IMG/VR virus record: IMGVR_UViG_3300025010_000009 | Coordinates: 4,776 to 68,775 of that record | DNA from: a virus | Length of the DNA stretch: 64,000 nt | Direction: 5' to 3' (one strand) | Part shown: positions 1 through 64,000 of the stretch, one piece after another | Position numbering within the stretch: position 1 is the stretch's first letter | Layout: every line of letters starts with the position of its first letter | The notes under the pieces: model-generated | What the model saw: only the letters and a program-made list of their open reading frames with translations | Told to the model about the DNA's origin: nothing | The model's database searches: none | Made by a program: the position numbers and the translations under genes

Positions 1-25
1 TGCAAGTGGTTACAGAGGTACAAGC

Positions 26-619
26 ATGGGGTCCGTTCAGACCGCATATACTGATCAGCCCGGTCAGGCTGTTGCGGGCATGGAGGCATTTGCTAGTGAT
101 AACAATGCTAAAGATTCAATCTTCATCGGTGAGACCAATGGTATTGCCTGTGGGCGTGGCATTGTTACTGCTCAGGTTGCTGAGGCTGCGTATAAAATGC
201 AGTTGCCTAATATTGAGGCATACCTGCCCATTGGTAGTGAGGATGCTACTGATTTTGCTGGTATTCTTATGTTTGATGAGGCCTGTCAGAGTGATGAAAA
301 CGGCGTTCCCGGTTGGGCCAATGGTCGCCAGGGACGTTATATGCGGCCCCAGCGGTCAGGCGGCCGCATTTGGGTAAAGGCTGTTGAGGCTATTGATCCC
401 CAGACGGCTAGTGTTAACTGGGTTGTTACTGCCCCGGCTGATGCCTCTTATGCTCTGGGTGAGTTCAGTCCGTCTGCCCTGGGTGGTGGTGCTGCGGGCG
501 TGAGTGTTGCCCTTACTAACTGTAAATGGATTACTGCTGCTGATGCCGGTGGTTTGGCTATCATTGAGATGGTGGGTGCTATTGTTGGTGTTACCCCCAC
601 GGATGAAAGCAGCTTCTAA
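26..619 (+). CDS. Head decoration/cement-like structural protein
   Basis: 197-aa Ala/Gly-rich ORF directly upstream of the major capsid gene; this position is typical of such head modules. Confidence 0.6.
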   Translation: MGSVQTAYTDQPGQAVAGMEAFASDNNAKDSIFIGETNGIACGRGIVTAQVAEAAYKMQLPNIEAYLPIGSEDATDFAGILMFDEACQSDENGVPGWANGRQGRYMRPQRSGGRIWVKAVEAIDPQTASVNWVVTAPADASYALGEFSPSALGGGAAGVSVALTNCKWITAADAGGLAIIEMVGAIVGVTPTDESSF

Positions 620-659
620 TATCAATAACTGAATATAAACGGCAAAAGGAGGAAATACA

Positions 660-1616
660 ATGCCTTACGATTTTACAAAAGGTGGTGCGAGTAACATCAC
701 TGCAACTGAGTTGATTGTCAGTGTATTTGACCAGGTTGAGGCCGGGTTTTATGATGCACTGTATCCTGAAATCTTGTGGAGGGATATTATCGGTGAAGGA
801 AGTGTCAAGACTGATATCAATCCCGGCGCAATGAATTACGTTTACCGTTCCAGGGATATTAAGGGCCAGGGTCAGTTTGTTCAGGGTGATCCTAATAATA
901 TCCCCCGTGTTGGCCAGGTTGTTGGTCAGGTAACTGTACCTATTCTGGACGCTGCGGTTGGGGCAACCCTGACCAATGCTGAGGCCAGACGGTATCAGTA
1001 TGGTTATCAGTCAGCTCTCGCCCAGGACTATGGTGAGATTATGAAACGTGCTGTTGACTATCATGTTGAGCGTGTGTTCTTCTTTGGTGATGTCAGCGCT
1101 GGGTTTGCGGCCTTCCTGGATTATCCCAGTGTGGATAAAATTACAGCAGCTGCTCTGTGGTCTGCGGGCACTCCTGAGGATTGGGTTGAATCCATTAATG
1201 ACGCAATCACAACGGTATGGGTGAATAGCAAGACCATTCATTTGCCTGATACTGTTTACCTGCCCCCGGCCAAGTTCGCCATGTTGACGAAGGCCCATGT
1301 TATTGGCGCCGGTTCTGTGGGTGTGGCGGTAAGTGCCCTGAAGTATCTCATTGAAAATAATATCTACACTGCCCAGACTGGAAAACCCTTAAATGTCAAG
1401 TCCCTGCGGTATTTGACTGGCGCGGGTCCTGGTGGTGTTGATCGTGCGATTATTCTTGAGAGTAATCCGCGCAACTTTGTTCTGCCCTTCCCGATGCCGT
1501 ATACCCTGGCCCAGCCGGTTCCGATTCCCCTGGGCGTGGATATGTTTGCTGAGTATATTTTCGGCAGCTTTAACGTCAAGTATACGATGGCAATGGCTTA
1601 CCTGGACGGCATTTAA
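660..1616 (+). CDS. Major capsid protein (DUF2184-like, HK97 fold)
   Basis: 318 aa, strong SD (AAGGAGG), HLPDTVYLPP and GAGPGGVDRAII motifs, C-terminal YLDGI typical of this family. Confidence 0.85.
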   Translation: MPYDFTKGGASNITATELIVSVFDQVEAGFYDALYPEILWRDIIGEGSVKTDINPGAMNYVYRSRDIKGQGQFVQGDPNNIPRVGQVVGQVTVPILDAAVGATLTNAEARRYQYGYQSALAQDYGEIMKRAVDYHVERVFFFGDVSAGFAAFLDYPSVDKITAAALWSAGTPEDWVESINDAITTVWVNSKTIHLPDTVYLPPAKFAMLTKAHVIGAGSVGVAVSALKYLIENNIYTAQTGKPLNVKSLRYLTGAGPGGVDRAIILESNPRNFVLPFPMPYTLAQPVPIPLGVDMFAEYIFGSFNVKYTMAMAYLDGI

Positions 1617-1653
1617 CCCTAATTAGTAGTTTAATTTCAACAGGAGAATTAAA

Positions 1654-2061
1654 ATGGCAAATGCAAAACGACAACGGGAAGTACAGCCCGGAGCAGTTAA
1701 AAAGTCTTCAACCGTGCTTGTTGCAAATCAGCATACCGGGGGTATTGTATTCCCCCGGAAGGGACAGGGGGGAGTACACGTGCCCCCTCTGCGCCTGCCC
1801 CCCGGCAGTGTTACCCCGGTGGATCGTGAAGAATGGGAAGCACGCAAGAAATCGCCGGTTGTACAATATTACCTTGACAATGGATTGCTGGCTGAGGTCA
1901 ACAGGGTGGGTCCGGTGCCCGTGCTGGATTCCACCACCTCCCACCCGGAAGTGCCGGAACATCTTCAGGATGAGGAGCATGAAGGAAAGCAAATCTTGGC
2001 GGAAGCGGCACCGGCAACGGCAAGGGTTCGCCAAAAGAAGAGGGCAACGATTACAATTTGA
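1654..2061 (+). CDS. Hypothetical head-module protein
   Basis: SD AGGAG; lies between capsid and head-tail adaptor genes. Confidence 0.6.
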   Translation: MANAKRQREVQPGAVKKSSTVLVANQHTGGIVFPRKGQGGVHVPPLRLPPGSVTPVDREEWEARKKSPVVQYYLDNGLLAEVNRVGPVPVLDSTTSHPEVPEHLQDEEHEGKQILAEAAPATARVRQKKRATITI

Positions 2062-2161
2062 TGACTGGGAGTTTGAGTTGGAGTTTGATGGTTGAACGGG
2101 CTCTGTTCAACCAGTTTGGGAACAGAGCCTATTTGAGCTATTAAGCCAGGAGGACTTAGAG

Positions 2162-2533
2162 ATGACATATGCTGAATTCATAGCCCTTTACCCTGAGTTT
2201 ACAACTATGTCTCAGGTTATTGTTGAGGATAAACTTACACGTGCAGAATTGTTATTATCAAGTAGTGCGTGGGGTGACTTCTATCAAACAGCAATTGGCC
2301 TTGATGCGGCGCATAATCTGGCATTGAGAGCAGCTATTGGTAGTAGTACAACAGGGGGTATCAAGGCAGCAGCAGGACAGATAACGAGTGCAAGTGGTGC
2401 GGGCCTATCTGTTGGTTTTGCTCAATCACAAAGTAATAATCAAACTGAAGAATGGTATAATAAGACAATTTATGGTCAAGAATATTTAAGACTGCGTTCT
2501 GTAGTCATAGCCCCGTGTTTGATGACCACATGA
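2162..2533 (+). CDS. Head-tail adaptor (DUF4054-like)
   Basis: EFIALYPEF start, AAHNLAL, WYNKTIYGQEY motifs. Confidence 0.8.
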   Translation: MTYAEFIALYPEFTTMSQVIVEDKLTRAELLLSSSAWGDFYQTAIGLDAAHNLALRAAIGSSTTGGIKAAAGQITSASGAGLSVGFAQSQSNNQTEEWYNKTIYGQEYLRLRSVVIAPCLMTT

Positions 2534-3522
2534 ATATTTTCTTGACTATACCGGGGTTTACCCCGCATGGCGGTATAAGGGTAATTCTTGAGTGGGCAAA
2601 TAGGTTGTCTGCCTTTCACAAGGTTTACCTCTACAGTCGGAGCCGGCAACGGCTTGATTGGTTTGCTCTTGATAGGAGGGTACAACGTATTACAGCACCC
2701 AAGTTATTAAAGTGTTGTAATTGTTTGATTGTCAGTAGCCCACATGATGTTGAATTATTGACCAATCCTGATCGGCCTGACCGTTGTTTTGTATTTATGC
2801 AAATGTTGGAACATCTGTTCCAACCGGGAAATCCCCATTGGGCAGCAAGATGTAAACGGTTTTACCTAACAGGATATCCACTTATAGCAATTAGTCAGTG
2901 GAATATCAAAGAGTTGAAAAAAATGGGCAGAACTGGGCCTGTATATTACGTTGGAAATGGGGTAAATACAGTTGATTTCCCACCTTATACTGGTGGGGAA
3001 AAACCTGGGAATACAGTATTGGTGGAGGGTTGGCAGGCTATTAACCCAACTAAGGATGCCCAGAGAATTGCCCCTAAAGTTGCCCAGAGATTGAAGGCTT
3101 TGGGGTATAAGATCAAAGCCTATGGACAATTGCCCCTAGATGGACAATATGATTCAGTTCTTGATAGGTATTATTGCTGTCCGGGCTTGCCTGTTCTTAA
3201 CACCTTGTATGAAGAGGCTTCAATTTTGTTGAAGGCTAGTATTTGTGATGCCCGTAGTTGTAGCCCTATGGAGGCTATGGCAAAGAGTGCTGTGCCTGTT
3301 CGGGCTATTGACTACGGTGATGATGACCTGGTCAATGATTATAATTGCCTAAGGGTTGGTTATAATGAGGATGGGTTATTTACGGCTGCAGTCAGGGTCT
3401 TAACAGATATTGAATTACAATCAAGGTTAAGGACTAATGGCCAGGCTTATATCCGGGAATATAGCTGGTCATATTGGATTAATCAAATTGATAATATACT
3501 AAGTACCCATTATGAAAAATAG
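2530..3522 (+). CDS. Glycosyltransferase, GT-B fold (GT4-like)
   Basis: HGGIRVI N-terminus, VGNGVN, PMEAMA motif; ATG at 2530 overlaps the upstream stop. Confidence 0.8.
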   Translation: MNIFLTIPGFTPHGGIRVILEWANRLSAFHKVYLYSRSRQRLDWFALDRRVQRITAPKLLKCCNCLIVSSPHDVELLTNPDRPDRCFVFMQMLEHLFQPGNPHWAARCKRFYLTGYPLIAISQWNIKELKKMGRTGPVYYVGNGVNTVDFPPYTGGEKPGNTVLVEGWQAINPTKDAQRIAPKVAQRLKALGYKIKAYGQLPLDGQYDSVLDRYYCCPGLPVLNTLYEEASILLKASICDARSCSPMEAMAKSAVPVRAIDYGDDDLVNDYNCLRVGYNEDGLFTAAVRVLTDIELQSRLRTNGQAYIREYSWSYWINQIDNILSTHYEK

Positions 3523-4144
3523 AGTGATTGTAATTGCAGTAGTATATGAGGAGCCTGATTGGTATAAGACACGTAATTGTCTTGAGGCTCTTGATTGTCC
3601 TGTTTTTTATGTTGGTCGTCGGGGTGTAGGTAGTCTGGCGCATGCTCTTAATGTTGGGTTTTTAAAATACACTCTGCCTACCACTGAATATGTCTGGTTT
3701 GTTACGAATGTAACTTGGACTGAGGGGCTGTTGAAGAAATTGGTTAGGGAAATGGATGTGGGTGGTTGGGCAGCGGTTCATCCTTGTTTTGAAAGTGATC
3801 ATATTCATGCTCGGCCTGCTGGTGTTGATGAAACTCGGGGGGTTCCTTTTATAGAGTTTACAGCGCCGATTGTCAGAGTTGATGTATTTAAGAAGTTTCT
3901 CCTTGATGAGCGGATGCCCTATTGGGGACATGATCTTGATTGGGGATGGCGTGTAACTCAGGCCGGGTATAAAATTGGAGTTTATCACGGACAGCAACTT
4001 GGACATACGTATATTCGACATAACCGTCATAATCATCCAATTACAATTGAAAGAGCAAGGTTGAGACGGGCAACAGATCCCAGCACCAGGGTTGCCCTCA
4101 GACAAAAATATGGACTTGGGTGGAGAAAATTAATATGGAAATGA
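3512..4144 (+). CDS. Glycosyltransferase, GT-A fold (GT2-like)
   Basis: LAHALNVG, LDERMPYWGHDLDWGWRV motifs. Confidence 0.7.
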   Translation: MKNRVIVIAVVYEEPDWYKTRNCLEALDCPVFYVGRRGVGSLAHALNVGFLKYTLPTTEYVWFVTNVTWTEGLLKKLVREMDVGGWAAVHPCFESDHIHARPAGVDETRGVPFIEFTAPIVRVDVFKKFLLDERMPYWGHDLDWGWRVTQAGYKIGVYHGQQLGHTYIRHNRHNHPITIERARLRRATDPSTRVALRQKYGLGWRKLIWK

Positions 4145-4782
4145 GTATTCCTCAACAATCAGCGCAAAAGCAGTATGACCTCTGGCAGGATAATCCCTAT
4201 TATGCTCAAGCTGAGGAGCGGATGGACTGTCAGTGGAATGAGTTGATTTGGCCCAGGATTAAAGACTGTAATTTTACCCATGTTGTTGACCTTGCTTGCG
4301 GTCATGGGCGTAATTCTGAAAAGTTCCTACCCCTTGCTGGCCGGATTACTCTTGTTGACTTGAGTGATAACAATATTACATTTTGTCGGAAACGGTTTGC
4401 CGGCAGGGCGCAGCGTATGCGGTTTACCCGGACGACTGGGGTAGATATTCCATGTCATCCTGGAGTTGTAACCCTGTTATATTGTTTTGATGCCATGGTG
4501 CATTTCAGTCCTGAGGTTGTTTGTGCCTATATATATGAGGCACAAAGAGTCTTGACCTTGGGTGGGCATGCTTTTTTTCATCATAGTAACTTATCTACCC
4601 AGAATCCAACCTTTTCGTATAATCCGCATGCTCGGAATCATATGACCCAGGATTTGTTTAAATATTGGGTCAATGCTGCTGGGCTTGAGATTGTAAGCAG
4701 TGATGTTATTCCATGGGGGCAGGCTGAGTATAGGTTTGAGGCTCTTGATTGTATAACTGTTTTGAAAAAGGTCAGACTCTAA
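4141..4782 (+). CDS. Class I SAM-dependent methyltransferase
   Basis: VVDLACGHGR motif I, LVDLS, FDAMVHF. Confidence 0.85.
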   Translation: MSIPQQSAQKQYDLWQDNPYYAQAEERMDCQWNELIWPRIKDCNFTHVVDLACGHGRNSEKFLPLAGRITLVDLSDNNITFCRKRFAGRAQRMRFTRTTGVDIPCHPGVVTLLYCFDAMVHFSPEVVCAYIYEAQRVLTLGGHAFFHHSNLSTQNPTFSYNPHARNHMTQDLFKYWVNAAGLEIVSSDVIPWGQAEYRFEALDCITVLKKVRL

Positions 4783-5780
4783 TGTCCGGAATTGTAATAC
4801 ATAGTAGACGGGTAGTCTACTGGCAGATACCAAAGGCAGCATGTACAGCTATCAAGCACTACCTTTGTTCTGTACTGGGCAATCCTAATCCTGGGAATCC
4901 CCATGATGAGCAGTTATATACTTGGACCAATAAGGTCATCAAGGAATATTATAATTTTGCACTCGTGCGTAATCCGTTTAGTCGTTTATATTCCTTATGG
5001 AAAAATAAGGTTAGGGACAGTCTTGATATCCATGTATTTGATCCCAAACGACATAGACGTTACGGCATAGTCCAGGGTATGCCTTTTGATGCTTTTATAC
5101 GTGCAATTTTGTCTATACCTTTAGATAGGGCAGATATTCATTATCTTCCTCAACATTGTCAATTACCCCAGGGGGTAACATGTATACATATGGAGGATGT
5201 CCAGGCATTTATGCGGGGAATTCTCCCTGTTGAGAATTCCTCCCCTGCTGGGGATTGGCATTATGCGTATGGTCCTGAAACTATGGGCATGGTTGTTCAA
5301 TACTATGCTCCTGATTTTCAACGCTTTGGGTATCCGGCCACCCCGTGGGAAACCATATTGATTGATTGTGATGGTGTACTGACAGACGGACAACTTACAA
5401 TTGATTGTGATGGGGAGAAGCTTTTTAAACGATTCCATACCCGTGACGTTCGGGCAATCAGGCAGTTAGTAGGTCTTGGATATCATTGTGTAATAGTAAG
5501 TGCTGATGACTGGCCTGGGATATTCCATTTTGCAAACAAAGTTGGGGCTAAGGTTTTGATCAGTAAGGATAAAAAGGAAAACGGTTATCAGAATTATATT
5601 GCAATTGGGGATGATGCGTGGGATGTACCTATGATAAAGGGGGCTGCCCTTGCTTTTGCTCCTGCTAATGCTGACTCCTCTGTTTTAAATTGCGGCCGTC
5701 CGGTAATAAGACTGGCTACCTCTGGTGGCCAGGGCGTTATGGCTGAGGTATTACAGAAATTATTGGCAGGAGTAAGATAA
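4782..5780 (+). CDS. Fusion of a carbohydrate sulfotransferase domain and a KdsC-like HAD phosphatase
   Basis: N-half has IPKAACT and VRNPFSRLYS PAPS-binding motifs plus HYLPQ; C-half has DCDGVLTDG, IGDDAWD and GGQGVMAEV. Confidence 0.8.
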   Translation: MSGIVIHSRRVVYWQIPKAACTAIKHYLCSVLGNPNPGNPHDEQLYTWTNKVIKEYYNFALVRNPFSRLYSLWKNKVRDSLDIHVFDPKRHRRYGIVQGMPFDAFIRAILSIPLDRADIHYLPQHCQLPQGVTCIHMEDVQAFMRGILPVENSSPAGDWHYAYGPETMGMVVQYYAPDFQRFGYPATPWETILIDCDGVLTDGQLTIDCDGEKLFKRFHTRDVRAIRQLVGLGYHCVIVSADDWPGIFHFANKVGAKVLISKDKKENGYQNYIAIGDDAWDVPMIKGAALAFAPANADSSVLNCGRPVIRLATSGGQGVMAEVLQKLLAGVR

Positions 5781-6511
5781 TGAGGGTTGATATCGTTTAC
5801 CCCCTGGCTAATCAAAGCAAGGACAAAGATGATTGGGAATTACGGTATAGTCTGCGTTCTCTTGCTGCCCAGGATTGGGTGGGGAATATCTACCTTGTGG
5901 GCTATAAACCGAATTGGACTATTGGGGTGACACACGTACCTATGGGTGATCCCTGCCGGGCAAAAGACGCAAATATCATTCGTAAAATCCTTGCTGTTTG
6001 TAATATGCCGGGAGTATCAAATAATTTAGTTATAAATAGTGATGATCAATATGTTATGCGGAAAATAGACCTTAAAGACCTTGGCCCATGGGCGGAAGAT
6101 CCTCATAATTTGAAACATCTTGATGTAAAGCGGTTGGCTTCTCGATGGTGGCAGAGGGTAGTTGATACTATGGATTGTTGTACTAGGGTTAAACGTCCTC
6201 AGTGGGTATTTGAGGCACATATACCGTATTTGATTGACGTCCAGGCGTACAAGAAACACATGACCAAATTACCTTGGAATATTGGTAATGGCCTCACTAC
6301 TCATATTTATTTTAATATGGTTGGGGTTCAGGCTCCAGCGCAGCCACCAAAGGGTTTTGTATTTCGTAATGGTCACCAGGAAGATACTGATGCGTTACAA
6401 AAACTTGCAGGCTGTACTTTTTTCAATCACAACAATACAGGTCTTACCTATGCAATTAAGGACTGGATGGCCCAGCGTTTCCCTGCCCCAAGTCCTTGGG
6501 AGGTAGTATGA
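5780..6511 (+). CDS. Stealth-like sugar-phosphate transferase
   Basis: VDIVYP, ELRYSLRSL, INSDD motifs resemble Stealth conserved regions 1-2. Confidence 0.6.
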   Translation: MRVDIVYPLANQSKDKDDWELRYSLRSLAAQDWVGNIYLVGYKPNWTIGVTHVPMGDPCRAKDANIIRKILAVCNMPGVSNNLVINSDDQYVMRKIDLKDLGPWAEDPHNLKHLDVKRLASRWWQRVVDTMDCCTRVKRPQWVFEAHIPYLIDVQAYKKHMTKLPWNIGNGLTTHIYFNMVGVQAPAQPPKGFVFRNGHQEDTDALQKLAGCTFFNHNNTGLTYAIKDWMAQRFPAPSPWEVV

Positions 6512-6993
6512 ACCCTGAAATACTGATAGCCCCGGCCTTGACATTATTACCAGCAGTTATGAACACTGCGCCGGCAGTACATATGGTTCTTGCCATTGGG
6601 TACCAGGAAAGCGGATTTACCCGGAGAAGGCAAATGGGGAATGGCCCAGCACGGAGTTTTTGGCAATTTGAGGTAAATGGGGTAAAGTCTGTACTCCAGC
6701 ACCCTGCTAGTCAGCAACACGTCCAAAAGGCTTTGGCCCTAATGGATTATTGTGTTTCAGATGTTGGGACTATAATGAGGGCTATTGAACATAATGATAT
6801 TCTTGCTTTTATATTTGCCCGGCTACTACTCTGGACCTTACCCCAGCCTCTGCCAGGCAGGGATGATATAGATGGCGCCTGGGCTCAATATATTGCTGCC
6901 TGGCGTCCGGGTAAACCCCGGCGTGGAGATTGGTTTCATTCATTTACTCAGGCCCGAAGGATTGTATTTCTTCATTCCAGGTACCTGGAATGA
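6508..6993 (+). CDS. Lysozyme-like putative endolysin
   Basis: LAIGYQES (candidate catalytic Glu), GPARSFWQFE, ARLLLWT, WRPGKP. Confidence 0.65.
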   Translation: MNPEILIAPALTLLPAVMNTAPAVHMVLAIGYQESGFTRRRQMGNGPARSFWQFEVNGVKSVLQHPASQQHVQKALALMDYCVSDVGTIMRAIEHNDILAFIFARLLLWTLPQPLPGRDDIDGAWAQYIAAWRPGKPRRGDWFHSFTQARRIVFLHSRYLE

Positions 6994-7150
6994 AGAGTGG
7001 TGGATAAGCAGGCCGGTTTGGGCTGGGATGTGTAATTGGATGGATTTAAAGGTCAGTCTCACAGTTATTGATTTAATTGAAATGCACCGTAGTTTGAACT
7101 TAAAAGATTATCTTAATCAACAAACATACACACAGGAGGAAAAGAAATGA
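6962..7150 (+). pseudogene. Orphan copy of the tail-assembly-chaperone C-terminal (post-frameshift) domain
   Basis: WWISRPVWAGMCNWMDL...VIDLIEMHRSLNLKDYL aligns with WWCGRPVWAGLCSWIEL...VIDLMEMHRSLNLKDWL in the -1 frame at about 12675-12790. Confidence 0.75.
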
Positions 7151-7198
7151 AGACATACTTTGAAAATGGTCGGGCTAAAGCTCAGTCTGAAATAATGA
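7059..7198 (+). repeat. Direct repeat of about 140 bp, copy 1
   Basis: Near-identical to 7482-7619; includes SD, ATG and first 17 codons of the downstream ORF. Confidence 0.95.
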
Positions 7199-7335
7199 GT
7201 AAGTATAAAGTAATAAATGCTGTTCTTTCACATTATGAAAAAATGCGTGAAAAGCTAGGCAGTTTAATTAATCAAACTATTGAAGAGTTTGTAAGAATTG
7301 AATCAAAAAATATAAAAACAAAAAAAAGATTTTGA
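7147..7335 (+). CDS. Small FENG-leader protein 1
   Basis: MKTYFENGRAKAQSEIM start, SD AGGAGG. Confidence 0.75.
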   Translation: MKTYFENGRAKAQSEIMSKYKVINAVLSHYEKMREKLGSLINQTIEEFVRIESKNIKTKKRF

Positions 7336-7481
7336 TACGATGTGGAATAGCGGACTGCTTCAAAAGACGAAAAGTAATTTTCCAGGGGCAGATCACAGGG
7401 AGCTAGATTATGTATATAAAGTAATACGAGGGGAAAAAGCTCCGAGATAAACATAATATAAGTAAACAATTTAATACACGG

Positions 7482-7619
7482 TCACAGTTATTGATTTAAT
7501 TGAAATACACCGTAGTTTGAACTTAAAAGATTATCCCAATCAACAAACATACACAGGAGGAAAAGAAATGAAAACACATTTTGAAAATGGCAGAGCTAAA
7601 GCCCAGTCTGAAATAATGA
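7482..7619 (+). repeat. Direct repeat of about 140 bp, copy 2
   Basis: Near-identical to 7059-7198. Confidence 0.95.
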
Positions 7620-7798
7620 ACGCTTATCCGGTGTTGAATGTATACGGAAGCATTGTTACTAGGATTGGTGGGTATGCTATTATTGAAGGGATTGGGCCAG
7701 ATGGTGGTTTTTGGTTTGCAAAAGGGCATGGTGAATTAAAAAAGTTTAAAACAAGGAAACTTGCAGAAGAACATGCGCAGTTATCAAGTGATTTTTAA
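7568..7798 (+). CDS. Small FENG-leader protein 2
   Basis: MKTHFENGRAKAQSEIM start at ATG 7568, SD AGGAGG. Confidence 0.75.
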   Translation: MKTHFENGRAKAQSEIMNAYPVLNVYGSIVTRIGGYAIIEGIGPDGGFWFAKGHGELKKFKTRKLAEEHAQLSSDF

Positions 7799-7831
7799 TA
7801 TTGCAATAAATAAATTGGAAGGGGTTTCGAA

Positions 7832-8068
7832 ATGAGTAGACTAGGCTTTGCCGCTGATATGGCTGGAGGTTCAGCTGAAGCACTGTGTCAAGATCTGAAG
7901 GAGTTGCTTGGTTCATTTGATTCCCCTATATGGGGTGAGTTCAACCAGTCGATGTTTCAGTTCTTTGGTGGTGATGCTTCTTTTCAGTAACTTCGAGATA
8001 TGGGTGATTTGCTTGACGCAATTAATGTGTGTATGCAAGCGTTTCCGGATAAGGCCCAATGTCAGTAG
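7832..8068 (+). pseudogene. Small ORF interrupted by an in-frame TAA at 7988-7990
   Basis: 52 codons, TAA, then 25 more in-frame codons to a TAG overlapping the next gene. Confidence 0.4.
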
Positions 8069-8547
8069 TCACAAAGCGTAAAAATCCCAAGGCAGTAGGG
8101 AATGTGCTTAAACGTTGGAAGTCCTTAACTGAGCAGGAAATTGCTGTGGGCTTTCCTAAGGGCATAACTGAAGCCTATCCTGATGGAGAACAGGTATTGG
8201 ACGTTGCTATTGCAAACTGTTATGGCACGTCCACAATCCCCCAGCGTGATTTTATGACCCTAGCGCAAAAGGGTATACGGTCTGGAACAAAGGCTATAAT
8301 GGCAAAAATTGGACAGCTGGCAAATACTCAACAACCGGGTATGGCTGATGAGAAAAAAGTTATAGGCCTGCAAAATGCTGCCGGTATGACTGCTCAGGAA
8401 GCAATTCGGGAAGCAATTATTGAGTTGGATACACCCCCAAATGCTCCGGCTACAATTGAGGCAAAGGGTAGTAGCAACCCCCTTATTGATACCGGGCGGA
8501 TGAAAGACAGTGTAACATGGGTAGTACGACCAAAGAGGAGAAAATGA
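8059..8547 (+). CDS. Neck / tail-completion protein
   Basis: PPNAPATIEAKGSSNPLIDTGRM motif common in myophage neck proteins. Confidence 0.8.
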   Translation: MSVVTKRKNPKAVGNVLKRWKSLTEQEIAVGFPKGITEAYPDGEQVLDVAIANCYGTSTIPQRDFMTLAQKGIRSGTKAIMAKIGQLANTQQPGMADEKKVIGLQNAAGMTAQEAIREAIIELDTPPNAPATIEAKGSSNPLIDTGRMKDSVTWVVRPKRRK

Positions 8548-8548
8548 A

Positions 8549-8935
8549 ATGAGTATATTACCCCTGGATATTGCAGCCCTGGCTCTTGATTTCTTCACTA
8601 CGGGTTATGCCATTACGGACTATGTATATACTACTGTTGATGGGGAGGACAGGAAAGCTGTTAATGCTGTTCGAGCTGACGTAGCTCTTGCGATTGATCC
8701 TAGTGGTAGTAAGGAACTTGAAAGGATTTTCGGTGGTAGTGTTTCTGATGGTGATCTGTTGGTAGTAAGTAGGGAGGTCCTGTATATGAGTGATATGTAT
8801 GTTACGGGTGAAACTCGGAAACAGAGCGTTTTTACCTATAGCGGGGTGCCCTATTTTATTTCAGGCATTGCTGACTGGAATGCCCAGGTTGGGGTTCGGG
8901 TTTACCGCGCCAGCCGATACGTAAATCAAGGATAA
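8549..8935 (+). CDS. Head-closure/joining protein
   Basis: Size and synteny. Confidence 0.5.
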   Translation: MSILPLDIAALALDFFTTGYAITDYVYTTVDGEDRKAVNAVRADVALAIDPSGSKELERIFGGSVSDGDLLVVSREVLYMSDMYVTGETRKQSVFTYSGVPYFISGIADWNAQVGVRVYRASRYVNQG

Positions 8936-8939
8936 GCCA

Positions 8940-9530
8940 ATGAGTAGCCGGGGAACAAGTATTGGGGCATTATATACAGCTATTGGAGCAATTATCCTAT
9001 CCTCAACTGGTCGTAGTTGGTGGAAAAAGGCTGGACTTCAGGCAATTCCACCAAGTCCATACGCTCTTATTCAATTAGTTGAGGGCCAGGGTATTGAAAA
9101 CGAAGTTGTTGAAACTGTTGAACTCGATGAGGCGTTAGAAACTGGGGAATGGTTTCAAGAGCGTCCTTGGGGTACACGTCTTATCCGTGTTACTGTTGAG
9201 TTTTTTAGGGATGCTGCAAATAATAAGGCACTTGAGGCTGCAACACGTTTTATGCTCGCACTTAGACTTGAGGAACGGGTGTGGGATTTATGGCAAATAT
9301 GTGGTCTCGTTGGGGGCTTGGACTTGGTTGATTTAAGTATGGCCTTTCGGCAGGATATAGAGGGCAGGGCATTGGTTAAGTTCAATGTCTATGCTAATAT
9401 TGCTCTGCCATTGCCCCTTGATGATGTTAATATTTTTGATATTGATACCCAAACAATCAACGTTGTCCACGTCCAGATAGACGGCCAGGAAACAGAGATT
9501 GAAGTTGAAGTTGAAAACACTGAAAATTAA
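8940..9530 (+). CDS. Tail terminator-like protein
   Basis: Immediately before sheath; PPSPYALI motif. Confidence 0.55.
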   Translation: MSSRGTSIGALYTAIGAIILSSTGRSWWKKAGLQAIPPSPYALIQLVEGQGIENEVVETVELDEALETGEWFQERPWGTRLIRVTVEFFRDAANNKALEAATRFMLALRLEERVWDLWQICGLVGGLDLVDLSMAFRQDIEGRALVKFNVYANIALPLPLDDVNIFDIDTQTINVVHVQIDGQETEIEVEVENTEN

Positions 9531-9545
9531 AGTGGAGGAACAACA

Positions 9546-11078
9546 ATGCCCTATGTAACTGCAGATCAGAGTTTACCGCGCAGCCTGGACGTGACTATCA
9601 GTTTGAGTAGACCCCAGACTGAGACCAGGACTAATTTAACCCGGCTTTGTGTCGCATGTGAGGATTTGGGATTTTTGCCCAATGAAAATCGGATCAGATT
9701 TTATTCTACTATTGAGGCTGTTGAGAATGATTTTGCTGTTGGTACAGAGGCACATTATGCGGCCAGTGCGTTTTTCAGCCAGACCCCCCGGTCTGTACAG
9801 ATGGCTCTGGGGGAAGTGTTTCTTGATCCCCAGCCCGCTTTGCTTGTAAGTGCAGAACTTACTGCCGCTGATATTACAGCTCTTGAGCTTATATCGGATG
9901 GCACCCTGCTTATTGTCTATAACCCGGACACTGAGGACAGTGGTAGTGGCAGTGCCGTAAGTCTTGAAATGACTGGTTTGGATTTTGATGGCGTTACAAC
10001 CATCGCTGAGATTGCAGCCATTCTTGACGCTGCTACTGATGCCGGCCTTGCCTGTACAGTTCGGACCCTACCAGGTGGGGATGAAATTCTTGAGTTTCGC
10101 ACCACTGCTACAGGGGATTACGTGAGTATTACGTATGCAACAGATCAGGGTACTGGAACTGATGTTAGTGCTTTGCTTAACCTTACTCTGGCAAGTGGTG
10201 GACAGGCAATGAATGGGTATACCCCCACGGGTATTGCTGATGAACTTGCCAGTATTGCGAATGCGGCAAATCAGATTGATGAGTATATTTATGCCTGGGC
10301 TTTGGGTGCCAGTCTGCGTGATGTAGCGTATCAAACCGCTGTTGCAACATGGGTACTGGCTCGGACTGCTGTTACTGCTCTGGTTACAAACGATGTTACG
10401 GCGTTAAGTGCCTCATATGACCTTGACCTTGGTAGTGTGGTTAATGCTGAGGGCAATCGCCGGACAGTTGCCATTTACCATGATGATGCTCAGGCCTATC
10501 CTGATGTATCTATCCTGGCCTATATGCTGCATGTCAATTACCAGCTTCAGGATAGTACGGTAACAGCTAAGTTCAAGACCCTGCCGGGTATCGCTACAGT
10601 TCAGCTGACTGAAACTGAATGGACTATCCTCCAGAGTAAGGGCTACAATACCTATACTGCAATTGGTAATGATGCCCGGACTTTCCGTGAGGGTGAGGCT
10701 GAATCAAGTGGTTGGTTCCTGGATACTGTTATCAATTTGGATAACTTTGTTGAGGACTTAAGCGTTAATGTCTTCAATGTTTTCCTGCGTAATAAAAAGG
10801 TGCCGTATACCCGGCGTGGTCAGATGATGATTGCTGATGCCTGTACTGATACTGGATATCAGTACACTTATAATGGCACCTTTGCTGACCGGGAGGAGCT
10901 TGACACTACTCGTAAATCAGGCACTATCATTACCCCGGCTGTACAGGTATTGCCCACAAGTATTGCACTCATGTCGGCTGCTGACCGGGCAAGTCGTATC
11001 GGTCCCCCTATTGAGATGATTTGCCAAGAGGCTGGGGCTATTCATTCAATTGCAATCAACGTGGAGATTGTGCCCTAA
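9546..11078 (+). CDS. Tail sheath protein (DUF3383-like)
   Basis: 510 aa; AFFSQTPR, TAKFKTLPGI, KVPYT, AGAIHSI motifs. Confidence 0.9.
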   Translation: MPYVTADQSLPRSLDVTISLSRPQTETRTNLTRLCVACEDLGFLPNENRIRFYSTIEAVENDFAVGTEAHYAASAFFSQTPRSVQMALGEVFLDPQPALLVSAELTAADITALELISDGTLLIVYNPDTEDSGSGSAVSLEMTGLDFDGVTTIAEIAAILDAATDAGLACTVRTLPGGDEILEFRTTATGDYVSITYATDQGTGTDVSALLNLTLASGGQAMNGYTPTGIADELASIANAANQIDEYIYAWALGASLRDVAYQTAVATWVLARTAVTALVTNDVTALSASYDLDLGSVVNAEGNRRTVAIYHDDAQAYPDVSILAYMLHVNYQLQDSTVTAKFKTLPGIATVQLTETEWTILQSKGYNTYTAIGNDARTFREGEAESSGWFLDTVINLDNFVEDLSVNVFNVFLRNKKVPYTRRGQMMIADACTDTGYQYTYNGTFADREELDTTRKSGTIITPAVQVLPTSIALMSAADRASRIGPPIEMICQEAGAIHSIAINVEIVP

Positions 11079-11326
11079 TGACTAGTCAATGCTTTCAAAA
11101 TGGCGTAGTTAAGGCACAGGCTGAGGTAATGAACACCTTGGCACAGGCCGGGGTAAAAATATCAAATGATATGCCTGTTAATGCTATTAATAAACTCATT
11201 GATGAGGGAAAGATTGATGAGGCATATCAATTATATCTGAAAGATTCCACGTCTTTTAAAGGTAATATTTCAAAAGAGCAGTTCCTGCGGATGTGGAAAA
11301 GACATTTCCAAGGTGAATCCTGGTGA
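11078..11326 (+). CDS. Small FENG-leader-like protein 3
   Basis: MTSQCFQNGVVKAQAEVMN; ATG overlaps the sheath stop codon. Confidence 0.7.
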   Translation: MTSQCFQNGVVKAQAEVMNTLAQAGVKISNDMPVNAINKLIDEGKIDEAYQLYLKDSTSFKGNISKEQFLRMWKRHFQGESW

Positions 11327-11366
11327 TAAATAAAGTATAAAAATTTGAATTCAAGGGAGGTTTATA

Positions 11367-11621
11367 ATGCGTTTTCAAAAAGGGCAGAATATAGCTCTTC
11401 AGTATATTAATAGTCGTATGTCAGCATTAAAAATAAAGGTTGAAAATGCTTGGTATGAAAAGGGGGATAAGGTAAAATGGTTAGCTCCTGATGGGCATAT
11501 AATGACAGGGGTGGTTACTTTTTCTTTTATGGATGGAGTTTTGACAGTAATGCCGGATCAACCTAATGATAATGGAAAAAGATCTCCTATCCGTATTAAT
11601 CATAATCAGGTAATTAAATAA
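11367..11621 (+). CDS. Small protein with SH3/KOW-like C-terminus and divergent leader
   Basis: SD GGGAGG; YEKGDKVKW...GVV pattern. Confidence 0.6.
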   Translation: MRFQKGQNIALQYINSRMSALKIKVENAWYEKGDKVKWLAPDGHIMTGVVTFSFMDGVLTVMPDQPNDNGKRSPIRINHNQVIK

Positions 11622-11637
11622 AGGAGGATAATAACAA

Positions 11638-12090
11638 ATGCGATTAAATCTTTATGCACAGAATAGACACACTCTCATTATTGACGGCGTACCAATCAGT
11701 GGCTTTGCTGATGGGGATTGGCTTCAGATGAAAGTCGATGGTAATGCAGCGGCAAGAACCCAGGGCGGAGATGGCCCGTCAATGAATTTGAGTACTGCCC
11801 AGGGTGGTACTATTACAGTTAACCTCCTGCCCACAAGTCCGGCTCTTGGGGTTTTATACTCAATTCGGGATGCGCAAAGGGTTAACCCCCGTATGTTCAG
11901 TATTGTACTCATGACAGGAGTTGAGGAGGTAATTAAGGGTGCTGGTTGTGCCTTTGGTGATACCCCCCAATTTCAATCTGGCGGGCCGACTATGCAGGGC
12001 AGGCAGTTTGTGTTTGAATGCCTTGAAATTCAATTGGATACCAGTGCTATAGAGTCCGTAGTGGGCGGCTTTGTAGGCGCACTACTTTAA
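11638..12090 (+). CDS. Tail tube protein (DUF3277-like)
   Basis: IDGVPISGFADGD, GTITVNLLPTSP; follows sheath. Confidence 0.85.
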   Translation: MRLNLYAQNRHTLIIDGVPISGFADGDWLQMKVDGNAAARTQGGDGPSMNLSTAQGGTITVNLLPTSPALGVLYSIRDAQRVNPRMFSIVLMTGVEEVIKGAGCAFGDTPQFQSGGPTMQGRQFVFECLEIQLDTSAIESVVGGFVGALL

Positions 12091-12096
12091 TACTGT

Positions 12097-12182
12097 CGAG
12101 AACCCACTTGTTTTAAACGGAGCCGGGCTTTTAGCCCCTATCCTATAGGGTACTACCCCCTTAACTAAAAACTGCGGAGAAG
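12097..12182 (+). repeat. Dispersed approximately 75-bp motif, copy A (intergenic)
   Basis: ACTTGT..TTTTA..CTATAGGGTACTACCCC..TAAAAA..AGAA with the same spacing as 38606-38682; first 15 bp identical to 47340-47354. Confidence 0.7.
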
Positions 12183-12191
12183 CGAAACAAA

Positions 12192-12674
12192 ATGGAAAAA
12201 CGGGAAAAAGCAGTTGATGACCGGGTATATACTATGCTGGTGCCCCCGGTTAGGCCAGCAATGCGTTTGTGTACGAGGGTGTCTGTATTGATTGGGCCTG
12301 TTCTTGGTACACTCATTCCGATGGTAAAATCCCTTGGTACAGATGTTGAAAACGCTGGGTGGGATAAGCTCCGACTTTCCCTAGATGATTTTGGGTCTGT
12401 TCTGGATAAAGTTGATCCTGATAAAGTTGATGCCCTGTTCATGGAAGCCGTCACGTCCTCAAAATTAACCTGTGGGGGGCAAACCCTTTGTACTGAGGCT
12501 GATTTTGAGCGTCATTTTATGAACCACCGTGGGGATGTCTACCCAGTCAGTATCTGGGTGCTCTGGGAGTGCATCCGTGATTTTTTTCCGCAATTGGGAG
12601 CCTTCGCCCAGACTGTCAAGGACAAGACAGCCCAGGCGGTGATGGTATCCCGATCCCTTCAGGGTGGGAAATAG
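12192..12674 (+). CDS. Tail assembly chaperone (G-like, pre-frameshift product)
   Basis: Between tube and tape measure; slippery T-TTT-TTT at 12581-12587. Confidence 0.8.
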   Translation: MEKREKAVDDRVYTMLVPPVRPAMRLCTRVSVLIGPVLGTLIPMVKSLGTDVENAGWDKLRLSLDDFGSVLDKVDPDKVDALFMEAVTSSKLTCGGQTLCTEADFERHFMNHRGDVYPVSIWVLWECIRDFFPQLGAFAQTVKDKTAQAVMVSRSLQGGK

Positions 12675-12889
12675 ACTGGTGGTGTGGGCGGCCTGTCTGG
12701 GCAGGTTTATGCTCTTGGATTGAATTAAATAATATGAGCGTTATTGACCTTATGGAAATGCATCGGAGCCTTAACCTTAAAGATTGGCTGGAGTACCGAA
12801 GTTATGAACAAGCGCAAGCGCAAGTTCAGGTTCAGGTTCAGGCTCAGGCTCAGGCTCAAACGCGAACAAGACAAGGGGGTGGTAGATGA
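12581..12889 (+). CDS. Tail assembly chaperone -1 frameshift extension (GT-like)
   Basis: -1 frame is open from the T7 run to TGA at 12887-12889; absent from the ORF track. Confidence 0.8.
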   Translation, partial: FFSAIGSLRPDCQGQDSPGGDGIPIPSGWEIDWWCGRPVWAGLCSWIELNNMSVIDLMEMHRSLNLKDWLEYRSYEQAQAQVQVQVQAQAQAQTRTRQGGGR

Positions 12890-13200
12890 CAATAGATGTT
12901 GCAACAGCAATCATGCTATTAGGTGGTATTGTAGGGCTCAGTGTAGTAAATGAGCTTGTTAAGATTTTCTTTCAACGACTGAGGACATCAGATTACATGA
13001 CTGAGAAAAAGTGTGGAATTCAACAGGCACTATGTCAGCAGGGAAGAGAAACTGAGGAAGAAACTCTTGCCCAGGAAGTAGCTGATGTCAAAAAGGATAT
13101 AGCGTGTGTAAAGGATAAGGTAGACGCTATTGCAAAGTTGCTAATGAAAATGGCAGTTGAAATGAAGATCAACCCCAGAGATATTGAAGGAATTATGTAA
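12886..13200 (+). CDS. Single-TM coiled-coil protein (possible lysis accessory)
   Basis: N-terminal hydrophobic helix followed by heptad pattern. Confidence 0.45.
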   Translation: MTIDVATAIMLLGGIVGLSVVNELVKIFFQRLRTSDYMTEKKCGIQQALCQQGRETEEETLAQEVADVKKDIACVKDKVDAIAKLLMKMAVEMKINPRDIEGIM

Positions 13201-14828
13201 TGCCTACTGTTATTGATGAACTTGTAACTATATTAGGCCTGGATATTGCTTCTGGAGTGGCTGCAAAAGTCCAGAAGTTTAATGCCGGACTTGATGGTGT
13301 TACCCGGTTTGCGGGCTGGGCCGGAGCTGCCCTTGTAGCAGCTGCTGGTAGTGTTGCTTATTTTGTTGAGCGTGCAAGTCAGGCTGCAGCAGAACTTGAC
13401 AAATTTCATCAATTAACAGGTATCTCAACCACCAGTCTTCAGGGTCTTCAGTTTGCGGTAGAACAGGCAGGAGGTAGTGCAGATAGCCTGACTAGTGATT
13501 TAATGTCCTTGACCAAAGGGATGTCAAGCCCTATTCCGGGTGAGTTTAACCATGCTCTGTTTATGCTCGGGATAAACTTGAGAAAAGCCAGTGGAGAGGC
13601 CAAAACTGCTGATGAGGTTTTGCTGGATATTGCGGATAGACTTAAGGGTATGTCTACAATTCAGCAAATTCAGTGGGCAAGTCGTATCGGCCTTAGTAAT
13701 GACACAATCCTCTTACTTCAGCAGGGACGGGGAGAAATTGAACGCCTGGTCCAACAGGCTAAGAATATTCCTACAATTGTAGGACCCCAGCAATTAAAAG
13801 ATGCACGTGAGTTTGTTATCCAATTAGCAATGGCCCGGCGTATCCTGACCTATTTGGGGCAAGAGGCTTCAAGTGCGGCTGGCCCTGCCCTACAAGCCCT
13901 TGTTGGTGACTTTTCTGATTGGTTGAGGCTCAATAAAGAGTTTATCCAATTAGGTCTTAAAAATTTTATTGACGGCGTTGTAGATGGTTTTGGTCGTTTT
14001 GGTCAAGTGATTAGATCAGTTAGGGAGGAGGTTGAATACTATTTACCGCAGGCCAGTAAATTTATCCAGGCTCTTACAGACGCTCACACTATTTCTGCTG
14101 TGGTTTTTGCAACGCTGACGGCTTTAGCGGGTGTGCTGGCATTAATGACTGTTAAATTTGCGGCCATTGCGGCCGCAATACTGGCAGCTGCTCTTGTGTT
14201 TGAGGACTTTCTGACCTATTTACGGGGTGGGAGTTCAGAAATAGGGAAATTAATTATCTGGGTTGATAAGATGTATACTCAATTCAGTAAGAAATTTCCG
14301 GCCATAACTGATATATTAAAAAGTTTTGCCAGTGTCATTAAGGGCGTAGTAGTCATAAGCATAGACGCCGTGACAAAGAGCGTACGCTTACTTTGGGAGG
14401 GGTTAAAGATGATGGGCGGGGCTCTGAGTTGGGTGCTTGATAAAGTAGAGGGTGGCATGTCCTTCTTGGGGTTTGGAACTGGATCAGATATGTCACCTCT
14501 AACCCAATCAGTTATGAATGAAATTGCTGTTAAGGTTTCTACTTTTGGAACTGGACTTGTACAAGATGCGCAAAAGTTTAACAATACGCAAGCTCCTATA
14601 CCCCCAGCACTGCAACAAGGAGTGGGTATGCCCCCGGCTGAAGTTGGTATAGATCGACAAAAGTCTACTGGATCTGAAATGAAGGAATGGCAACAAAAAG
14701 TTGAGATTAAGCAGGAATTTCATATTCAGGGGGATAATGCTATGGGTATAGCTGCAGAAACGAGTAGGAAAATGGAAACTGCATTACACCAGTTATTCCC
14801 TGGGGGTCTTGCCCCGGTTTCAAATTAA
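13200..14828 (+). CDS. Tape measure protein
   Basis: 542 aa helical Ala/Leu-rich; TVIDELVTILG start; hydrophobic middle segment; synteny. Confidence 0.85.
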   Translation: MPTVIDELVTILGLDIASGVAAKVQKFNAGLDGVTRFAGWAGAALVAAAGSVAYFVERASQAAAELDKFHQLTGISTTSLQGLQFAVEQAGGSADSLTSDLMSLTKGMSSPIPGEFNHALFMLGINLRKASGEAKTADEVLLDIADRLKGMSTIQQIQWASRIGLSNDTILLLQQGRGEIERLVQQAKNIPTIVGPQQLKDAREFVIQLAMARRILTYLGQEASSAAGPALQALVGDFSDWLRLNKEFIQLGLKNFIDGVVDGFGRFGQVIRSVREEVEYYLPQASKFIQALTDAHTISAVVFATLTALAGVLALMTVKFAAIAAAILAAALVFEDFLTYLRGGSSEIGKLIIWVDKMYTQFSKKFPAITDILKSFASVIKGVVVISIDAVTKSVRLLWEGLKMMGGALSWVLDKVEGGMSFLGFGTGSDMSPLTQSVMNEIAVKVSTFGTGLVQDAQKFNNTQAPIPPALQQGVGMPPAEVGIDRQKSTGSEMKEWQQKVEIKQEFHIQGDNAMGIAAETSRKMETALHQLFPGGLAPVSN

Positions 14829-14843
14829 TAATAGGAGAATACC

Positions 14844-15521
14844 GTGGCCTTAACTGATAGACTGCAATTAATATCAAATAGTTTAGTGGGTGGAAATATT
14901 GTTTCTGTCCTAACTAGACAGGCTATCAGGTTAAATGCCCTTGGTAGTGCAGCAGCTTTTGCTCTGCGTAAAAGTCAATTATACACCCAGGCTCAGGCAT
15001 ATATTCCCCCGGCTATTTTTGTGGCCGGTATCCCAGTATCAGCCAGGATGCAGGAGGCTTACACCTTTCAATCTGATATTTCCCAGCATCCTGTTGAGTC
15101 CGGTGCGCCCGTAACTGACCATGTACTCCTGCACCCATTACGAATAAATTTATCATTTGAAATCAGTAATTGGCGTAAGGGTGATGCTGAATATAGTTTA
15201 TCTCTTTTTGAACTTATGTGGCAACAACGTGTTCTTGTTGAGCTATTGACGGAGCATAAGAAAATACCTGATATGGTTCTTATTCATTTTGAGGCCGCAA
15301 ACACAACACCTGTATGGGGTAGACTTGAATGTCGGGCAACCTTTCAACAGGTAAAATTAGTTGAACTTGAAACAGCTCCATACCCAGAGGAAAAGGTCAC
15401 CCCCACTGAAAATACAGGAGGGGAGGATGTATCAAAAAGCGCAGAATCCCCAGTGGATCAGGGACAACAAACCCCGCAGGATAAATCAGGGTTAACAAAT
15501 TTATTGGATTTGTTCAGATGA
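14844..15521 (+). CDS. Baseplate/tube-initiator (Dit-like) protein
   Basis: ISQHPVESGAPVTDH motif. Confidence 0.75.
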   Translation: MALTDRLQLISNSLVGGNIVSVLTRQAIRLNALGSAAAFALRKSQLYTQAQAYIPPAIFVAGIPVSARMQEAYTFQSDISQHPVESGAPVTDHVLLHPLRINLSFEISNWRKGDAEYSLSLFELMWQQRVLVELLTEHKKIPDMVLIHFEAANTTPVWGRLECRATFQQVKLVELETAPYPEEKVTPTENTGGEDVSKSAESPVDQGQQTPQDKSGLTNLLDLFR

Positions 15522-15847
15522 AATTAATTGAACTCACATCAAGCGGGCAGGGGCAGACAGCAGTTGATCTCAATACAGCTGTTGTTACTTTTATTACCCG
15601 TTATAACCATTCTGCTGAGGCCTGGGTATTAGACTTATATGATTCAGAGGGTAATGACATCTTATTAGGCCTGATGCTCCTGCCCGGAATTGACCTGCTT
15701 TCCCCATATCAGCACCAGAAACTCCTATATGGCGGGCTAGTCTTAGTTGAAAAAGAGACAGACGCATATAAGGATCCTGATGGACTTGGTACTAGTACAA
15801 AATTGTTATGGTACCCCCCTGGGGAAGAGGTTGTAATCCCGACATGA
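15518..15847 (+). CDS. Small baseplate protein
   Basis: RYN...WVLDL..GIDLLSPY pattern; synteny. Confidence 0.7.
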   Translation: MKLIELTSSGQGQTAVDLNTAVVTFITRYNHSAEAWVLDLYDSEGNDILLGLMLLPGIDLLSPYQHQKLLYGGLVLVEKETDAYKDPDGLGTSTKLLWYPPGEEVVIPT

Positions 15848-16737
15848 GTAACCAGCCATTTATAAGACAGGTAGAACTTCTAATCGGACCCCTTGAGGAA
15901 TGGCGTGGGGGTGGTAATCAGGATCTTGCCCTGCGTATTTTTTCAGACGGCAGCAATGATGGTCTGAGGATAAGGTTTGCAGTTCGTAAACATATAATTA
16001 GTACAGCAAGCCCAACAGTTATATCAGTATATAATCTTGGACCAAAATTAAGAGCAAGCCTTCAAAAATCTAATGCTCAAATTGTTCTCCGGGCTGGGTG
16101 GGCAAATACAGGCTTGACTACAATATTTAGTGGCTCCCTTCTGGCCTGTGTTCACCAAAGAGAAGGTGCTGATATTGTAACACAATTAATTAGTTTATCT
16201 GGTTTTGGCGGGTGCGCTCGTACAACAATTGCTGGAACATTTACTGAGGGGGCGTCAATAACTGAAATTGTGACAGGGTTTGCTGGTGTTATACCGGGGG
16301 TTAAAGTTGACCCAAAATTGATTCAAATATCTGAACATTTTGTTGGTAGTCAGGGTATGTCCTTCCCACCTATTCCGGTGGCTGAGGCCCTTGATAAACT
16401 TGCTCGGGTTTATGGTTTTAGTTGGTGGATTGATAAGGGTTATTTTCATGCTCTTGATGATGAACAATCTATTTCTGGCGGTGAGGTATTCCTGAGTACC
16501 AATAATGGATTTTTATTCAGAGTGGAGCCTATGTTAGTTTCCCCTATGCAAGTGAAAGCAGGGGTTTCAGTACATTCCCTATTTAACCCTGGAATTGAGG
16601 CAGGTAAGACAGTAAGGATTGAGAGCACTGTAAATCCGCAGCTTAATGGTAGTTACAAGGTACACACCCTTAGTCATTCGGGTGATACTCATGGAAGTCA
16701 ATGGGATACCCATGTGGAAAGTTGGGTGGTGGTCTAA
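15844..16737 (+). CDS. Baseplate hub protein
   Basis: ISVYNL, LRAGW, HSGDTHGSQW. Confidence 0.8.
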   Translation: MSNQPFIRQVELLIGPLEEWRGGGNQDLALRIFSDGSNDGLRIRFAVRKHIISTASPTVISVYNLGPKLRASLQKSNAQIVLRAGWANTGLTTIFSGSLLACVHQREGADIVTQLISLSGFGGCARTTIAGTFTEGASITEIVTGFAGVIPGVKVDPKLIQISEHFVGSQGMSFPPIPVAEALDKLARVYGFSWWIDKGYFHALDDEQSISGGEVFLSTNNGFLFRVEPMLVSPMQVKAGVSVHSLFNPGIEAGKTVRIESTVNPQLNGSYKVHTLSHSGDTHGSQWDTHVESWVVV

Positions 16738-17457
16738 ATGGATACTAGAACATCTGATCAAATAACGCAAATGAGGGAAATTATTGACCGCGCCCTCTCT
16801 AGGATTAATACATGTATTCCTGGTGTTATCCAATCATTTAATCCACTGACTCAGACTGCTAGTGTTACTCCAGCAGTTCAGAGTAAAAAGATAGTGGATG
16901 GGGTTGTATCCTATGAGGATTACCCGGTGGTCATTAATGTGCCTGTGGTATTTCCGTTTGTTACTGTTCAGGGCTTTGCACTTACCCTGCCTATTTCAGC
17001 TGGAGATGCCTGTATATTGATATTTGCTCAACGGGCTCTGGATAATTGGCATGATCATGGGGGAGTACAACCCCCGGAAATGACTAATGGTGGTTGTCGT
17101 CATCATGATCTTACGGACGCAATAGCAATTCTGGCGGCACCCCCGGCGCCGAATGCGCTTTCTGCTTGGAATACTACGGGTATTGAACTTAGAAATGAGG
17201 ATAGATCAAATCGGATTACCCTTGACGATACTGGAATTACTCTATGGGTAGGCTCCAGTACAAGAATTGTGATTACAGACGGACAAATCCTCTTTCAGGT
17301 TGGGACAAAAACATTTACTATGACTGAAACTAATATTGAATCTAATATCACTATTAATACCACTGGAGATATTATTTCCAATGATGTGGTACTTGATAGT
17401 CATGTACATAGTGGGGTAGAACCCGGTAGCGGTACAACTGGAGGACCTGTAGTATGA
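16738..17457 (+). CDS. Baseplate central spike (Gp138/gpV-like)
   Basis: RHHDLTDA and C-terminal HVH iron-binding apex followed by SGVEPG. Confidence 0.9.
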   Translation: MDTRTSDQITQMREIIDRALSRINTCIPGVIQSFNPLTQTASVTPAVQSKKIVDGVVSYEDYPVVINVPVVFPFVTVQGFALTLPISAGDACILIFAQRALDNWHDHGGVQPPEMTNGGCRHHDLTDAIAILAAPPAPNALSAWNTTGIELRNEDRSNRITLDDTGITLWVGSSTRIVITDGQILFQVGTKTFTMTETNIESNITINTTGDIISNDVVLDSHVHSGVEPGSGTTGGPVV

Positions 17458-17840
17458 GTATGACCTGGGGAATAAGTCTTGACTACCATGATCTTGTAGT
17501 AGATACAGGGGGCACACTCTTAAAAGTATATGGTGCTGAGGAAGTACGTCAGCGCATTCTCGTGTCCTTGCTTCATCATTGGGAAGAGTATTTTTTGAAC
17601 GTACCGGCTGGGGTGCCCTGGTATCAGCTTATACTAGGTAGTAAGGATAAAAAGATGGTTGAAACTATTTTACGCAGACGGGTTCTTGAGGTTCCGGGTG
17701 TTGCCAGTATCCTTGACTTTCAGCTTGTTTGGCCGAGTACAACAACAGCTCGACAGATGGAAGTATACATGAGTGTTGAGGTCTTAGGCCAGGATGCCCC
17801 TGAAATTGTAGACCTAACTGCAGCTATTCTTTTACAATAA
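17454..17840 (+). CDS. Baseplate wedge / sheath initiator protein
   Basis: EYFLNVPAGVPW, VPGVASI. Confidence 0.75.
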   Translation: MSMTWGISLDYHDLVVDTGGTLLKVYGAEEVRQRILVSLLHHWEEYFLNVPAGVPWYQLILGSKDKKMVETILRRRVLEVPGVASILDFQLVWPSTTTARQMEVYMSVEVLGQDAPEIVDLTAAILLQ

Positions 17841-17850
17841 AGGAAATGCC

Positions 17851-19071
17851 ATGACTGAATTTGGAATAAATGAGACTGGTTTTAACCTGAAGCGTCTGGC
17901 AGATATTCTTGCTGATATGAAGACTGCTTTATCTACTGTAACAGATCCAATTACAGGTGAAAGCCTTACTCCTGATTTACTTGATGAAAATGATCCACTT
18001 ATTCAATTGGTCAATACCTTTAGTGATACCCTGGCCTTAGGTTGGGAGCAACTTCAACTTGCATATAATCAATTTGATCCCCTAAAGGCTACGGGGGCTG
18101 GCCTATCTGGATTGGTACAGCTTAATAAGCTATCTCGTCAGGCAGGTAGTAAGTCAACAGTAGTCTTGACCTTGACTGGTACTGTTGACAAATCTGTTCC
18201 TGCGGGCAAGATTGTTACTGATATGAATTCTACCTATAATTGGGTTCTACCCGCATTTACATTTGATGGCGCTGGTGAGGCTACTGTTACAGCAACGGCT
18301 TCAGAATATGGGCCATCAACAGCATTAGCTGGCACTCTCGTTAAAATTGTAACCCCGTATTCAGGTTGGACCTCAGTTACAAATGCTGCTGATGCCATAG
18401 TAGGTACAGATGAAGAGACGGATTCAGAGTTAAGAACTCGACAACAGGATAGCACTGCAACAGGTGGAGCTACTATTGAAAGTATTTACACTGCACTTTT
18501 AGCACTTGATGGGGTCACCTATGCGCACGTATACCAGAATATAACTGATGTTGTAGATTCTCGGGGAATACCTGCTCATCAGGTTGCTGTTGTTATTTTA
18601 GGCGGTGATGACGGAGAGATAGCAGATGTCCTCTTTAACCATATGCCTGCTGGGGTATCTACATATGGTACTTCCTCAGATACTGTAACAGATACCCAGG
18701 GCATTACCTATACCTATTATTTTACTCGGCCTGCTGAGATTGATATATATATTGATATTGAGGTTGAAGTTGTTGACACTTCTCTCTGGCCGGATGATGG
18801 GGATGATCAAATTAAGGCCGCAATTCTGGCTTATGCTGTTTATGGTCGGGATGGACTGGGTATCCCGGCCGGATTTGACCCTGATGGATACCCCCCTGGG
18901 CAGAGCGTTTACGCCAGTGAACAATATACTCCAATTAATAGTATTCAGGGACATAGGGTTGTATCTGTTTATGTAGATACAACTCCAAGTCCAGCAGCGG
19001 TGTCTGTTAGTATTGATTGGAATGAAATTGCAGTATTTGATGCCGCGAATATAAATATTACAGTGAGTTAA
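17851..19071 (+). CDS. Baseplate J-like wedge protein
   Basis: GTDEETDSELRTR motif; 406 aa. Confidence 0.9.
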   Translation: MTEFGINETGFNLKRLADILADMKTALSTVTDPITGESLTPDLLDENDPLIQLVNTFSDTLALGWEQLQLAYNQFDPLKATGAGLSGLVQLNKLSRQAGSKSTVVLTLTGTVDKSVPAGKIVTDMNSTYNWVLPAFTFDGAGEATVTATASEYGPSTALAGTLVKIVTPYSGWTSVTNAADAIVGTDEETDSELRTRQQDSTATGGATIESIYTALLALDGVTYAHVYQNITDVVDSRGIPAHQVAVVILGGDDGEIADVLFNHMPAGVSTYGTSSDTVTDTQGITYTYYFTRPAEIDIYIDIEVEVVDTSLWPDDGDDQIKAAILAYAVYGRDGLGIPAGFDPDGYPPGQSVYASEQYTPINSIQGHRVVSVYVDTTPSPAAVSVSIDWNEIAVFDAANINITVS

Positions 19072-19073
19072 TC

Positions 19074-19865
19074 ATGACATTTCAATCTGTAGAATTTCCA
19101 GAAATTGATATTGAAACCAGGGCATTGAGTAGGGTTTTACTACAATTCCGAAAGTCTCCGGTATTCCTCCAGGTATTGGAGGCCATGATGTCTGAATTAA
19201 CAGCATTTGTAACAGCTGTACAACAGGTAATGGAATATCGTACGTGCGCAAATGCTGAGGGGGAAAATCTTGATGTACTGGGGCGGATTGTTGGACAATT
19301 TCGAGAGTTAATTAATTATGATGTAATTACCTGGTTTACCCCTGATGCAGAGTATGCCCTGCTTAATCAAGCTCCTATATGGGTTACAAATGCACCACTT
19401 GCAGAGAGTTTTGAGGCTGATGATTTTTGGTTCCGGCAACTCATTGAGGGTAAGATTGCTCGAAATTTTGTTCAGTACGGAAGTGTACCTGAAATACAGG
19501 ATATGGTAAAACGAGCACTTGGCCTTGATATAAGTATTGTTAATGTGGTTGGTAATCCCCTTACGGTATTAATCATTGTGCCTGATAATACATCATTAAA
19601 TAATCTATTGCTATTGCAGAGAGTAGGTAATAACGCAACAGTTGATAGCGTATTTTTCTTACCCCTTCCTGCTGGAGTACAGATAGCGCAGGTAATCTAT
19701 TGGTCTGATTATTTCTCATCTTGGGGTACTACTTCAGATTGGTCAGACGTTGGGGATTGGAGTGATACTGGGGATTGGAGTGATACTGGGGATTGGAGTG
19801 ATACTGGGGATATTGAGGCCCTTGATTTTGATGGTCGTGGGGCAATTTTGCCCGGCATAGGATAA
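19074..19865 (+). CDS. Baseplate wedge protein (DUF2612-like) with C-terminal WSDTGD repeats
   Basis: AEGENLDVLGRIVG, PLPAGV. Confidence 0.8.
   Translation: MTFQSVEFPEIDIETRALSRVLLQFRKSPVFLQVLEAMMSELTAFVTAVQQVMEYRTCANAEGENLDVLGRIVGQFRELINYDVITWFTPDAEYALLNQAPIWVTNAPLAESFEADDFWFRQLIEGKIARNFVQYGSVPEIQDMVKRALGLDISIVNVVGNPLTVLIIVPDNTSLNNLLLLQRVGNNATVDSVFFLPLPAGVQIAQVIYWSDYFSSWGTTSDWSDVGDWSDTGDWSDTGDWSDTGDIEALDFDGRGAILPGIG
19737..19811 (+). repeat. 18-bp tandem repeat x4 (DWSD[VT]G)
   Basis: GATTGGAGTGATACTGGG units; the first copy is degenerate. Confidence 0.95.
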
Positions 19866-19873
19866 TTTGGAGG

Positions 19874-20389
19874 ATGATTATGTGGCTTAAAAGATTTCAA
19901 AATTGGTTACCTGTTATACTCTTAACTGTATTTTTTGCACCCCCTGCATTTGGTGCCGGGAGTTGTACCCCTTCCTGGGCTTATCAGGGAGCACTCAGCC
20001 ATCAATTACTATTTGATTGTACTGGAGATGCTGTTGATGGTTCAATTCCTGATATTGAAATGGGGGATGCTGCTTTTGCGCTCTTACAGGGACATAGGCT
20101 TGAGTTTGTTTCAGCCTGGCCAGTATCAGGTGGTACTGCCCCGGATGCTGCTGATGTTTTTGTATTTGATGTTTATGGTGAGGATCTGTTAGGTAGTCCT
20201 GATGGTGGAACTACTGCTGGGCAGGGGGCTAATCTTATTGACCCTGATTATAAGCAAACAACTCAACCCTTCCCAAATAAGGGTGTTGGTCCAAATTTTC
20301 CGATCATTACACATAAGTATACACTGCGAGTTACTGGACAAGCTACTGCCAGTGCACGTTATTATGTGATGCTTGGATTTGCTAAATAA
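19874..20389 (+). CDS. Hypothetical beta-rich protein with signal-peptide-like N-terminus
   Basis: KR + hydrophobic core + AFG-A; lies between wedge and fibre genes. Confidence 0.6.
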   Translation: MIMWLKRFQNWLPVILLTVFFAPPAFGAGSCTPSWAYQGALSHQLLFDCTGDAVDGSIPDIEMGDAAFALLQGHRLEFVSAWPVSGGTAPDAADVFVFDVYGEDLLGSPDGGTTAGQGANLIDPDYKQTTQPFPNKGVGPNFPIITHKYTLRVTGQATASARYYVMLGFAK

Positions 20390-20401
20390 GGAGTTACTAC
20401 C

Positions 20402-21241
20402 ATGGCAGATAGAACTGATTCCCTAAATGGTTGGATTTGGGCTACTGGTGCGGGTGATCCCCCTGCAGTACCTGTAACGGGCGTTACATACGCTACGTCT
20501 ACCCTTTCTCAAACAGTGGTAGAAACAGGTTGGCCATATAATCAGATTGCTAACGGTGCAGATTTTAATGAGGTAATGAGAAGAATTACCTCATTAATTG
20601 AAAACATTGAAAAATATGGAGTTTTGACCTGGTGTCCTACTATTACCTATCAAACAGGGGCGATGGTAATTGCCTCAAATGATATTGCGTATAGGGCTGT
20701 TCAATCTAATCTGAATCAAGACCCTATATCAGATACAACGGGCACATATTGGGAAAGACTTTATGGTGATATTGGTCGTATAGGCATCTTCCCCCTTGAA
20801 ACTGCTCCGGTAGGTTGGCTTGAATGTAATGGTGCAGCAGTTAGTCGTACTACTTATTCTGCTCTTTTTTCCATTATTGGTACTACACATGGGGCTGGTA
20901 ATGGCTCAACTACATTCAATATTCCTGATTACCGTGGGCGTTTTCTACGTGGTTGGGATCATGGTCTTGGCCTGGACCCTGATGCTGCTAGTCGTACAAA
21001 TCGTGGCGATGGCACATCTGGGGATCACGTGGGTACAAAACAAGCTGATCAATATGAATCACATGCCCATCAAAATCAAAGTCTTGGCTCTGCCAATAAC
21101 GTGACAACAGCTGCTGGAGTTGATGATGCTGCATATGTTGATGATGCTGCATTCACAAATGCTCTTAATACCCAGGTTTCAGGTGGTAATGAAACCCGAC
21201 CGGTAAATATAAATGTAATGTTTTGTATTAAATACAGATAA
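20402..21241 (+). CDS. Tail fibre protein with tail-collar domain
   Basis: APVGWLECNGAAVSRTTYSALF, FNIPDYRGRFLRG, ETRPVNI...CIKY. Confidence 0.9.
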   Translation: MADRTDSLNGWIWATGAGDPPAVPVTGVTYATSTLSQTVVETGWPYNQIANGADFNEVMRRITSLIENIEKYGVLTWCPTITYQTGAMVIASNDIAYRAVQSNLNQDPISDTTGTYWERLYGDIGRIGIFPLETAPVGWLECNGAAVSRTTYSALFSIIGTTHGAGNGSTTFNIPDYRGRFLRGWDHGLGLDPDAASRTNRGDGTSGDHVGTKQADQYESHAHQNQSLGSANNVTTAAGVDDAAYVDDAAFTNALNTQVSGGNETRPVNINVMFCIKYR

Positions 21242-21246
21242 GTGGG

Positions 21247-21888
21247 TTATCTATCTTCAACTTCAATAACAGTTGTCTTTCCACTCTTTTTCAGATGGAA
21301 TACCCGGTCAGCAGCTTGAATAATGGATTGATCATGCGTGATAACAATATGCTGAATACCCCGGCTATGACTAACAGCTCGCATTAATTCACCAATCTTT
21401 GGCCTGACGGTCTTATCCGGATTTTTAAATGGCTCATCCATGACCATTATAGAACGCATAGGTGGATTTGCCAGGCCAAGGAGGGCAATCTTAAGTCCAT
21501 AGGATGCAACATCAACCTGGCCATACCCAGTCATTTCCATAGGGTTTGCCAGGTGACCATAGCGTTCAAAATACAGGTCCACCTCAAGTCTGCTCTTGGG
21601 TAGGTCATCCCCAAGGGGGAGGTTAAAGTCCATTACAAAATTATAGGCATCTTCCTCAAATACACTACTGAGGGCAAGGTTTACTGGCTCAACAATATGA
21701 TACTCAAGCTCAGCCTGGGTATTACGTGCAACCTCCTGGGCAATGAACCTTCCCTGTTCAATTCGCTTACCCCTACGCCTGGCATCAAGGAATTTCTTAT
21801 TGACCACATTAAGATCTCGTTTAACCCTTCCACGTTCACCCTTCCGACGTTCAAGTTCCTTTCGTATATCACTGAGATTCATCTTCAT
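21247..21888 (-). CDS. Rad50/SbcC-like ABC ATPase, C-terminal half
   Basis: Signature-like TGYGQ, Walker B MVMDEP, H-loop VITH; probable start 21888 or 21882. Confidence 0.8.
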   Translation of the reverse strand: MKMNLSDIRKELERRKGERGRVKRDLNVVNKKFLDARRRGKRIEQGRFIAQEVARNTQAELEYHIVEPVNLALSSVFEEDAYNFVMDFNLPLGDDLPKSRLEVDLYFERYGHLANPMEMTGYGQVDVASYGLKIALLGLANPPMRSIMVMDEPFKNPDKTVRPKIGELMRAVSHSRGIQHIVITHDQSIIQAADRVFHLKKSGKTTVIEVEDR

Positions 21889-22135
21889 TCCCCAGTCCAT
21901 ACTTTTCTTTGAAGGCAGTAAGTCCACGTTGTACGCCATCAAGTAAGTCCTGCTCTTTCTTTTCAAGAGCATCACAGGTAGTATTAGCTTTCTCCGGGGT
22001 TGTGCCGTGTTCATCTTTCATCTGTTTTTCAATACCGGCAATTTCCCCCTCAAGTTGATGATACCTTGCCTTTTTGCTACCAATTTCCTTCTTTAGTTCT
22101 TGGAATTCTTGCGCCAGGGATTTCGCCATTACCAT
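21869..22135 (-). CDS. Small coiled-coil protein (Rad50-associated)
   Basis: Heptad-rich 88 aa, coupled to the SbcC C-half. Confidence 0.6.
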   Translation of the reverse strand: MVMAKSLAQEFQELKKEIGSKKARYHQLEGEIAGIEKQMKDEHGTTPEKANTTCDALEKKEQDLLDGVQRGLTAFKEKYGLGNEDESQ

Positions 22136-22575
22136 ACCTCAACTTTAAATTCTGGACTGAGGGCAAAGCCGGGTCCCCAGGTTTTATTTGATGCCCCAAA
22201 TTCCCGAACCATTCTGTACGCAATATTGCACAAGCTTTCAGACAGAAATCCCGTTGCAAGTAAATCAGTTCTGAATTTTTCATCAGCCCAGCGCCTGCGT
22301 TCCGAGCTTGTACAAACACCATAAACAATATCATGTGGCCGGCAAATATTTTGAACAATAACCCAATATTGTTCAGGCGGCATAGCCATTCTGAGGAAGT
22401 TATTGATGGCTGAGCAGCCATCAAATATAAATGGCTGACATACTCTAGGGGTTCTATACACAAGGGTCTCTGCGTGAAGTCCGTATGCTTCCGCTGTATC
22501 CGCAGCCTCATCTGGGGTAATGATTTGTTTTATTTCCCAAGCTGGGTAGATTATAGTATTTTTGTCCATGGTCAT
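22129..22575 (-). CDS. Hypothetical with CxxHD motif (phospholipase A2-like/DUF1353-like)
   Basis: FDGCS, CRPHDIVY, ADEKF, MVREFG. Confidence 0.45.
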   Translation of the reverse strand: MTMDKNTIIYPAWEIKQIITPDEAADTAEAYGLHAETLVYRTPRVCQPFIFDGCSAINNFLRMAMPPEQYWVIVQNICRPHDIVYGVCTSSERRRWADEKFRTDLLATGFLSESLCNIAYRMVREFGASNKTWGPGFALSPEFKVEVW

Positions 22576-23495
22576 TTCTCCTGTTTTTCAGTCCAACCCC
22601 AGACAAGTTCCTCAACCTGTTTAGATTGGTCATTAATAGAAAAGAATTTCTTCAGATTGTCCTCAAAATGAATTGTAATGCGTTTAACTCCCTTCATACG
22701 CTCAATATAGGCAGCAAAGCGTTGTTCCTTCTGTACCTTAACGTCAAGGTGTTCCCTACTTACTACCCCAGTTCTTATAGGTACAAATACCTCTTTAACT
22801 ATATTTATATCAGCATACCAGAGATATACCCTGGGCTGGTGTTCTACCTGATCTGCTTCAGACCTGAGTAGACTACCTGGATTTACTAGGAGCCTGCCCT
22901 TATAACTGATAACAAATGGCTCGTGGTTGTCCCCCGTGAGGATAAGCTGATATTCAGGAAATTTCTTTAATAACCGAAGGGCCTCACCCTCAGGGGGTGC
23001 CCCCGGAAACGGAGGTTTACCCGCATAGGTCAGGGTATGTGCCATAGCTACAGCAGGAAGGCACTTGTCTGGCTCGCTACGAGGTTTTATAGACCTACCC
23101 CAGGGGAAGGTACAGAGGAGGAAGTTCGAGCCGTCTGCGCCACGCAAATCGATTTCTCCCTCAGATAACACTTTTACACGTCCAGACTGATTAAGTACCC
23201 AGAGCCCACTTTCCTCTAGTCGATCCATTTTATGCGCTGGTAATTCATGCTGGCCCGGTATAGTTATAATACCATGAGGAAGGTGAGTAAATAACAGAGC
23301 GAGCAGCCAGGGACTTGATTTCCAGACGTCAAGAAGATCCCCTGCGTGTAGGATTGGGCACTGATACTGTTCCTGAAGTCGGGCTAGCCATTGCCATTTT
23401 CTGATCTGAGTTTTAATCAAGTCATCAGTACGGCAAACTGGCTGCCCGTCCATACAGTGCCAATCAGCTGTAAGTATTGCAGTTGGGGTTTTCAT
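22572..23495 (-). CDS. sbcD: Mre11/SbcD-like metallophosphoesterase nuclease
   Basis: ADWH, AGDL, PGQHE, GDNH, NPGS motifs. Confidence 0.9.
   Translation of the reverse strand: MKTPTAILTADWHCMDGQPVCRTDDLIKTQIRKWQWLARLQEQYQCPILHAGDLLDVWKSSPWLLALLFTHLPHGIITIPGQHELPAHKMDRLEESGLWVLNQSGRVKVLSEGEIDLRGADGSNFLLCTFPWGRSIKPRSEPDKCLPAVAMAHTLTYAGKPPFPGAPPEGEALRLLKKFPEYQLILTGDNHEPFVISYKGRLLVNPGSLLRSEADQVEHQPRVYLWYADINIVKEVFVPIRTGVVSREHLDVKVQKEQRFAAYIERMKGVKRITIHFEDNLKKFFSINDQSKQVEELVWGWTEKQEK
23062..23088 (+). repeat. Dispersed motif, copy B (inside sbcD)
   Basis: CACTTGTCTGGCTCGCTACGAGGTTTT is identical to 47348-47374. Confidence 0.9.
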
Positions 23496-23785
23496 ATTAG
23501 TGATTCAATTTTAATTCTTTTGAAATTCAATGCACTAAACTTTTTATTAACTTCTGTCTGAATGATTTTGATAATTTTTTGGATCTCATTATCAGATAAA
23601 TAACGAGATAGTGGTATACTTCCAACATTAGGTATTATAATTTGTATACCAGTACTAAGAGGACTATTAATTATTCCCACATCATTTTTAATTGTATTAT
23701 AATCAGTCAGGAATTCCTCAATTGTTTTTGTTCCAACTTCTTTTTTTAAATCAGTGGACATTTTCCTTCCTCCAGTATAGTACAC
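23492..23785 (-). CDS. Hypothetical AT-rich protein
   Basis: ORF coupled to both neighbours. Confidence 0.5.
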   Translation of the reverse strand: MYYTGGRKMSTDLKKEVGTKTIEEFLTDYNTIKNDVGIINSPLSTGIQIIIPNVGSIPLSRYLSDNEIQKIIKIIQTEVNKKFSALNFKRIKIESLI

Positions 23786-24813
23786 AGACCTTTTGTTTTT
23801 GCTGTTAACCCAGCCTCTTTTTCTTTAATTTCCAAATCTATTTTATGTAAATCTTTTACTAATTGCTGATGACTGGTAATAAGTCTATCTAAATTCAATA
23901 ACTTCTTTCCCACCCCAGTCAGTTCCTCAATTTGTTTATTTAGGTTAGCAAGATCAGCCTCAGCCTGGGTAAAATCCGGCATCCTCTCTTTTTCACTGCT
24001 AAGAGCGTTATATTGAGTAATTAAGTTAGCAAGGCCAAGTTGCTTTCCCCTAACTCGTAAGTACTCATCATACTGTTTTCTGATTTCCTCAAGTGCATCC
24101 TCAGCAGTAAGGTAGTGTACCAGGGTTTTCTTTTCTACCTGTAGTGATTCCCAACGAGAAATAGCTGATTTTAAATGCCGGGCCTTCTTCCCGGTAGAAA
24201 GGGCCTGGGCCTGAAAACCTTCCAGGTCAGTCAGATCCTCTTCCATTTCATCCAGGTAATCAAATGTTTTTAACTCAGCCTCAAGTTCCTCAGCCTCAGC
24301 CCCATATTTACGAACTTCAGCAGTACAGGCATCAGCATCACGCTTGGCAGCACTAAGTGTCCGGTCAATAACTTCAAGATTTGCAATCTTGTTCAGATAC
24401 CGGCTTACTTCAGGAGCACTCGAATTAAGGAGAAAGAATTGATCCTTTTGATGTTGAATATTCAGATCACCAATATTAAGTGCGGCAAGAATAGGCTCCG
24501 GGGGATTGTGACCAAATCCACTTTCTGGTTCCTCGTCATTAATTTGATAATAATTTTTTGACCCACTCTTATTTCGATATCTGCGAATAACTCCTACGTC
24601 ATCAAAATCAAGGTCAACCTGCATGAACTTCATATCCCAATTCATCAGGTATTCAACCCCAAGTGGTCGGTTGGTACGTACCCAGTTAAACCCACGCCAA
24701 AGGGCTGATTTCCCACTGTCTGTATCACCGATAATAGCGTTGAAACCAGGATGAAATTCAAGAAAGGTTTCCCTATGACGTTGGATACCAATAAAAAGGG
24801 CAGATTTTAACAT
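23746..24813 (-). CDS. sbcC: Rad50/SbcC-like ATPase, N-terminal half
   Basis: Walker A GDTDSGKS, Q-loop region, coiled coil, ends in a degenerate zinc hook GKCPLI. Confidence 0.85.
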   Translation of the reverse strand: MLKSALFIGIQRHRETFLEFHPGFNAIIGDTDSGKSALWRGFNWVRTNRPLGVEYLMNWDMKFMQVDLDFDDVGVIRRYRNKSGSKNYYQINDEEPESGFGHNPPEPILAALNIGDLNIQHQKDQFFLLNSSAPEVSRYLNKIANLEVIDRTLSAAKRDADACTAEVRKYGAEAEELEAELKTFDYLDEMEEDLTDLEGFQAQALSTGKKARHLKSAISRWESLQVEKKTLVHYLTAEDALEEIRKQYDEYLRVRGKQLGLANLITQYNALSSEKERMPDFTQAEADLANLNKQIEELTGVGKKLLNLDRLITSHQQLVKDLHKIDLEIKEKEAGLTAKTKGLCTILEEGKCPLI

Positions 24814-24822
24814 TGTAGACCT

Positions 24823-25002
24823 TTAATCATTATCATTATCAGTATATAAAACTCTGGAAAGGTATTGGGCACATACATGCCTTTCCCCTCGCTTAATTTT
24901 TCCCCGGTAGTTTCTAGCCCTCTTATCGGAGGGGTTATAACGTGTACAACTTGTACGCAGTGGACAACTCCCTGAACAACATGAAGAAATATTCTCGCTC
25001 AT
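24823..25002 (-). CDS. Small Cys-rich protein (59 aa)
   Basis: MSENISSCCSGSCPLRTSC..., translated by hand; start overlaps the ruvC-like stop. Confidence 0.5.
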   Translation of the reverse strand: MSENISSCCSGSCPLRTSCTRYNPSDKRARNYRGKIKRGERHVCAQYLSRVLYTDNDND

Positions 25003-25499
25003 TTTACTCTTGTCCTTACTGGATTTGAATTAAGGTTATAATATCCCATCCCATACCAGGCCATTAGTAGGGCATCACTTCTTCCGTCAAGGTGCCCACC
25101 CCGAGGGCCTTTTAACTCTGCTGCCGGAAATAACCTTGAAGCTACTTTATATGCTCTTTCTTTTGTCGTCTGGCCATCACTCTTTTTAACCAGGCCTTTC
25201 TGCCATGTTTGAGGTGGTGGTTTAAAGAAACTAATCATTGTGGCAACTAGTGCCATTTCCCAATGTCCGGTATTAGTCCCAAATGAAAATGTTGATTTTG
25301 CACTTGTACCATAAATTGCATGAACGTCCTCAAGGATAGCACCTATAATTTGATAGTCCCTGCGCCAGGTTTTAAGCTGCATGAAAACTGAGTAAAGATC
25401 ATTATCCTTTGGCCAATCAAAGAATTCAAATGAAAGATTTTCAGTAAGTAGACAAGCAGCCCCAGACTTGCCGGGGTCAATACCAATAACAGCTTTCAT
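24999..25499 (-). CDS. RuvC-like Holliday junction resolvase
   Basis: IGIDPG, ILEDV, FSFG, DGRSDALL. Confidence 0.85.
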   Translation of the reverse strand: MKAVIGIDPGKSGAACLLTENLSFEFFDWPKDNDLYSVFMQLKTWRRDYQIIGAILEDVHAIYGTSAKSTFSFGTNTGHWEMALVATMISFFKPPPQTWQKGLVKKSDGQTTKERAYKVASRLFPAAELKGPRGGHLDGRSDALLMAWYGMGYYNLNSNPVRTRVK

Positions 25500-25723
25500 T
25501 ATTCCTCAATTACCTTATCAACTTTAGGCCTTTTTTCGTAACAAAAATGGGGATAGCCTTTAATAACGTCAACAACATGGCCACAAACTTGACATTGATA
25601 GGTATCTGCCTGTCTTACATACCAGATATGTACTACTTCTTTATTTTCATTAATATATTCTGAGTGAAACCCAAGTTTTAATTCTTGTCCCTTAGACATT
25701 GGCTTACTGCAACATAATATCAT
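25499..25723 (-). CDS. Small zinc-ribbon protein
   Basis: CC...CQVCGH. Confidence 0.55.
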   Translation of the reverse strand: MILCCSKPMSKGQELKLGFHSEYINENKEVVHIWYVRQADTYQCQVCGHVVDVIKGYPHFCYEKRPKVDKVIEE

Positions 25724-25736
25724 GATAACTCCTCTT

Positions 25737-26189
25737 TTAAAATTGATTATTAAATTTTATAATTTTATTATATTTATCAGTCATGTCTTTTTTATTTTTA
25801 GCTATACCCAAAAGATAATCTGCATATTTTGACCAAGTTTCCCCTTTATAAATCATGGATTTTAATACTGATATTATATTTGCTCGTTTAATAACTGTAC
25901 GAGGTTTCTTTTTAATTCTACCCCTACGTCGGGTATCTGGATATAATTTACAAAGTTTTGAATACCATTCAGGATTATGTTCATATGGTACTCGTAACAA
26001 CGCATCTGATAAAATTGATTTTACTTTTTCTACTCGTAATTTATTTTCACTAAGTTCTAACAACATTTCATCTAAAAAAGGGATTAATTCACCATTTACT
26101 ATCTGGAAATAAGGATAACTGCCCTGCTTCTTCAAGTTTTTTTCTTGCATCTCTTCTTTTTCTCCGATAAATGGCCAGATAATTTTCAA
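25737..26189 (-). CDS. Hypothetical AT-rich basic protein
   Basis: ORF overlapping the HNH gene end. Confidence 0.45.
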   Translation of the reverse strand: MKIIWPFIGEKEEMQEKNLKKQGSYPYFQIVNGELIPFLDEMLLELSENKLRVEKVKSILSDALLRVPYEHNPEWYSKLCKLYPDTRRRGRIKKKPRTVIKRANIISVLKSMIYKGETWSKYADYLLGIAKNKKDMTDKYNKIIKFNNQF

Positions 26190-26493
26190 TCGGTGGTAGT
26201 TGTTGCAAGTGGTCTGGTCTTACACAAATTGGATTTCTACACTTATGGTCAATATGCATGTTTTTTGCTATCGGTCCAATAAAAGTTGCGTAGCTCGCAC
26301 GATGTGCCCAAATGCTCGATCTATACCCTTTTACTAAAACGCACGGATAATTATTAACTATTCTCCCCCGCCATTCCCAACATCCACAGATCGATACTTT
26401 TATATTTTTTCTGATCGCTTCAATAAAATTATCTCGTAGTTCTTCAGGAACCTCAAAAGATTTTATTATTATTTTAGAAACTCCGAAACTCAT
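26089..26493 (-). CDS. HNH endonuclease
   Basis: CWEW, AHRASY, IDHKCRNPICVRPDHL; C-terminal QLSLF. Confidence 0.85.
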   Translation of the reverse strand: MSFGVSKIIIKSFEVPEELRDNFIEAIRKNIKVSICGCWEWRGRIVNNYPCVLVKGYRSSIWAHRASYATFIGPIAKNMHIDHKCRNPICVRPDHLQQLPPIENYLAIYRRKRRDARKKLEEAGQLSLFPDSKW

Positions 26494-26520
26494 TTATTTA
26501 CCTTTAACTTGCAATTTTAC

Positions 26521-26901
26521 TCATTTGCCTACTACTTGCATATCATTAAAGTATAACCCACCAAATTTACCCCCACATTTAGGACAACCCCGCAGCCAGA
26601 TAATGTGATGTTGATATTTATTTTTAGCAAATTTTCTGCTTACCCACTGGCTGCTGCAGCACTCAAAACAGTAGAGCAGCGTCCAATCATTGCCCAGCAG
26701 GGCAGTTGCACAGTCAAAGCAGACCGGCACCACCATATCTCGTATAGCAATGTCAGTGACTAGATTTTCTGCCCGGCCAAAGGGAATGACAATATAGTCA
26801 ACTGCTGGAAATTGTTCTTTCTGTGTATTTGGGCCATGATTCAGCTCGCAAAATTCATGATCTAAATTTGCCAATAATACAAGTTTGTCTGCCTCATTCA
26901 T
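26521..26901 (-). CDS. Cys-rich hypothetical protein
   Basis: Several CxxC pairs; probable start at MNEADK. Confidence 0.55.
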   Translation of the reverse strand: MNEADKLVLLANLDHEFCELNHGPNTQKEQFPAVDYIVIPFGRAENLVTDIAIRDMVVPVCFDCATALLGNDWTLLYCFECCSSQWVSRKFAKNKYQHHIIWLRGCPKCGGKFGGLYFNDMQVVGK

Positions 26902-26917
26902 GCCCATACCCCATTGA

Positions 26918-27160
26918 TTAATTTGTATTTGGTATTTTTGACCAACAATCTGGACAAACCCAAACTGGATGACCATTCTTAGAAAATAAGTAATGTGATG
27001 TTTTTCTCCACCCCTCATCATATGCATGTTTTTCAGAATAAAAAGTTGGTATTACTTTGTCACACTTTACTACCCCATTTAAATAATTTATTTTACACGC
27101 AGGACATGTATGAAAGGAAATTTCTCTATTATTATATAATATACGCATGCTATTTTTCAT
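26918..27160 (-). CDS. Small zinc-finger protein
   Basis: CPAC...GW...CPDC. Confidence 0.55.
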   Translation of the reverse strand: MKNSMRILYNNREISFHTCPACKINYLNGVVKCDKVIPTFYSEKHAYDEGWRKTSHYLFSKNGHPVWVCPDCWSKIPNTN

Positions 27161-27162
27161 AA

Positions 27163-28299
27163 TTAATACCTTGGTTTGCGATCTAGTGCTCGTTTGATAT
27201 CATCTTCCCGGTTATCCCAGGCTCGTTGGACAAGGCGTTTTAGCTTATCAATTTTACCACTATTCTCAACTGCACGAGTAAGATTTGCCCACCCCTGTTC
27301 CCGTAAATCAAATTCAGGGGCATCCACCCAGGAGCCCTTGATTTCCCAGACCTTTTGTTCCCGGAGAAAATCCACCATGGACCCGATGTCATCAATACCA
27401 AGTTCATTATAGATTGAAAACCGGATATTTCTTAATTTGCCGGTGGTACTATTCTTATCCATAATGACTTCAGTATCAGTACCAACCTCACACCCACATT
27501 CCTTTCTGATGCCCACCCTAGTCATAAATGGTCTGACCTGGCTATAAAAATAAGGGCCTTCCCCACCATTGGTAGTCCACTTGCGTTCAAAAGGTTTGGC
27601 ATCAATTTTCTGTTTAAGTTGTTGGGTAATGATGAGTAGACTTTTAGTATTAGCGATAAGACCATTTACATTACGAAGAATCCGGTGAATTATACCAGCT
27701 TTGCGCGCAGCATGCGCCTGGGCAACTTTATCAGCAGCATCTTTACTCTTAGCGGCTGCAACAGCTTTAAGCAATTCCTTTGCAACCTCCTCATCAGTGG
27801 AGAAGCTGTCAAGACTATCAGCAACATAAATAAAGGGTTGCCCCTTCTTTGCCAAGGTAGTGAGGGTGATTTCCATATCCTCAATGGTATTACTGATACC
27901 GGATTTATCCTCATTTCCGCGCAAATCTGCATAGAGCAGACCACTGGGGGTAATCAACCGGCTTGTTAACGGGGAGAAAAGTTTGTCAAGATTAAAATCG
28001 CACCGGCGTTCAACATCATCATAGATAAGTAGATAGTTATCAAATCTGGGGTCAAGGCAGGCTTCAGCAAAGGTAGAGAGCACAAGTACTGTTTTACCAG
28101 CAGTACTCTTGCCCGGTAGGGTATTTATTTTGCCCATAGGCCACCCGCCATCAATACGGTCAGTCATAGCCAGGTTAAGCATAGTGCTTCCAGTGGGGAG
28201 GAAAAAGCCCTCTTTCCGGGTCTTTGGCGGCGGTTTGGGCACAGCACGTTGTCTTACCCGTTGCTCAACCTGCTCTACTACTCGTTGTCTTTCAGTCAT
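27163..28299 (-). CDS. RecA/UvsX-like recombinase
   Basis: PTGS...GGWPMG, Walker A GKSTAGKT, VADS, TNGG. Confidence 0.9.
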   Translation of the reverse strand: MTERQRVVEQVEQRVRQRAVPKPPPKTRKEGFFLPTGSTMLNLAMTDRIDGGWPMGKINTLPGKSTAGKTVLVLSTFAEACLDPRFDNYLLIYDDVERRCDFNLDKLFSPLTSRLITPSGLLYADLRGNEDKSGISNTIEDMEITLTTLAKKGQPFIYVADSLDSFSTDEEVAKELLKAVAAAKSKDAADKVAQAHAARKAGIIHRILRNVNGLIANTKSLLIITQQLKQKIDAKPFERKWTTNGGEGPYFYSQVRPFMTRVGIRKECGCEVGTDTEVIMDKNSTTGKLRNIRFSIYNELGIDDIGSMVDFLREQKVWEIKGSWVDAPEFDLREQGWANLTRAVENSGKIDKLKRLVQRAWDNREDDIKRALDRKPRY

Positions 28300-28486
28300 A
28301 AATTTTCTCCAGACCGTGTTTATCAACTAGGTAATGACCCCACTTACCATTCGGTTGTTTGTAGATATTATGTTTTTTAATCAGTTTGTAAAATGTTGGC
28401 TTGGTCAGGGTTACATTATACTTCTCTTTGAGAAAAGCTAATGCATCCTCTGTCCTTACCCAATCTGGTTTTTGTTTTACTGACAT
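28292..28486 (-). CDS. Small winged-HTH (excisionase/MerR-like) protein
   Basis: TEDALAFL...LTKPTFYKLIK...GHYLV pattern. Confidence 0.55.
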   Translation of the reverse strand: MSVKQKPDWVRTEDALAFLKEKYNVTLTKPTFYKLIKKHNIYKQPNGKWGHYLVDKHGLEKIYD

Positions 28487-28512
28487 ATTATGCTTTTCTC
28501 CTTTATAAAGTA

Positions 28513-28646
28513 TGGGTTAAAGGCAAGGCAGGATTCGAACCTGCACGCTGCTACGGGCCTAACCTGGCTTCTATACTTCTCCCGCTTCTGCGCTCTAGCC
28601 GGTATAAAACGATGCGTCTACCAATTCCGCCACTTGCCTTTAACCC
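28513..28646 (-). ncRNA. tRNA-like RNA with Leu-type D arm, canonical T arm and aberrant anticodon domain
   Basis: Minus strand: GGCAAG-UGGCGGAAUUGGUAGACGC...GCAGG-UUCGAAU-CCUGC-CUUGCC; 14-bp terminal stem. Confidence 0.7.
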
Positions 28647-28661
28647 AATATGAAAAGGGTA

Positions 28662-29984
28662 TTACTTACCCTTTGTTAACTGTTCATTCAGGTCATCACA
28701 ATCTGACCATACTTTGCACTTTTTACAGGAATTACTGGTATTACAGTCATATCCATAGCGCAGACCTTCAGGGCAATTGCCTTTTGCACTGGTGCTTCCT
28801 TTATCAGGCTCAGGATCATCTGCCGGTGCGACCTTTTCACACTCATCAGCATTCTCACAGCGTCGGCAACGTTTTTCCTTTCCATAGTCTTCACCGAAAG
28901 TAAAACCATAAGGGCATTCATTCCCAGCTGGTTCAGGATCAGGTTCAGGTTCTTTTTCTGCACGGGTTCTGGTCCGGGTACGGGTTTCAGCAGCAGGTTC
29001 CTGATCAGAGGTTTGACGTTCACGGGTAGCCCGTTCACGTATTCTAGCAGGCTGTTCTTCACGTTGCTGTTCATCTTGTTCATGTTCCTCAGCCACTCCA
29101 TTATAAATGGCTGCAATCTGGTCATAGGTCATTTCTTTGAGAAAAGCATTCAGATCATATCCATGATCAATAGCCCAATCAGGCGGGACCTGCTTAGTTA
29201 ACTCAAAATCAATCTTCTCAGCTTCAAAGTAGGTGGCCTTGCCAAAACTCTTTTCGTTATACCGAATATTGGTAACAACACCAGAATCAGGATCAGCAAA
29301 CCAGGGGTCATCATCAGCAACCTCCTCAATTTCATCATTAAGGAGGGATCCGAAAAGATGGTAGCTAATATCCTGCAGATACAATTCCTCAGCCTGCGCC
29401 TCTGGGTCATACCAGAGGCTGAGTTCCCGCTGTTTGGCTTTGTATGCCTTGATAGTATCCTCATTAGCATCCCGGTCTTTCATAAGTTCATTCAGATCCT
29501 CACAAACCGGGCACCGCCTGCCGAATGTCTTGGCCGGGCAGATAACCTTGATTTCCTCGGGGCCAATCTTGTGAATGTAGAAAGTACGCTTGTAAAAGAG
29601 GGCGCCGGGCTCGATCTTATCCGTATAGTTGAACCCAATTGATTCATAGGGCAGGGTATAGAGACTTACCCGGCATTTTCCTTTCCGGTCAGCCTTTAAC
29701 GGTAACCAATCAATATCCACATTACCACGTGGAATAGCAATATAACTACTCCCCCCTGATTGTTGCTCCCTGGCCTGTTCTCTAGCTCTTTCCCGCATAG
29801 CCTGCATTTGCGCTGCTCGATTGGGTTTTCCAGCCTTGCCTGCTGATCCTGCTGCTCTTGCCATATTACTACCTCCTGATAATTGTTTTTGATATTCTAG
29901 CATTTGCGGTTGATCCCCCGGATTTGCTTTCCAGTAGGACATCCACTCTGATGTACCTGGTGTAAGGTGTTTAAAACCGTTCAT
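28662..29984 (-). CDS. gp32-like ssDNA-binding protein with acidic linker and two Cys4 repeats
   Basis: H...CPAKTFGRRCPVCE zinc motif, ISYHLFG; alternative start at 29864 after GGAGG. Confidence 0.7.
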   Translation of the reverse strand: MNGFKHLTPGTSEWMSYWKANPGDQPQMLEYQKQLSGGSNMARAAGSAGKAGKPNRAAQMQAMRERAREQAREQQSGGSSYIAIPRGNVDIDWLPLKADRKGKCRVSLYTLPYESIGFNYTDKIEPGALFYKRTFYIHKIGPEEIKVICPAKTFGRRCPVCEDLNELMKDRDANEDTIKAYKAKQRELSLWYDPEAQAEELYLQDISYHLFGSLLNDEIEEVADDDPWFADPDSGVVTNIRYNEKSFGKATYFEAEKIDFELTKQVPPDWAIDHGYDLNAFLKEMTYDQIAAIYNGVAEEHEQDEQQREEQPARIRERATRERQTSDQEPAAETRTRTRTRAEKEPEPDPEPAGNECPYGFTFGEDYGKEKRCRRCENADECEKVAPADDPEPDKGSTSAKGNCPEGLRYGYDCNTSNSCKKCKVWSDCDDLNEQLTKGK

Positions 29985-29987
29985 ATT

Positions 29988-30506
29988 CTACTGCCTTGTG
30001 CGAATTTTACCCATTACTTTTTGGACCTGTTCCATCCTGGTCCTTGCCTTGTCATTAATTTGGGTTGCCCGGCGCTCATTATAGTTCTTCAGCTCCTCAG
30101 CAAGTTCCCGACCAAGGCCAGGGCGCGCAAACCACTCGGCCAGGGCAAGGCGTACAAGGTTTTCAAGAACTGTTTTGCGCTGATGAAGGCTAAAAACAGT
30201 ATTACTCAAGATATTTGCCTCATACTCAGCCTGGATAAGTTTTTCCTTTGCTGCCTGATGATCCGGGTGATCCCGATAATAGGCCTCAACTTTTTGTGCA
30301 TTGCCATAATCTTTATTGCCGGAAACCTCTTTGATGAGTTGGGATCGGGTGACCTTTAGATCCTCATGTGCTTCAGCCAGGGCTTTTTTTGCCTCAGCTT
30401 CCATTCTTGCATATTTGGAAAAAAGCATGGGCTGGCGTAAAAGCTCAACATCAAGATTATCTGGGTCAATTTCAAGATCAGTATTAAATTCATTTTCATC
30501 ATACAT
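29988..30506 (-). CDS. UvsY-like recombination mediator
   Basis: DLEIDPDNLD, helical, QRKTVLENL; adjacent to SSB. Confidence 0.6.
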   Translation of the reverse strand: MYDENEFNTDLEIDPDNLDVELLRQPMLFSKYARMEAEAKKALAEAHEDLKVTRSQLIKEVSGNKDYGNAQKVEAYYRDHPDHQAAKEKLIQAEYEANILSNTVFSLHQRKTVLENLVRLALAEWFARPGLGRELAEELKNYNERRATQINDKARTRMEQVQKVMGKIRTRQ

Positions 30507-30521
30507 AGTTATATACTCCTA

Positions 30522-31028
30522 TTACTTTGGTTCGAAAAATAAGATATTTGGAGTAATTCCAACAGCTAACCGCAGGGCATTAAGGCTTTCCCGAAGGATA
30601 TCAGAACCAAACATAAATTGGAATGCAACCCGTGCCTCATCTGTAATATCTTTATCAAGGGTTATTGTTATATGCTGGTGGGGCAGCCCTGTTTTAGATG
30701 GCTTTTCAATAATATCAACTATATTAATATGTATTGAATTTTCCATCCAATATTTCAAGTCATTAACCCTTCCCCTAAAATAAGTATATTGCTCTTTACA
30801 ATCAATATCAATCTGAAGTTGATTTTTCTTAGGTAGGATAATATTACAGTTATTTGCCTCAGCAATCTTATTAACATCTTGTTCAATATCATATACCTGT
30901 TGAAAAAATTTCTCATTATAAATAAGAGAATTGAGTATATCCCAGATAGCACCTTTATTTTTAGCTATACAATTTTTAGTTTCTGAGGTAATATCATCTA
31001 ATTCACAAAGTTCTAATTGCGCTTTCAT
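30522..31028 (-). CDS. Hypothetical protein
   Basis: QIDID, PSKTG, H, GSD motifs; own upstream promoter. Confidence 0.55.
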   Translation of the reverse strand: MKAQLELCELDDITSETKNCIAKNKGAIWDILNSLIYNEKFFQQVYDIEQDVNKIAEANNCNIILPKKNQLQIDIDCKEQYTYFRGRVNDLKYWMENSIHINIVDIIEKPSKTGLPHQHITITLDKDITDEARVAFQFMFGSDILRESLNALRLAVGITPNILFFEPK

Positions 31029-31068
31029 TTCCCAATCCTCTAGCTAAAGTTAAAGAAGGTATACTTTT

Positions 31069-31096
31069 ATTATAAAGTAAATAAAATAAAAGTAAA
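31069..31096 (-). promoter_or_regulatory. sigma70-like promoter TTTACT-N16-TATAAT
   Basis: Read on the minus strand upstream of 31028. Confidence 0.55.
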
Positions 31097-31111
31097 GTTA
31101 AAAATTAAAGG

Positions 31112-32086
31112 TTAAAAAGGTACATCATCTGTTTCAGGTGCTTCAACACTCGCAAGGGCATCATAACAGGCCATAGTAAGACCGGGTGCGCCCGTATCAT
31201 AAAATGGAGTTCTGAACGCATCCATAATAATGAAAGCACGTGCATCATCCTCCTGAAGTAATACCTTATTACAGTATCCTAGGACAGCCCGGCGTACCTT
31301 TTCAGGGTCCTCATCCTTTAAGTTCAATAGGATCTTCCGCACCTGGGGCCATGCAAATTTCTGCAGCATAGATCGGCATAAGTCAATAACAGTAGTCTCA
31401 ATGATCTGCACACATTTTACAGCATCAAGCTGCTTATCTTTAGGTAGGTCAATAACTTGATCAAGGGCTACAAGAGCATTTCTAGGGTGTCCCTCAGCTA
31501 AGTGTATTACAGCGTCAAGTACCTCCCTGTTAATAGCTTTTCCCTCAGCCCGGCAAATACCTTTTAGAAGTCTGAGCATATCCATGTCATCAAGGAGTTC
31601 AACCTCAAATACACTACACCGACTACGGATACCCTCCAGAAGTCCTTGGGGTTCAGACGTACAGAGGAAAAAATAAGTATGGTCCGGGGGTTCCTCAAGT
31701 AGCTTGAGTAGGGCACTCTGTGCCTGATTCTTGGCACTTGCCCCACCTTGGCCAAGCATATGTACCTCGTCAAAAAGCCAACATCGGACGTTCTTTCCGC
31801 CCAGGGCTTTCATATTGGCATTTTTTCTGACCTCCCGAACGTCATCAATAGAACGGAAAACAGCACTATCAAGTTCAACAAAATCCCGTTCTAGATCACA
31901 TCCAAACTCCTGGGCAACAATCCGCGCAAGAGTGGTTTTCCCGCACCCGATAGGTCCGGTGAAAAGATAAGCGTGAGGGATCTTCTCCAGTGGTTTACCC
32001 AGTACGGTCCCCAGCTTTTCTATCATATCATCATTGCCTACAAAATCATCTAATATTTTGGGCCTGTACTCAATATGTAATGGCAT
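31112..32086 (-). CDS. dnaX: Clamp loader (DNA pol III gamma/tau-like AAA+)
   Basis: YRPK, HAYLFTGPIGCGKTT, FDEVHML, LLKLLEEPP, IRSRC. Confidence 0.9.
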   Translation of the reverse strand: MPLHIEYRPKILDDFVGNDDMIEKLGTVLGKPLEKIPHAYLFTGPIGCGKTTLARIVAQEFGCDLERDFVELDSAVFRSIDDVREVRKNANMKALGGKNVRCWLFDEVHMLGQGGASAKNQAQSALLKLLEEPPDHTYFFLCTSEPQGLLEGIRSRCSVFEVELLDDMDMLRLLKGICRAEGKAINREVLDAVIHLAEGHPRNALVALDQVIDLPKDKQLDAVKCVQIIETTVIDLCRSMLQKFAWPQVRKILLNLKDEDPEKVRRAVLGYCNKVLLQEDDARAFIIMDAFRTPFYDTGAPGLTMACYDALASVEAPETDDVPF

Positions 32087-32103
32087 TATTTATCCTCTTC
32101 AGT

Positions 32104-33114
32104 TTACTTTCGTTTAATAGGTGTATATAACCTCTTTGATATAAAATCCTGCCGAGCCATTTCCATGACCTCTCGCATCTGGGGGTGGGCTCCAGGATTT
32201 TCCTCACTACGCAGGTGGAACATATAATGCCATTGGGTAATATCTGCCTGGACAAGGAGTTCTGCTGCCAGAGCATTTTGCAGTAATCCCCTTGCCTGCT
32301 CAGGACGTTGCTTGCTCGCTTCTCCAACTACATTTTCATTCATGAGCAAGCAATATTCATTGTAGGATTGAATTATAGACTTTACCCAAATCCTAACAGC
32401 AGGATTTTCAATTACATTTGCACAATGTATATCGTATACGCCAGGGCTTATCTGTGTATAAAACCATGGGGGGAGGATAAACCTGGCTGGTCTTTTCAGG
32501 TAATTTACATAACGGGTACTTTCCTGGAGAAAGCTGCAGGGGCGGTGTCGTACCATCTCATGTGTAATACCCCTGTCAATAGTGAATTTAATACAGATAG
32601 GGAGAAAATTGAGGGGCAACTTATTTTCTCTGGTAATTATTGCCCAGCCCCCGGTAGGACGTAAAGGCTGGTAGGAGAAAAATTCAGGATATTTTTCCAG
32701 TAATAAGCAATATATATCAATTAATGGCTGAAATGATATCCACCAAGGAGTAATTTCAAATGTATCTATCCAGGCCCTGAGACTACCACCAAAGAATAAT
32801 ACCCCATTCTTTTCATTGAATTCAATCTTGTGGAACTGAATCCGGTGATGATGAGCAAGTATAGCCAACAGTTTGGAATAGATAGAAATATCAGTATAAG
32901 TTCTGAATACAATCCATCCAAATTCTAAAACACTCATATGTTTCTTCTTTGCCTTATCAATTACAAAGGGCGTAGCGGATTCAGCAGTAATCTTATCCTC
33001 ACTTTTATAACACAGACGCCCAGCGCGTTCAATCCTTTGCATCATCTCTTCACGTTTAAGAGGAGGAGGACCCCAGACATCAATACTGGGTTTAATCAAT
33101 TCTATTTCAATCAT
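32104..33114 (-). CDS. thyX: FAD-dependent thymidylate synthase
   Basis: HEMVRHR..SFLQESTRY, ARGLL, LR...AHPQMR. Confidence 0.9.
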   Translation of the reverse strand: MIEIELIKPSIDVWGPPPLKREEMMQRIERAGRLCYKSEDKITAESATPFVIDKAKKKHMSVLEFGWIVFRTYTDISIYSKLLAILAHHHRIQFHKIEFNEKNGVLFFGGSLRAWIDTFEITPWWISFQPLIDIYCLLLEKYPEFFSYQPLRPTGGWAIITRENKLPLNFLPICIKFTIDRGITHEMVRHRPCSFLQESTRYVNYLKRPARFILPPWFYTQISPGVYDIHCANVIENPAVRIWVKSIIQSYNEYCLLMNENVVGEASKQRPEQARGLLQNALAAELLVQADITQWHYMFHLRSEENPGAHPQMREVMEMARQDFISKRLYTPIKRK

Positions 33115-33437
33115 TTCAACACCTCCAAAGTTTTAAATTGGATATTCAGAGGCCATATGTCCTGTCCTTCCCGAATAGCCTCACCTAACCTGCATTGTTT
33201 ACATGCATCCTCATTAACATGTAATAGCGGGTAATCAATAGATCTGCTTGCTTGCCTAATACGTATCGCAATATAGGTACACCGCAGTTGACAAAAGGAA
33301 CGGAAATATAAATGGGCAATATCAAGAGTTTCAGCATAGAAAATAGTTTCTCGCTTCTCAGCAATAAAACACTGTCGAGTAAATCGCCTTTGTGTAGTCT
33401 TTCCCCGTTTACTCTTCTTCGTCTTAGGCTTAGGCAT
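33111..33437 (-). CDS. Hypothetical basic Cys-containing protein
   Basis: ORF coupled to thyX. Confidence 0.5.
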   Translation of the reverse strand: MPKPKTKKSKRGKTTQRRFTRQCFIAEKRETIFYAETLDIAHLYFRSFCQLRCTYIAIRIRQASRSIDYPLLHVNEDACKQCRLGEAIREGQDIWPLNIQFKTLEVLK

Positions 33438-33440
33438 GGG

Positions 33441-33947
33441 CTATTCCCTATCAATATCTTCATTAACAAAAAGAATTGATCTACATTGTGTTTGGTGTGC
33501 ATATACTTTTATACTCACTCCATTTTTACAAGCAATTCCAAGTCTACGTAAACAACTTATAAGTATAGTTATTTCTGCGTTAATTTTTCTTTCCTGTGGC
33601 TGTGCCCGTTTAGTATGGATAAAACCATTCCCACGCCATTCCAAGAGTCCCCATTTAGGGGGTAGTTCATCAACTTGGATCAATCCCTTTGGACAAGCAT
33701 AATACCGCCATTTACCCATACCAGTATCTGGCTTACGCCTGAATATCTTTTTTGCATCATTCAGAAAATCACTCCGATCTGCTTTGACTTCAATTAGAAT
33801 TGTATTACCGCCTGTATTAAATCCTAGAACATCAGGGTGTTCTCTATTTTGAGTAGCAAGCTCAGTAACAACAACAGGACAATTATGAGTTAACCACTTA
33901 GCAGCTTTTTCAACTAGGAAACCGTGTGTTATTTTCTTTCCAGTCAT
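33441..33947 (-). CDS. PD-(D/E)xK nuclease-like protein (MmcB-like)
   Basis: EHPDVLGF, LIEVKADRSDFL, ELPPKWGLL. Confidence 0.7.
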   Translation of the reverse strand: MTGKKITHGFLVEKAAKWLTHNCPVVVTELATQNREHPDVLGFNTGGNTILIEVKADRSDFLNDAKKIFRRKPDTGMGKWRYYACPKGLIQVDELPPKWGLLEWRGNGFIHTKRAQPQERKINAEITILISCLRRLGIACKNGVSIKVYAHQTQCRSILFVNEDIDRE

Positions 33948-33978
33948 GACCTCACGTCCTATATTAACTTATTAACTA

Positions 33979-35433
33979 TTAACTATTAACCTGAGCACAT
34001 ACTGGGCAGGTCAAATCTTTATAAAGCCATTTATTTCCGCACTGTGTACAACCCTGTGGGTATTCTTTTACTTTTTTCAGGTGGTACCAGCTAGCCCCTG
34101 CCGGCCCCAATTCCAAGTCAATTTTAAGGGGAACAATTATCCAAGGCCAATGCTGGCGAACATCTACGCACATAACCCGATTTACAACACCTACAATATG
34201 GTTAATCTCACTTGGCTCAAAGTCAAATACGAGAGCATCATGAATTTGCCCTAAAATCTTGGATTCCCACTTTTCCTCAACGGCAATCTTCTGTAACTGA
34301 ATAATTGACCAGAGGAGGAAATGAAAGCTGCTACCCTGAATTGGATAGTTACAAACTTCATTCCTGGTCATTACCCCCTGATACCGAAAGCCTGTGAGGC
34401 TATCCACATAACCCTGTCTGTGATAGAGTTTTACCCAGTCATCTTTCCACTTTGCATATACCGGGAAACGCTGTCCCCAGAAACGTTCTTCAACTTTCTC
34501 AATATGTTTTTCAAATTGAGCTAAGTTACGAATACCCTTTTTGCGCAGGTGATCATAAAGGGGAGTACCTTTCTTTGTAATGAGTTTAAGCTGCTGAATT
34601 GCATTCCAGAGGTTCTTTGCACACATTACATAATAATCACCATAAAACTCAGCAAAAGTGAAGTTGTTCTTACCCGCATATCGAATATCCCCAGTCCACT
34701 CATCAAGGTCAAGTAAGTAACACTCACAGGCTATATCCCGGTGCATATCAAGCTCAGGATTCATAATCTCAGCAATCATATTCGGGTCCTGGTGATAGCA
34801 GCAGCTGCCGATAACCTCAGCCTTACTGTAGTCAACCTCCCCTAATAGCCGGTGCCTTGTACGTGGAATAAATTTTGTACGTACAAGTCTTTTAAGCTCT
34901 TCCTCATGTTTCGGGACGTTCTGAAAATTGATATTACTTGAGCTTGATCTGTAGCTTATAAGCAGGAGGTTAAAGAAGGGGTGGAGCATTCCACCCACTT
35001 GTTCACGGAGAATACCCTCAAGATTTGTGGACCTTACCTTTTCAAGTTTTCTGCGCTCAATAAGGTCTAAAAGCCAGGGTTGTTCCAGGGCCTTTAGACT
35101 TTCTTCATCTGTGCTGCCAGTGGTTTTATTCTCACTACTCTTTTCAGTTTCTTTAAATGGCTTGAGTTTAAGCCTGGTATAGAGTAATTCCCGAAGTTGA
35201 TCATCACTATCCAGATTGAACTTCAGCCCGTACATCTCTTTCCAGATTTTGACCTCTTTAGACGCATAAAGTCGGGCCTCAATAGCAGGTATACGCTTTT
35301 CCCCAAGTCTACGCATATCCAACTCAATAGCAGGGACATCTACACGCAGGCCATTAAGTTGTATTTGACTCAGGGCTAGGGCTCCCTCATGTAAAAGTTG
35401 GTACCCAGAATGTGTTATAGGTAAACAGGTCAT
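33979..35433 (-). CDS. polA: Family A DNA polymerase, polymerase domain
   Basis: NFQNVP, motif A VDYSKAEV, motif B R...K...F...YG, NYPIQG, motif C QIHD. Confidence 0.9.
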   Translation of the reverse strand: MTCLPITHSGYQLLHEGALALSQIQLNGLRVDVPAIELDMRRLGEKRIPAIEARLYASKEVKIWKEMYGLKFNLDSDDQLRELLYTRLKLKPFKETEKSSENKTTGSTDEESLKALEQPWLLDLIERRKLEKVRSTNLEGILREQVGGMLHPFFNLLLISYRSSSSNINFQNVPKHEEELKRLVRTKFIPRTRHRLLGEVDYSKAEVIGSCCYHQDPNMIAEIMNPELDMHRDIACECYLLDLDEWTGDIRYAGKNNFTFAEFYGDYYVMCAKNLWNAIQQLKLITKKGTPLYDHLRKKGIRNLAQFEKHIEKVEERFWGQRFPVYAKWKDDWVKLYHRQGYVDSLTGFRYQGVMTRNEVCNYPIQGSSFHFLLWSIIQLQKIAVEEKWESKILGQIHDALVFDFEPSEINHIVGVVNRVMCVDVRQHWPWIIVPLKIDLELGPAGASWYHLKKVKEYPQGCTQCGNKWLYKDLTCPVCAQVNS

Positions 35434-36653
35434 TTCAGGCCCTCAAATTGTTTCCATTGCAAGCTAGCAATACGGTATTCAGTAAGGCTATCCAAGGCGC
35501 AACGTTTAAGTATATCCCTCATTGGCGCATCATATATTCGGTTAAGAGCATTTGCATTCTTTTCGTTTGATTTAAGGTATTCATCCGTTGCGCCCTTAAA
35601 GTTGAAGAAACCCAATGTTTTTGCTGCCTGGAATTCAAGATTTTTAGTACCCCGGCGATTGTCAAGAGTATGTTCTCCATACATAGTGTCCCAATACCAT
35701 CCATTTACGGGACAGTTAAGTACTGCCCTTGACCACATATCCTCAAATTTCATATTCTGTGCAATTTTTTTTATACTACTGTCAACAAGTATTTTTTTAA
35801 GCAGGCGTTCAATATTGATGTCATTAAATTGAAAGGCAAAAGCGTGGTCAAACCCGGTAGCAATACTACAGGCAACAATATGTTGCTCTCTAGCTATAGG
35901 CCGCAGCCCAGTTGTCTCATAATCAAATGCTATTGGGTTATGGAATTGACGAGCAACCCGGTCAAGACGGTTTAGAACATCATCCGTATTAGTAAGGATT
36001 TCAATACAATCCTCTTCAGGTTTCCAGGTCGGGAAGGGATCTTGATAGTGCTTTATAGCATACTCAAGGTCATTAAGAAATACGGTCTCAACAGCGGGGT
36101 TAACCTTCTCATTTCTGAGTACATAACTGGGATGAAATAAGGGAAATACCCAACAATGGTTTTCCCGATCAGGTATTTGCCAACCCCTCCAGAGGGTAAT
36201 ACCACCACCAATATTCGTCCGGTGTCCGAAGTAGCTCTCAATAGCAGCACCACCCAACAGGAATACTGCCTTGGGTTTAACCTCATGCAGAACACTGTAA
36301 CAACGGGAACGGCAGGCCTGAATTTCATGTGATTTGGGTGCCCGGTTATCCGGTGGCCGGCAATTAACGCTATTAATTTTAACAGTATCCCTATCAAGGT
36401 CAATACCATGTTCGCCAAGGCATCCCCGATAGTATGTGCCAATTTTTCCAACAAGTTGTTTCCCCCGTTTGTCCTCATCTTCCCCAGGTGCCTCAGCCCA
36501 ATTGAGAATACCTAACTGGCCCTGACCGTGCGGCGCCATCTTTGGACTTAGGCATTGCCGGTATAACCCACATGAGGCACAGCCTATTGGCTTGCCCCCG
36601 ACCACGCCCTTATGTAATCCAATTACATCATCTTTGGAAAAGAATCCGGACAT
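35430..36653 (-). CDS. Family-4 uracil-DNA glycosylase fused to 3'-5' exonuclease (N-terminal part of a split polymerase)
   Basis: CASCGL, AEAPG, CRPPDNR, HPSY; then AFDYETTGL, QNMKFE, WDTM, CALD. Confidence 0.85.
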   Translation of the reverse strand: MSGFFSKDDVIGLHKGVVGGKPIGCASCGLYRQCLSPKMAPHGQGQLGILNWAEAPGEDEDKRGKQLVGKIGTYYRGCLGEHGIDLDRDTVKINSVNCRPPDNRAPKSHEIQACRSRCYSVLHEVKPKAVFLLGGAAIESYFGHRTNIGGGITLWRGWQIPDRENHCWVFPLFHPSYVLRNEKVNPAVETVFLNDLEYAIKHYQDPFPTWKPEEDCIEILTNTDDVLNRLDRVARQFHNPIAFDYETTGLRPIAREQHIVACSIATGFDHAFAFQFNDINIERLLKKILVDSSIKKIAQNMKFEDMWSRAVLNCPVNGWYWDTMYGEHTLDNRRGTKNLEFQAAKTLGFFNFKGATDEYLKSNEKNANALNRIYDAPMRDILKRCALDSLTEYRIASLQWKQFEGLK

Positions 36654-36659
36654 GAACGG

Positions 36660-36845
36660 CTACCCCCTTTTAGTTGCCTTTTCCCAAATATTGTTAAGCG
36701 TTTCATCTTGTTTAGGAGTAAGGTCAGAGCCGGTAGCTAATCTATCTGATATTGATTCAATAAAATTGGTTTCCCATTCGGTTAACCGACTTTCCCTGGC
36801 CTCACAGTCATCAATCATTTCAAGCCATTCTTCTTTTCTAGACAT
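36660..36845 (-). CDS. Small conserved phage protein
   Basis: LTEWETNFIESI...LTPKQ pattern. Confidence 0.6.
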   Translation of the reverse strand: MSRKEEWLEMIDDCEARESRLTEWETNFIESISDRLATGSDLTPKQDETLNNIWEKATKRG

Positions 36846-36848
36846 GAA

Positions 36849-37862
36849 CTATGCCTCCATAGTCACCACATGTTGAAATTTATCATCTTTGAAGAGGATT
36901 GCCCCACTACCCACAATAGCAGTTCTGACCTTACTCAGAATTTGACTGAAGTTATCAGGGTGGATATTAAACTGAAATCCTTTAGTGGCATTAATTTCAA
37001 TATCCTCCCTGAACCATCCACTTTTACCCTCACTGCTTACCTCAAGTTTTTTACCCACGGCCTTAACTACAATTGTCTCATCCCCCTCATTATTTACAGC
37101 CAGCACTCGGGCACGGTCAATAACGTCAATCAGGCTTTCAGGAAACTCAATACTCACGCCATCCACGTCAAGGAAGGTCCCAACTTCAGGGAAAGTACCC
37201 TCATAAACACGGGAAGAGAATACTGTGCCCTCACGATTCTTAAAGTGCGCCCACCCTCCTATACAACAAACCTTCTCCGGGGCATAGGCCGGCAGGTATT
37301 TAGCGCTCCACGATGGAAGTAAATAAGGTGTTGCCGCACCTGTCTTTACAACCCAGCGGGTAATCCGGTATCTGTCAGTGCTCTCAATATAATCAGGACA
37401 GACATTCAGACAACAGAGTATGGGTGTTGTCATATTCCGACTGGCACTGAATGTACAGGATTTAATAGCCTGAATAAATCCCTGGGGGTCTGTGATCTTA
37501 CTCCATTTACCCGGCTTAGACATCTCATCAATAGGCAGACGTACTTCCTGTTCAAGTCGAATACCAGCCTCAGAGCGGATACCCTGAAGAATAAATTCAG
37601 TATCAGTCAGGGTAATATTCAGGACATCATCCTTACTACGCCTGAGCAGGTTGAACAACTCTTTGGCCTGTACTGCACCTGTGAGTTCAAATTTATCCTC
37701 TGTTGATATGGGGTGGCAGATAGCAACCTCATCATTAAAGGTCATAACCTCCCGGCCTTGAAAGACAAAGCAGGCACTCTGGTCCACAAGGCTTTTCTCA
37801 TTACCCAGGCCGGGTTGTACCTTCTGAAGAATATCTAATAATTCTGTGCGTTTAATCTTCAT
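36849..37862 (-). CDS. dnaN: DNA polymerase sliding clamp (beta-like)
   Basis: 337 aa; STDRYRI, SRVYEGTFP motifs. Confidence 0.8.
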   Translation of the reverse strand: MKIKRTELLDILQKVQPGLGNEKSLVDQSACFVFQGREVMTFNDEVAICHPISTEDKFELTGAVQAKELFNLLRRSKDDVLNITLTDTEFILQGIRSEAGIRLEQEVRLPIDEMSKPGKWSKITDPQGFIQAIKSCTFSASRNMTTPILCCLNVCPDYIESTDRYRITRWVVKTGAATPYLLPSWSAKYLPAYAPEKVCCIGGWAHFKNREGTVFSSRVYEGTFPEVGTFLDVDGVSIEFPESLIDVIDRARVLAVNNEGDETIVVKAVGKKLEVSSEGKSGWFREDIEINATKGFQFNIHPDNFSQILSKVRTAIVGSGAILFKDDKFQHVVTMEA

Positions 37863-37891
37863 TCCTATTTCCTTCCTATTTCAATGTAAAT

Positions 37892-37939
37892 AAAAAACCG
37901 GCTCCCCGGCTTGACGAAAGTTTTGAGGGAGCCGGTTTT
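37892..37939 (-). terminator. Intrinsic terminator
   Basis: 13-bp stem AAAACCGGCTCCC/GGGAGCCGGTTTT with U-tract on the minus strand. Confidence 0.7.
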
Positions 37940-38169
37940 GAGTCCTTACCTACTTACCAGGCCACGGTGACCTAGGCAAACTACAATCTCATTTGATGGT
38001 CCCATACACGGGCCTCTACCGTGCGGTTCCACATTTTCAATTTAATTTTCACTTTAATTCCCCTCTTGCTTCTAGGTAGGTGCCGGTAATATTATTTATT
38101 TTTCATATTGATAAAGTTAAGCACAAACATAAAACCACCTCCTTTTTTATTCTTGGCAAATTTTGGCAT

Positions 38170-38560
38170 TTATTGACGGGGACGTCCCCGGTCATTCACT
38201 GCCTTAAGCCGCATGCTTTCGCAGAGGCGGCTTGTTTGCAGGCGGCTGATAAAAATCAGAGTGGCTACGTAATAGCCCTGTTGCCTGCGTTATTTATCTA
38301 GGGGTTCTTGCCGATACATGGGCCATCACCATGCCGTTCATTTTTATTCTCCTTTAAATAAAGGGTAGGGGTTAATAAAATTAACCCCTTCACCCAGAAT
38401 CCCCGCTCACCGGCCAGCTATAACATCAGCAAGCCCGTGGCGGGGTATATACTGGGGCTCCGACATTTTCCAGTCGGGCAGCACTTGCGGCGGGGCAACC
38501 GCGACTGCGCAACCGGGTGGGGTTCAGGACCTCGGAGCAACAGACCTGCTGGGAAACTTT
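38170..38560 (-). ncRNA. Candidate structured RNA region(s), class unknown
   Basis: GC-rich intergenic segments with many stems flanked by AT-rich DNA; strand inferred from neighbouring genes. Confidence 0.45.
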
Positions 38561-38605
38561 TTCTAATTCTTTCTTAGTAGGTAACTATTTTTCTTTTAAA
38601 AATAT

Positions 38606-38682
38606 ACTTGTTTGGACCGTAGAGCAGTTTTTAATTATTTTCTATAGGGGTACTACCCCTAGGGGGTAAAAATCGCTTAGAA
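38606..38682 (+). repeat. Dispersed motif, copy C (intergenic)
   Basis: Same blocks and spacing as 12106-12181. Confidence 0.7.
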
Positions 38683-38687
38683 CTAAT

Positions 38688-39839
38688 TCATTTACTTTTT
38701 ACTAATTCCATATCATATTCATTATTTTCTTTAATCAGAATAACCCCAGGGCAAAGAATAGGTTTATTTCGTTTAAACTTTGAGTAATCTACCTGATGAT
38801 GCCATCTTCCAAATTTCCAAACTATTTCCACCTCATCAGGATGCTGCTCTTTTAAACTCTCAGCAAAGGAAAGACGATAATCATTTTGGTTATAAACATT
38901 ATCTGTATTTCCACCACGAAGTGCTGGGGTATTACTCTTTGAGCTACCATTATGTGTAGCTAGTTTATTCATCAAAAAGGCCCTGAATAAAAGGGTACAC
39001 CATCCATCTTTTAATACCCGCAGACTCAGGTCAGTGTCCTCATTATACCTTCCACGCCAACGATAAGGGAGTTCAGTATTTATAAGGGTACATGAATATA
39101 CACGGGAATTAAAAAGATATGGACTTATATCCCCCTGTCTATCTGCTACAAATCCCTGATCATGTGGTCCAGCAAGGGCAATATTTGTATACCGATCTAC
39201 AAAATCTTCCATAGCTCGGAAAAATCCGCCACCACGAACTTGAAGACGTCGATTACAATTACATCTTGTAAACATATTAATATTATCATCAACAACCCAA
39301 TGCCGGGGAAACCCCCGTTTTTCAGCCCAATCCCAGATAAAATTCCGGGCCGGGATGGACCCTTGACCAAGATCATGAAAGGGCATTACTACAACATTAT
39401 TCTTCCCGAGGTTCTTAATATAAATATCTTTTTCCGTACTCTCTACAAAGAATTTATAACTAACTCCCAACTGATCAAGAAGTTTTCCGGTTGTTTGAAT
39501 TTCAGCCCGCCCTTTACTCGGTATACAGATTGGATATTTAGAGTCTATAGCAGGCCCAATGTATTCAAACTCACTATTTTTTAACCTCTTTTGTTCTGGG
39601 TACCATGCTGAGTCAGTAGTAGTAGAGATATGAAGGCCAAGCCGGTCCGCGAACTCTTTTATATCTTCTTTAGTCATAAAATTCATAACTATTTTATACT
39701 GGGGTGTTGCATCCTCCATTTCAAATTCAGGCATTCCCCACCATATATCCCGCCAGTAGGGTTCAACGTCAAAAAAGCCTGAAGGGGTTTTCTGCTTTAC
39801 TGGACGACGGCTTTTCAATTCTTTCTTCAAATTAGACAT
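38688..39839 (-). CDS. TAGT/GREB1-like glycosyltransferase with fused N-terminal domain
   Basis: ICIPSKGRA, ARNFIWD, HWVVDDNI, RVYSCTLI, WRGRYNEDTDLSLRVL. Confidence 0.75.
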   Translation of the reverse strand: MSNLKKELKSRRPVKQKTPSGFFDVEPYWRDIWWGMPEFEMEDATPQYKIVMNFMTKEDIKEFADRLGLHISTTTDSAWYPEQKRLKNSEFEYIGPAIDSKYPICIPSKGRAEIQTTGKLLDQLGVSYKFFVESTEKDIYIKNLGKNNVVVMPFHDLGQGSIPARNFIWDWAEKRGFPRHWVVDDNINMFTRCNCNRRLQVRGGGFFRAMEDFVDRYTNIALAGPHDQGFVADRQGDISPYLFNSRVYSCTLINTELPYRWRGRYNEDTDLSLRVLKDGWCTLLFRAFLMNKLATHNGSSKSNTPALRGGNTDNVYNQNDYRLSFAESLKEQHPDEVEIVWKFGRWHHQVDYSKFKRNKPILCPGVILIKENNEYDMELVKSK

Positions 39840-39851
39840 GTAAATACCTAA

Positions 39852-40796
39852 TTAAATAATTGATTCAAAATATTCAATTGTTTTATTAAGCCCATAAATA
39901 ATATCAACTTTAGGCTCCCAGTCAAGAAGTTCTTTTGCCCTAGTTATATCCGGTTTCCTCTGCCTTGGGTCATCAACCGGGAGTTGTACATACTTAATCT
40001 TTGATTTTGTATCAATAAGGGAAAGGACTAAATACGCAAGTTCTCCGATATTATATTCTAAAGGATTTCCAAGATTAATAGGTCCAGTAATACCTTCATC
40101 TGAGTCCATTAACCTTATAAACCCATCAATCATATCATCTACATAACAAAAGGACCGGGTTTGACTTCCATCCCCATAAATTGTAATATCCTTTCCCTGT
40201 AGGGCCTGGACTATAAAATTTGAGACTACACGACCATCATCAGGATGCATTTTTGGACCGTAGGTATTGAAAATACGAGCTACCTTTATTTTTACCCCAT
40301 GCTGTCGGTGGTAATCAAACATTAAAGATTCAGCAGCACGTTTACCCTCATCATAACAGGATCTGGGCCCATTTGGGTTTACCCTTCCCCAATATGTTTC
40401 AGGTTGGGGGTGTACCTCAGGGTCACCGTATACTTCACTTGTTGAGGCCTGAAATATTTTTGCTCCAGTTCTCTTAGCAAGACCGAGCATATTAATAATT
40501 CCTAAAATTGATGTCTTTATTGTCTGAACAGGATCATGTTGGTAATGAATTGGGGATGCAGGGCAAGCAAGATTATAAATTTCATCTACTTCAATATAGA
40601 GAGGAAAGCAGAGATCATGACGAATAAATTCAAATTTATTATTTTGGAAAAGATGTTGTATATTTTCCTTAGTACCAGTAAAGCAGTTATCAACACAAAT
40701 AACCTCATTACCTTGAGAAAGTAATACCCCACATAAATGAGAGCCAAGAAAACCTGCTCCACCAGTTACTAAGATTCGTTTCATGTTTTTTACCAA
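39852..40796 (-). CDS. uxs: UDP-glucuronate decarboxylase (UDP-xylose synthase)
   Basis: [49 protein letters not shown]. Confidence 0.92.
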
Positions 40797-40811
40797 GTAG
40801 ATAGTGAGAAA

Positions 40812-40839
40812 TATAGGGGGGAGCCGGCTCCCCCCTATA
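40812..40839 (-). terminator. Perfect 28-bp palindrome, probable terminator
   Basis: TATAGGGGGGAGCC|GGCTCCCCCCTATA downstream of 40868..41812. Confidence 0.6.
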
Positions 40840-40867
40840 GTTAGAGTTACAGGAGAAGGGCAGTTAC

Positions 40868-41812
40868 TTATTTCTGTCCCTTTTTCTGCCGAGCAAGAAC
40901 TGCGTAAATAGAGTTGCCGATAACCCGATACGGTTTTTCCGGGAATTTTTCCTTGGCCATGAGCACAATATCATCCTCGTGCCGGTCACCGAGACCATCC
41001 TTCAGTACATCTTCCAGGAAAATTGCCATTCCTTCCTTGCCCTTTTTACCGGGACCAGCAGCCTTGACCTTGCCCTTCTTCTTGGTCGGGGCTTTGCCGG
41101 CGCCAAGGTCATTCAGTTTTCCGGTGACATAATCACGCAGCTTGGCCAGATCCTTCAGGAAAGGCGGGGCGATGCGGATGCCGTTGTCTTTGGCGATGGC
41201 CTTCAGATTATTGATAGTCTTGGCCTTCTTAACAGCTGCAAGAGGGGCAGAGACGTCAACGGGTTCACCCGCAGGCTCTTCCTCAGCTTCAGCCTCAGCT
41301 TCACTGGCGCGGGGACCAACTTCCCACTCGGCAAACAGTGCCCAGGTGCTGTCATCCAGCTCATCCTCAGCAACCAGCTGTTCTGAAGTTTCCTTCAGTT
41401 CTGTCATCAGGGAATCATCATCCATTTCCAGGTTGATCGGGGGCTTGAAGTACCCCCGGCCATTGATGTCCTCAGCGGCAGCAATCATGCGGTCATGCAT
41501 AACATCAACATTAACGTCGGCGTCAGCAGGTTCAGTTTTAGATTCAACTTCTTTCGGTGTAGCAGTACGTTTTGTTGCCATTTCAGTGTTCTCCTTGTCT
41601 GTGGTTGTAGTTGTGATCTTGCCCTCAGTAATGGCAGTAAGGCTTGATCGTTTTACGGTCTTTTTGATTTGGTCTATCTCTATCACGGCACTCTCTGAGC
41701 CGGACAGACTTACGAATACTGCGAGGATTTCCTTTTTGGGACCCCGCCGAACATGCTGCTGGTATATAACGCGGTTTCCGGCTTCAATTGTTGAGAAATC
41801 GATTGATTGCAT
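40868..41812 (-). CDS. Hypothetical early protein (acidic centre, basic C-terminus)
   Basis: Has its own promoter and terminator; possible internal start MATKR. Confidence 0.65.
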
Positions 41813-41859
41813 TTTAATTCTCCCCCGAGAAGGTTTTATTTTCTGATTTTTGTCCCCTG

Positions 41860-41898
41860 TTAGAAATACTATAAACCTCCTGGTTAAGAAAGTAAAGA
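41860..41898 (-). promoter_or_regulatory. Early promoter TTTACT-N17-TATAGT, copy 1
   Basis: 39 bp identical to 53147-53185. Confidence 0.8.
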
Positions 41899-41942
41899 GA
41901 AAAATAACTTTAAAGTAAAAAAATATTGCGCGGGGGTAACTC

Positions 41943-43475
41943 CTAGAAATAACTACCTAAATATGGCCTGCCTATCTCCAGACATTGGAGTACAGTTGCT
42001 TGTACTCTAGTATCAAACAGGCCTTCCCGGCCAAGAAGAGGTGCTATACGTACAATTTTTTTCCGCTTCTCCTCAGGGGTCTGATTTATACCATAGGCAG
42101 CGGTCACGTGATCCCATTTCCGAACGTTCTCACTAAAGTTGCCTGTGCCCAATGACTTGGCCTCCATACCCCCGGCATCACTCTGGGTAGCCCCAACCAC
42201 ACAGCAATCAAAGTCAATACTCATCTGCCTGACCTGACGCCACGTTTCATTAATCCGGTGCCTGACATCAAGATTGGTAGAGAGTTCAAGCAAATCAAGA
42301 TAATCAATTACTATAACATGTGGGCGCCAGCCCCGTCCATTCCAAATATCCAGGATTGATCTTAGCTCAGTAGTATTCATTCTGGACCGGCATACTACCC
42401 GAAAATCATTATTTCCAGCCTGCTGCCGCATCCACTTTTCCCCGGCCAGGATACCCTCACGCCAGGTAAGTGGAGACACAGCTGGGCGTTGTTTATACCA
42501 GACAGCGCCTTTAAAATCTCTTGGGCTATTCTTTTTACATACAGTACAAACACAATACCCACCAGAGTTCGCTACTTCCCAATCAATAGCTTCTCCCTTT
42601 TCCTTATCAGTAATAACTCCAAACTCACAAACCCTTTCTGGACTATCACACTCATCACTCTGATTATGTGCGCAATCAAGTATAGGCACAAGCATGGGCC
42701 CACAATACTGGGGATCATAACTGCGGCCACTAAGTCGTACATGCAGGCGTCTGATCTGTTGTTCTTCTGAGAGGTCACCTATCTGGAACAGGGCAACCCG
42801 ATTCCTTGCCCTGTGTGCCCGAAAAGCAAGTTCGTCAAGCCACCAGGTTTTACCTCGTTTTGGCGGGGCCAGCAAGGTCACAAATGTTGCGGGGCTGAAT
42901 TGATTATTGAAAACTTGACCCAGGGCTCCAGGATAGGTAAAGAATGGGCTAGAGAAGGATTCAAAAGCACTTTGTATTTTTTCAATACTGGTAAAGGGGT
43001 TAAACCCCAGATCCTCAACCAGTTCCTGCCGCTTATACCCCTCTAGTATTGCCTGTGCTTCTTCAAATTCTCCCTCCTGTACAGCCCGGCCTGCTTCCCT
43101 GACGGTTAGACGTGTCCGGCGCTCATCAAGGTAGCGTTTACTCTGCTTGAGATAATAATCAGCATCAAATTCATTTGCTCGTTCATACTCCTTGCTCAGT
43201 ATATCAAGAAGTTCTGCAAGGTCATCTGCATGATCGTCATCAATACTATCATCCCGGATATGCTGTTCATAAACATCTTGGAGGAGTTTACCGGGGGCTT
43301 TCCCGTGTACTTGGTAATGATCCAGGCACCACCGGCAGATGACCTTGCTTATATCAGCCTGGAGGAGTTCGGGTTCAAATACGTCCTTAATTGCATTGAG
43401 GAATGGCGTACTGACAGCCATTCCTATAATGAGCTGGCGTTCCTGCCCGGTATCAATTTTACGCTTAGTTATCAT
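41943..43475 (-). CDS. dnaB: DnaB-like replicative helicase with Cys-rich insert
   Basis: APPKRGKT, IVIDYLDL, ATQS. Confidence 0.85.
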   Translation of the reverse strand: MITKRKIDTGQERQLIIGMAVSTPFLNAIKDVFEPELLQADISKVICRWCLDHYQVHGKAPGKLLQDVYEQHIRDDSIDDDHADDLAELLDILSKEYERANEFDADYYLKQSKRYLDERRTRLTVREAGRAVQEGEFEEAQAILEGYKRQELVEDLGFNPFTSIEKIQSAFESFSSPFFTYPGALGQVFNNQFSPATFVTLLAPPKRGKTWWLDELAFRAHRARNRVALFQIGDLSEEQQIRRLHVRLSGRSYDPQYCGPMLVPILDCAHNQSDECDSPERVCEFGVITDKEKGEAIDWEVANSGGYCVCTVCKKNSPRDFKGAVWYKQRPAVSPLTWREGILAGEKWMRQQAGNNDFRVVCRSRMNTTELRSILDIWNGRGWRPHVIVIDYLDLLELSTNLDVRHRINETWRQVRQMSIDFDCCVVGATQSDAGGMEAKSLGTGNFSENVRKWDHVTAAYGINQTPEEKRKKIVRIAPLLGREGLFDTRVQATVLQCLEIGRPYLGSYF

Positions 43476-43735
43476 TGTTTGATTCTAATATAGGGTAAAA
43501 GTGCAATTTGTTCTGAATTTAATATTGCAGCATGATCAATAATTAATCCGTTAAATTCACGTCCTTCAATATTCCTAATAGATAACCATGATAATGGTTT
43601 TATATCAAGATCATTTCGTCCAATTTTACTTGCTAATAATTTTGGATAACCTAAGTTACTATTTACCCATATAAAAATGGAACTATAAGGAGCAGAGGTC
43701 ATTTGTATAGTTGTATTCCCCTTCCTTCTTTCCAT
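43472..43735 (-). CDS. Hypothetical AT-rich protein
   Basis: Coupled ORF. Confidence 0.5.
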   Translation of the reverse strand: MERRKGNTTIQMTSAPYSSIFIWVNSNLGYPKLLASKIGRNDLDIKPLSWLSIRNIEGREFNGLIIDHAAILNSEQIALLPYIRIKQ

Positions 43736-44277
43736 TATTTCCTCCCCCTTTTATCAACTCCAGTCATAGTCTTTACCCGGCACATTTCCATAATCCGGCT
43801 GGTAAGACGGTCATCATATATTTCAGACAATTCAGAAAGACTGAGATTACTACTTACTACCAGATTTTTACCCATTTGATACAGGGTATCAATTATGAGG
43901 TAGAGGCTTGCCCGCACCCAATCACTCGGCTTATCAGCGCCCAGGTCATCAAGGTAGAGCCAATCCACCTTGGTATAGTGGTCAATAATCTGCTTTTCAG
44001 TTTCGAGCGCACCGGGGGTAAAACTTGACCGTAATCTGAATAATAGTCCGGGAGCCCCCGTCCAGGTAATAACAGGCCATTCCTGCTTTTCCTGAACTAC
44101 TCTCTGCCATTGAGCATAGAGCATGGCCGCCATGTAATACGTTTTCCCCACGCCTACAGGGCCGGTAATAAATAAGGGCCTGACCTCAATATCTTGGATG
44201 GTCTTTCCCCACCATTTCTCTGGTATACCTGATTTTTCAATCTGCTTATTAATTATTTGCTGATGAATAGGGTTCAT
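43735..44277 (-). CDS. DnaC/IstB-like helicase loader
   Basis: GPVGVGKT, LYLDDLGA, SSNL, RLTSRI. Confidence 0.9.
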   Translation of the reverse strand: MNPIHQQIINKQIEKSGIPEKWWGKTIQDIEVRPLFITGPVGVGKTYYMAAMLYAQWQRVVQEKQEWPVITWTGAPGLLFRLRSSFTPGALETEKQIIDHYTKVDWLYLDDLGADKPSDWVRASLYLIIDTLYQMGKNLVVSSNLSLSELSEIYDDRLTSRIMEMCRVKTMTGVDKRGRK

Positions 44278-44279
44278 AA

Positions 44280-44522
44280 CTAGGCTTTAACTCCCTGATA
44301 GGCTATACCAGCTAGGTAAGGGTATGCCGGGGCTGGGCAATTATTTGGATGCTTAGTACAATTCAAACATCGATTAAGCGGGGCGTACTCCCCGTTACAC
44401 CATACATTTGTTTTCCAGAGGTCAACGCCTTTATATTTTCGGCGTTGCCGCTGACGTCTGTCTATTCCTGAACGTCTATTGTCAATCATCATCCACTCCC
44501 AATTGTGCCTGAAGATTTTCAA
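44280..44522 (-). CDS. Hypothetical small protein
   Basis: ORF; RRSGIDRR motif. Confidence 0.45.
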   Translation of the reverse strand: MKIFRHNWEWMMIDNRRSGIDRRQRQRRKYKGVDLWKTNVWCNGEYAPLNRCLNCTKHPNNCPAPAYPYLAGIAYQGVKA

Positions 44523-44982
44523 GATTATGACATATTGCTTTTAACTCATGTTGAATAAAATCCTTTTTGCTTTCCTCAGTTTTTGGCCCAACCCTTTCCA
44601 AATATTCATATAGGGGTTCAAAGGTTCCCCCAATTTCAATTTTAGGCTCTTCTACTGGTTTTCTCTTACCCTTCATTATTCTTAAGTAAGATGATAATGA
44701 AACACGGGTTGGCCCAACATGTACAATTGGTTCAAGTTCTTCCCTTACATACCCAACTGAAAGAAAATTCTTATCCTGGCCACTAGCCCGCATATAGTGG
44801 CAGATTACCTTATTGACCTTAGCCGGAAGCGGGTCCGTAATTTTAATTAGGTCTTTCAGGATAAATCCATTAGGACCGAAGTTATTGTTCAGATTTGCGT
44901 TAGTTTGATCATATTCCCAAACAGCTTTGTGTAATAATGCCTCAAGTCTGCCGTTCATCCCCTTTCCTCCATTAACAGTCAT
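44482..44982 (-). CDS. Hypothetical protein
   Basis: ORF between initiator and loader. Confidence 0.55.
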   Translation of the reverse strand: MTVNGGKGMNGRLEALLHKAVWEYDQTNANLNNNFGPNGFILKDLIKITDPLPAKVNKVICHYMRASGQDKNFLSVGYVREELEPIVHVGPTRVSLSSYLRIMKGKRKPVEEPKIEIGGTFEPLYEYLERVGPKTEESKKDFIQHELKAICHNLENLQAQLGVDDD

Positions 44983-45904
44983 TATTTATAACTTCTGCAC
45001 CTTCCATATACCGATCATATTTACTCTTGTCCTGGCAGCGGATTCCCCCTGAGGGTGTAAACCTATTGGACTGACTAGGGGATTTGTCTTTTTTATTATC
45101 ATAATTCCCTTCCATCACCTTTACCCAATTTGTACTATTTGTGATAATCCAGTCAAATGTTATAGTCCAATTTCGGTCATTATCACCACAGAGGAAATTG
45201 CTACGCAATATTTTATTTACTAGCCGACGCCAATCTCTCTCAGTAGCCAGACCCTCTTTGCGCCGGGCGGTAAGTTTATCAGCGCGCGCTGCTGTTATTT
45301 GATTAATTTTTCTGACTGGAGTGGACTCAAAAGCCTCATTCCATATTTGAAGGATTGTTTGATTATTAAATTTAGAAGGAAGGTCTTTTACTCTTTGTTT
45401 AGGAAAGGTTGTGCTTTGTTCTTGATTATTTTCCAATGAAGGAGGATTATAGGAGAAAGAATCTTCTTCTTTCTTTCCTTCTTTAGAATTCTTATTAGTA
45501 CTTACTTTAGTATTCTTAAAGGGTCCGGAAAAACCGCTAGCCGGTTTTTCCGCTAGCGGTAATTCTGGCTCACGGTTTTTCTCATCATCCCAAATATATA
45601 ACTCTAATCGTGTATTTCCAAATTGACCGTTAACTCTTTCCTGAACCCTGCCTATTAATCCCATTTCTTCAAGCTGTAGGAGTACTGGGCCAACTGTTTC
45701 CCTATGCATGCCGGCATAGGTACAGACTGTTTGAAGGAAGTTCTTGATATTGGGATTTTCATTGAAATCAGAATCAATTTCACACAGGGCAAGATATACA
45801 GATCTTAAATTCTTATATTCTTTGGTAGGGAAGTTATGACGAAAATATCGAATGATTCGTTTATCCCACCAGGCATGTGCACAATCTCTTTTTCTCTTAT
45901 CCAT
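44972..45904 (-). CDS. Replication initiator (N-terminal wHTH, lambda O-like organisation)
   Basis: wHTH-like N-terminus, low-complexity linker, C-terminal W.ITFDWI...KVMEGNY; upstream of a DnaC-like loader. Confidence 0.75.
   Translation of the reverse strand: MDKRKRDCAHAWWDKRIIRYFRHNFPTKEYKNLRSVYLALCEIDSDFNENPNIKNFLQTVCTYAGMHRETVGPVLLQLEEMGLIGRVQERVNGQFGNTRLELYIWDDEKNREPELPLAEKPASGFSGPFKNTKVSTNKNSKEGKKEEDSFSYNPPSLENNQEQSTTFPKQRVKDLPSKFNNQTILQIWNEAFESTPVRKINQITAARADKLTARRKEGLATERDWRRLVNKILRSNFLCGDNDRNWTITFDWIITNSTNWVKVMEGNYDNKKDKSPSQSNRFTPSGGIRCQDKSKYDRYMEGAEVINNDC
45490..45560. other. Candidate replication origin inside the initiator gene
   Basis: Inverted repeat GGAAAAACCG/CGGTTTTTCC, direct repeat CCGCTAGC x2, adjacent AT-rich tract. 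Confidence 0.45.
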
Positions 45905-45906
45905 AG

Positions 45907-46419
45907 TTAGGGCTCCTGTACAACTAAATCCATTGTATGTTCTATTTTTATTTTTGATAAAACTTTTATAATATATAATAAATCACTTTTTTTATAATAA
46001 ACTCTTCCATTTAATTCAATTTTAGAAATCCACGGATTTGTTCTTAATACCCTATTAAAAGAATCAAATATTTTTATTTCTTTAATTATTTCTTTTGCTT
46101 GTTCACGAGGTAACCAAATACTATTTTTTGGTAGAATAAAGTTATATTTTGGTAGGAATGAAGCTATTAATTCAGCTTCAATTTTATTTAAAGAAGATAA
46201 GGGGCAGGGTAATATTTTGAAATGAGTAAATTCTTTTTTACTTTTTAGGTAATGTTCAATTATTCTAGGCAAACCATTTTTGGTTTGCCCAATATATACA
46301 ATTGTATTTTTTTGAAATAATAAATATATAAGGGGGGATGACCATAAATCAAGCCATTCTTTAGAAAAATCAGGAGATGATTCAATTTCCCTGATTGTTT
46401 GGTCTTCATCATATTCCAT
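45907..46419 (-). CDS. GIY-YIG nuclease-family protein with C-terminal HTH-like region
   Basis: LIYLL...VYIGQT...RI..H, E...I...PKYN. Confidence 0.75.
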   Translation of the reverse strand: MEYDEDQTIREIESSPDFSKEWLDLWSSPLIYLLFQKNTIVYIGQTKNGLPRIIEHYLKSKKEFTHFKILPCPLSSLNKIEAELIASFLPKYNFILPKNSIWLPREQAKEIIKEIKIFDSFNRVLRTNPWISKIELNGRVYYKKSDLLYIIKVLSKIKIEHTMDLVVQEP

Positions 46420-46535
46420 TTACTTTCCCCTAAGTAGGTAAAAAGTTGGCCTTAATTCATGGCCCAGAAATAAAAAATAATCAGGGGGAGGGTAAAACTA
46501 AACACCCCTGTGTCGGGCTATGTGAAAAGGGATTC

Positions 46536-46582
46536 GGAGGAAGTGTTTATAACTAGACACAGTAATTATAAACACTTCCTCC
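46536..46582. promoter_or_regulatory. 17-bp perfect inverted repeat in a long leader
   Basis: GGAGGAAGTGTTTATAA-N13-TTATAAACACTTCCTCC. Confidence 0.6.
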
Positions 46583-46666
46583 TTTACCAGAAACTCTGGG
46601 CTGACCTGGCCGGGCCAACATCCAACAGGTTAGGAAGAGAAAGGGAATTCTCCAGATACACTTTCT

Positions 46667-46695
46667 ATTTTAGGCTAAAAAAATAAAAAAGTAAA
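46667..46695 (-). promoter_or_regulatory. sigma70-like promoter TTTACT-N17-TAAAAT
   Basis: Same -35 as the other early promoters. Confidence 0.6.
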
Positions 46696-46730
46696 GAAAT
46701 TTCTTTCCCTTTAATATTAAATACTTAACT

Positions 46731-47642
46731 CTAACCTTCCTGTAGTAATTCCTTCATTAAATCCCGTGCATAATCCCTGGGAAGTTCAGCGGGGTCCACC
46801 CCTCTTTTCTTAATGTTAATTTGTATCACTTCCTTCCTGTACATAGCCAGATAGGCTGCAATACGCTCACTCTGTACCTCAGCTTGGGGATCTGGGTCAA
46901 AAAATGTAAATACTTTATCAAATCTGCGTAACTTCTTGGCCTGCTCTATCCGGTATTTGATACCGAAAGTACAGACAGCCCCCGGCCCTAATCTCCAGGC
47001 ATCAGTTATACCCTCTACAATAACAGCAGTATTTCCCTCAATGAAGTCAAGGCCATATAGACAGTGCTTATGATCAATAACTTCATCCTCTTTTCTGCAC
47101 GCTTTATACCTGAGTTCAGCCCGGCCAGTCCAATCCCGGCCCTGATAGCTTACTAGCTGGCTGTATTGGTATATTGGGGCTATAATTCTGAATGCGTAAG
47201 GACCGTGCCGGCCAGTACCCTGGATACCCCATTGCTGAATAATTTCATCAGGGTCAAATCCCCTCTTGAGTAGGTAATTTCGGTGCCCAGTTTGTAGCGG
47301 ACCGCAGCCGTAGGGTAAGACCAGGGTTTTTTTCCGTAGCGAGAACCCACTTGTCTGGCTCGCTACGAGGTTTTTAGCCACACCCCTATACCTACCTATG
47401 GTTTTCCCCGCCTCGGCCCAGGAGCAGCTTAACAACGCTTTTACTACTTCTTTAACACTATGTCCCCCGCAGCGCCAGCATGAGTAGAAACCATCACGTA
47501 GGTGATACCCCAGATGCCATCCGAAGTTGCCTGTGCAGAATGGGCATTGGGTATGTACCCACCCGACGCTACAGTGCTTATGCCCGGAGCTTAGATTGGG
47601 AATTCCATTATCACGATAGAATTTAAGGGCATCGAAAATCAT
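46731..47642 (-). CDS. DNA primase (zinc finger + TOPRIM)
   Basis: CPFC...CWRCG, YQGR, VEGITD, FDPD. Confidence 0.88.
   Translation of the reverse strand: MIFDALKFYRDNGIPNLSSGHKHCSVGWVHTQCPFCTGNFGWHLGYHLRDGFYSCWRCGGHSVKEVVKALLSCSWAEAGKTIGRYRGVAKNLVASQTSGFSLRKKTLVLPYGCGPLQTGHRNYLLKRGFDPDEIIQQWGIQGTGRHGPYAFRIIAPIYQYSQLVSYQGRDWTGRAELRYKACRKEDEVIDHKHCLYGLDFIEGNTAVIVEGITDAWRLGPGAVCTFGIKYRIEQAKKLRRFDKVFTFFDPDPQAEVQSERIAAYLAMYRKEVIQINIKKRGVDPAELPRDYARDLMKELLQEG
47340..47400 (+). repeat. Dispersed motif, copy D (inside primase)
   Basis: Shares 27 bp with 23062-23088 and 15 bp with 12097-12111. Confidence 0.85.
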
Positions 47643-47821
47643 AATTTTATGTCAGTAAATATTATGGTCAAGTATGCGAGTATAATGACTATCCAGAGGA
47701 TTACATTTTCATTCTTGCTTTCCTTCTGGTGTTTTTTATACCCATCGTTAAATCCATCATTATAGCTATTAATTTTGGTTTCTGTAATCATGTTCTTGAG
47801 TTCATTAATTGTTTTTTTCAT
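47639..47821 (-). CDS. Small membrane protein
   Basis: C-terminal hydrophobic helix. Confidence 0.5.
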   Translation of the reverse strand: MKKTINELKNMITETKINSYNDGFNDGYKKHQKESKNENVILWIVIILAYLTIIFTDIKL

Positions 47822-49487
47822 TCCCGCCCCCTATTTTATTCATAAGGTATTTGATTGTACTTGTTTCCTCAATGTCCAGGCCTTCCATTGCCGCGTGAAT
47901 AACTGCTGCTTTGTAGTCAAGGATTTCAATAAATCCTTCCTCAATCGTTCCTCTGGCCATGAGGTAGTATGCTGTTGATTTACGTGTTTGACTTATACGC
48001 CAAATCCGGTCCTCAGCCTGGCTATGGTCTGTGGGTTTAAAACTGTACTCAAGGGTGCAACTATTTGCGGCCGCAGTTAGGGTTAGGCCCACCCCGGCTG
48101 CAGTTAGGTTGCCTATGAAAAGTTGACAACTGGGATCTGATTGAAATCGATCCTCAGCAGCTTTCCTGGCCAGGCCTGTAACACTGCCATCAACTTTAAC
48201 AGCAATAGCGCCAAACTTTTTCATCAGGGTGTCAATTATTTTCTTGTGCCAGGCAAACACAACAAGCTTTTCCCCGCTCTCAAGGAAATCACTAATCCAG
48301 TCAATAGCAGAATCTAGTTTGGCCTCAGCAGCAGCCTGCCGTAATTTACTGATCTGTACTATAGGCTCAAGCTCAGTGCATTCTTTCACTACCTTATTGT
48401 ATAAGGTTTTATCAACCTCAATGGGGATAACAACTCTGGTTTTAGGTGGTAAGTCTTTCAGGACATCAACCTTTTTACGCCTGAGCATTACTGTGCTCAT
48501 GAGTTTGCGATTGAGTTCAGCAGTATTGCTCCGGCCATTGTATTTCCAACCCCATCCATCATGGTGTCCCTCACAATATCGGCGGATAAAGTCAAGCCAG
48601 TTGGGGAAAATAGTTGGGTTGATTATCTGTAGTAGTCGATAGATATCAATAATTCGGTTTTCAATTGGGGTGCCCGTTAGACCAATTCGGAAAGGGGCTG
48701 ACTTAGCTGCCTGGATAAATGCCCTATGTCGTTGTGTCTTTTCAACTCCAAGTTTATGAAATTCATCAGCAACAACAGTTTTCCATTCTATCTCAGCCAG
48801 ATCTGGTCTGAGTTCAACAGCCTTTCCCGTTTTTTTACACGCTCGACACTCCCTTCTTTTATAGTCAATACCCTGGCATTTTGGGCATACCTGACTTTCA
48901 GCAAGAATATCATAGTTAATGACTACAATATCTGTATTAGGGGTAATACCCTGTTTTCCTGTCCGGCCTTCAATTACTTGAACCCTAACTCCAGTCATAA
49001 GTTTTTGAGCCTCTTGTACCCACATATACTTGACTGTGGCTGGGCATACTATAAGAGCGGGTAAGGCATCAGCTTTACGTAATTGGAGCCAGGCAAGAGT
49101 TTGCCAGGTTTTCCCCAGGCCCATATCATCTGCATTGAGTACCCTGCCATTTTGGAGTTCGTAGAATCCAACACCCTCTGCCTGGAATGGCATGAGTTGC
49201 CCGTTGAATCCAGGGATGTCCCAGATGGCCTGAGCTTTTCTGTTCTCGGGGATTTTATACAGTGTCCACCACTTTTTGATCTTGGGATGGATTTCAAATC
49301 CCCAATCAATAAGCTGCTCCACATTCTTTTCATTCAGGGGTGCTGTCCAGTGCGGACTAGGCTGCGTATAAAACCTCCTGCTGTTTAGGGTTTTAACCTT
49401 AGAGACTAGTGCTGGTAATTTGGGGAAATAAATTTTAATGGAATTCCCCTCAAGTTCAGTATATTTTTGAGCTGCTCTGGATTTCAT
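47805..49487 (-). CDS. SNF2/HARP-like helicase with zinc-finger insert
   Basis: DDMGLGKT, DEFH, LTGTP, GVGLTLT, QAEDRIWR; CPKC...CRAC insert. Confidence 0.9.
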   Translation of the reverse strand: MKSRAAQKYTELEGNSIKIYFPKLPALVSKVKTLNSRRFYTQPSPHWTAPLNEKNVEQLIDWGFEIHPKIKKWWTLYKIPENRKAQAIWDIPGFNGQLMPFQAEGVGFYELQNGRVLNADDMGLGKTWQTLAWLQLRKADALPALIVCPATVKYMWVQEAQKLMTGVRVQVIEGRTGKQGITPNTDIVVINYDILAESQVCPKCQGIDYKRRECRACKKTGKAVELRPDLAEIEWKTVVADEFHKLGVEKTQRHRAFIQAAKSAPFRIGLTGTPIENRIIDIYRLLQIINPTIFPNWLDFIRRYCEGHHDGWGWKYNGRSNTAELNRKLMSTVMLRRKKVDVLKDLPPKTRVVIPIEVDKTLYNKVVKECTELEPIVQISKLRQAAAEAKLDSAIDWISDFLESGEKLVVFAWHKKIIDTLMKKFGAIAVKVDGSVTGLARKAAEDRFQSDPSCQLFIGNLTAAGVGLTLTAAANSCTLEYSFKPTDHSQAEDRIWRISQTRKSTAYYLMARGTIEEGFIEILDYKAAVIHAAMEGLDIEETSTIKYLMNKIGGGNEKNN

Positions 49488-49489
49488 TG

Positions 49490-49738
49490 TTATATTTTGC
49501 GTTTGATAGTCCAGCCTTCGGGAGCTGCACCAGATCCTATATAATATCCGGGGATAAAAGCTGGCCACATGGTTGAAGCAGCCCCGGCATATGCCAGACT
49601 GAAACAGTAATTTTGAATTTTCTCAGCTTTGGACAGAGCATCAAAGTGTTGGGCAAAGAATGTATTTAACCAACCGGCGAGAATAAACCAGGAAATAACT
49701 GCGCTAATGACATATATTTTAAGTATTTTGTTTTTCAT
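49490..49738 (-). CDS. Small membrane protein
   Basis: Two hydrophobic segments. Confidence 0.5.
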   Translation of the reverse strand: MKNKILKIYVISAVISWFILAGWLNTFFAQHFDALSKAEKIQNYCFSLAYAGAASTMWPAFIPGYYIGSGAAPEGWTIKRKI

Positions 49739-49743
49739 AGCTA

Positions 49744-50055
49744 TTACTCCTCAGTACAGGTTACAATATCCCCAGTTTCTGTTAGGGCATCAACCAGTGT
49801 ATAGGTATCTTGTTCAGTGAGTACTATATAATAGCGGATTCCTGCGTGACAGATGGCGTAAATTCCCATATCCGTTGTTAAATCGGGGGAGGTTTCCCAG
49901 TGTTTAAGTTCTGAATTGAATTCAGTTACTTTGTTATGAAGAAGGTTATCTACATAGATAACCCAGGTTGAGATTCCAATAAGTAGAATCCCCATTGCTA
50001 GAAAAAAAACTGGAACTCCATAATTGTGGATGAAATAGATTAACTTGGTTTTCAT
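49744..50055 (-). CDS. Small membrane-anchored protein
   Basis: N-terminal TM helix. Confidence 0.5.
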   Translation of the reverse strand: MKTKLIYFIHNYGVPVFFLAMGILLIGISTWVIYVDNLLHNKVTEFNSELKHWETSPDLTTDMGIYAICHAGIRYYIVLTEQDTYTLVDALTETGDIVTCTEE

Positions 50056-50237
50056 TTTACCCTCACTCTGGTTCTGGTCCTAACCCGTTCATGACTGATA
50101 GGTAAGGCTCTTCTTCGTTTAGGTTCCCCGCGCATATAGGCTATAACTAGGCCACAAATAGGACAGGATTTAACCCACTGCCCATAGGTTAAATCCTGGG
50201 CCTGAAATCCTTTACATTTTGGGTTTGGGCATTTCAT
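50052..50237 (-). CDS. Small zinc-ribbon protein with [11 protein letters not shown] tail
   Basis: CPNPKC...CPICG. Confidence 0.55.
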
Positions 50238-50770
50238 AATCTTTTTATATCATCCCTGAATTCACAGAAATAATCAGATACAGCCATTTTACGAATGATT
50301 TCAATAGCCTCTTGAACACCTCCAGAAGTCTCTATCCAATCACCTCTTGTAAGATGGAAAATCATTTGGGCAAATAGACGGTCATCCCCTTTGAACCTAG
50401 TTCCACCACAGTGGAACGGTATTCCTGATGAAAAATCAAGGTCAGCCCCTCCCAGGTTAGCCCCTCCCAGGTCAGCCTCTCTCAGGTCAGCCTCTCCCAG
50501 GTTAGCCCCTCCCAGGTTAGCCCCTCCCAGGTTAGCCCATCTCAGGTTAGCCCATCTCAGGTTAGCCCCTCCCAGGTTAGCCTCTCCCAGGTTAGCCCCT
50601 CCCAGGTTAGCCCCTCCCAGGTTAGCCCCTCCCAGGTTAGCCCATCTCAGGTTAGCTCGTTTTCCGTATCTTTTATTACTTTCAATCCAAAGTAAATGTT
50701 CAGCTAATATATCATATAATAATCTTTTCATGCCTACTCCTTTATTAGACAATAACCAGCTAACATCCAA
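50234..50770 (-). CDS. Pentapeptide repeat protein
   Basis: A[ND]Lxx repeats. Confidence 0.9.
50440..50657 (-). repeat. 15-bp tandem repeats encoding pentapeptides
   Basis: About 14 units of GCTAACCTGGGAGGG-like sequence. Confidence 0.95.
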
Positions 50771-50928
50771 CCTTCTCCTGCTGGTTTATATTGGCAGATT
50801 TGTTTTATAATAGGACCGTGACTATTTTTCCATTTTAAATCATTAATTTGAATATTGGTTATACTTTTGGTTTCAGTCTTTCCCTTTTGCTTTCTCCAGA
50901 AACTAGCATTAATCAGCATAACTTACCT

Positions 50929-51309
50929 TTATTCAGTTTTTAAATGGGTAGAAAAAGAAAATTTTCTGCTGTATGTTTTGATTAACCTGCGGAGGGAAAG
51001 CATATGTGCTTCATATGCTCCTTCACGTTCAAGATCAATACCAATAGTATCTTGTCTTGCGCTAAGAATATTATACTCAAGAATGGTATCTATAAGTAAT
51101 TTAGTGCCGTAGCTAAATGGTTCAGCTTGTTCAACTCGTGCAACTATCTCTTTTGCTCTATCCTGGTTTTCTTGTGTTTGCTTACAAGATAATCCAATTA
51201 CCTTTCCCCGCCCTTCTAATGTATTTTTACTCATGATATTCCCCTTATTAGGATTTATTTTTCGATACTGGCCAGATATAAGGTAGGTTATCCGGTACAT
51301 TCCAGTCAT
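50929..51309 (-). CDS. Hypothetical protein
   Basis: ORF; probable start at MSKNT. Confidence 0.5.
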   Translation of the reverse strand: MTGMYRITYLISGQYRKINPNKGNIMSKNTLEGRGKVIGLSCKQTQENQDRAKEIVARVEQAEPFSYGTKLLIDTILEYNILSARQDTIGIDLEREGAYEAHMLSLRRLIKTYSRKFSFSTHLKTE

Positions 51310-51682
51310 ACTGTTTATAGAAATCAGGTGCTTTTCTTAATAGGTTACTCTGGTGTGCCCGGCAGAACTCTTCTGTAATCCATTCAGGTTTTAATACCCT
51401 TGAAAGAGAAAGAGCATATTCAAAGGTATAAAGTTGCTTCATATTATTTTTATACCCCCTTTCTACCCAGGTGTAAATAGATAAATCTCTGTATGCTGTT
51501 AGGGCAAGTTCATGACCTTTCCACATAAGGACAGCCGGGTGGTTGGCCCAGGCTTTTGATTTTGCTTTGCCGTTAAGGATATTGAGTATCTGATCTGCCT
51601 CAACACGTTGCTTACCTAACCGTCTATAATCGAGACACCAGAGGCTATCATAGATTGAGAGAAGCGGAAGGAATGTTTGCAT
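51248..51682 (-). CDS. Pyrimidine-dimer DNA glycosylase (DenV-like, MSMEG_6728-type)
   Basis: MQTFLP, LDYRRLGKQRVE, HPAVLMWKG, HQSNLLRK, LPYIWP. Confidence 0.85.
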   Translation of the reverse strand: MQTFLPLLSIYDSLWCLDYRRLGKQRVEADQILNILNGKAKSKAWANHPAVLMWKGHELALTAYRDLSIYTWVERGYKNNMKQLYTFEYALSLSRVLKPEWITEEFCRAHQSNLLRKAPDFYKQYDWNVPDNLPYIWPVSKNKS

Positions 51683-51692
51683 AATAGTACCT

Positions 51693-51718
51693 AAAAGGGG
51701 GTAGCCAGTCTACCCCCT
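51693..51718 (-). terminator. Intrinsic terminator
   Basis: AGGGGGTAG/CTACCCCCT stem with a short U run on the minus strand. Confidence 0.6.
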
Positions 51719-51732
51719 ATAGTTATTGAGTA

Positions 51733-52860
51733 TTAAAGCAGCTCGTCAATAAGATCCCAGGCCTTGTTCTTCAGGACGTTGCTTGATCCGAACAGGTTAT
51801 TGTTCAGCCGGTGTTCTACACTCCGGGCTCCCCGGTGGTGATCAGCATACTCAGTAACGGCATTGAGCAATCCCCAGGCAGTACCGTTAGCACTTACCAG
51901 TTCACTACCCATGGCCTTACCGGCATAGAGTTCATGAACGGTTCGCATAGCACGGGCATCGACGTTCTCAAGCAGGGCTTCAACCGCATCAGTACGGTCA
52001 GCCTGGCTCCAGGATTGCCCCAACAATTCAGCAACAACTTCCCGCTCCTGATCTTTCTGGCTGGTCTGTCCGGCCAGCATCTCGTTAATAACTGCCTGAT
52101 CAGCATTCTGGCGTGCAAAGAGTTTAACCAGCCACTCACTTGCTTCACGTTCTCCAACCCGGCGTTTTGCCAGCGCAGTAGCCTTGTCAATAAACTGGCT
52201 GAAGCTCCCCTGTACAAGACCGAGCTGGGCCTTAACGGCATCAGCGTCAAATACCTGATTGTGTGCAACTTTGATTGCTCTAACAGACTTTCCACTGTCA
52301 ATTTCTGAGAGTGCCACGCCCAGGGTATTATGGCAGACAACTCGCTCAATAACAAACCCGGCAGTAGTTGCAAGGCTATAATCACAGGAGGAACTCAGAA
52401 GCAGATAGCCCTCTACTTTGTCAACACCGGCAATCTGCGCCTCAGCCCCAACTTTTGCCAGTGCCCAGAATTTCTGGCCGTTGAAGAGAATACCACAGGT
52501 TTCAAGCTGAAAACCACCGGCTTCAACAAGGCTTTTGAAAAAGTGAAGGACCTCCCTGGGCTGTACGATTTTATACCCAGCGGAAACGATAGAAAGGGGG
52601 GAGCCGTTATCAGAACGGTAAAGGGCATGCCTGGCCGGGAAGGTCTTGGGCACGTCAATAACTCTACGGGAATCAGCGGGGGGAGGAACCCTGTAGGTAA
52701 GGGCACTGCGCTGAATTTCCCAGTCAAAACCACCCTCTTTTTCCCAGACCTCAATGGGGGCTCCGGGCGTAAGGGCTTGTCCCATGCCATGCCATGGGGT
52801 TTTCCCGGTATAGGCCATACTTGCCTGTCCTGCCTGGTTTACATAGATTTCTGCACTCAT
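51733..52860 (-). CDS. DUF932-family phage/plasmid protein
   Basis: TPWHGMG, YKIVQP, RVVCHNT, TAWGLLNAVTEYADH. Confidence 0.88.
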   Translation of the reverse strand: MSAEIYVNQAGQASMAYTGKTPWHGMGQALTPGAPIEVWEKEGGFDWEIQRSALTYRVPPPADSRRVIDVPKTFPARHALYRSDNGSPLSIVSAGYKIVQPREVLHFFKSLVEAGGFQLETCGILFNGQKFWALAKVGAEAQIAGVDKVEGYLLLSSSCDYSLATTAGFVIERVVCHNTLGVALSEIDSGKSVRAIKVAHNQVFDADAVKAQLGLVQGSFSQFIDKATALAKRRVGEREASEWLVKLFARQNADQAVINEMLAGQTSQKDQEREVVAELLGQSWSQADRTDAVEALLENVDARAMRTVHELYAGKAMGSELVSANGTAWGLLNAVTEYADHHRGARSVEHRLNNNLFGSSNVLKNKAWDLIDELL

Positions 52861-52872
52861 TTTGGGTTCTCC

Positions 52873-53073
52873 TTATTTATCAAGTTTTTCATTAATAAAT
52901 TCGACAACACAAAGAAGATTATCACGGATATTTGCTAAATCCTCTTTTTTGATTGCATATTTGTTACGGCTATTAATATAGCCGTGGAGGCGAATAATTT
53001 CATTTATGCAATCGTGGATATCTTCTTCTGTGCTGGGGATACTGAGTGCGAATTGGGTTGCGGTTGTACTCAT
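52873..53073 (-). CDS. Small early hypothetical protein
   Basis: SD AAGGAG; first gene after the promoter. Confidence 0.6.
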   Translation of the reverse strand: MSTTATQFALSIPSTEEDIHDCINEIIRLHGYINSRNKYAIKKEDLANIRDNLLCVVEFINEKLDK

Positions 53074-53146
53074 TTTAGGTTCTCCTTTATCACCCCCGTA
53101 TAGGGTGGTCAGAGGTTTATGTGGTAGGTGGCTTACGTCTCAGCCT

Positions 53147-53185
53147 TTAGAAATACTATAAACCTCCTGGTTAAGAAAGTAAAGA
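53147..53185 (-). promoter_or_regulatory. Early promoter TTTACT-N17-TATAGT, copy 2
   Basis: Identical to 41860-41898; lies in the divergent AT-rich region. Confidence 0.8.
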
Positions 53186-53344
53186 AAAAAATAATAATAA
53201 AGTAAAAAAAATAATGAACCCCCTAACTATAAGGAATTACTAGGAATAAAAAGTATAAAATTTGCGTTTTAATATTATATTTATAATATTAAACTCTAAG
53301 TATAGGCAATTAAATTCAAAAAAATTAAGTTGAGCACATAGCCC

Positions 53345-54079
53345 ATGAGAGAAATAGTCAGAGAAAGAGTTAAACCCCTACCCCAATCAGAACAGCAGGG
53401 ACATGCTCCAAGACAACGTCAACGTCAACGTCAAAGGGTTAATCCCTCGGTTAATCCCTCGGTTAATCCCTCGGTTAATCCCTCGGTTAATCCCCCGGCC
53501 AATACCCCTGATACATATGAGTTTGAGCACGCGGCCAAGAGAAATACTAAGGGTCAGTTTGGTCAAGGTAATTGCCTTTGGAAATTTGTAAATCCCGGGA
53601 GACCTCGTATATTTGAGACCCCTGAAGCTATGTGGGCTAAGGCCTGTGAATATTTTAAATACCAACAAGATAATCCCTGGCGGGAACAGCGTATAGCAAG
53701 TAAAAGGGGAGAACCTGATATTGTTGAACTTGATAAACCAGTGCCATTTACCCTAGAGGGCTTTCGGTTGTTCTCAAATATAACTGAGGGATGTTGGCAC
53801 GCTTATCAATTGAGAACCGAATATGTAAAAGTCTGTAGGCAAATCATGGAAGTTATAAGGAATCAGAAGTTTGCTGGCGCGGCAGCAGGCTTTTTTAATC
53901 ACGCTATCATAGCTAGGGATCTTGGCCTTGCGGATAAGAAGGAATTGACTGGTGTAGATAATACCCCGCTTATACCCCCGGAGCAGGGTGATAACCGGGC
54001 AAAGAATATGCGGGCTATGATGTTGGCTGCTCTGGCGGTAGACGCTGACGCTGATAGTGAGGAAGAGTCTGGTGGTTGA
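53345..54079 (+). CDS. terS: Terminase small subunit (P22 gp3-like)
   Basis: GRPRIFETPE, PFTLEG, NHAIIARDLGLADK. Confidence 0.85.
   Translation: MREIVRERVKPLPQSEQQGHAPRQRQRQRQRVNPSVNPSVNPSVNPSVNPPANTPDTYEFEHAAKRNTKGQFGQGNCLWKFVNPGRPRIFETPEAMWAKACEYFKYQQDNPWREQRIASKRGEPDIVELDKPVPFTLEGFRLFSNITEGCWHAYQLRTEYVKVCRQIMEVIRNQKFAGAAAGFFNHAIIARDLGLADKKELTGVDNTPLIPPEQGDNRAKNMRAMMLAALAVDADADSEEESGG
53414..53497 (+). repeat. (CAACGT)x3 and (GTTAATCCCTCG)x~5 tandem repeats in terS
   Basis: Encode QRQRQR and VNPS repeats. Confidence 0.95.
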
Positions 54080-54281
54080 CCTTGAGTGTATTCCCGTATC
54101 AGATTACTCCTGCTTTCTGGATAGTGTGGGCGTAATGGACGCTACTGATTGGGAAATATTGCGTAAAATGGTCAGGGAAAGTGATTTTGTATATATCTGT
54201 GAACGAAATCAATATACAGGTCATCACTATTTTATCCACTTCCTTCCCCTAGTAAGCAAGGGCCAGGGGTATATAAAATGA
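54057..54281 (+). CDS. Hypothetical small protein
   Basis: Fills the gap between terS and terL. Confidence 0.4.
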   Translation: MRKSLVVDLECIPVSDYSCFLDSVGVMDATDWEILRKMVRESDFVYICERNQYTGHHYFIHFLPLVSKGQGYIK

Positions 54282-55837
54282 GTACTGGGGGTCAATATCT
54301 TCCCAGTCTGATTGAATTCTGGAGGATAAAACGGAAACACCAGGGGTTGCCCTGTATTATTAAGCCGTTTCATTATGATCTGGCAAATGCATATACTAAG
54401 TTGCTCTTAGGGGTACTACCCCGGCCTAACCTGATGGTCTTGGAACCCCCTAGGTGTTTGAAGACAAGTCTTTGTGATACGTTTATTGAGTACGCTCTTT
54501 CATATTTTCCGGATAGTGAGTTCATTAAGGCTGGATTTGGTAAGGAATTACCTGTAGAGAGCGTGATTGATATTCGTAATACACTTTCAAGTGATTGGTA
54601 TCGGAGCATGGTAGATGATCAGTGGGGTTGCCATGTTCAGATGATTGGTGAGAAAGCAGGTGGTCGTCAGGACCACTTTTATACCCTGGAGGGTGGTAGC
54701 GTTAAGGCCGGTGGCGTTGGCACGGGTATTATCGGTTTCGGAGCTGGTAAGTTAAGGCCTGAATTTGGCGGGGCTATCGTAATGGATGACCTTCTTAAAC
54801 CCCAGGATATGCGCTCTGCAGTGGTGAGGAAGGCTACCTGGGATTATGTACAGAATGGCCTTAAACCCCGGAGAAACCGGCAGAGTCCTCCATATACGCC
54901 CATTATTCTCATAATGCAGAGACTCCACCCGGAAGATCCTGCTGGAATGTGCCTGAGGGAAGAACGTGATGACTGGTATGTGGTGTGCGTACCGGCACAT
55001 AATCCTGATGGTACGAGTATTTGGGAGGAAAGGATCTCAGCTGCTGAGCTTGAGAAGATGCGGGCGCGGGACCCGGAAAAGTATTATAGTCAGTACCAGC
55101 AGAACCCAAAAGCAGGTGCGGGTGTAATACTCCAGGGGCAATGGTGGTACCACTGGCAGGACCGGCTTGAGATGGAAAGAAGATTTACCCTCAAGTTCAT
55201 TACTGCTGATACTGCGTTTAAGGCCCAGGATGCTAATGACTGGAGTGTATTTCAATGCTGGGGGTGTGAGGGTAAACAGGGCTTACACCTTGTTGATCAA
55301 ATAAGGGGAAAATGGGAATTCCCTGAACTTCTGAAGTATGCCAAGGCATTTTGGCTTAAACACCGAACACCCCGGCGTGGATATACCCCGGCAGCACATT
55401 TCTTCATTGAGGACAAGGCAAGTGGTATCAGTCTTATCCAGAGTATGCAGCGTCAGGGTATCCCGGTAATACCCTGGGCACCGGCTGATAATACTAGCCC
55501 TGATAAGGTGGGACGTGCTAAACAGGCAAGTGATCCTCTTGCTACAGGTAGGATAAGCCTTCCACCACTAGATGCTCGACAGGATCTTAAATGGAGAGAT
55601 TTACCCCCGGCGTTTAAGCGGGAGTACCCCCGGCCTGATACCTTTGAGGATTTGCCTGATATTAAGTGGGTACAATGCCTAAAGGATGAGGCTGAGAGTT
55701 TTTCAACTGATGACAGTCATCTTTTTGATGACCAGGTTGATACATTTACTGAGGCTGCTTGTATTTGGATGGAGAATGGTGGGGGTGTAGGACCCCTGCC
55801 CAATATGAGTGGACTTATACAAATTAATGAACAATAG
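54278..55837 (+). CDS. terL: Terminase large subunit
   Basis: PPRCLKT, IVMDD, IMQRLH, QYQQNP, TADTA, IEDKASG, DDQVD. Confidence 0.92.
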   Translation: MSTGGQYLPSLIEFWRIKRKHQGLPCIIKPFHYDLANAYTKLLLGVLPRPNLMVLEPPRCLKTSLCDTFIEYALSYFPDSEFIKAGFGKELPVESVIDIRNTLSSDWYRSMVDDQWGCHVQMIGEKAGGRQDHFYTLEGGSVKAGGVGTGIIGFGAGKLRPEFGGAIVMDDLLKPQDMRSAVVRKATWDYVQNGLKPRRNRQSPPYTPIILIMQRLHPEDPAGMCLREERDDWYVVCVPAHNPDGTSIWEERISAAELEKMRARDPEKYYSQYQQNPKAGAGVILQGQWWYHWQDRLEMERRFTLKFITADTAFKAQDANDWSVFQCWGCEGKQGLHLVDQIRGKWEFPELLKYAKAFWLKHRTPRRGYTPAAHFFIEDKASGISLIQSMQRQGIPVIPWAPADNTSPDKVGRAKQASDPLATGRISLPPLDARQDLKWRDLPPAFKREYPRPDTFEDLPDIKWVQCLKDEAESFSTDDSHLFDDQVDTFTEAACIWMENGGGVGPLPNMSGLIQINEQ

Positions 55838-55845
55838 GATTATAT

Positions 55846-56046
55846 ATGTATAGTCTTGTCGTTAATTTACAATTATGTGTTGGTTGTGGGAATTGTACTG
55901 ATATTTTTCGTGATCGTTATACTACACTCCTGAGCCGGGGGGAACTCTTGCTTGATGATCTTACTGATAAGGATAAGGAATTAATTGAGTACGCTGTAAA
56001 CCAATGTTATGTTGATGCCCTTTTATTTAAGGAGATTGCAAAATGA
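55846..56046 (+). CDS. Single-cluster ferredoxin-like protein
   Basis: CVGCGNC plus distal C (CYVDAL). Confidence 0.7.
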   Translation: MYSLVVNLQLCVGCGNCTDIFRDRYTTLLSRGELLLDDLTDKDKELIEYAVNQCYVDALLFKEIAK

Positions 56047-56252
56047 GTTTTAAGCCCATGACACATAGGAAATCTATTATAATCGCTCTGGTTGTAATAG
56101 CTGAGACTGCGTTGGTATTGTCCGGCCTTGCTCTTTTCCGGGCTGACCTGGATAAGACAATCCTGCTTGCCCTTATTGGCGTGGCATCAAATATTGTGTC
56201 CGTACTGGCTGGGGTATATATCGGTAAGACAAAAGAGGATACCCCAGCGTGA
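56043..56252 (+). CDS. Two-TM small protein (holin-like)
   Basis: Two hydrophobic helices and a charged C-terminus. Confidence 0.55.
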   Translation: MSFKPMTHRKSIIIALVVIAETALVLSGLALFRADLDKTILLALIGVASNIVSVLAGVYIGKTKEDTPA

Positions 56253-57721
56253 AAAAGAAACTCTTTATACTAGCTTTGTTTCTCTGCCTGCCTTCTGTTG
56301 GGTGGGCTGCAGTATATTACCATGATCCTGATTGCGCAGAAAATGGGAATGGGCTTTCTTTCGCGTGTGCAGAAACTCCAGGCGGTGCAGGGGCTTTCAA
56401 TACTACCTCTGGCGTCACATACTCAGGGGCTAATTGGTATTTATTTAAAGCTGGTTCAACTATGTCTGCCGCCTATGTAGATATTTCTGCTGGTGGGACC
56501 TCGGCATCAGATAGGTTAACCATTGGGAGCTACACAACGGGTGGGGTGATCACAACATCAAAAGCCGTTCTTGATGGTTTCGGCAATGGGCAGACCAGAG
56601 TAATAAATTCAACCAATAAGTATTACTGGACTATCCAGGATCTTGAAATTGTCTATGACGATGAATTAACGCAAGATAATCGTATAGGGATCGCGTGCCC
56701 GTCATCAGGAGGAACAGTTAGTACTGATTACGACAACATCATCCAGAGGGTATACGTTCACGATATACTAATAGACGAGTCTGCTGGTAATTATGCAAAC
56801 GGGATTCGCTCTGTTAGCAATGGAGGATTGCAAATTATAGACACCGCCATAGATAATATATCGAGTGATGACTTTTATGGTGGTGGTGATAATTTGCAAA
56901 TTATCAGGCCAAATTTTTCAGGATCTGGGCAAGGGTCTTTGGTGACAGGTGATGAAATTCAGCTAACCACTGGTACTGGATGGTTAGTACAGGGCGGGAC
57001 ACTTACTCATCCCCAGCATGACGAGAAGAATACTTTCAACGCTGCTTCTACTGCTGGGGCCGGAGTGATCGAGGACGTCACGTTGAATTGTTATGAGGGA
57101 GAGGCATTAGCAGCTTACTGCTGTTATATCCAAGCTCCAGGTACAGTTGCCAGAAGATTAAAAATAAAGGGCAGCGGCATAGTTGGTCCTGTATTTTTTT
57201 CGGCGTCATCTACTGGCGGCGAATTCTATGATAACTATGTTATTGCGACTCAGGCAGCAGACCGGGGTGCATATGTTTTCGCAAATGACGTAAGCATGCT
57301 CAATAACACATTCGTTTATAATGGAAGTGGCGCTTCAACTGGTTATGGAATTCATGAACCTGTGACCATTACAGGTGGAATTCAAACCAATAATATTATC
57401 TCTGGATTTTCAACAGGTATCCGCAGCACAAATAGCACAGATAGCTACAATGATATTCACGGGGTTACGTCAGACTGTACAAATTCTGACGGTACAGCAA
57501 GAGATTGTGGGACAGGGACAATAACCTCTGACCCGCTTCTCGATAGCCAAGGACACCCGGCTTTGAATTCCCCAGTTATTAATGCTGGGGCTGATGTGGG
57601 TTTACCCTTTTGGGGTACTGCTCCTGAGATTGGTGCTTTTGAAGTTGGGGGGTACCCAGTTAAAGTCAATAACTTACCATACCTGATGCCAATTTGGCGG
57701 ATGGGCGTAGGTGTACAGTAA
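56249..57721 (+). CDS. Right-handed beta-helix protein with signal peptide
   Basis: KKK + hydrophobic + GWA-A; NNTF/NNII turns; DPLL...SPVINAG...PEIGAFE tail. Confidence 0.75.
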   Translation: MKKKLFILALFLCLPSVGWAAVYYHDPDCAENGNGLSFACAETPGGAGAFNTTSGVTYSGANWYLFKAGSTMSAAYVDISAGGTSASDRLTIGSYTTGGVITTSKAVLDGFGNGQTRVINSTNKYYWTIQDLEIVYDDELTQDNRIGIACPSSGGTVSTDYDNIIQRVYVHDILIDESAGNYANGIRSVSNGGLQIIDTAIDNISSDDFYGGGDNLQIIRPNFSGSGQGSLVTGDEIQLTTGTGWLVQGGTLTHPQHDEKNTFNAASTAGAGVIEDVTLNCYEGEALAAYCCYIQAPGTVARRLKIKGSGIVGPVFFSASSTGGEFYDNYVIATQAADRGAYVFANDVSMLNNTFVYNGSGASTGYGIHEPVTITGGIQTNNIISGFSTGIRSTNSTDSYNDIHGVTSDCTNSDGTARDCGTGTITSDPLLDSQGHPALNSPVINAGADVGLPFWGTAPEIGAFEVGGYPVKVNNLPYLMPIWRMGVGVQ

Positions 57722-57749
57722 TAAATTAGAGAAAAGAGAGGAGAAGGTA

Positions 57750-58172
57750 ATGTCACGACTGATATGGTTAAAAACAATAGCACTATGGTTGGGTATAGCT
57801 GGGTGTTTACTCCCCCTGTTCTCATGTGATGTCCTGGCTGCTCCGTCATATAAGTCAGGGCAGGCTGCTGCAACGGGTGCAGTAAATTATACCTTTACTG
57901 CTGAGGATGAATCTTGGGTGCAGGAAGTTCGCCTTCACCTTGGAGCCGTGGGACAGGCCGGTAATCTAGTTATTTTTGTGGACCGGGTAACTGGACCCTC
58001 TTATGATGTTGTTTATGTTACTCAGGACATGACCTCAACCCAGAATTTTGTATACCAGCCGGTAAGTCCTATAGTGCTCCAGGCTGGGGATGCCCTACGT
58101 GTTACCTGGGTAAATGCAAGTAATATTGGCTATGGTCTTGAGGTTGTTTACACTAAGGGGTGGACACGATGA
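57750..58172 (+). CDS. Small beta-sandwich protein with signal peptide
   Basis: Hydrophobic N-terminus ending VLA-A; PIVLQAGDALRV. Confidence 0.65.
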   Translation: MSRLIWLKTIALWLGIAGCLLPLFSCDVLAAPSYKSGQAAATGAVNYTFTAEDESWVQEVRLHLGAVGQAGNLVIFVDRVTGPSYDVVYVTQDMTSTQNFVYQPVSPIVLQAGDALRVTWVNASNIGYGLEVVYTKGWTR

Positions 58173-59812
58173 AAAGCGGTATAACCTTTTTAATCCTATT
58201 GACCTGGTTGATCCTCTTCCCGGTTATAGGCCAGGGTGCTGTTCTTGTTAATGGTGTGGATCAATCTGGGGGTGACCTCCATTTTGTAGCCCTGTCATCT
58301 TGCGTGGGTATAACTGATGGAGTGTGTTATAATCTTACAGATCATAAACTGTATCAATGGAATGGCCTGGCAGTAGTTGAATTTACAGGTACAGGTGATA
58401 ACCTTGGGACGTCAACGTATGAAACAGTACGTGAGCTTTGGGGGGCTGGTACAGGGTTTTTACTTACGGACGGGACAGTTAAGGCTGAATCAGCTATCTC
58501 TATTACTACAGATCAAATTACTGACTTACCTACCTATTTAGATTATGCGGATATTGTAGCTCTATGGGCAGCAGGGACGGGGTTGCTTAAAACAGATGGC
58601 ACAATTGATGCGAGTGTTTATCTTACTGCTGAGGCTGATCCTGTATTTCTGGCATGGGATAAAGATTATACTGATCTGATTAATACCCCTACTATTCCGG
58701 CAGCTTCCACGGATTTATCTGATACTGCTGATCTATTACGTACAACTGATATTGGGGTGAGTGTACAGACTCCTCTTGTTGCTGGGACTGATTATCTCGC
58801 TCCTGATGGAGACGGAAGCGGGCTGAGCGGGGTGGGCGACATCACCGGAGTTCTTGGGGATGTAACAGGAGATGTTCCAGTTCTTTATCAAACATATTCA
58901 GCATTCACCGGGTCTGATGCGACCCCAGACGTGTCAACCAGTAGCCACTGGAAAACGGTTGACACCACAACGATAACTACATTTGACGGGACTCCGGTTG
59001 ATGGTCAGCACTTATGGGTAAGGTGTGATGCTGCAACCGTGTTTGATCTGACAAGTTCCGGTATTGTGTCAGTGAACAGAACCAGTGATTTTACTTGTGC
59101 CGCAAATACCATTCTGCATTTCATCTATGATGGCACCAGCGCAAAGTGGATCGCTACGAACATGCCGACTACGGCGGATCAGATTTCAACAACTGGACTG
59201 GTTTACTACACATCTGGAGTTGGTTTTTCTAGCACCGCTACCCCTCCGCTTGGGATTCCAGCAGATTCTACAGTGGCAACTATTTTCGGAAGGGATGCGA
59301 ATAATAATTTGACATTGGGGGTTTCTGGAACCAGCACAAATACATTCTGGAAAGGTAATGACTCAGCCACAAACGGGGACACAACGCAGGCATGGTCTGC
59401 TGATAAGGTGTACGATCAGTTGGCACTCAAACAGGACAAGTCCACTTTCCCGGTAGATTTCTGTGTGGCTATCAGCGACGAAGCAACAGACCTGACCGCT
59501 GGGGCAGCGAAAGTAACTTTCCGTGCACCATATGCTTTTACGTTGACTTCTTTGCGAGCCTCTGTGAATACGGCCCCGGTAGGGTCAACCATTATCATCG
59601 ATGTGAATGAGGCGGGAACCACATTGATGACCACAAATAAACTGTCTATTGATGCCTCAGAGTTGACCAGTGTGACAGCAGCAACGGCCCATACTTTGAC
59701 GGATACTGCCATTGCTGACGATGCGCTGATGACAGCCGATATTGATCAGATTGGAAGCTCAACAGCAGGTAAGGGGGCAAAGATATGTTTGTACGGTACG
59801 CGGGAACTTTAA
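58169..59812 (+). CDS. Fibre-like structural protein with signal peptide
   Basis: Thr/Gly/Asp-rich; YLTAEADPVF, WSADKV, C-terminal IDQIGSSTAGKGAK. Confidence 0.7.
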   Translation: MKSGITFLILLTWLILFPVIGQGAVLVNGVDQSGGDLHFVALSSCVGITDGVCYNLTDHKLYQWNGLAVVEFTGTGDNLGTSTYETVRELWGAGTGFLLTDGTVKAESAISITTDQITDLPTYLDYADIVALWAAGTGLLKTDGTIDASVYLTAEADPVFLAWDKDYTDLINTPTIPAASTDLSDTADLLRTTDIGVSVQTPLVAGTDYLAPDGDGSGLSGVGDITGVLGDVTGDVPVLYQTYSAFTGSDATPDVSTSSHWKTVDTTTITTFDGTPVDGQHLWVRCDAATVFDLTSSGIVSVNRTSDFTCAANTILHFIYDGTSAKWIATNMPTTADQISTTGLVYYTSGVGFSSTATPPLGIPADSTVATIFGRDANNNLTLGVSGTSTNTFWKGNDSATNGDTTQAWSADKVYDQLALKQDKSTFPVDFCVAISDEATDLTAGAAKVTFRAPYAFTLTSLRASVNTAPVGSTIIIDVNEAGTTLMTTNKLSIDASELTSVTAATAHTLTDTAIADDALMTADIDQIGSSTAGKGAKICLYGTREL

Positions 59813-60372
59813 TATTTTTACTTAGTTTGTGCTTGAATTGTTATGCATCAGATTGGCTGCTTAATTCTTATACATTTAATACCGAGGCAGGATGCACTAC
59901 GGGGCAAACCATTATTGGCGACGCCGCCACAACTAATAATTATGGGTTGTCGAATAATTTAATATATTTTGTTCGCAAAACGGCAGCAAAATCATGTAAT
60001 TTGGCTACGATAGTTACCCATTTTTCTGATGCCGGTTCTACAACAACTTTTCGTTCTGCTATATATGCTGATAATGGATCTGGTACAGCACCGACAGGAG
60101 ATCCCTTAGGGTATACAGCGCAGTGTAATACTACAGCTGGCGATGGCAACCCGGAGGATGCGGATTGTGCATTAGGTTCGGCTGTCAGTCTCACCGCATC
60201 AACATATTATTGGATGGGGACAATAGCCAATAACACTACAGGAGTTTATTATGGCACTACTTCTGCAAATGGCTATATGTCATGGGCGTATAGCCCGACA
60301 GATCCGTTCCCGACAATAGCATCATTTTCCGCGTGGAATAAAGACTGGTCATTAAGTGGAGAAAGTGAATGA
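59785..60372 (+). CDS. Beta-rich fibre-tip-like protein with signal peptide
   Basis: Hydrophobic N-terminus ending CYA-S; AIYADNG..P, LTASTYYW. Confidence 0.65.
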   Translation: MFVRYAGTLIFLLSLCLNCYASDWLLNSYTFNTEAGCTTGQTIIGDAATTNNYGLSNNLIYFVRKTAAKSCNLATIVTHFSDAGSTTTFRSAIYADNGSGTAPTGDPLGYTAQCNTTAGDGNPEDADCALGSAVSLTASTYYWMGTIANNTTGVYYGTTSANGYMSWAYSPTDPFPTIASFSAWNKDWSLSGESE

Positions 60373-63227
60373 AAAGATTAACGTTATTTTTTCTTTTTTT
60401 GCTAACTTATGTTAATTTTGCCTTTGGCAGTACAATTACTTTAGTAATAAAAGATAGTTCTGGAGTTGATAGAACAAGCAAATACGTATCGTATGGAATT
60501 CCTCTTAGCATGTCTGATAATGCCGTGTCTATTTCAACATTTAAAATATCTACCGATGAGGCGGGGACTTCTATTATTGACGCCCAGTTCAACATAATTT
60601 CTCGGTATGATCTAGATGGAGACGGCTGGGAAGAAACAGAGCCTATCCGTACAGTTCTTTTAACTTTTCCAGCTACCGTATCAGCTAATATGTCATCTAC
60701 ATATTATTTTCATACTACTGACGGGAGTGGAAATGTTGCTGGTGATAATTTAGCAGATAACTCAAATGAGGCATACTGCGCTATTAATGCAAGTTCACTA
60801 TTGTTACATGTTAAAAAGACAGCAGGATTTAACCTTTTTGATCAAGTGACGGTAGATTCCACAGACATTGTTTCGTCTCCTGCCACGGATGGAATTATCC
60901 TCACTTCAGATAACGGTGGTGAAACCGCTGTTGATTACACAAGTTTCTCAAGCAATAACGCGCCAACAGTCTCAATTGTTTACAATGGTCCATTGATGGC
61001 GGTTGTCAAGGTGGCAGGTCATCTTGAGGACTCAAGCAATAACACTTTAATTCCGAGTGGGGAGAATCCGTCTGCGGTTAACCCTATATCATATGCAGTA
61101 TGGTATACTCTTTTTAAAGATGAAAGATATATTAAGGTTGATTTCAGGATTAAAAACGAAAATCCAGGGGCTGCAGGATATGAGACAACTACAAACAGAA
61201 ATATAGAAATAGCGAATCTTTACCTTAAAACTACTCTTGCTGGACTTGGAACAGTTACAGAAATTGATTTTTCAGACTGGTCTGATTTGACCAGTCCGTC
61301 AGGTGTGTACGATATTGAACAAGATCATTGTTTGCCTGGTGCGTGTGCTCAAGCGTCTGAATCGGATGCGGAAGCAATTCCAAACTTTAACTATTATATC
61401 AAATCTGATGTTAGTGGAACTCCTAATACTGAGTACACAGGAAGACGTTTTGACTCATATTCGCAGATACGTGATTCGGATAGGGGGTTGATAGTTGCTG
61501 GCCGGTGGTGTTGGCAGAATTGGCCGTTTACAATCAAAGAAGATGCAACAAACAAAATAACCGAAGTGCATTTACTGCCAAACACTGGAACAGACCATAT
61601 TTTAATGGGAGCTGCATGGAAAACATGGCAATTGATTTACGATTTTCATGCAGATGTTGCTTCTGACTATACATTTGATTCTGAACTAGCACAATTGAAA
61701 TACCCTTTCGTTATTTTCCCAAGTAATTTAACAACATCAAATTTTTTCGGTGAACGTTTAGGACCGGCAAGTTTGACTACGTCGATTACATATTCAGGCG
61801 GGGAATCGTTAGACGATGCAATAACAAACCAACAAAATTCTATCAGGGCACAATTTGATTCTACGTATTCCACCAATGAGTCTATGTTGTATGATATATT
61901 TGATTTAATGGAGTCAAGGCCAAAGACCTCTACTACTGGCATATATAATGGCCCAATCGACTGGTACGGGTGGCAACATTGGGGTGATTTAGTTAGAGAT
62001 GAACTTGGATTTGGTGCTTTGAATTATGATTGGAACTATTTCGCTTCCGCATTTGGGAATTGTTTTCAGGATTTAGCAATGGTATATGAGGGTGATGCGA
62101 TGAGTTTGCGTACCGCAGATTCATTAATATTGCATCAACCTATAAACGACACAACAACAATTAATACATCTGGCGCAACAGTTCGTGATTTGCATGGCGG
62201 GTCCCGGGATGAATATAATGCAACATGCGAGGGTACTTCATTTTTAACTGGGTTTCAGAATAATGGATGCGTAACAAATAAACATCAACATTTAATTGGT
62301 CTCATATTTAATTATATTTTGACAGGAGATGATAAGTTATTTGATGGACTAAAAGATGCTGGAGATTTTATTAGACACAATTATAGTTCAATTGCCCCTG
62401 ATCATGGTGTATTTGATGGAGCAACCTCTGTTCCAGAAAAAAGATGTGATTTAGGAACATGTACATATTATAATACAGTAGAAACACGTCAATTTTCAAG
62501 AAGTATTGAATATGCGTCGTTATTGTATCAATCTACTGGAGATACTGATTATTTAACATTAGCTAAAAAAATATTTGAAAATGCTTTATTGCAAAATGAG
62601 GATGCTGGTGGTGGATCTTTAGGATCTGACAGCGGGTCTGTTTATGTTTGGTATACTGATCAGGCATTACGTCCAGCTATTGCTTTGTATAATTTATTAT
62701 ATGAGGTTGGTGATTCATATAAATCTAGCGTATCTGCATGGTTACTTCGTCTTGTTTCTTGGTATGATAATGTTTTTGACAACTATCTGCTAGCGCAACC
62801 TGGATACGGAACAGGAGAGAATGAGGGGAAATACTTAGCGTATACACAGGGAGCCGAGTTAATTTCTGGTGCATTCTCCGGTTTATGGCATCCTGAATAT
62901 ATTACTGAGGTTGCTGACTTATATGCGTTTGCATATTTAGTAACAAATGAACAAGAATATTTGGATAGGGCAGCAAGAATGTTTACTGATAAATGGTTTT
63001 ATGCCGGTCAAAATACCTATGAGACTATTAATAATATTGTTGAGGCGGCATATGCGAATGATGGTCCTGCGGGCGGGGATGCATGGTTAAAAGAGGGAAT
63101 TTCTTTAATGGGTGGAAATTATTTTTTATGGGTCAAAGGACGAAGCCCCTTAGTCAGAAAAATAAATGGCGCAAACGGCCACATGCCAATATCAGCAGAA
63201 GGAAAAACATTTGAGGCGGTGCAATAA
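60369..63227 (+). CDS. Large signal-peptide protein, possible polysaccharide lyase/depolymerase (beta-sandwiches + alpha/alpha barrel)
   Basis: MKR + hydrophobic + AFG-S; VSYGIPL, NGPL, WQNWP, YGWQHWGD, YILTGD, YQSTGDTDYL resemble exo-rhamnogalacturonan-lyase-like proteins. Confidence 0.6.
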   Translation: MKRLTLFFLFLLTYVNFAFGSTITLVIKDSSGVDRTSKYVSYGIPLSMSDNAVSISTFKISTDEAGTSIIDAQFNIISRYDLDGDGWEETEPIRTVLLTFPATVSANMSSTYYFHTTDGSGNVAGDNLADNSNEAYCAINASSLLLHVKKTAGFNLFDQVTVDSTDIVSSPATDGIILTSDNGGETAVDYTSFSSNNAPTVSIVYNGPLMAVVKVAGHLEDSSNNTLIPSGENPSAVNPISYAVWYTLFKDERYIKVDFRIKNENPGAAGYETTTNRNIEIANLYLKTTLAGLGTVTEIDFSDWSDLTSPSGVYDIEQDHCLPGACAQASESDAEAIPNFNYYIKSDVSGTPNTEYTGRRFDSYSQIRDSDRGLIVAGRWCWQNWPFTIKEDATNKITEVHLLPNTGTDHILMGAAWKTWQLIYDFHADVASDYTFDSELAQLKYPFVIFPSNLTTSNFFGERLGPASLTTSITYSGGESLDDAITNQQNSIRAQFDSTYSTNESMLYDIFDLMESRPKTSTTGIYNGPIDWYGWQHWGDLVRDELGFGALNYDWNYFASAFGNCFQDLAMVYEGDAMSLRTADSLILHQPINDTTTINTSGATVRDLHGGSRDEYNATCEGTSFLTGFQNNGCVTNKHQHLIGLIFNYILTGDDKLFDGLKDAGDFIRHNYSSIAPDHGVFDGATSVPEKRCDLGTCTYYNTVETRQFSRSIEYASLLYQSTGDTDYLTLAKKIFENALLQNEDAGGGSLGSDSGSVYVWYTDQALRPAIALYNLLYEVGDSYKSSVSAWLLRLVSWYDNVFDNYLLAQPGYGTGENEGKYLAYTQGAELISGAFSGLWHPEYITEVADLYAFAYLVTNEQEYLDRAARMFTDKWFYAGQNTYETINNIVEAAYANDGPAGGDAWLKEGISLMGGNYFLWVKGRSPLVRKINGANGHMPISAEGKTFEAVQ

Positions 63228-63378
63228 TGGCAACAGACTCGATAGCAAAATCAGCAGGGCGTGGCAGGGTACTGGCCGTGGCAATAACATTTGAGTGAAA
63301 GAAATGGACCCAGTAAACAAATCCTTTCGAGTAGGTGCCGGCCTTATGTCTGGTGGCACTGCAATGACATTTGAGTGA
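63201..63378 (+). repeat. Three ACATTTGAG-core repeats at exact 80-bp period
   Basis: Core at 63207, 63287 and 63367; copies 2 and 3 match at 17 of 18 nt (GCAAT[AG]ACATTTGAGTGA). Confidence 0.75.
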
Positions 63379-63462
63379 TAATATGAAAAAACTATTTTCG
63401 GAATCAGGAGACGTCTCAACCGTCCGCGTGGCTACATTGCTGACGGTTGCGGTGAACTATAA

Positions 63463-64000
63463 ATGAGCAAGCGTATACGTATAAGAGTCAATAATGCTGG
63501 GTTTACTGATCTAGCAGGTGGCCCTCTTGGTACAGGGGATCGGGGTGCATATAGCTCCCTCCCTGTTTATACAGGTAATCCATATGAGAGTAATGATTAT
63601 GTTTTCCGTTGGCGACAATATGTACACTTATATGAGACCAGTTGGGAAGCCCGGAAAATTATTCGGATCATCCCTGAGGATGCTCTGCGTAAAAAATGGG
63701 TTGCTGAAGACATCCCGGAACAGATGGCAAAACGGATTGATTCCAGGCTGGACCAGCTTCAATTCCTATCAGTTCTGAAGCGTAGTCTCATGCTTGAACG
63801 CTTGCTGGGTGGTTGTCTAACCTTTCTAGGTCTTGATGCGCAAAAGGATGAGCCTGAAAAGGTATTTCACCCCAGGGATGGGCAGGCCCTGCGGTTTTTG
63901 AATGCTGTACCTATAAGTCGTATTGCACGCATCCGGTGGTGTAATGACCCCCTGAGTGAACACTACATGCGGCCTGAGTCATTCCTGGTCAATAGTAATG
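63463..64000 (+). CDS. Portal protein (DUF1073-like), runs off the window end
   Basis: MSKRIRIRV...LYETSWEARKIIRIIPEDALRKKW...ERLLGG; open to the end; absent from the ORF track. Confidence 0.85.
   Translation, partial: MSKRIRIRVNNAGFTDLAGGPLGTGDRGAYSSLPVYTGNPYESNDYVFRWRQYVHLYETSWEARKIIRIIPEDALRKKWVAEDIPEQMAKRIDSRLDQLQFLSVLKRSLMLERLLGGCLTFLGLDAQKDEPEKVFHPRDGQALRFLNAVPISRIARIRWCNDPLSEHYMRPESFLVNSN

Follow-up and report, generated by a model that had tools for sequence, protein, structure and literature searches.

A UDP-xylose synthase gene next to a TAGT-family glycosyltransferase gene in the replication arm of a viral genome: a candidate module for xylose transfer

The gene pair and its surroundings

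The stretch of DNA analysed here (the window, 64,000 nucleotides) is the part from base 4776 to base 68775 of virus record IMGVR_UViG_3300025010_000009, which is 68,775 bp long. The record carries direct terminal repeats and has a completeness rating of 100%. It is referred to as G000, and its TAGT-bearing relatives as G001-G003; a search with window positions 30000-50000 returned no near-identical phage record. In the window, two minus-strand ORFs with only 12 bases from stop to start encode a UDP-xylose synthase (UXS) and a glycosyltransferase of the TAGT family (Table 1). The preliminary description of this DNA had placed the pair, as adjacent co-oriented genes, in the replication arm and far from the late glycan cluster. 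All of this holds: Pfam and PHROG matches locate it between a DnaB-type helicase followed by an acidic protein on one side and the sliding clamp on the other, with some 33 kb separating it from the late methyltransferase/sulfotransferase/Stealth-like cluster.

Table 1. Features of the window discussed in the text
Feature	Position	Strand	Basis or remark
Late methyltransferase/sulfotransferase/Stealth-like cluster	4120-6511		
Long ThyX	32104..33114	-	Pfam Thy1, E 7.7e-25, residues 167-321
Split family-A DNA polymerase	33979..36653	-	Pfam UDG, DNA_pol_A_exo1, DNA_pol_A
Sliding clamp	36849..37862	-	PHROG 947, DNA polymerase processivity factor, E 8.5e-27
825-bp spacer, TAGT to clamp gene	37863..38687	-	Gene strand without an ORF over 40 aa
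TAGT-family GT-A glycosyltransferase, 383 aa	38688..39839	-	Pfam PF20691; PHROG 842; long form
UDP-xylose synthase (UDP-glucuronate decarboxylase, extended SDR)	39852..40796	-	PDB human UXS1; Pfam Epimerase, GDP_Man_Dehyd
Putative terminator-like G+C-rich hairpin, then T-rich tail	40817..40835	-	Consensus scan and sequence; interval between acidic-protein gene and UXS
Conserved acidic low-complexity protein	40868..41812	-	Precedes the pair in G000-G003
DnaB-type replicative helicase	41943..43475	-	PHROG 19, E 2.4e-23; weak Pfam DnaB_C

The order DnaB, acidic protein, TAGT/UXS, clamp is kept in loci L002-L007, and the sliding clamp is the downstream neighbour of the pair in 8 loci. The acidic protein is 43-74% identical to its counterparts in G001-G003 and its only Pfam match lies below threshold. 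The spacer between the TAGT and clamp genes is strongly structured as RNA (fold z-score -5.69, 20 shuffles) and is closed by a terminator-like hairpin at 37912-37895. It has no Rfam match at E < 0.6 and resembles none of the other genomes compared, whether as nucleotides or in translation. In the split polymerase beyond the clamp, 35430-36653 encodes a UDG-like and a 3'-5' exonuclease part, and 33979-35433 the polymerase domain.

The UXS ORF comprises 314 aa when read from a TTG codon, the ATG at 40784 being the likelier start. Residues 1-311 align with the human UXS1 structures 4gll/2b69 (E 4.7e-125, 420 bits). The second-best family, UDP-glucose 4-epimerase, reaches 141.6 bits and ArnA about 80 bits; in this PDB search the protein is closer to UXS1 than to its sister SDRs ArnA, GalE and RmlB. 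The GxxGxxG NAD-binding motif (residues 11-20) aligns with that of UXS1. CYDEGKR and one 10-residue stretch are identical in the two proteins and carry the S/T...E and YxxxK signatures, which we take to be the catalytic residues. DGRVVSNF and a 22-residue stretch also align with their UXS1 counterparts. NCBIfam gives no match that reaches an equivalog cut-off, and a plain UXS model is absent among the matches. Judged by these alignments, the gene encodes a true UDP-xylose synthase of orthologue grade, as originally assigned. With the human and bacterial enzymes (UXS1, PDB 2b69/4gll) it aligns over its full length, the catalytic stretches being conserved; it differs from them in being phage-encoded, in being free of the eukaryotic membrane anchor and in standing in a genome without a Ugd to accompany it.

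In the glycosyltransferase, the Pfam TAGT profile matches residues 102-295 over positions 1-200 of 205, with E 1.6e-39 and 136.4 bits for a cut-off of 27.5 (138.2 bits in a six-frame search), and the PHROG assignment supports the initial identification. The long form found here has an N-terminal WWGMPEF region. By sequence, the PDB yields nothing at E <= 1 and NCBIfam no family. An AF2 model (pLDDT 92.7, pTM 0.92) retrieves only generic GT-A matches with Foldseek (TMq <= 0.38), so the fold offers no clue to the acceptor. R111, D184-D185-N186, E211, D268, K292, G309-G310 and H333 are invariant in 73 TAGT sequences. The GT-A active-site motifs R...DD(D)...ED described by Pyle et al. (bioRxiv 10.1101/2023.12.21.572611) correspond to R111, D184-D185-N186 and E267-D268, which are invariant or nearly so in this set, the third residue of DD(D) being N rather than D. 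We found no position at which TAGTs linked to UXS are cleanly set apart from the rest; position 183 is biased since the loci were collected with the search pattern HWIMDDNI. The clade is large, with at least 7,914 proteins (E <= 1e-10) and 2,005 clusters at 50% identity.

Recurrence of the pair and the probable donor

Co-occurrence of uxs and TAGT across phages had been proposed as a check, and it is indeed seen in two sets of viral loci, both of them pattern-seeded samples. UXS adjoins TAGT in 5 of 16 TAGT-seeded loci, with the gene order swapped relative to the window. In two of these five an ORF is inserted between the genes; by eye, the inserted ORFs look like putative homing endonucleases. 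From the other side, 15 of 55 UXS-seeded loci have a TAGT homologue within about 2.4 kb. UXS-linked TAGTs turn up in 7 or more places of a phylogeny built with FastTree, the backbone of which is weakly supported. Within 5 kb of TAGT, the SDR/UXS family is the commonest non-TAGT neighbour cluster (23/96 loci) and is always co-oriented with TAGT. A Ugd-like gene (UDP-glucose 6-dehydrogenase, PDB E 1.9e-22) is also found in 14 of these 23 loci, and complete Ugd-UXS-TAGT cassettes occur at L123 and L157. Between G000 and G002/G003, TAGT and UXS are 66-70% identical, as compared with 27-57% for the shared replication proteins. On these counts the pairing of UXS with TAGT is beyond chance. UXS is missing from the closest relative, G001 (87% complete, with a TAGT that is 70% identical), and from the TAGT loci L008-L010, so that the TAGT clade does not need UXS in every phage.

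The adjacency of UXS, the frequency of SDR neighbours and the Ugd-like genes that accompany them indicate that UDP-xylose is very probably the TAGT donor. That UXS feeds the transferase, as first suggested, is supported by a recurrent pair in both gene orders and by the full cassettes elsewhere. We found no literature linking a UDP-xylose synthase to a phage DNA glycosyltransferase, though supplements might list such contigs.

We assign little probability to the view that the two genes are functionally unrelated, UXS being an auxiliary for a late-cluster glycan or a host envelope polymer. A late cluster resembling a sugar-modification locus does exist in this genome, and 40 of the 55 UXS-bearing viral loci lack a TAGT nearby, which means that viral UXS has other uses. 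However, the late cluster is 50-53% identical in G001, a genome without UXS, and conversely G002 and G003 have UXS and TAGT with no match to the late cluster. The pair has also stayed together despite swapped order and inserted ORFs, and the prevalence and constant orientation of the SDR neighbours again speak against independence.

The acceptor

Tet_JBP, Thymidylat_synt and C5 DNA methylase profiles have no match at E <= 1 in the whole record. In a set of 60 viral records that carry TAGT (this one and 59 others), 15 of which have a completeness of 90% or more, Thymidylat_synt (the ThyA-family hydroxymethylase) is found in none (0/60) and Tet_JBP in none above cut-off, the latter in searches run without a positive control. 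A weak Tet_JBP-like match in G006 (15.3 bits) was rejected because the protein is one of three generic 2OG oxygenases (PF13640, 64.9 bits) without homologues in G000-G005; such oxygenases occur in 1 of 16 genomes compared. The AlkB-like oxygenase PF13532 is found in 0 of these 16, and radical SAM proteins, present in only 2, were rejected as general TAGT partners. TAGT is the only BLASTP cluster common to all 16 genomes, and clustering at 1e-6 of their 1,034 ORFs reveals no hidden conserved partner beyond it. The TAGT clade is, as far as profile searches tell, systematically without both handle-making enzymes. The cultured Vibrio phages 1.124.O and 1.076.O likewise have an orphan TAGT with neither ThyA nor TET. 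The absence of TET/JBP and hydroxymethylase noted earlier for the window extends to the complete record, with the same proviso of an uncontrolled Tet_JBP search.

Two nearby genes had been put forward as acceptor makers. One is the long ThyX, which could supply TAGT with a hydroxymethylated or hydroxylated pyrimidine. It is encoded in the same arm at a distance of 5.6 kb and has about 100 residues more than M. tuberculosis ThyX, and a TAGT-bearing contig, G005, also has a ThyX. However, its RHRxxSxxxxSxRY signature is intact, and the gene is missing from 4 of 5 related TAGT records (G001-G004), including the complete UXS+TAGT genomes G002 and G003. Moreover, among the 16 genomes it falls in no BLASTP protein cluster reaching beyond the G000 lineage. 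Given the intact signature and its absence from G001-G003, which keep TAGT, ThyX was set aside, and we give this route very little probability. The other candidate, UDG, turns out to be the N-terminal part of the split family-A polymerase and is likewise unsupported.

Several observations bring TAGT close to DNA. In 6 of 9 long TAGT homologues, TAGT lies N-terminal to a family-A DNA polymerase in one protein. Such a fusion was confirmed as a single 1077-aa ORF in a 100%-complete viral genome; we found no published description of TAGT-polymerase fusions. Genes found no more than 5 kb from TAGT include TerL in 23/96 loci and the clamp in 11/96. This replisome and terminase context, together with the polymerase fusions, is suggestive of a DNA acceptor. 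A predicted complex of TAGT with the sliding clamp (score 0.28, mark 0.32) counts neither way on binding.

The genome still avoids restriction palindromes. The mean z for 6-mer palindromes is -1.17, compared with 0.02 for other 6-mers, and CCCGGG is observed 2 times for 26.7 expected and ACCGGT once for 15.9. Blanket protection of the DNA is for this reason disfavoured. The proposal that bases are xylosylated as anti-restriction armour has this persisting avoidance against it, together with 60 records in which no handle maker was found. Of the original interpretation, the gene identities, the adjacency and replication-arm location of the pair, the lack of TET/JBP and of a hydroxymethylase and the feeding of the donor are supported; the armour is conjectural, and ThyX and UDG as acceptor makers are unsupported.

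We tentatively propose, with a probability of about 0.4, that the pair is a donor-plus-transferase module which places xylose on an acceptor, most probably phage DNA on which the replisome acts, without any of the known handles. The phage UXS would decarboxylate host-made UDP-glucuronate to UDP-xylose, the phage having no Ugd of its own, and the adjacent GT-A enzyme would transfer the xylose. The site on the DNA would be other than the known hydroxymethyl- or hydroxy-pyrimidine handles. The actual use of UDP-xylose as donor, the transfer to DNA and a protective role, if there is one, are inferred. A bolder version, which we consider unlikely, is that the TAGT clade at large performs handle-free glycosylation, on a canonical base or on DNA 3'/5' termini, where ordinary DNA has its only hydroxyls, with xylose as the sugar in the window phage. 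A terminal or sparse modification would reconcile the missing handle enzymes, the status of TAGT as the only shared gene, the polymerase fusions and terminase neighbours, and the persisting avoidance of restriction sites.

The module predicts a new sugar donor for phage DNA. If DNA is the acceptor, its chemistry would be new and relevant to restriction and CRISPR evasion, with a bearing on type IV restriction, on glycosylase defences and on environmental phage sequencing. Were the acceptor a protein, the phage would encode a module that xylosylates a factor of the replisome or of the host.

The latter alternative, which the preliminary description also allowed for, is the less probable one but a serious rival: with UDP-xylose as donor, TAGT would O-glycosylate not DNA but a protein, be it part of the phage replisome or a conserved protein of the host. 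It would account for the absence of handle-making enzymes from the 15 near-complete TAGT genomes (again, for Tet_JBP, without a positive control) and for the persistence of restriction-site avoidance. TAGT being the only gene shared by the 16 genomes, every infected cell has to contain its acceptor. The fold resembles, though generically, many protein-glycosylating GT-A enzymes, among them GalNAc-T4, ColGalT1/LH3 and POMGNT1. GREB1, a member of the TAGT family, is a reported protein O-GlcNAc transferase. The acidic protein conserved upstream of the pair in G000-G003 is rich in S/T. On the other hand, the polymerase fusion and the terminase and clamp neighbours better suit a shared DNA substrate. 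TAGT sequences from phages spanning 37-64% G+C share 60-70% identity, as against 25-59% for other shared proteins, and this greater conservation points to a universal substrate, not to a fast-evolving phage protein. DNA is also the substrate of the two characterised TAGT enzymes considered below, which likewise tells against a protein acceptor.

Relation to described phage DNA sugars

As far as the sources cited here describe them, all sugars on phage DNA sit on a 5-hydroxymethyl or 5-hydroxy pyrimidine, or on the dihydroxypentyl linker of SP-15-type thymidines, and an enzyme of the ThyA or TET family is encoded by the phages that have them. The closest parallel to the present pair is found in the 'Subclass II' clusters, in which a JGT/TarP-like GT-A is accompanied by an adjacent 'epimerase', a C5-methyltransferase and a 5mYOX/TET enzyme (Pyle et al., bioRxiv 10.1101/2023.12.21.572611). 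This preprint reports phage GT-A enzymes that needed the adjacent 'epimerase' for activity on 5hmC, with Hex, HexNAc and HexA products. The words xylose and pentose are absent from its main text. As in those clusters, a GT-A of the same Pfam family stands beside a donor-supplying SDR (here at a 12-bp spacing on the same strand), R...DD(D/N)...ED motifs are present, and the neighbours serve DNA replication or packaging. In contrast to them, by the profile searches above, the window genome encodes neither a C5-methyltransferase nor a TET/5mYOX or ThyA-type enzyme. Also, the Subclass II partner is an epimerase whereas the partner here is a UDP-glucuronate decarboxylase, and the predicted sugar is therefore a pentose.

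The characterised founding member of PF20691 is the beta-glucosyl-HMC-alpha-glucosyltransferase of T2/T6, which adds a second glucose to glucosyl-hmC (PMC13216743, PMC13390438). This enzyme (PMC13216743) and JGT (bioRxiv 10.1101/2023.12.21.572611) are the characterised TAGT members in these sources, and both act on DNA. The T6 enzyme, like the window protein, exceeds the Pfam TAGT cut-off (38 and 136 bits, respectively), and in both the N-terminal half of the GT-A domain has the R and W-x-x-D-D. The T6 enzyme has 281 aa, whereas the window protein, at 383 aa, has additional regions at both its N- and its C-terminus. Pairwise comparison (BLASTP E 2.3, not significant; hhalign probability 17.8%) indicates remote kinship only. 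In T6, TAGT adjoins a ThyA-like ORF, gene 42, of which the window genome has no homologue.

Solitary phage TAGT homologues, whose function is described as yet to be defined, have been counted in 288 of 753 phage genomes (PMC13216743). The window TAGT is of this solitary type in the sense that its genome lacks a ThyA-family hydroxymethylase; hmC, the substrate of the alpha- and beta-GTs, can therefore not be made. It differs from them in its coupling to a dedicated UXS, which we did not find stated in the literature.

Xylose was not found identified as a phage DNA sugar in the literature searched. The nearest precedent is arabinosyl-5-hydroxycytosine, a pentose-modified cytosine of RB69, DLP3 and Thanatos (PMC13326640, PMC12838424). 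The enzymes of these phages, GT-B arabinosyltransferases, a ThyA-family 5hodCMP synthase and an arabinose-5-phosphate route, have no equivalent in the window genome. What is shared, if the acceptor here is DNA, is a pentose on phage DNA derived from a phage-encoded UDP-pentose route. A deoxypentose of Thanatos was at first called putatively xylose and was later read as arabinose. Thanatos TH1_063 has UDP-xylose pyrophosphorylase activity in vitro (PMC13326640, PMC12838424).

The UXS and TAGT genes

The virus record, 68,775 bp with direct terminal repeats, is rated 100% complete, and the window covers its bases 4776-68775. The genome (G000) is that of a myovirus: the Pfam families matched by its capsid, cement, sheath and baseplate carry the names of Pseudomonas phage E217 and relatives. 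Its replication and recombination arm occupies the minus strand from about 21.2 to 52.9 kb and encodes SbcCD-like, RecA/UvsX-like, gp32-like and UvsY-like proteins, a clamp loader, ThyX, a split family-A polymerase, a sliding clamp, a DnaB-type helicase, a DnaC-like loader, a probable primase, a SNF2 helicase and others. The ORF coordinates (Table) agree with the preliminary description, which had placed in this arm a UDP-xylose synthase (UXS) and a TAGT glycosyltransferase as a co-oriented pair 12 bp apart.

Features of the window
Feature	Position	Strand	Remarks
Late-strand cluster	4120-6511		Directly after head genes: SAM methyltransferase, sulfotransferase fused to HAD-like part, weakly Stealth-like protein
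Rfam tRNA match	28520-28639	minus	120 nt; 38.5 bits, above gathering; between gp32-like and UvsX-like genes
ThyX	32104-33114		336 aa; about 100 extra residues relative to M. tuberculosis ThyX
Split family-A polymerase	33979-36653		Two ORFs, 4-base overlap: UDG-like domain and 3'-5' exonuclease (N-terminal piece), then polymerase
Gap between TAGT and clamp gene	37863-38687	minus	825 bp; no ORF >40 aa on gene strand
Terminator-like hairpin	37912-37895		Closes the 825-bp stretch
TAGT	38688-39839	minus
UXS	39852-40796	minus	ATG at 40784 the likelier start
Terminator-like hairpin	40817-40835	minus	Perfect G+C-rich stem, T-rich tail; between acidic-protein gene and UXS

Both enzyme assignments hold as well. 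UXS aligns over its full length with human UDP-glucuronate decarboxylase (E 4.7e-125, 420 bits; next PDB family 141.6 bits) and keeps the NAD motif and the STSE, YDEGKR and DGRVVSNF stretches; judged by its sequence, the upstream ORF is a true UDP-xylose synthase. UDP-glucose 6-dehydrogenase (Ugd) is absent from G000, the sole family match being the Rossmann motif of UXS itself, so that the UDP-glucuronate substrate must be supplied by the host. Because of the hairpin upstream of UXS, the pair may be a transcription unit of its own.

The downstream protein matches Pfam TAGT (136.4 bits against a cut-off of 27.5) and belongs to PHROG 842. An AlphaFold2 model built from 73 sequences (pLDDT 92.7, pTM 0.92) has a GT-A fold without close solved relative (TMq <=0.38 for GalNAc-T4, LH3/ColGalT1, TarP, SpsA and GnT-I). 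R111, D184-D185-N186, E211, D268, K292, G309-G310 and H333 are invariant in the alignment. They correspond to the R...DDD...EDY/F motifs of phage GT-A DNA glycosyltransferases described by Pyle et al., with N replacing the third D. The characterised T6 enzyme is likewise a Pfam TAGT member (38 bits), but the window protein is not a close relative of it: BLASTP between the two gives E 2.3, and hhalign a probability of 17.8% (E 0.0014) over the nucleotide-binding half. Their kinship thus appears at the profile level only.

Recurrence of the pair

Co-occurrence of the two genes was surveyed across viruses, as the preliminary description had proposed. UXS adjoins TAGT in 5 of 16 viral loci found by TAGT (L003-L007), between the same acidic protein and clamp; these and the other loci counted are non-independent samples, several being near-identical contigs. 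The order is TAGT-UXS in the five loci and UXS-TAGT in the window. Two of them carry an extra ORF between the genes (L004, 8582-9130; L006, 9230-9793), by eye homing endonuclease-like, of AP2/HNH and GIY-YIG type, respectively. Of 55 further viral loci found by UXS, 15 carry a more distant TAGT (38-47% identical) at up to about 2.4 kb, in either order. A FastTree tree of 88 TAGTs, weakly supported in its backbone, puts the UXS-linked ones in at least seven places.

When every ORF up to 5 kb from TAGT was clustered over 96 loci, the commonest non-TAGT neighbour was the SDR family that includes UXS (23/96, always co-oriented). The second cluster (14/96, always with the SDR) resembles Ugd (PDB E 1.9e-22). 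Co-oriented TAGT/SDR/Ugd-like cassettes are found in L123, L126-L130, L149, L150, L157, L168-L171 and L174. In L123 and L157 this SDR is a true UXS, which makes them complete Ugd-UXS-TAGT cassettes; elsewhere it is a different SDR, 23-28% identical to UXS. This suggests that the TAGT clade makes use of the UDP-glucuronate branch of sugar-nucleotide metabolism.

Compared with the complete genomes G002 and G003, G000 has unrelated structural modules and a different polymerase, and TAGT and UXS are 66-70% identical as against 27-57% for shared replication proteins. The G002 polymerase is a Pol III alpha with an intein (L021:10759-14247); between it and the clamp-UXS-TAGT block come a dUTPase and an ORF with weak likeness to radical SAM enzymes. 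The closest relative, G001 (87% complete), has a 70% identical TAGT and 33-77% identical structural genes without UXS, whose position is occupied by other small ORFs. UXS is also absent from L008-L010, and an alignment scan found no residue that cleanly separates UXS-linked from other TAGTs. L009, a 64% G+C contig that encodes ThyX elsewhere, has three TAGT paralogues in tandem (9168-13165; 373, 376 and 379 aa); an FkbM-type methyltransferase precedes them and the clamp follows shortly downstream.

It is very unlikely that UXS and TAGT are unrelated neighbours. The late-strand cluster, possibly involved in virion or glycan modification, is kept at 50-53% identity in G001, which lacks UXS, and neither G002 nor G003, both with UXS, carries it; the lack of tracking between cluster and UXS weakens this explanation. 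On several independent counts the pairing is real, and UXS and TAGT form a recurrent two-gene module.

Pyle et al. describe "subclass II" clusters in which a GT-A enzyme is paired with a sugar "epimerase" and acted on 5hmC only when the partner was co-expressed; the products are hexose, HexNAc and hexuronic acid. The window has a similar pairing of GT-A and donor enzyme but lacks their defining methyltransferase and TET. Given this precedent and the recurrent pairing, UDP-xylose is probably the donor of this TAGT. In a literature search, supplements excluded, no publication linked UXS to a glycosyltransferase of phage DNA. The known pentose modification of phage DNA, arabinosyl-5-hydroxycytosine, is made by GT-B enzymes, unrelated to the window TAGT, with a ThyA-family synthase; the activity that the Thanatos paper demonstrated in vitro was that of a UDP-xylose pyrophosphorylase rather than of a UXS.

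The acceptor

Profile searches of the complete G000 genome gave no Tet_JBP, ThyA-family enzyme or C5 methyltransferase, in line with the preliminary description, which had noted neither TET/JBP nor hydroxymethylase. The result was the same in G000, G001-G005, G006-G010 and 49 further TAGT contigs: ThyA-family 0/60 and Tet_JBP above cut-off 0/60 TAGT-bearing viral records (15 at least 90% complete), the Tet_JBP searches being without positive control, as control genomes gave no match either. The sole weak Tet_JBP match, in G006, was rejected as a generic 2OG oxygenase (PF13640, 64.9 bits); it serves as positive control for PF13640, which is found in none of the other 15 genomes. AlkB-like oxygenases occur in 0/16 genomes and radical SAM enzymes in 2/16. 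Among cultured phages with TAGT homologues, 6/8 carry a ThyA-family gene; Vibrio phages 1.124.O and 1.076.O (about 48 kb each) have neither ThyA nor TET.

The preliminary description had named the long ThyX and the UDG as nearby candidates in connection with the acceptor. The extra residues of ThyX come after its first conserved block and ahead of the RHR...S...S.RY motif. The ThyX signature is intact and the gene is missing from G001-G004; a ThyX-made handle is very unlikely. According to the phage Carin-5 paper, an N-terminal UDG-like PolA marks hypermodified-thymidine phages, all of which also carry a thymidylate synthase homologue; G000 has the former but not the latter.

By BLASTP clustering of the 1,034 ORFs of 16 TAGT genomes, TAGT is the sole cluster present in 16/16; the next-widest, replication proteins, reach 7/16. 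Because TAGT is the only common gene and the census holds no handle maker, the acceptor must pre-exist in every infected cell. The boldest reading, glycosylation of DNA without a handle, on a canonical base or at DNA termini, is unlikely. PMC13216743 reports solitary TAGTs in 288/753 phage genomes and calls their function yet to be defined; the window TAGT is one such case.

DNA is the best guess for the acceptor, on the following grounds. Among the 150 best representative clusters, 6/9 long homologues of 861-1267 aa (P0143, P0156, P0158, P0169, P0237, P0186) join TAGT, as the N-terminal part, to a family-A DNA polymerase; one literature search found no description of such a fusion. Within 5 kb of TAGT lie the large terminase in 23/96 loci and the clamp in 11/96. 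PMC13216743 cites a report that T4 alpha-glucosyltransferase acts together with the gp45 clamp. Finally, in phages whose G+C ranges over 37-64%, TAGT keeps 60-70% identity and other shared proteins 25-59%, a conservation that fits a universal substrate.

One ORF of 1077 aa encodes the fusion at L100:7947-11180, in a viral genome that is 100% complete (57.8 kb, 69% G+C); its neighbours are a radical SAM/SPASM enzyme and another TAGT. Tandem TAGTs, a SLOG (YAcAr) domain or DUF5872 account for the remaining long forms. TAGT lies between portal and head-morphogenesis genes in Vibrio phage 1.076.O (MG592452.1, L096) and between large terminase and portal in L008, and so also occurs in the packaging module.

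Xylose on DNA, the key claim, is a prediction, and part of the evidence runs contrary to blanket modification. Palindromes are avoided in G000 (observed/expected: CCCGGG, 2/26.7; ACCGGT, 1/15.9; AAGCTT, 3/12.4; TGCA, 227/328), likewise in G001-G003; 6-mer palindromes of G000 have a mean z of -1.17, against 0.02 for other 6-mers. This is evidence against blanket protective base modification, the anti-restriction armour of the preliminary description. The avoidance fits a modification that is sparse, site-specific or terminal, or else an acceptor other than DNA; a protein acceptor is possible, if rather doubtful. Our best reading, a tentative one (probability about 0.4), is that UXS would feed UDP-xylose to TAGT, and that TAGT, acting at the replisome, would transfer the xylosyl group to a site left unspecified, most likely on DNA.

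Putative RNAs of the arm

The stretch between TAGT and the clamp gene has G+C-rich patches and a fold z of -5.69 (20 shuffles). It matches no Rfam family and has no likeness in the other 15 genomes; possibly it is a large non-coding RNA. ARAGORN found no tRNA in the window, and the Rfam tRNA match is perhaps an interrupted or unusual tRNA.

Follow-up and report, generated by a model that had tools for sequence, protein, structure and literature searches.

Among tailed phages, the well-known proteins that cut surface glycans, such as the P22 tailspike, the K1F endosialidase and the depolymerases of Klebsiella phages, are borne on the virion, lack signal peptides, bind the particle through an N-terminal domain and are encoded in the tail module, and we know of no tailed phage that assembles its parts across the inner membrane. 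Exported phage proteins include the lipoproteins T5 Llp, Cor and Ltp, whose genes lie beside receptor-binding genes, and in bacteria the periplasmic or secreted glycanases AlgL, PslG, PelA and BcsZ are encoded inside exopolysaccharide operons. Two published reports already describe phage carbohydrate enzymes with signals and NosD-like beta-helices close to terminases. In the first, SignalP signals were found in 3261 of 64,678 (5%) prophage CAZymes (PMC13507307), which makes the export of phage-borne glycan enzymes an existing idea; that report concerns single genes of soil prophages, regarded as carbon-cycling AMGs, whereas the locus described here is a five-gene block, signal-bearing throughout, within a phage late operon, and the ORFs examined gave no integrase. 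In the second, NosD-like beta-helix genes were reported in sediment-derived viruses, many of them near terminases, one whose product has a signal by SignalP, next to a dockerin, and adhesion, lysis or matrix breakdown were proposed as roles (PMC13452462). Our locus resembles these, by description, in its subsurface origin, its position near a terminase and the NosD clusters among the neighbours of its first protein, but the accessible part of that report describes no multi-gene signal-bearing runs.

The window analysed here, a stretch of 64,000 nucleotides, comes from a groundwater phage represented by a circular myovirus contig of ~68.6 kb. Its cassette comprises five ORFs at 56249-63227, here called P1 to P5, with the large terminase gene on one side and the portal gene on the other, all on the plus strand. 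The packaging/late block begins at terS (53345..54079; phrog_606, 2.5e-36), continues through terL (54278..55837; phrog_38, 1.1e-72), whose product is 37% identical to that of Idiomarinaceae phage 1N2-2, and runs on into the cassette. Between terL and P1 lie a 66-aa ORF with a CxxCxxC motif (55846..56046), which gave Fer4-type matches below threshold only (best 0.0013) and has a 100% identical copy on an independent 1.4-kb contig (L106), and a 69-aa membrane protein with two hydrophobic segments (56043..56252). The latter matches no family above threshold in Pfam, PHROG or NCBIfam, holins included, and is holin-like by size and topology only; its stop codon overlaps the GTG start of P1, 9 nt upstream of which sits AAGAGGA. 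P1 (490 aa, 56249-57721), P2 (153 aa, 57711-58172), P3 (550 aa, 58160-59812), P4 (195 aa, 59785-60372) and P5 (952 aa, 60369-63227) follow one another, and from terL to P5 neighbouring genes either overlap or have 8 nt between them. A gap of 235 nt separates P5 from the N-terminal part of the portal gene (63463..63999; PF06381, 1.4e-16; phrog_146), an ORF that crosses the contig junction and reaches 699 aa in total, given the 127-bp terminal overlap and read-through. The phage also encodes three proteins that handle sugars, a sulfotransferase (1.1e-15), a methyltransferase and a UDP-glucuronate decarboxylase (5e-125), a set that would suit interaction with a surface glycan of its host.

The original prediction was that five consecutive ORFs between terL and the portal gene begin with signal-like N-termini, and they were found where it had placed them. 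Signals were called with a crude heuristic of our own, not a trained predictor, that considers the charge of the n-region, an uncharged hydrophobic stretch and small residues at -3/-1, and P2 was scored from an internal Met14 and P3 from Met4. By this heuristic 11 of the 99 called ORFs are positive, six of them consecutive, namely the 69-aa two-segment ORF (score 8.38, with another TM segment besides) and P1 to P5; runs of at least five positive flags arose in 108 of 200,000 shuffles, so that the observed run is rare. A Rossmann-fold enzyme (39852-40796) is a false positive with a score of 4.99 against 4.87 for P4, and the signal of P4 therefore rests on a by-eye reading of its N-terminus (LCLNCYA/S, the slash marking the cleavage site). 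The signal-like N-termini are maintained in diverged homologues of the P1 and P5 families. Every one of the Cys pairs quoted in the prediction is present as well. From these features we infer that P1 to P5 are exported by the Sec route and that their signals are cleaved.

The N-terminus of P1 has a predicted cleavage site between MKKKLFILALFLCLPSVGWA and Ala. Six full-length homologues with 48-77% identity are available, five of them with signal-like N-termini and the sixth (P0010) with a start that falls within the hydrophobic stretch; the copies on three further loci (L001-L003) are signal-like too. The pairs C29/C40 and C410/C420 are invariant in the seven aligned family members. None of the seven family members matches any Pfam family, and the Atlas neighbours of P1 in a language-model search (0.95-0.97) are Pel9A-like, DUF1565 and NosD beta-helix clusters; a right-handed beta-helix is a putative assignment for its body, to be taken as a lead. 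P3 probably starts at Met4 (58169) and consists of the signal, an N-module reaching to ~150, linkers rich in Thr, Gly and Asp, a mid-domain (~244-337) and a C-terminal jelly-roll (~418-550). The jelly-roll matches a tail-fibre tip domain of phage 7-7-1 (9rkv_M; Z 9.6, rmsd 3.0 over 115 aa), and among the matches of the mid-domain is a tailspike depolymerase (24qj_A; Z 7.0). The Cys pair of P3 is invariant in three of three aligned sequences. Its C-terminal domain, joined here to modules that go with signals, occurs mostly on signal-less phage fibres: 69 of the 88 homologues that share only this domain have no signal, as is the case for 68 of 76 in IMG/VR, and a protein of Synechococcus phage S-CRM01 that carries it is annotated as a tail fibre.

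The two small proteins are leads as lectin-like proteins. P2 probably starts at Met14 (57750), which gives 140 aa and a heuristic score of 7.53, and its signal can be read with a lipobox-like LGIAG/C (IAGC flagged) or as VLA/AP; its small body contains no Cys, and a match to a choice-of-anchor R domain is weak (0.031, below the cutoff). P4, whose small body contains four Cys, matches no Pfam, PHROG or NCBIfam family; its Atlas neighbours are chiefly viral clusters, one of them 55% DUF4082, a lead towards a lectin/DUF4082-like body. Outside the cassette, a 171-aa ORF (19874..20389, plus strand) had also been credited with a signal-like start, and it scores 6.22 with a signal/lipobox-like AFG/AGS-C. 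It lies between a baseplate gene with a DUF2612 match (8.6e-11) and a recognised tail collar fibre gene (20402-21241; PF07484, Collar, 3.1e-24), whose 279-aa product has no signal. Being small, signal/lipobox-like and directly upstream of this gene, the ORF resembles the genes of T5 Llp, Cor and Ltp, the last a phage lipoprotein treated in PMC3952083, but it lacks a sequence family match, with no family found in Pfam, NCBIfam or PHROG scans.

P5 has a predicted cleavage site between MKRLTLFFLFLLTYVNFAFG and Ser, a beta-rich half (~22-430) and an alpha-helical half (~480-935). Its AF2 model is of low confidence (pLDDT 58, pTM 0.68, with 343 of 952 residues below pLDDT 50). In Foldseek it aligns over its full length with the PL26 exo-rhamnogalacturonan lyase PcRGLX (5xq3/5xqg; E 4e-14, TM ~0.5), in the same order of a beta-rich and then an alpha-helical half, and the modelled fold is that of a PL26 (PcRGLX)-like lyase. 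PcRGLX, represented in Pfam by PcRGLX_1st, 2nd and 3rd, differs in being fungal and acting on pectin; sequence identity is ~11-12%, and P5 itself gives no PcRGLX match above threshold, whereas PcRGLX_2nd is found in two of five close relatives (3.1e-8). The family is large (2442 representatives at E<=0.001 in a profile search) and overwhelmingly bacterial, and its members share conserved charged and aromatic columns. Signal-like N-termini were scored in 95 of 145 listed matches examined, in 86 of the 123 full-length ones, in the homologues P0002, P0003 and P0005 and in the copies of two other loci (L004 and L005). Of its cysteines, C321/C326 are both present in three of seven sequences and both absent as Cys in the other four, and C693 is Cys in five and C698 in four of the seven. 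Both Desulfobacterota loci scanned place a P5 relative inside a Wzx/Wzy-type polysaccharide locus, flanked in Desulfotignum (L010) by GT4 glycosyltransferases, a Polysacc_synt_3 flippase, Wzy_C, a sulfotransferase and a UDP-GlcNAc 2-epimerase, and in Desulfobulbus (L007) by GT4s and an asparagine synthase; the heuristic is positive for two of the four copies from Desulfobacterota (L009, L011). By gene setting alone these relatives recall AlgL, PslG, PelA and BcsZ, although the P5 gene itself lies in a phage late block with no synthesis machinery adjoining. Judged by its relatives and its model, P5 is probably a protein of an exported, glycan-active kind.

A survey of related phages had been suggested, and runs of signal-bearing ORFs recur downstream of terL in unrelated phage contigs, with other contents. 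In one (L004), five consecutive signal-like ORFs, a P5 relative among them, lie between terL and an SU10-type portal gene; in another (L101), a P1 relative is followed by three more signal-like ORFs with no BLAST match to P2-P5, one of them with a Laminin_G_3 match just under the cutoff (6.7e-6). A P1 relative is also found two genes downstream of terL in L001, where that terL belongs to a different family. Among 80 unrelated IMG/VR loci no signal-like run exceeded two. The contents of the cassette vary among related phages and the signals persist.

The export signals and the sugar-binding or sugar-cutting appearance of P1-P5 indicate that they probably act on host slime or capsule outside the cytoplasm. 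Our best explanation, to which we give an even chance, is that the cassette encodes late-expressed, Sec-exported proteins that bind and degrade an envelope polysaccharide of the host, rather than components assembled into virions in the cytoplasm. An alternative that we consider unlikely is that these are adhesins or matrix remodellers that alter the sticking of the infected cell to neighbours or surfaces, which would aid the persistence of host and phage with no role in release. It would suit the NosD/Beta_helix clusters near P1, the weak resemblance of P2 and P4 to lectin-like or choice-of-anchor domains and the dockerin- or T9SS-sorting-like tails, read by eye, of some P5-family members, and adhesion is one of the three roles proposed in PMC13452462. 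However, the genes sit tightly within the terS-terL late block and do not stand apart as a moron with its own expression, promoter or terminator signals do not rise above shuffles, a non-exhaustive search of the ORFs examined gave no integrase (a 387-aa candidate was rejected as RecA-like), and the P5 fold with its conserved charged and aromatic columns points to an enzyme.

Just as unlikely, in our estimate, is that the proteins are lysis accessories that strip an outer layer (sheath, S-layer glycan or capsule) beyond the reach of holin, endolysin and spanin, the 69-aa protein being the holin of the module. This idea largely overlaps with our best explanation and differs only in the purpose of the target layer. 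The 69-aa ORF is translationally coupled to P1, small membrane ORFs and one that is lipoprotein-like come after the run in L004, and a GH108 endolysin (7e-20) is encoded two ORFs downstream of the P5 relative of L005, a 78-aa ORF intervening; phage lysis proteins exported by Sec are also known, such as the T4 antiholin RI treated in PMC8385771. Against it, the 69-aa ORF has no holin family match, and no endolysin or spanin was recognised by Pfam or PHROGs among the window ORFs scanned, the cassette included, which makes a link between cassette and lysis a conjecture for this phage; the sole endolysin-family PHROG match is a secondary one, to phrog_1517, in a tail-module ORF (14844-15521).

Slightly less probable again is the export-dependent virion assembly of the original prediction, in which P1-P5 would reach their folded state in the periplasm and attach to completed particles once the envelope breaks down, so that the virion would gain disulfide-stabilised fibres and depolymerases. 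The cassette lies within the late packaging/head block, the recognised tail fibre is short, and P3 has tail-fibre and tailspike-like domains. Moreover, the post-signal N-module of P3 recurs at 82% and 65% identity in two proteins with different distal parts, and the C-terminal ~65 aa of P1 are common to proteins with other bodies (conserved in P0013 and P0014); such conservation beside swapped bodies is what docking modules would show and would be compatible with a larger assembly, possibly the virion. Virion-borne depolymerases share with the cassette their likely glycan-cutting or glycan-binding folds, but P1-P5 are all signal-like, form a block between terL and the portal gene and show no recognisable virion-binding domain in family scans, and P1 and P5 have no relatives in 50,697 deposited phage records. 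The kin of P5 are bacterial, mostly signal-bearing by the heuristic and placed in polysaccharide-synthesis loci in two genomes, run contents vary among related phages, and the baseplate operon of this phage encodes a collar fibre of its own that has no signal. Export-dependent assembly thus gained no direct support, P1-P5 probably do not belong to the virus particle, and the cell-surface or matrix-degrading apparatus that had been offered as its alternative fits better with the kin of P5, their polysaccharide loci and the varying contents. Finally, an assembly chimera or bacterial passenger DNA without a phage role, to which the bacterial P5 family and a P1 relative adjoining a DDE transposase (L104) might point, is very improbable given the tight same-strand packing, a GC composition similar to the remainder of the contig, the second occurrence of the terL/66-aa/69-aa/P1 junction at 100% identity on L106, the occurrence of P1 on 12 contigs and of P5 on 14, each with its exact sequence, and the analogous runs beside terL in other phages.

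Under our best explanation, an exported cassette that acts on host glycans, P1-P5 would be translated late, from the same tightly coupled plus-strand block as terS and terL, and each pre-protein would be targeted by its short N-terminal signal of ~20-23 aa, P2 possibly as a lipoprotein. The proteins would then fold outside the cytoplasm, where their paired cysteines can form disulfides. P5, with its modelled PL26-like lyase fold, and the putative beta-helix of P1 would cut capsule or exopolysaccharide, to which P3, through its fibre-tip jelly-roll and tailspike-like mid-domain, and the small bodies of P2 and P4 would bind. The benefit to the phage may be that the glycan layer is thinned from the inside, before and during lysis, so that progeny are not trapped, that dying cells and their debris lose the glycan receptor, and that lysis would free the folded proteins as soluble depolymerases.

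The main result of this analysis was that the five consecutive plus-strand ORFs between terL and the portal gene, P1 (56249-57721), P2 (57711-58172), P3 (58160-59812), P4 (59785-60372) and P5 (60369-63227), all begin with a signal-type N-terminus, as had been claimed in the original prediction; the claim was borne out by a signal-peptide heuristic of our own, on which the term signal-like is based here, and by inspection by eye. The heuristic looks for a positively charged n-region, a hydrophobic h-region without charges (about 8-18 residues) and a cleavage-type site with small residues at -3 and -1, all within the first ~35 residues; it is crude and gives false positives, a Rossmann-fold enzyme among them. 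It flagged 11 of the 99 called ORFs, six of them consecutive, namely a small two-TM ORF and P1-P5 (P2 being scored from Met14 and P3 from Met4). When the flags were shuffled, a run of at least five occurred in 108 of 200,000 trials. Scores were 8.17 for P1, 6.29 for P3 (Met4), 4.87 for P4 and 6.28 for P5, with putative cleavage sites at GWA-A, VIG-Q (or GQG-A), CYA-S and AFG-S, respectively. The N-termini of P1 (MKKKLFILALFLCLPSVGWA, followed by A) and P5 (MKRLTLFFLFLLTYVNFAFG, followed by S) are canonical by eye, as are those of P3 and P4. By a PROSITE-type rule, a lipobox is preceded by a basic n-region and an uncharged stretch, and its terminal Cys falls roughly between residues 15 and 35. 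P2 carries an IAGC that matches a lipobox regular expression together with a good signal peptidase I site (VLA-AP), and the residues after the Cys stay hydrophobic, which is atypical; it could be cut by signal peptidase I or II.

Seven plus-strand ORFs run from terL to the portal gene, encoding proteins of 66 and 69 aa and then P1 (490 aa), P2 (153), P3 (550), P4 (195) and P5 (952). From terL through P5 the genes overlap or lie 8 nt apart, and a 235-nt gap precedes the portal gene. The two small ORFs (55846-56252) lie between terL and P1. The first encodes a CxxCxxC protein with ferredoxin-type matches at sub-threshold level only. The product of the second (56043-56252) contains two hydrophobic segments, with KTKEDTPA as its tail; this ORF is translationally coupled to P1, whose GTG start overlaps the stop codon before it, and an AAGAGGA lies 9 nt ahead of that start. 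Another contig (L106) keeps both small ORFs at 100% identity.

The window corresponds to bases 4776-68775 of one 68,775-base virus record, and the last 127 bases of this contig, C1 (window 63873-63999), are identical to the 127 at its start, so that it closes as a circle of ~68.6 kb. The portal ORF (63463 onward, with family matches) crosses the circle junction and encodes a long protein of 699 aa with a C-terminal extension. By its gene content the phage is a predicted myovirus, with genes for a major head protein (660-1616; phrog_264, 1e-49), tail sheath (9546-11078; phrog_205, 1.5e-69), Baseplate_J (17851-19071; 1.1e-18), a DUF2612 baseplate protein (19074-19865), a tail collar fibre (20402-21241; PF07484, 3.1e-24; phrog_523, 4.5e-39), terS (53345-54079) and terL (54278-55837; phrog_38, 1.1e-72). 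The terS product starts with an RQ dipeptide run followed by five VNPS-type repeats. The minus-strand ORF at 27163-28326 was considered as an integrase and rejected, as it encodes a RecA-like recombinase (matches to single-copy RecA chains at E ~1e-18). The ORFs examined included no integrase, and a tRNA scan found no tRNA genes. Promoter and terminator counts were not above those of shuffled sequences (28 found vs 27.2 expected, and 11 vs 8.3), so no transcription-unit boundaries are claimed. When the MCP was sought in the phylum to which genome G001 belongs (401 genomes), only four matches (24-30% identity) were obtained, and since these are few and distant we infer no host. A single-protein scan of IMG/VR with terL gave no match, and the only matching sequencing-run label was 'groundwater metagenome' (four DNA rows, one study), which may represent the source sample; RNA runs were absent from these matches.

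Homologues were mostly signal-like as well. Among the full-length homologues of P1 (n=6, 48-77% identity) five carry such an N-terminus, the other (P0010) starting inside the hydrophobic stretch, and the P1 copies on three other contigs (L001-L003) are signal-like. The same proportion (5/6) was found for P5, whose homologues comprise four close (37-43% identity) and two distant phage-borne (28-32%) proteins, the sixth (P0004) having a longer N-terminus that is lipoprotein-like by eye. The hydrophobic N-terminus is therefore kept across members diverged to 28-77% identity. The Cys pairs to which the original prediction had drawn attention are all present in P1, P3 and P5. In P1, C29/C40 and C410/C420 are invariant in all seven family members, and the P3 pair is invariant in 3/3; C321/C326 of P5 are both present in three of seven sequences and both non-Cys in the other four, and C693 and C698 are partly kept.

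A survey of other phages revealed that signal-bearing runs recur while their contents differ. The 56.5-kb IMG/VR contig L004 has, between its terL and an SU10-type portal gene (2.4e-136), an uninterrupted series of five signal-like ORFs, one of which encodes a P5 relative; its terL differs from that of this phage. On the 9-kb metagenome contig L101, a P1 relative is followed by three signal-like ORFs that show no similarity to P2-P5 by BLAST, and one of the three has a near-threshold Laminin_G_3 match. The P1 relative of L001 lies two genes after terL, which there belongs to a further PHROG family, that of contig L104 occurs together with a DDE transposase and one more signal-like ORF, and L005 shows the order signal-like 463-aa ORF, P5 relative, 78-aa ORF and GH108 endolysin. 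All-against-all phmmer comparison of the cassette proteins with the ORFs of L001-L005 detected no relation beyond P1 and P5. As a background, 80 loci that had been selected on other grounds had 52 signal-like ORFs out of 1099 and no run longer than two, ORFs in all compared loci being called by our own simple procedure.

P5 itself has no PcRGLX Pfam match above threshold and shows GH127-type matches at sub-threshold level only (GH127_cat, 1.1e-4), and PcRGLX_2nd is matched by two of five close relatives (3.1e-8). Searching 1.84 billion representatives with a profile gave 2442 relatives at a cutoff of E<=0.001, and 262 at 1e-30. Among the matches listed, excluding the seven query-alignment proteins, 95 of 145 are signal-like (86 of 123 when full-length), and many of these matches end in apparent sorting or dockerin tails, as judged by eye. 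The AlphaFold2 model of P5, built from 7 sequences, is of modest quality (mean pLDDT 58, pTM 0.68). It consists of a beta-rich and a helical half, and its best PDB match, which spans the full length, is 5xq3, a Penicillium chrysogenum PL26 exo-rhamnogalacturonan lyase (Foldseek E 4e-14; TM 0.46-0.54, ~1090 aligned columns). As modelled, P5 superposes on the three-part architecture of this enzyme (beta domains and an alpha/alpha toroid); a BFVD search with the same model gave one moderate match (E 6e-6). In the species-representative genome collection, P5 relatives were encoded at 9 of 48 pattern matches, four of the nine in Desulfobacterota. Flanking genes in the Desulfotignum locus encode two glycosyltransferases (GT4), a flippase (Polysacc_synt_3), a Wzy_C protein, a sulfotransferase and a UDP-GlcNAc 2-epimerase, and those in the Desulfobulbus locus encode GT4s and an asparagine synthase. 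The signal-bearing relatives and these polysaccharide-locus neighbours place P5 in a family of predicted exported enzymes that accompany Wzx/Wzy-type polysaccharide synthesis. P1 was sought in five genomes carrying P5 relatives and found in none. The closest P5 relative of the genome collection (44% identity) is on a 5.9-kb contig, L006 (LBQR01000050.1), of a Candidatus Moranbacteria MAG bin, where it adjoins a 188-aa signal-like ORF; possibly this contig is a piece of phage DNA that was placed in the bin of a CPR genome.

P3 is a mosaic, and its 110 homologues were sorted by the modules in common. Signal-like N-termini occur in 2/2 of those sharing only the N-module (to ~residue 150), in 12 of 15 sharing only the mid-module (~223-358), in all four with mid-module and C-terminal domain, in 1/1 with other module sharing, and in 19 of the 88 that share only the C-terminal domain (~418/430-550). 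This last domain is found in 92 of the 110 (88 alone, four with the mid-module), and many of the signal-less proteins that share it alone have collagen-like or other fibre features. At least 564 copies of the C-terminal domain occur in IMG/VR; of the 76 bearers with a complete N-terminus in the best 80 IMG/VR loci, eight are signal-like (two of these are doubtful), and the P3 N-module alignment (A7) had no match in that database. Among deposited phages the C-terminal domain occurs in 8 records, including a 'tail fiber protein' of S-CRM01 (51% identity) and a 'virion structural protein'. The AF2 model of P3 (62 sequences) has pLDDT >90 in the mid and C-terminal domains, the latter matching the tail fibre tip of Agrobacterium phage 7-7-1 (9rkv_M 464-583; VIA: Z 9.6, rmsd 3.0, 115 aa) and the former matching both 6o38_A at Z 9.1 and, at Z 7.0, a tailspike depolymerase. 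After these top matches come jelly-rolls of the CBM6/36 and TNF/C1q kinds at Z 6-8, so the C-terminal fold class is a common one; by sequence and fold match, residues ~418-550 are assigned to a predicted phage fibre-tip jelly-roll domain. The linker at residues ~90-190 (window ~58430-58730) contains repeated motifs of the type 'LW(G/A)AGTG(F/L)L(L/K)TDGT', and a chromosomal protein on a 6.09-Mb contig (P0027) has three matches to this stretch.

P1-P4 had no match above threshold in Pfam, PHROGs or NCBIfam. The Atlas feature neighbours of P1 are Pel9A-like, DUF1565 and NosD beta-helix clusters (0.95-0.97), and a beta-helix-like P1 is a lead from this neighbour search only; none of the seven family members matched a beta-helix in Pfam, nor did a PDB sequence profile search. 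The last ~65 residues of P1 are also present, in almost unaltered form, in two proteins whose bodies are unrelated. For one of these bearers and for a P3 N-module homologue the longest contig has the same length (33,984 bases), so that both may be encoded on a single contig. The P1-family alignment (A1) had no match in the genome-collection contigs, and a profile search of PDB sequences with a second alignment (A2) gave one chance-level match. P4 has mostly viral clusters as Atlas neighbours, one of them 55% DUF4082, and lectin-like structural neighbours, and P2 has a weak choice-of-anchor R match (0.031); the family assignments of P2 and P4 are leads only.

Sugar-modifying genes are clustered at 2515-6993, within the head-tail block. 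The cluster comprises two ORFs without assignment (2515-3522 and 3512-4144), a methyltransferase (4120-4782; PF13649, 5.6e-13), a sulfotransferase and HAD-like protein (4749-5780; PF03567, 1.1e-15), an ORF with phrog_7999 and weak Stealth_CR2 matches (5780-6511) and a phrog_3108 ORF (6496-6993). The early/replication arm carries, on the minus strand, a nucleotide-sugar auxiliary gene (39852-40796) for a homologue of UDP-glucuronate decarboxylase (UDP-xylose synthase; 5e-125 to human UXS1 structures). These sugar genes of the phage's own are consistent with a phage that deals with surface glycans. The ORF at 19874-20389, for which the original prediction had also proposed a signal, was likewise flagged by the heuristic; its 171-aa product has a signal/lipobox-like N-terminus (AGSC flagged), and it gave no family match and one marginal tblastn match, to Methanosarcina virus MetMV (E 5e-3). 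Its position between the DUF2612 and tail collar fibre genes recalls Llp/Cor, exported exclusion lipoproteins that are encoded next to receptor-binding genes.

The simplest account of the block is that it would encode exported proteins that bind and cut host envelope polysaccharide, made late and freed at lysis. This account draws on the conserved signals, on the kinship of P5 with secreted enzymes and its polysaccharide-locus context, on the lectin-, CBM- and fibre-tip-like binding domains, on the presence elsewhere in the genome of a genuine tail fibre without a signal, and on the variation of contents with constant signals in other phages. The main idea of the original prediction, in which appendages mature in the periplasm and then dock on virions, gained no direct support. 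The fibre and tailspike domains of P3 keep it alive, as do the conserved P3 N-module and P1 C-terminal stretch, which resemble docking pieces. However, P1, P3 and P5 do not class as virion-attached fibres or tailspikes, for which a particle-binding N-terminal domain without a signal, a gene in the tail module and virion-annotated relatives would be expected, since all three are signal-like and lie between terL and portal; no relatives of P1 or P5 were found in deposited phages, and only the P3 C-terminal domain has virion-annotated relatives. It is rather improbable, in our view, that P1-P5 form a modular extracytoplasmic assembly that acquires its disulfides in the periplasm and, once the cell lyses, is loaded on the released virions as accessory fibres and depolymerases or stays free as a 'depolymerase complex'; in such an assembly, the P3 N-module and the P1 C-terminal stretch would be the docking pieces joining exchangeable glycan-cutting and glycan-binding bodies. 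This would amount to a maturation route for virion accessories across the inner membrane, which is not known for tailed phages. Host adhesion is a further variant, and PMC13452462 proposes an adhesion role for viral NosD-like proteins. A lysis-accessory role is another variant. The 69-aa ORF is holin-like in size and topology, holins being small proteins with 1-3 TM segments and a charged C-terminus; family searches with it gave no holin match, no endolysin adjoins it, and a search for lysis genes among ten more ORFs with PHROGs returned only a tail/LysM-type protein (14844-15521).

Phage depolymerases are normally regarded either as components of the virion or as cytoplasmic proteins that lysis releases. 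Signal-bearing phage carbohydrate enzymes and beta-helix genes near terminases are already in print, as two papers report signals in 3261 of 64,678 prophage CAZymes (PMC13507307) and beta-helix genes near terminases, one with a signal (PMC13452462). In the main texts of the literature searched, neither an all-signal multi-gene late block nor signal-bearing fibre- or tailspike-like proteins were described. Cassettes of this kind could supply disulfide-stabilised, secretion-competent polysaccharide-degrading enzymes. The recurrence of an all-signal late block beside terL in unrelated uncultured phages suggests that some environmental phages may secrete an anti-capsule or anti-matrix tool-kit before the burst, which, if true, would bear on the escape of progeny from biofilm and slime, on receptor destruction on infected cells and on the reading of viral carbohydrate-enzyme genes in metagenomes.
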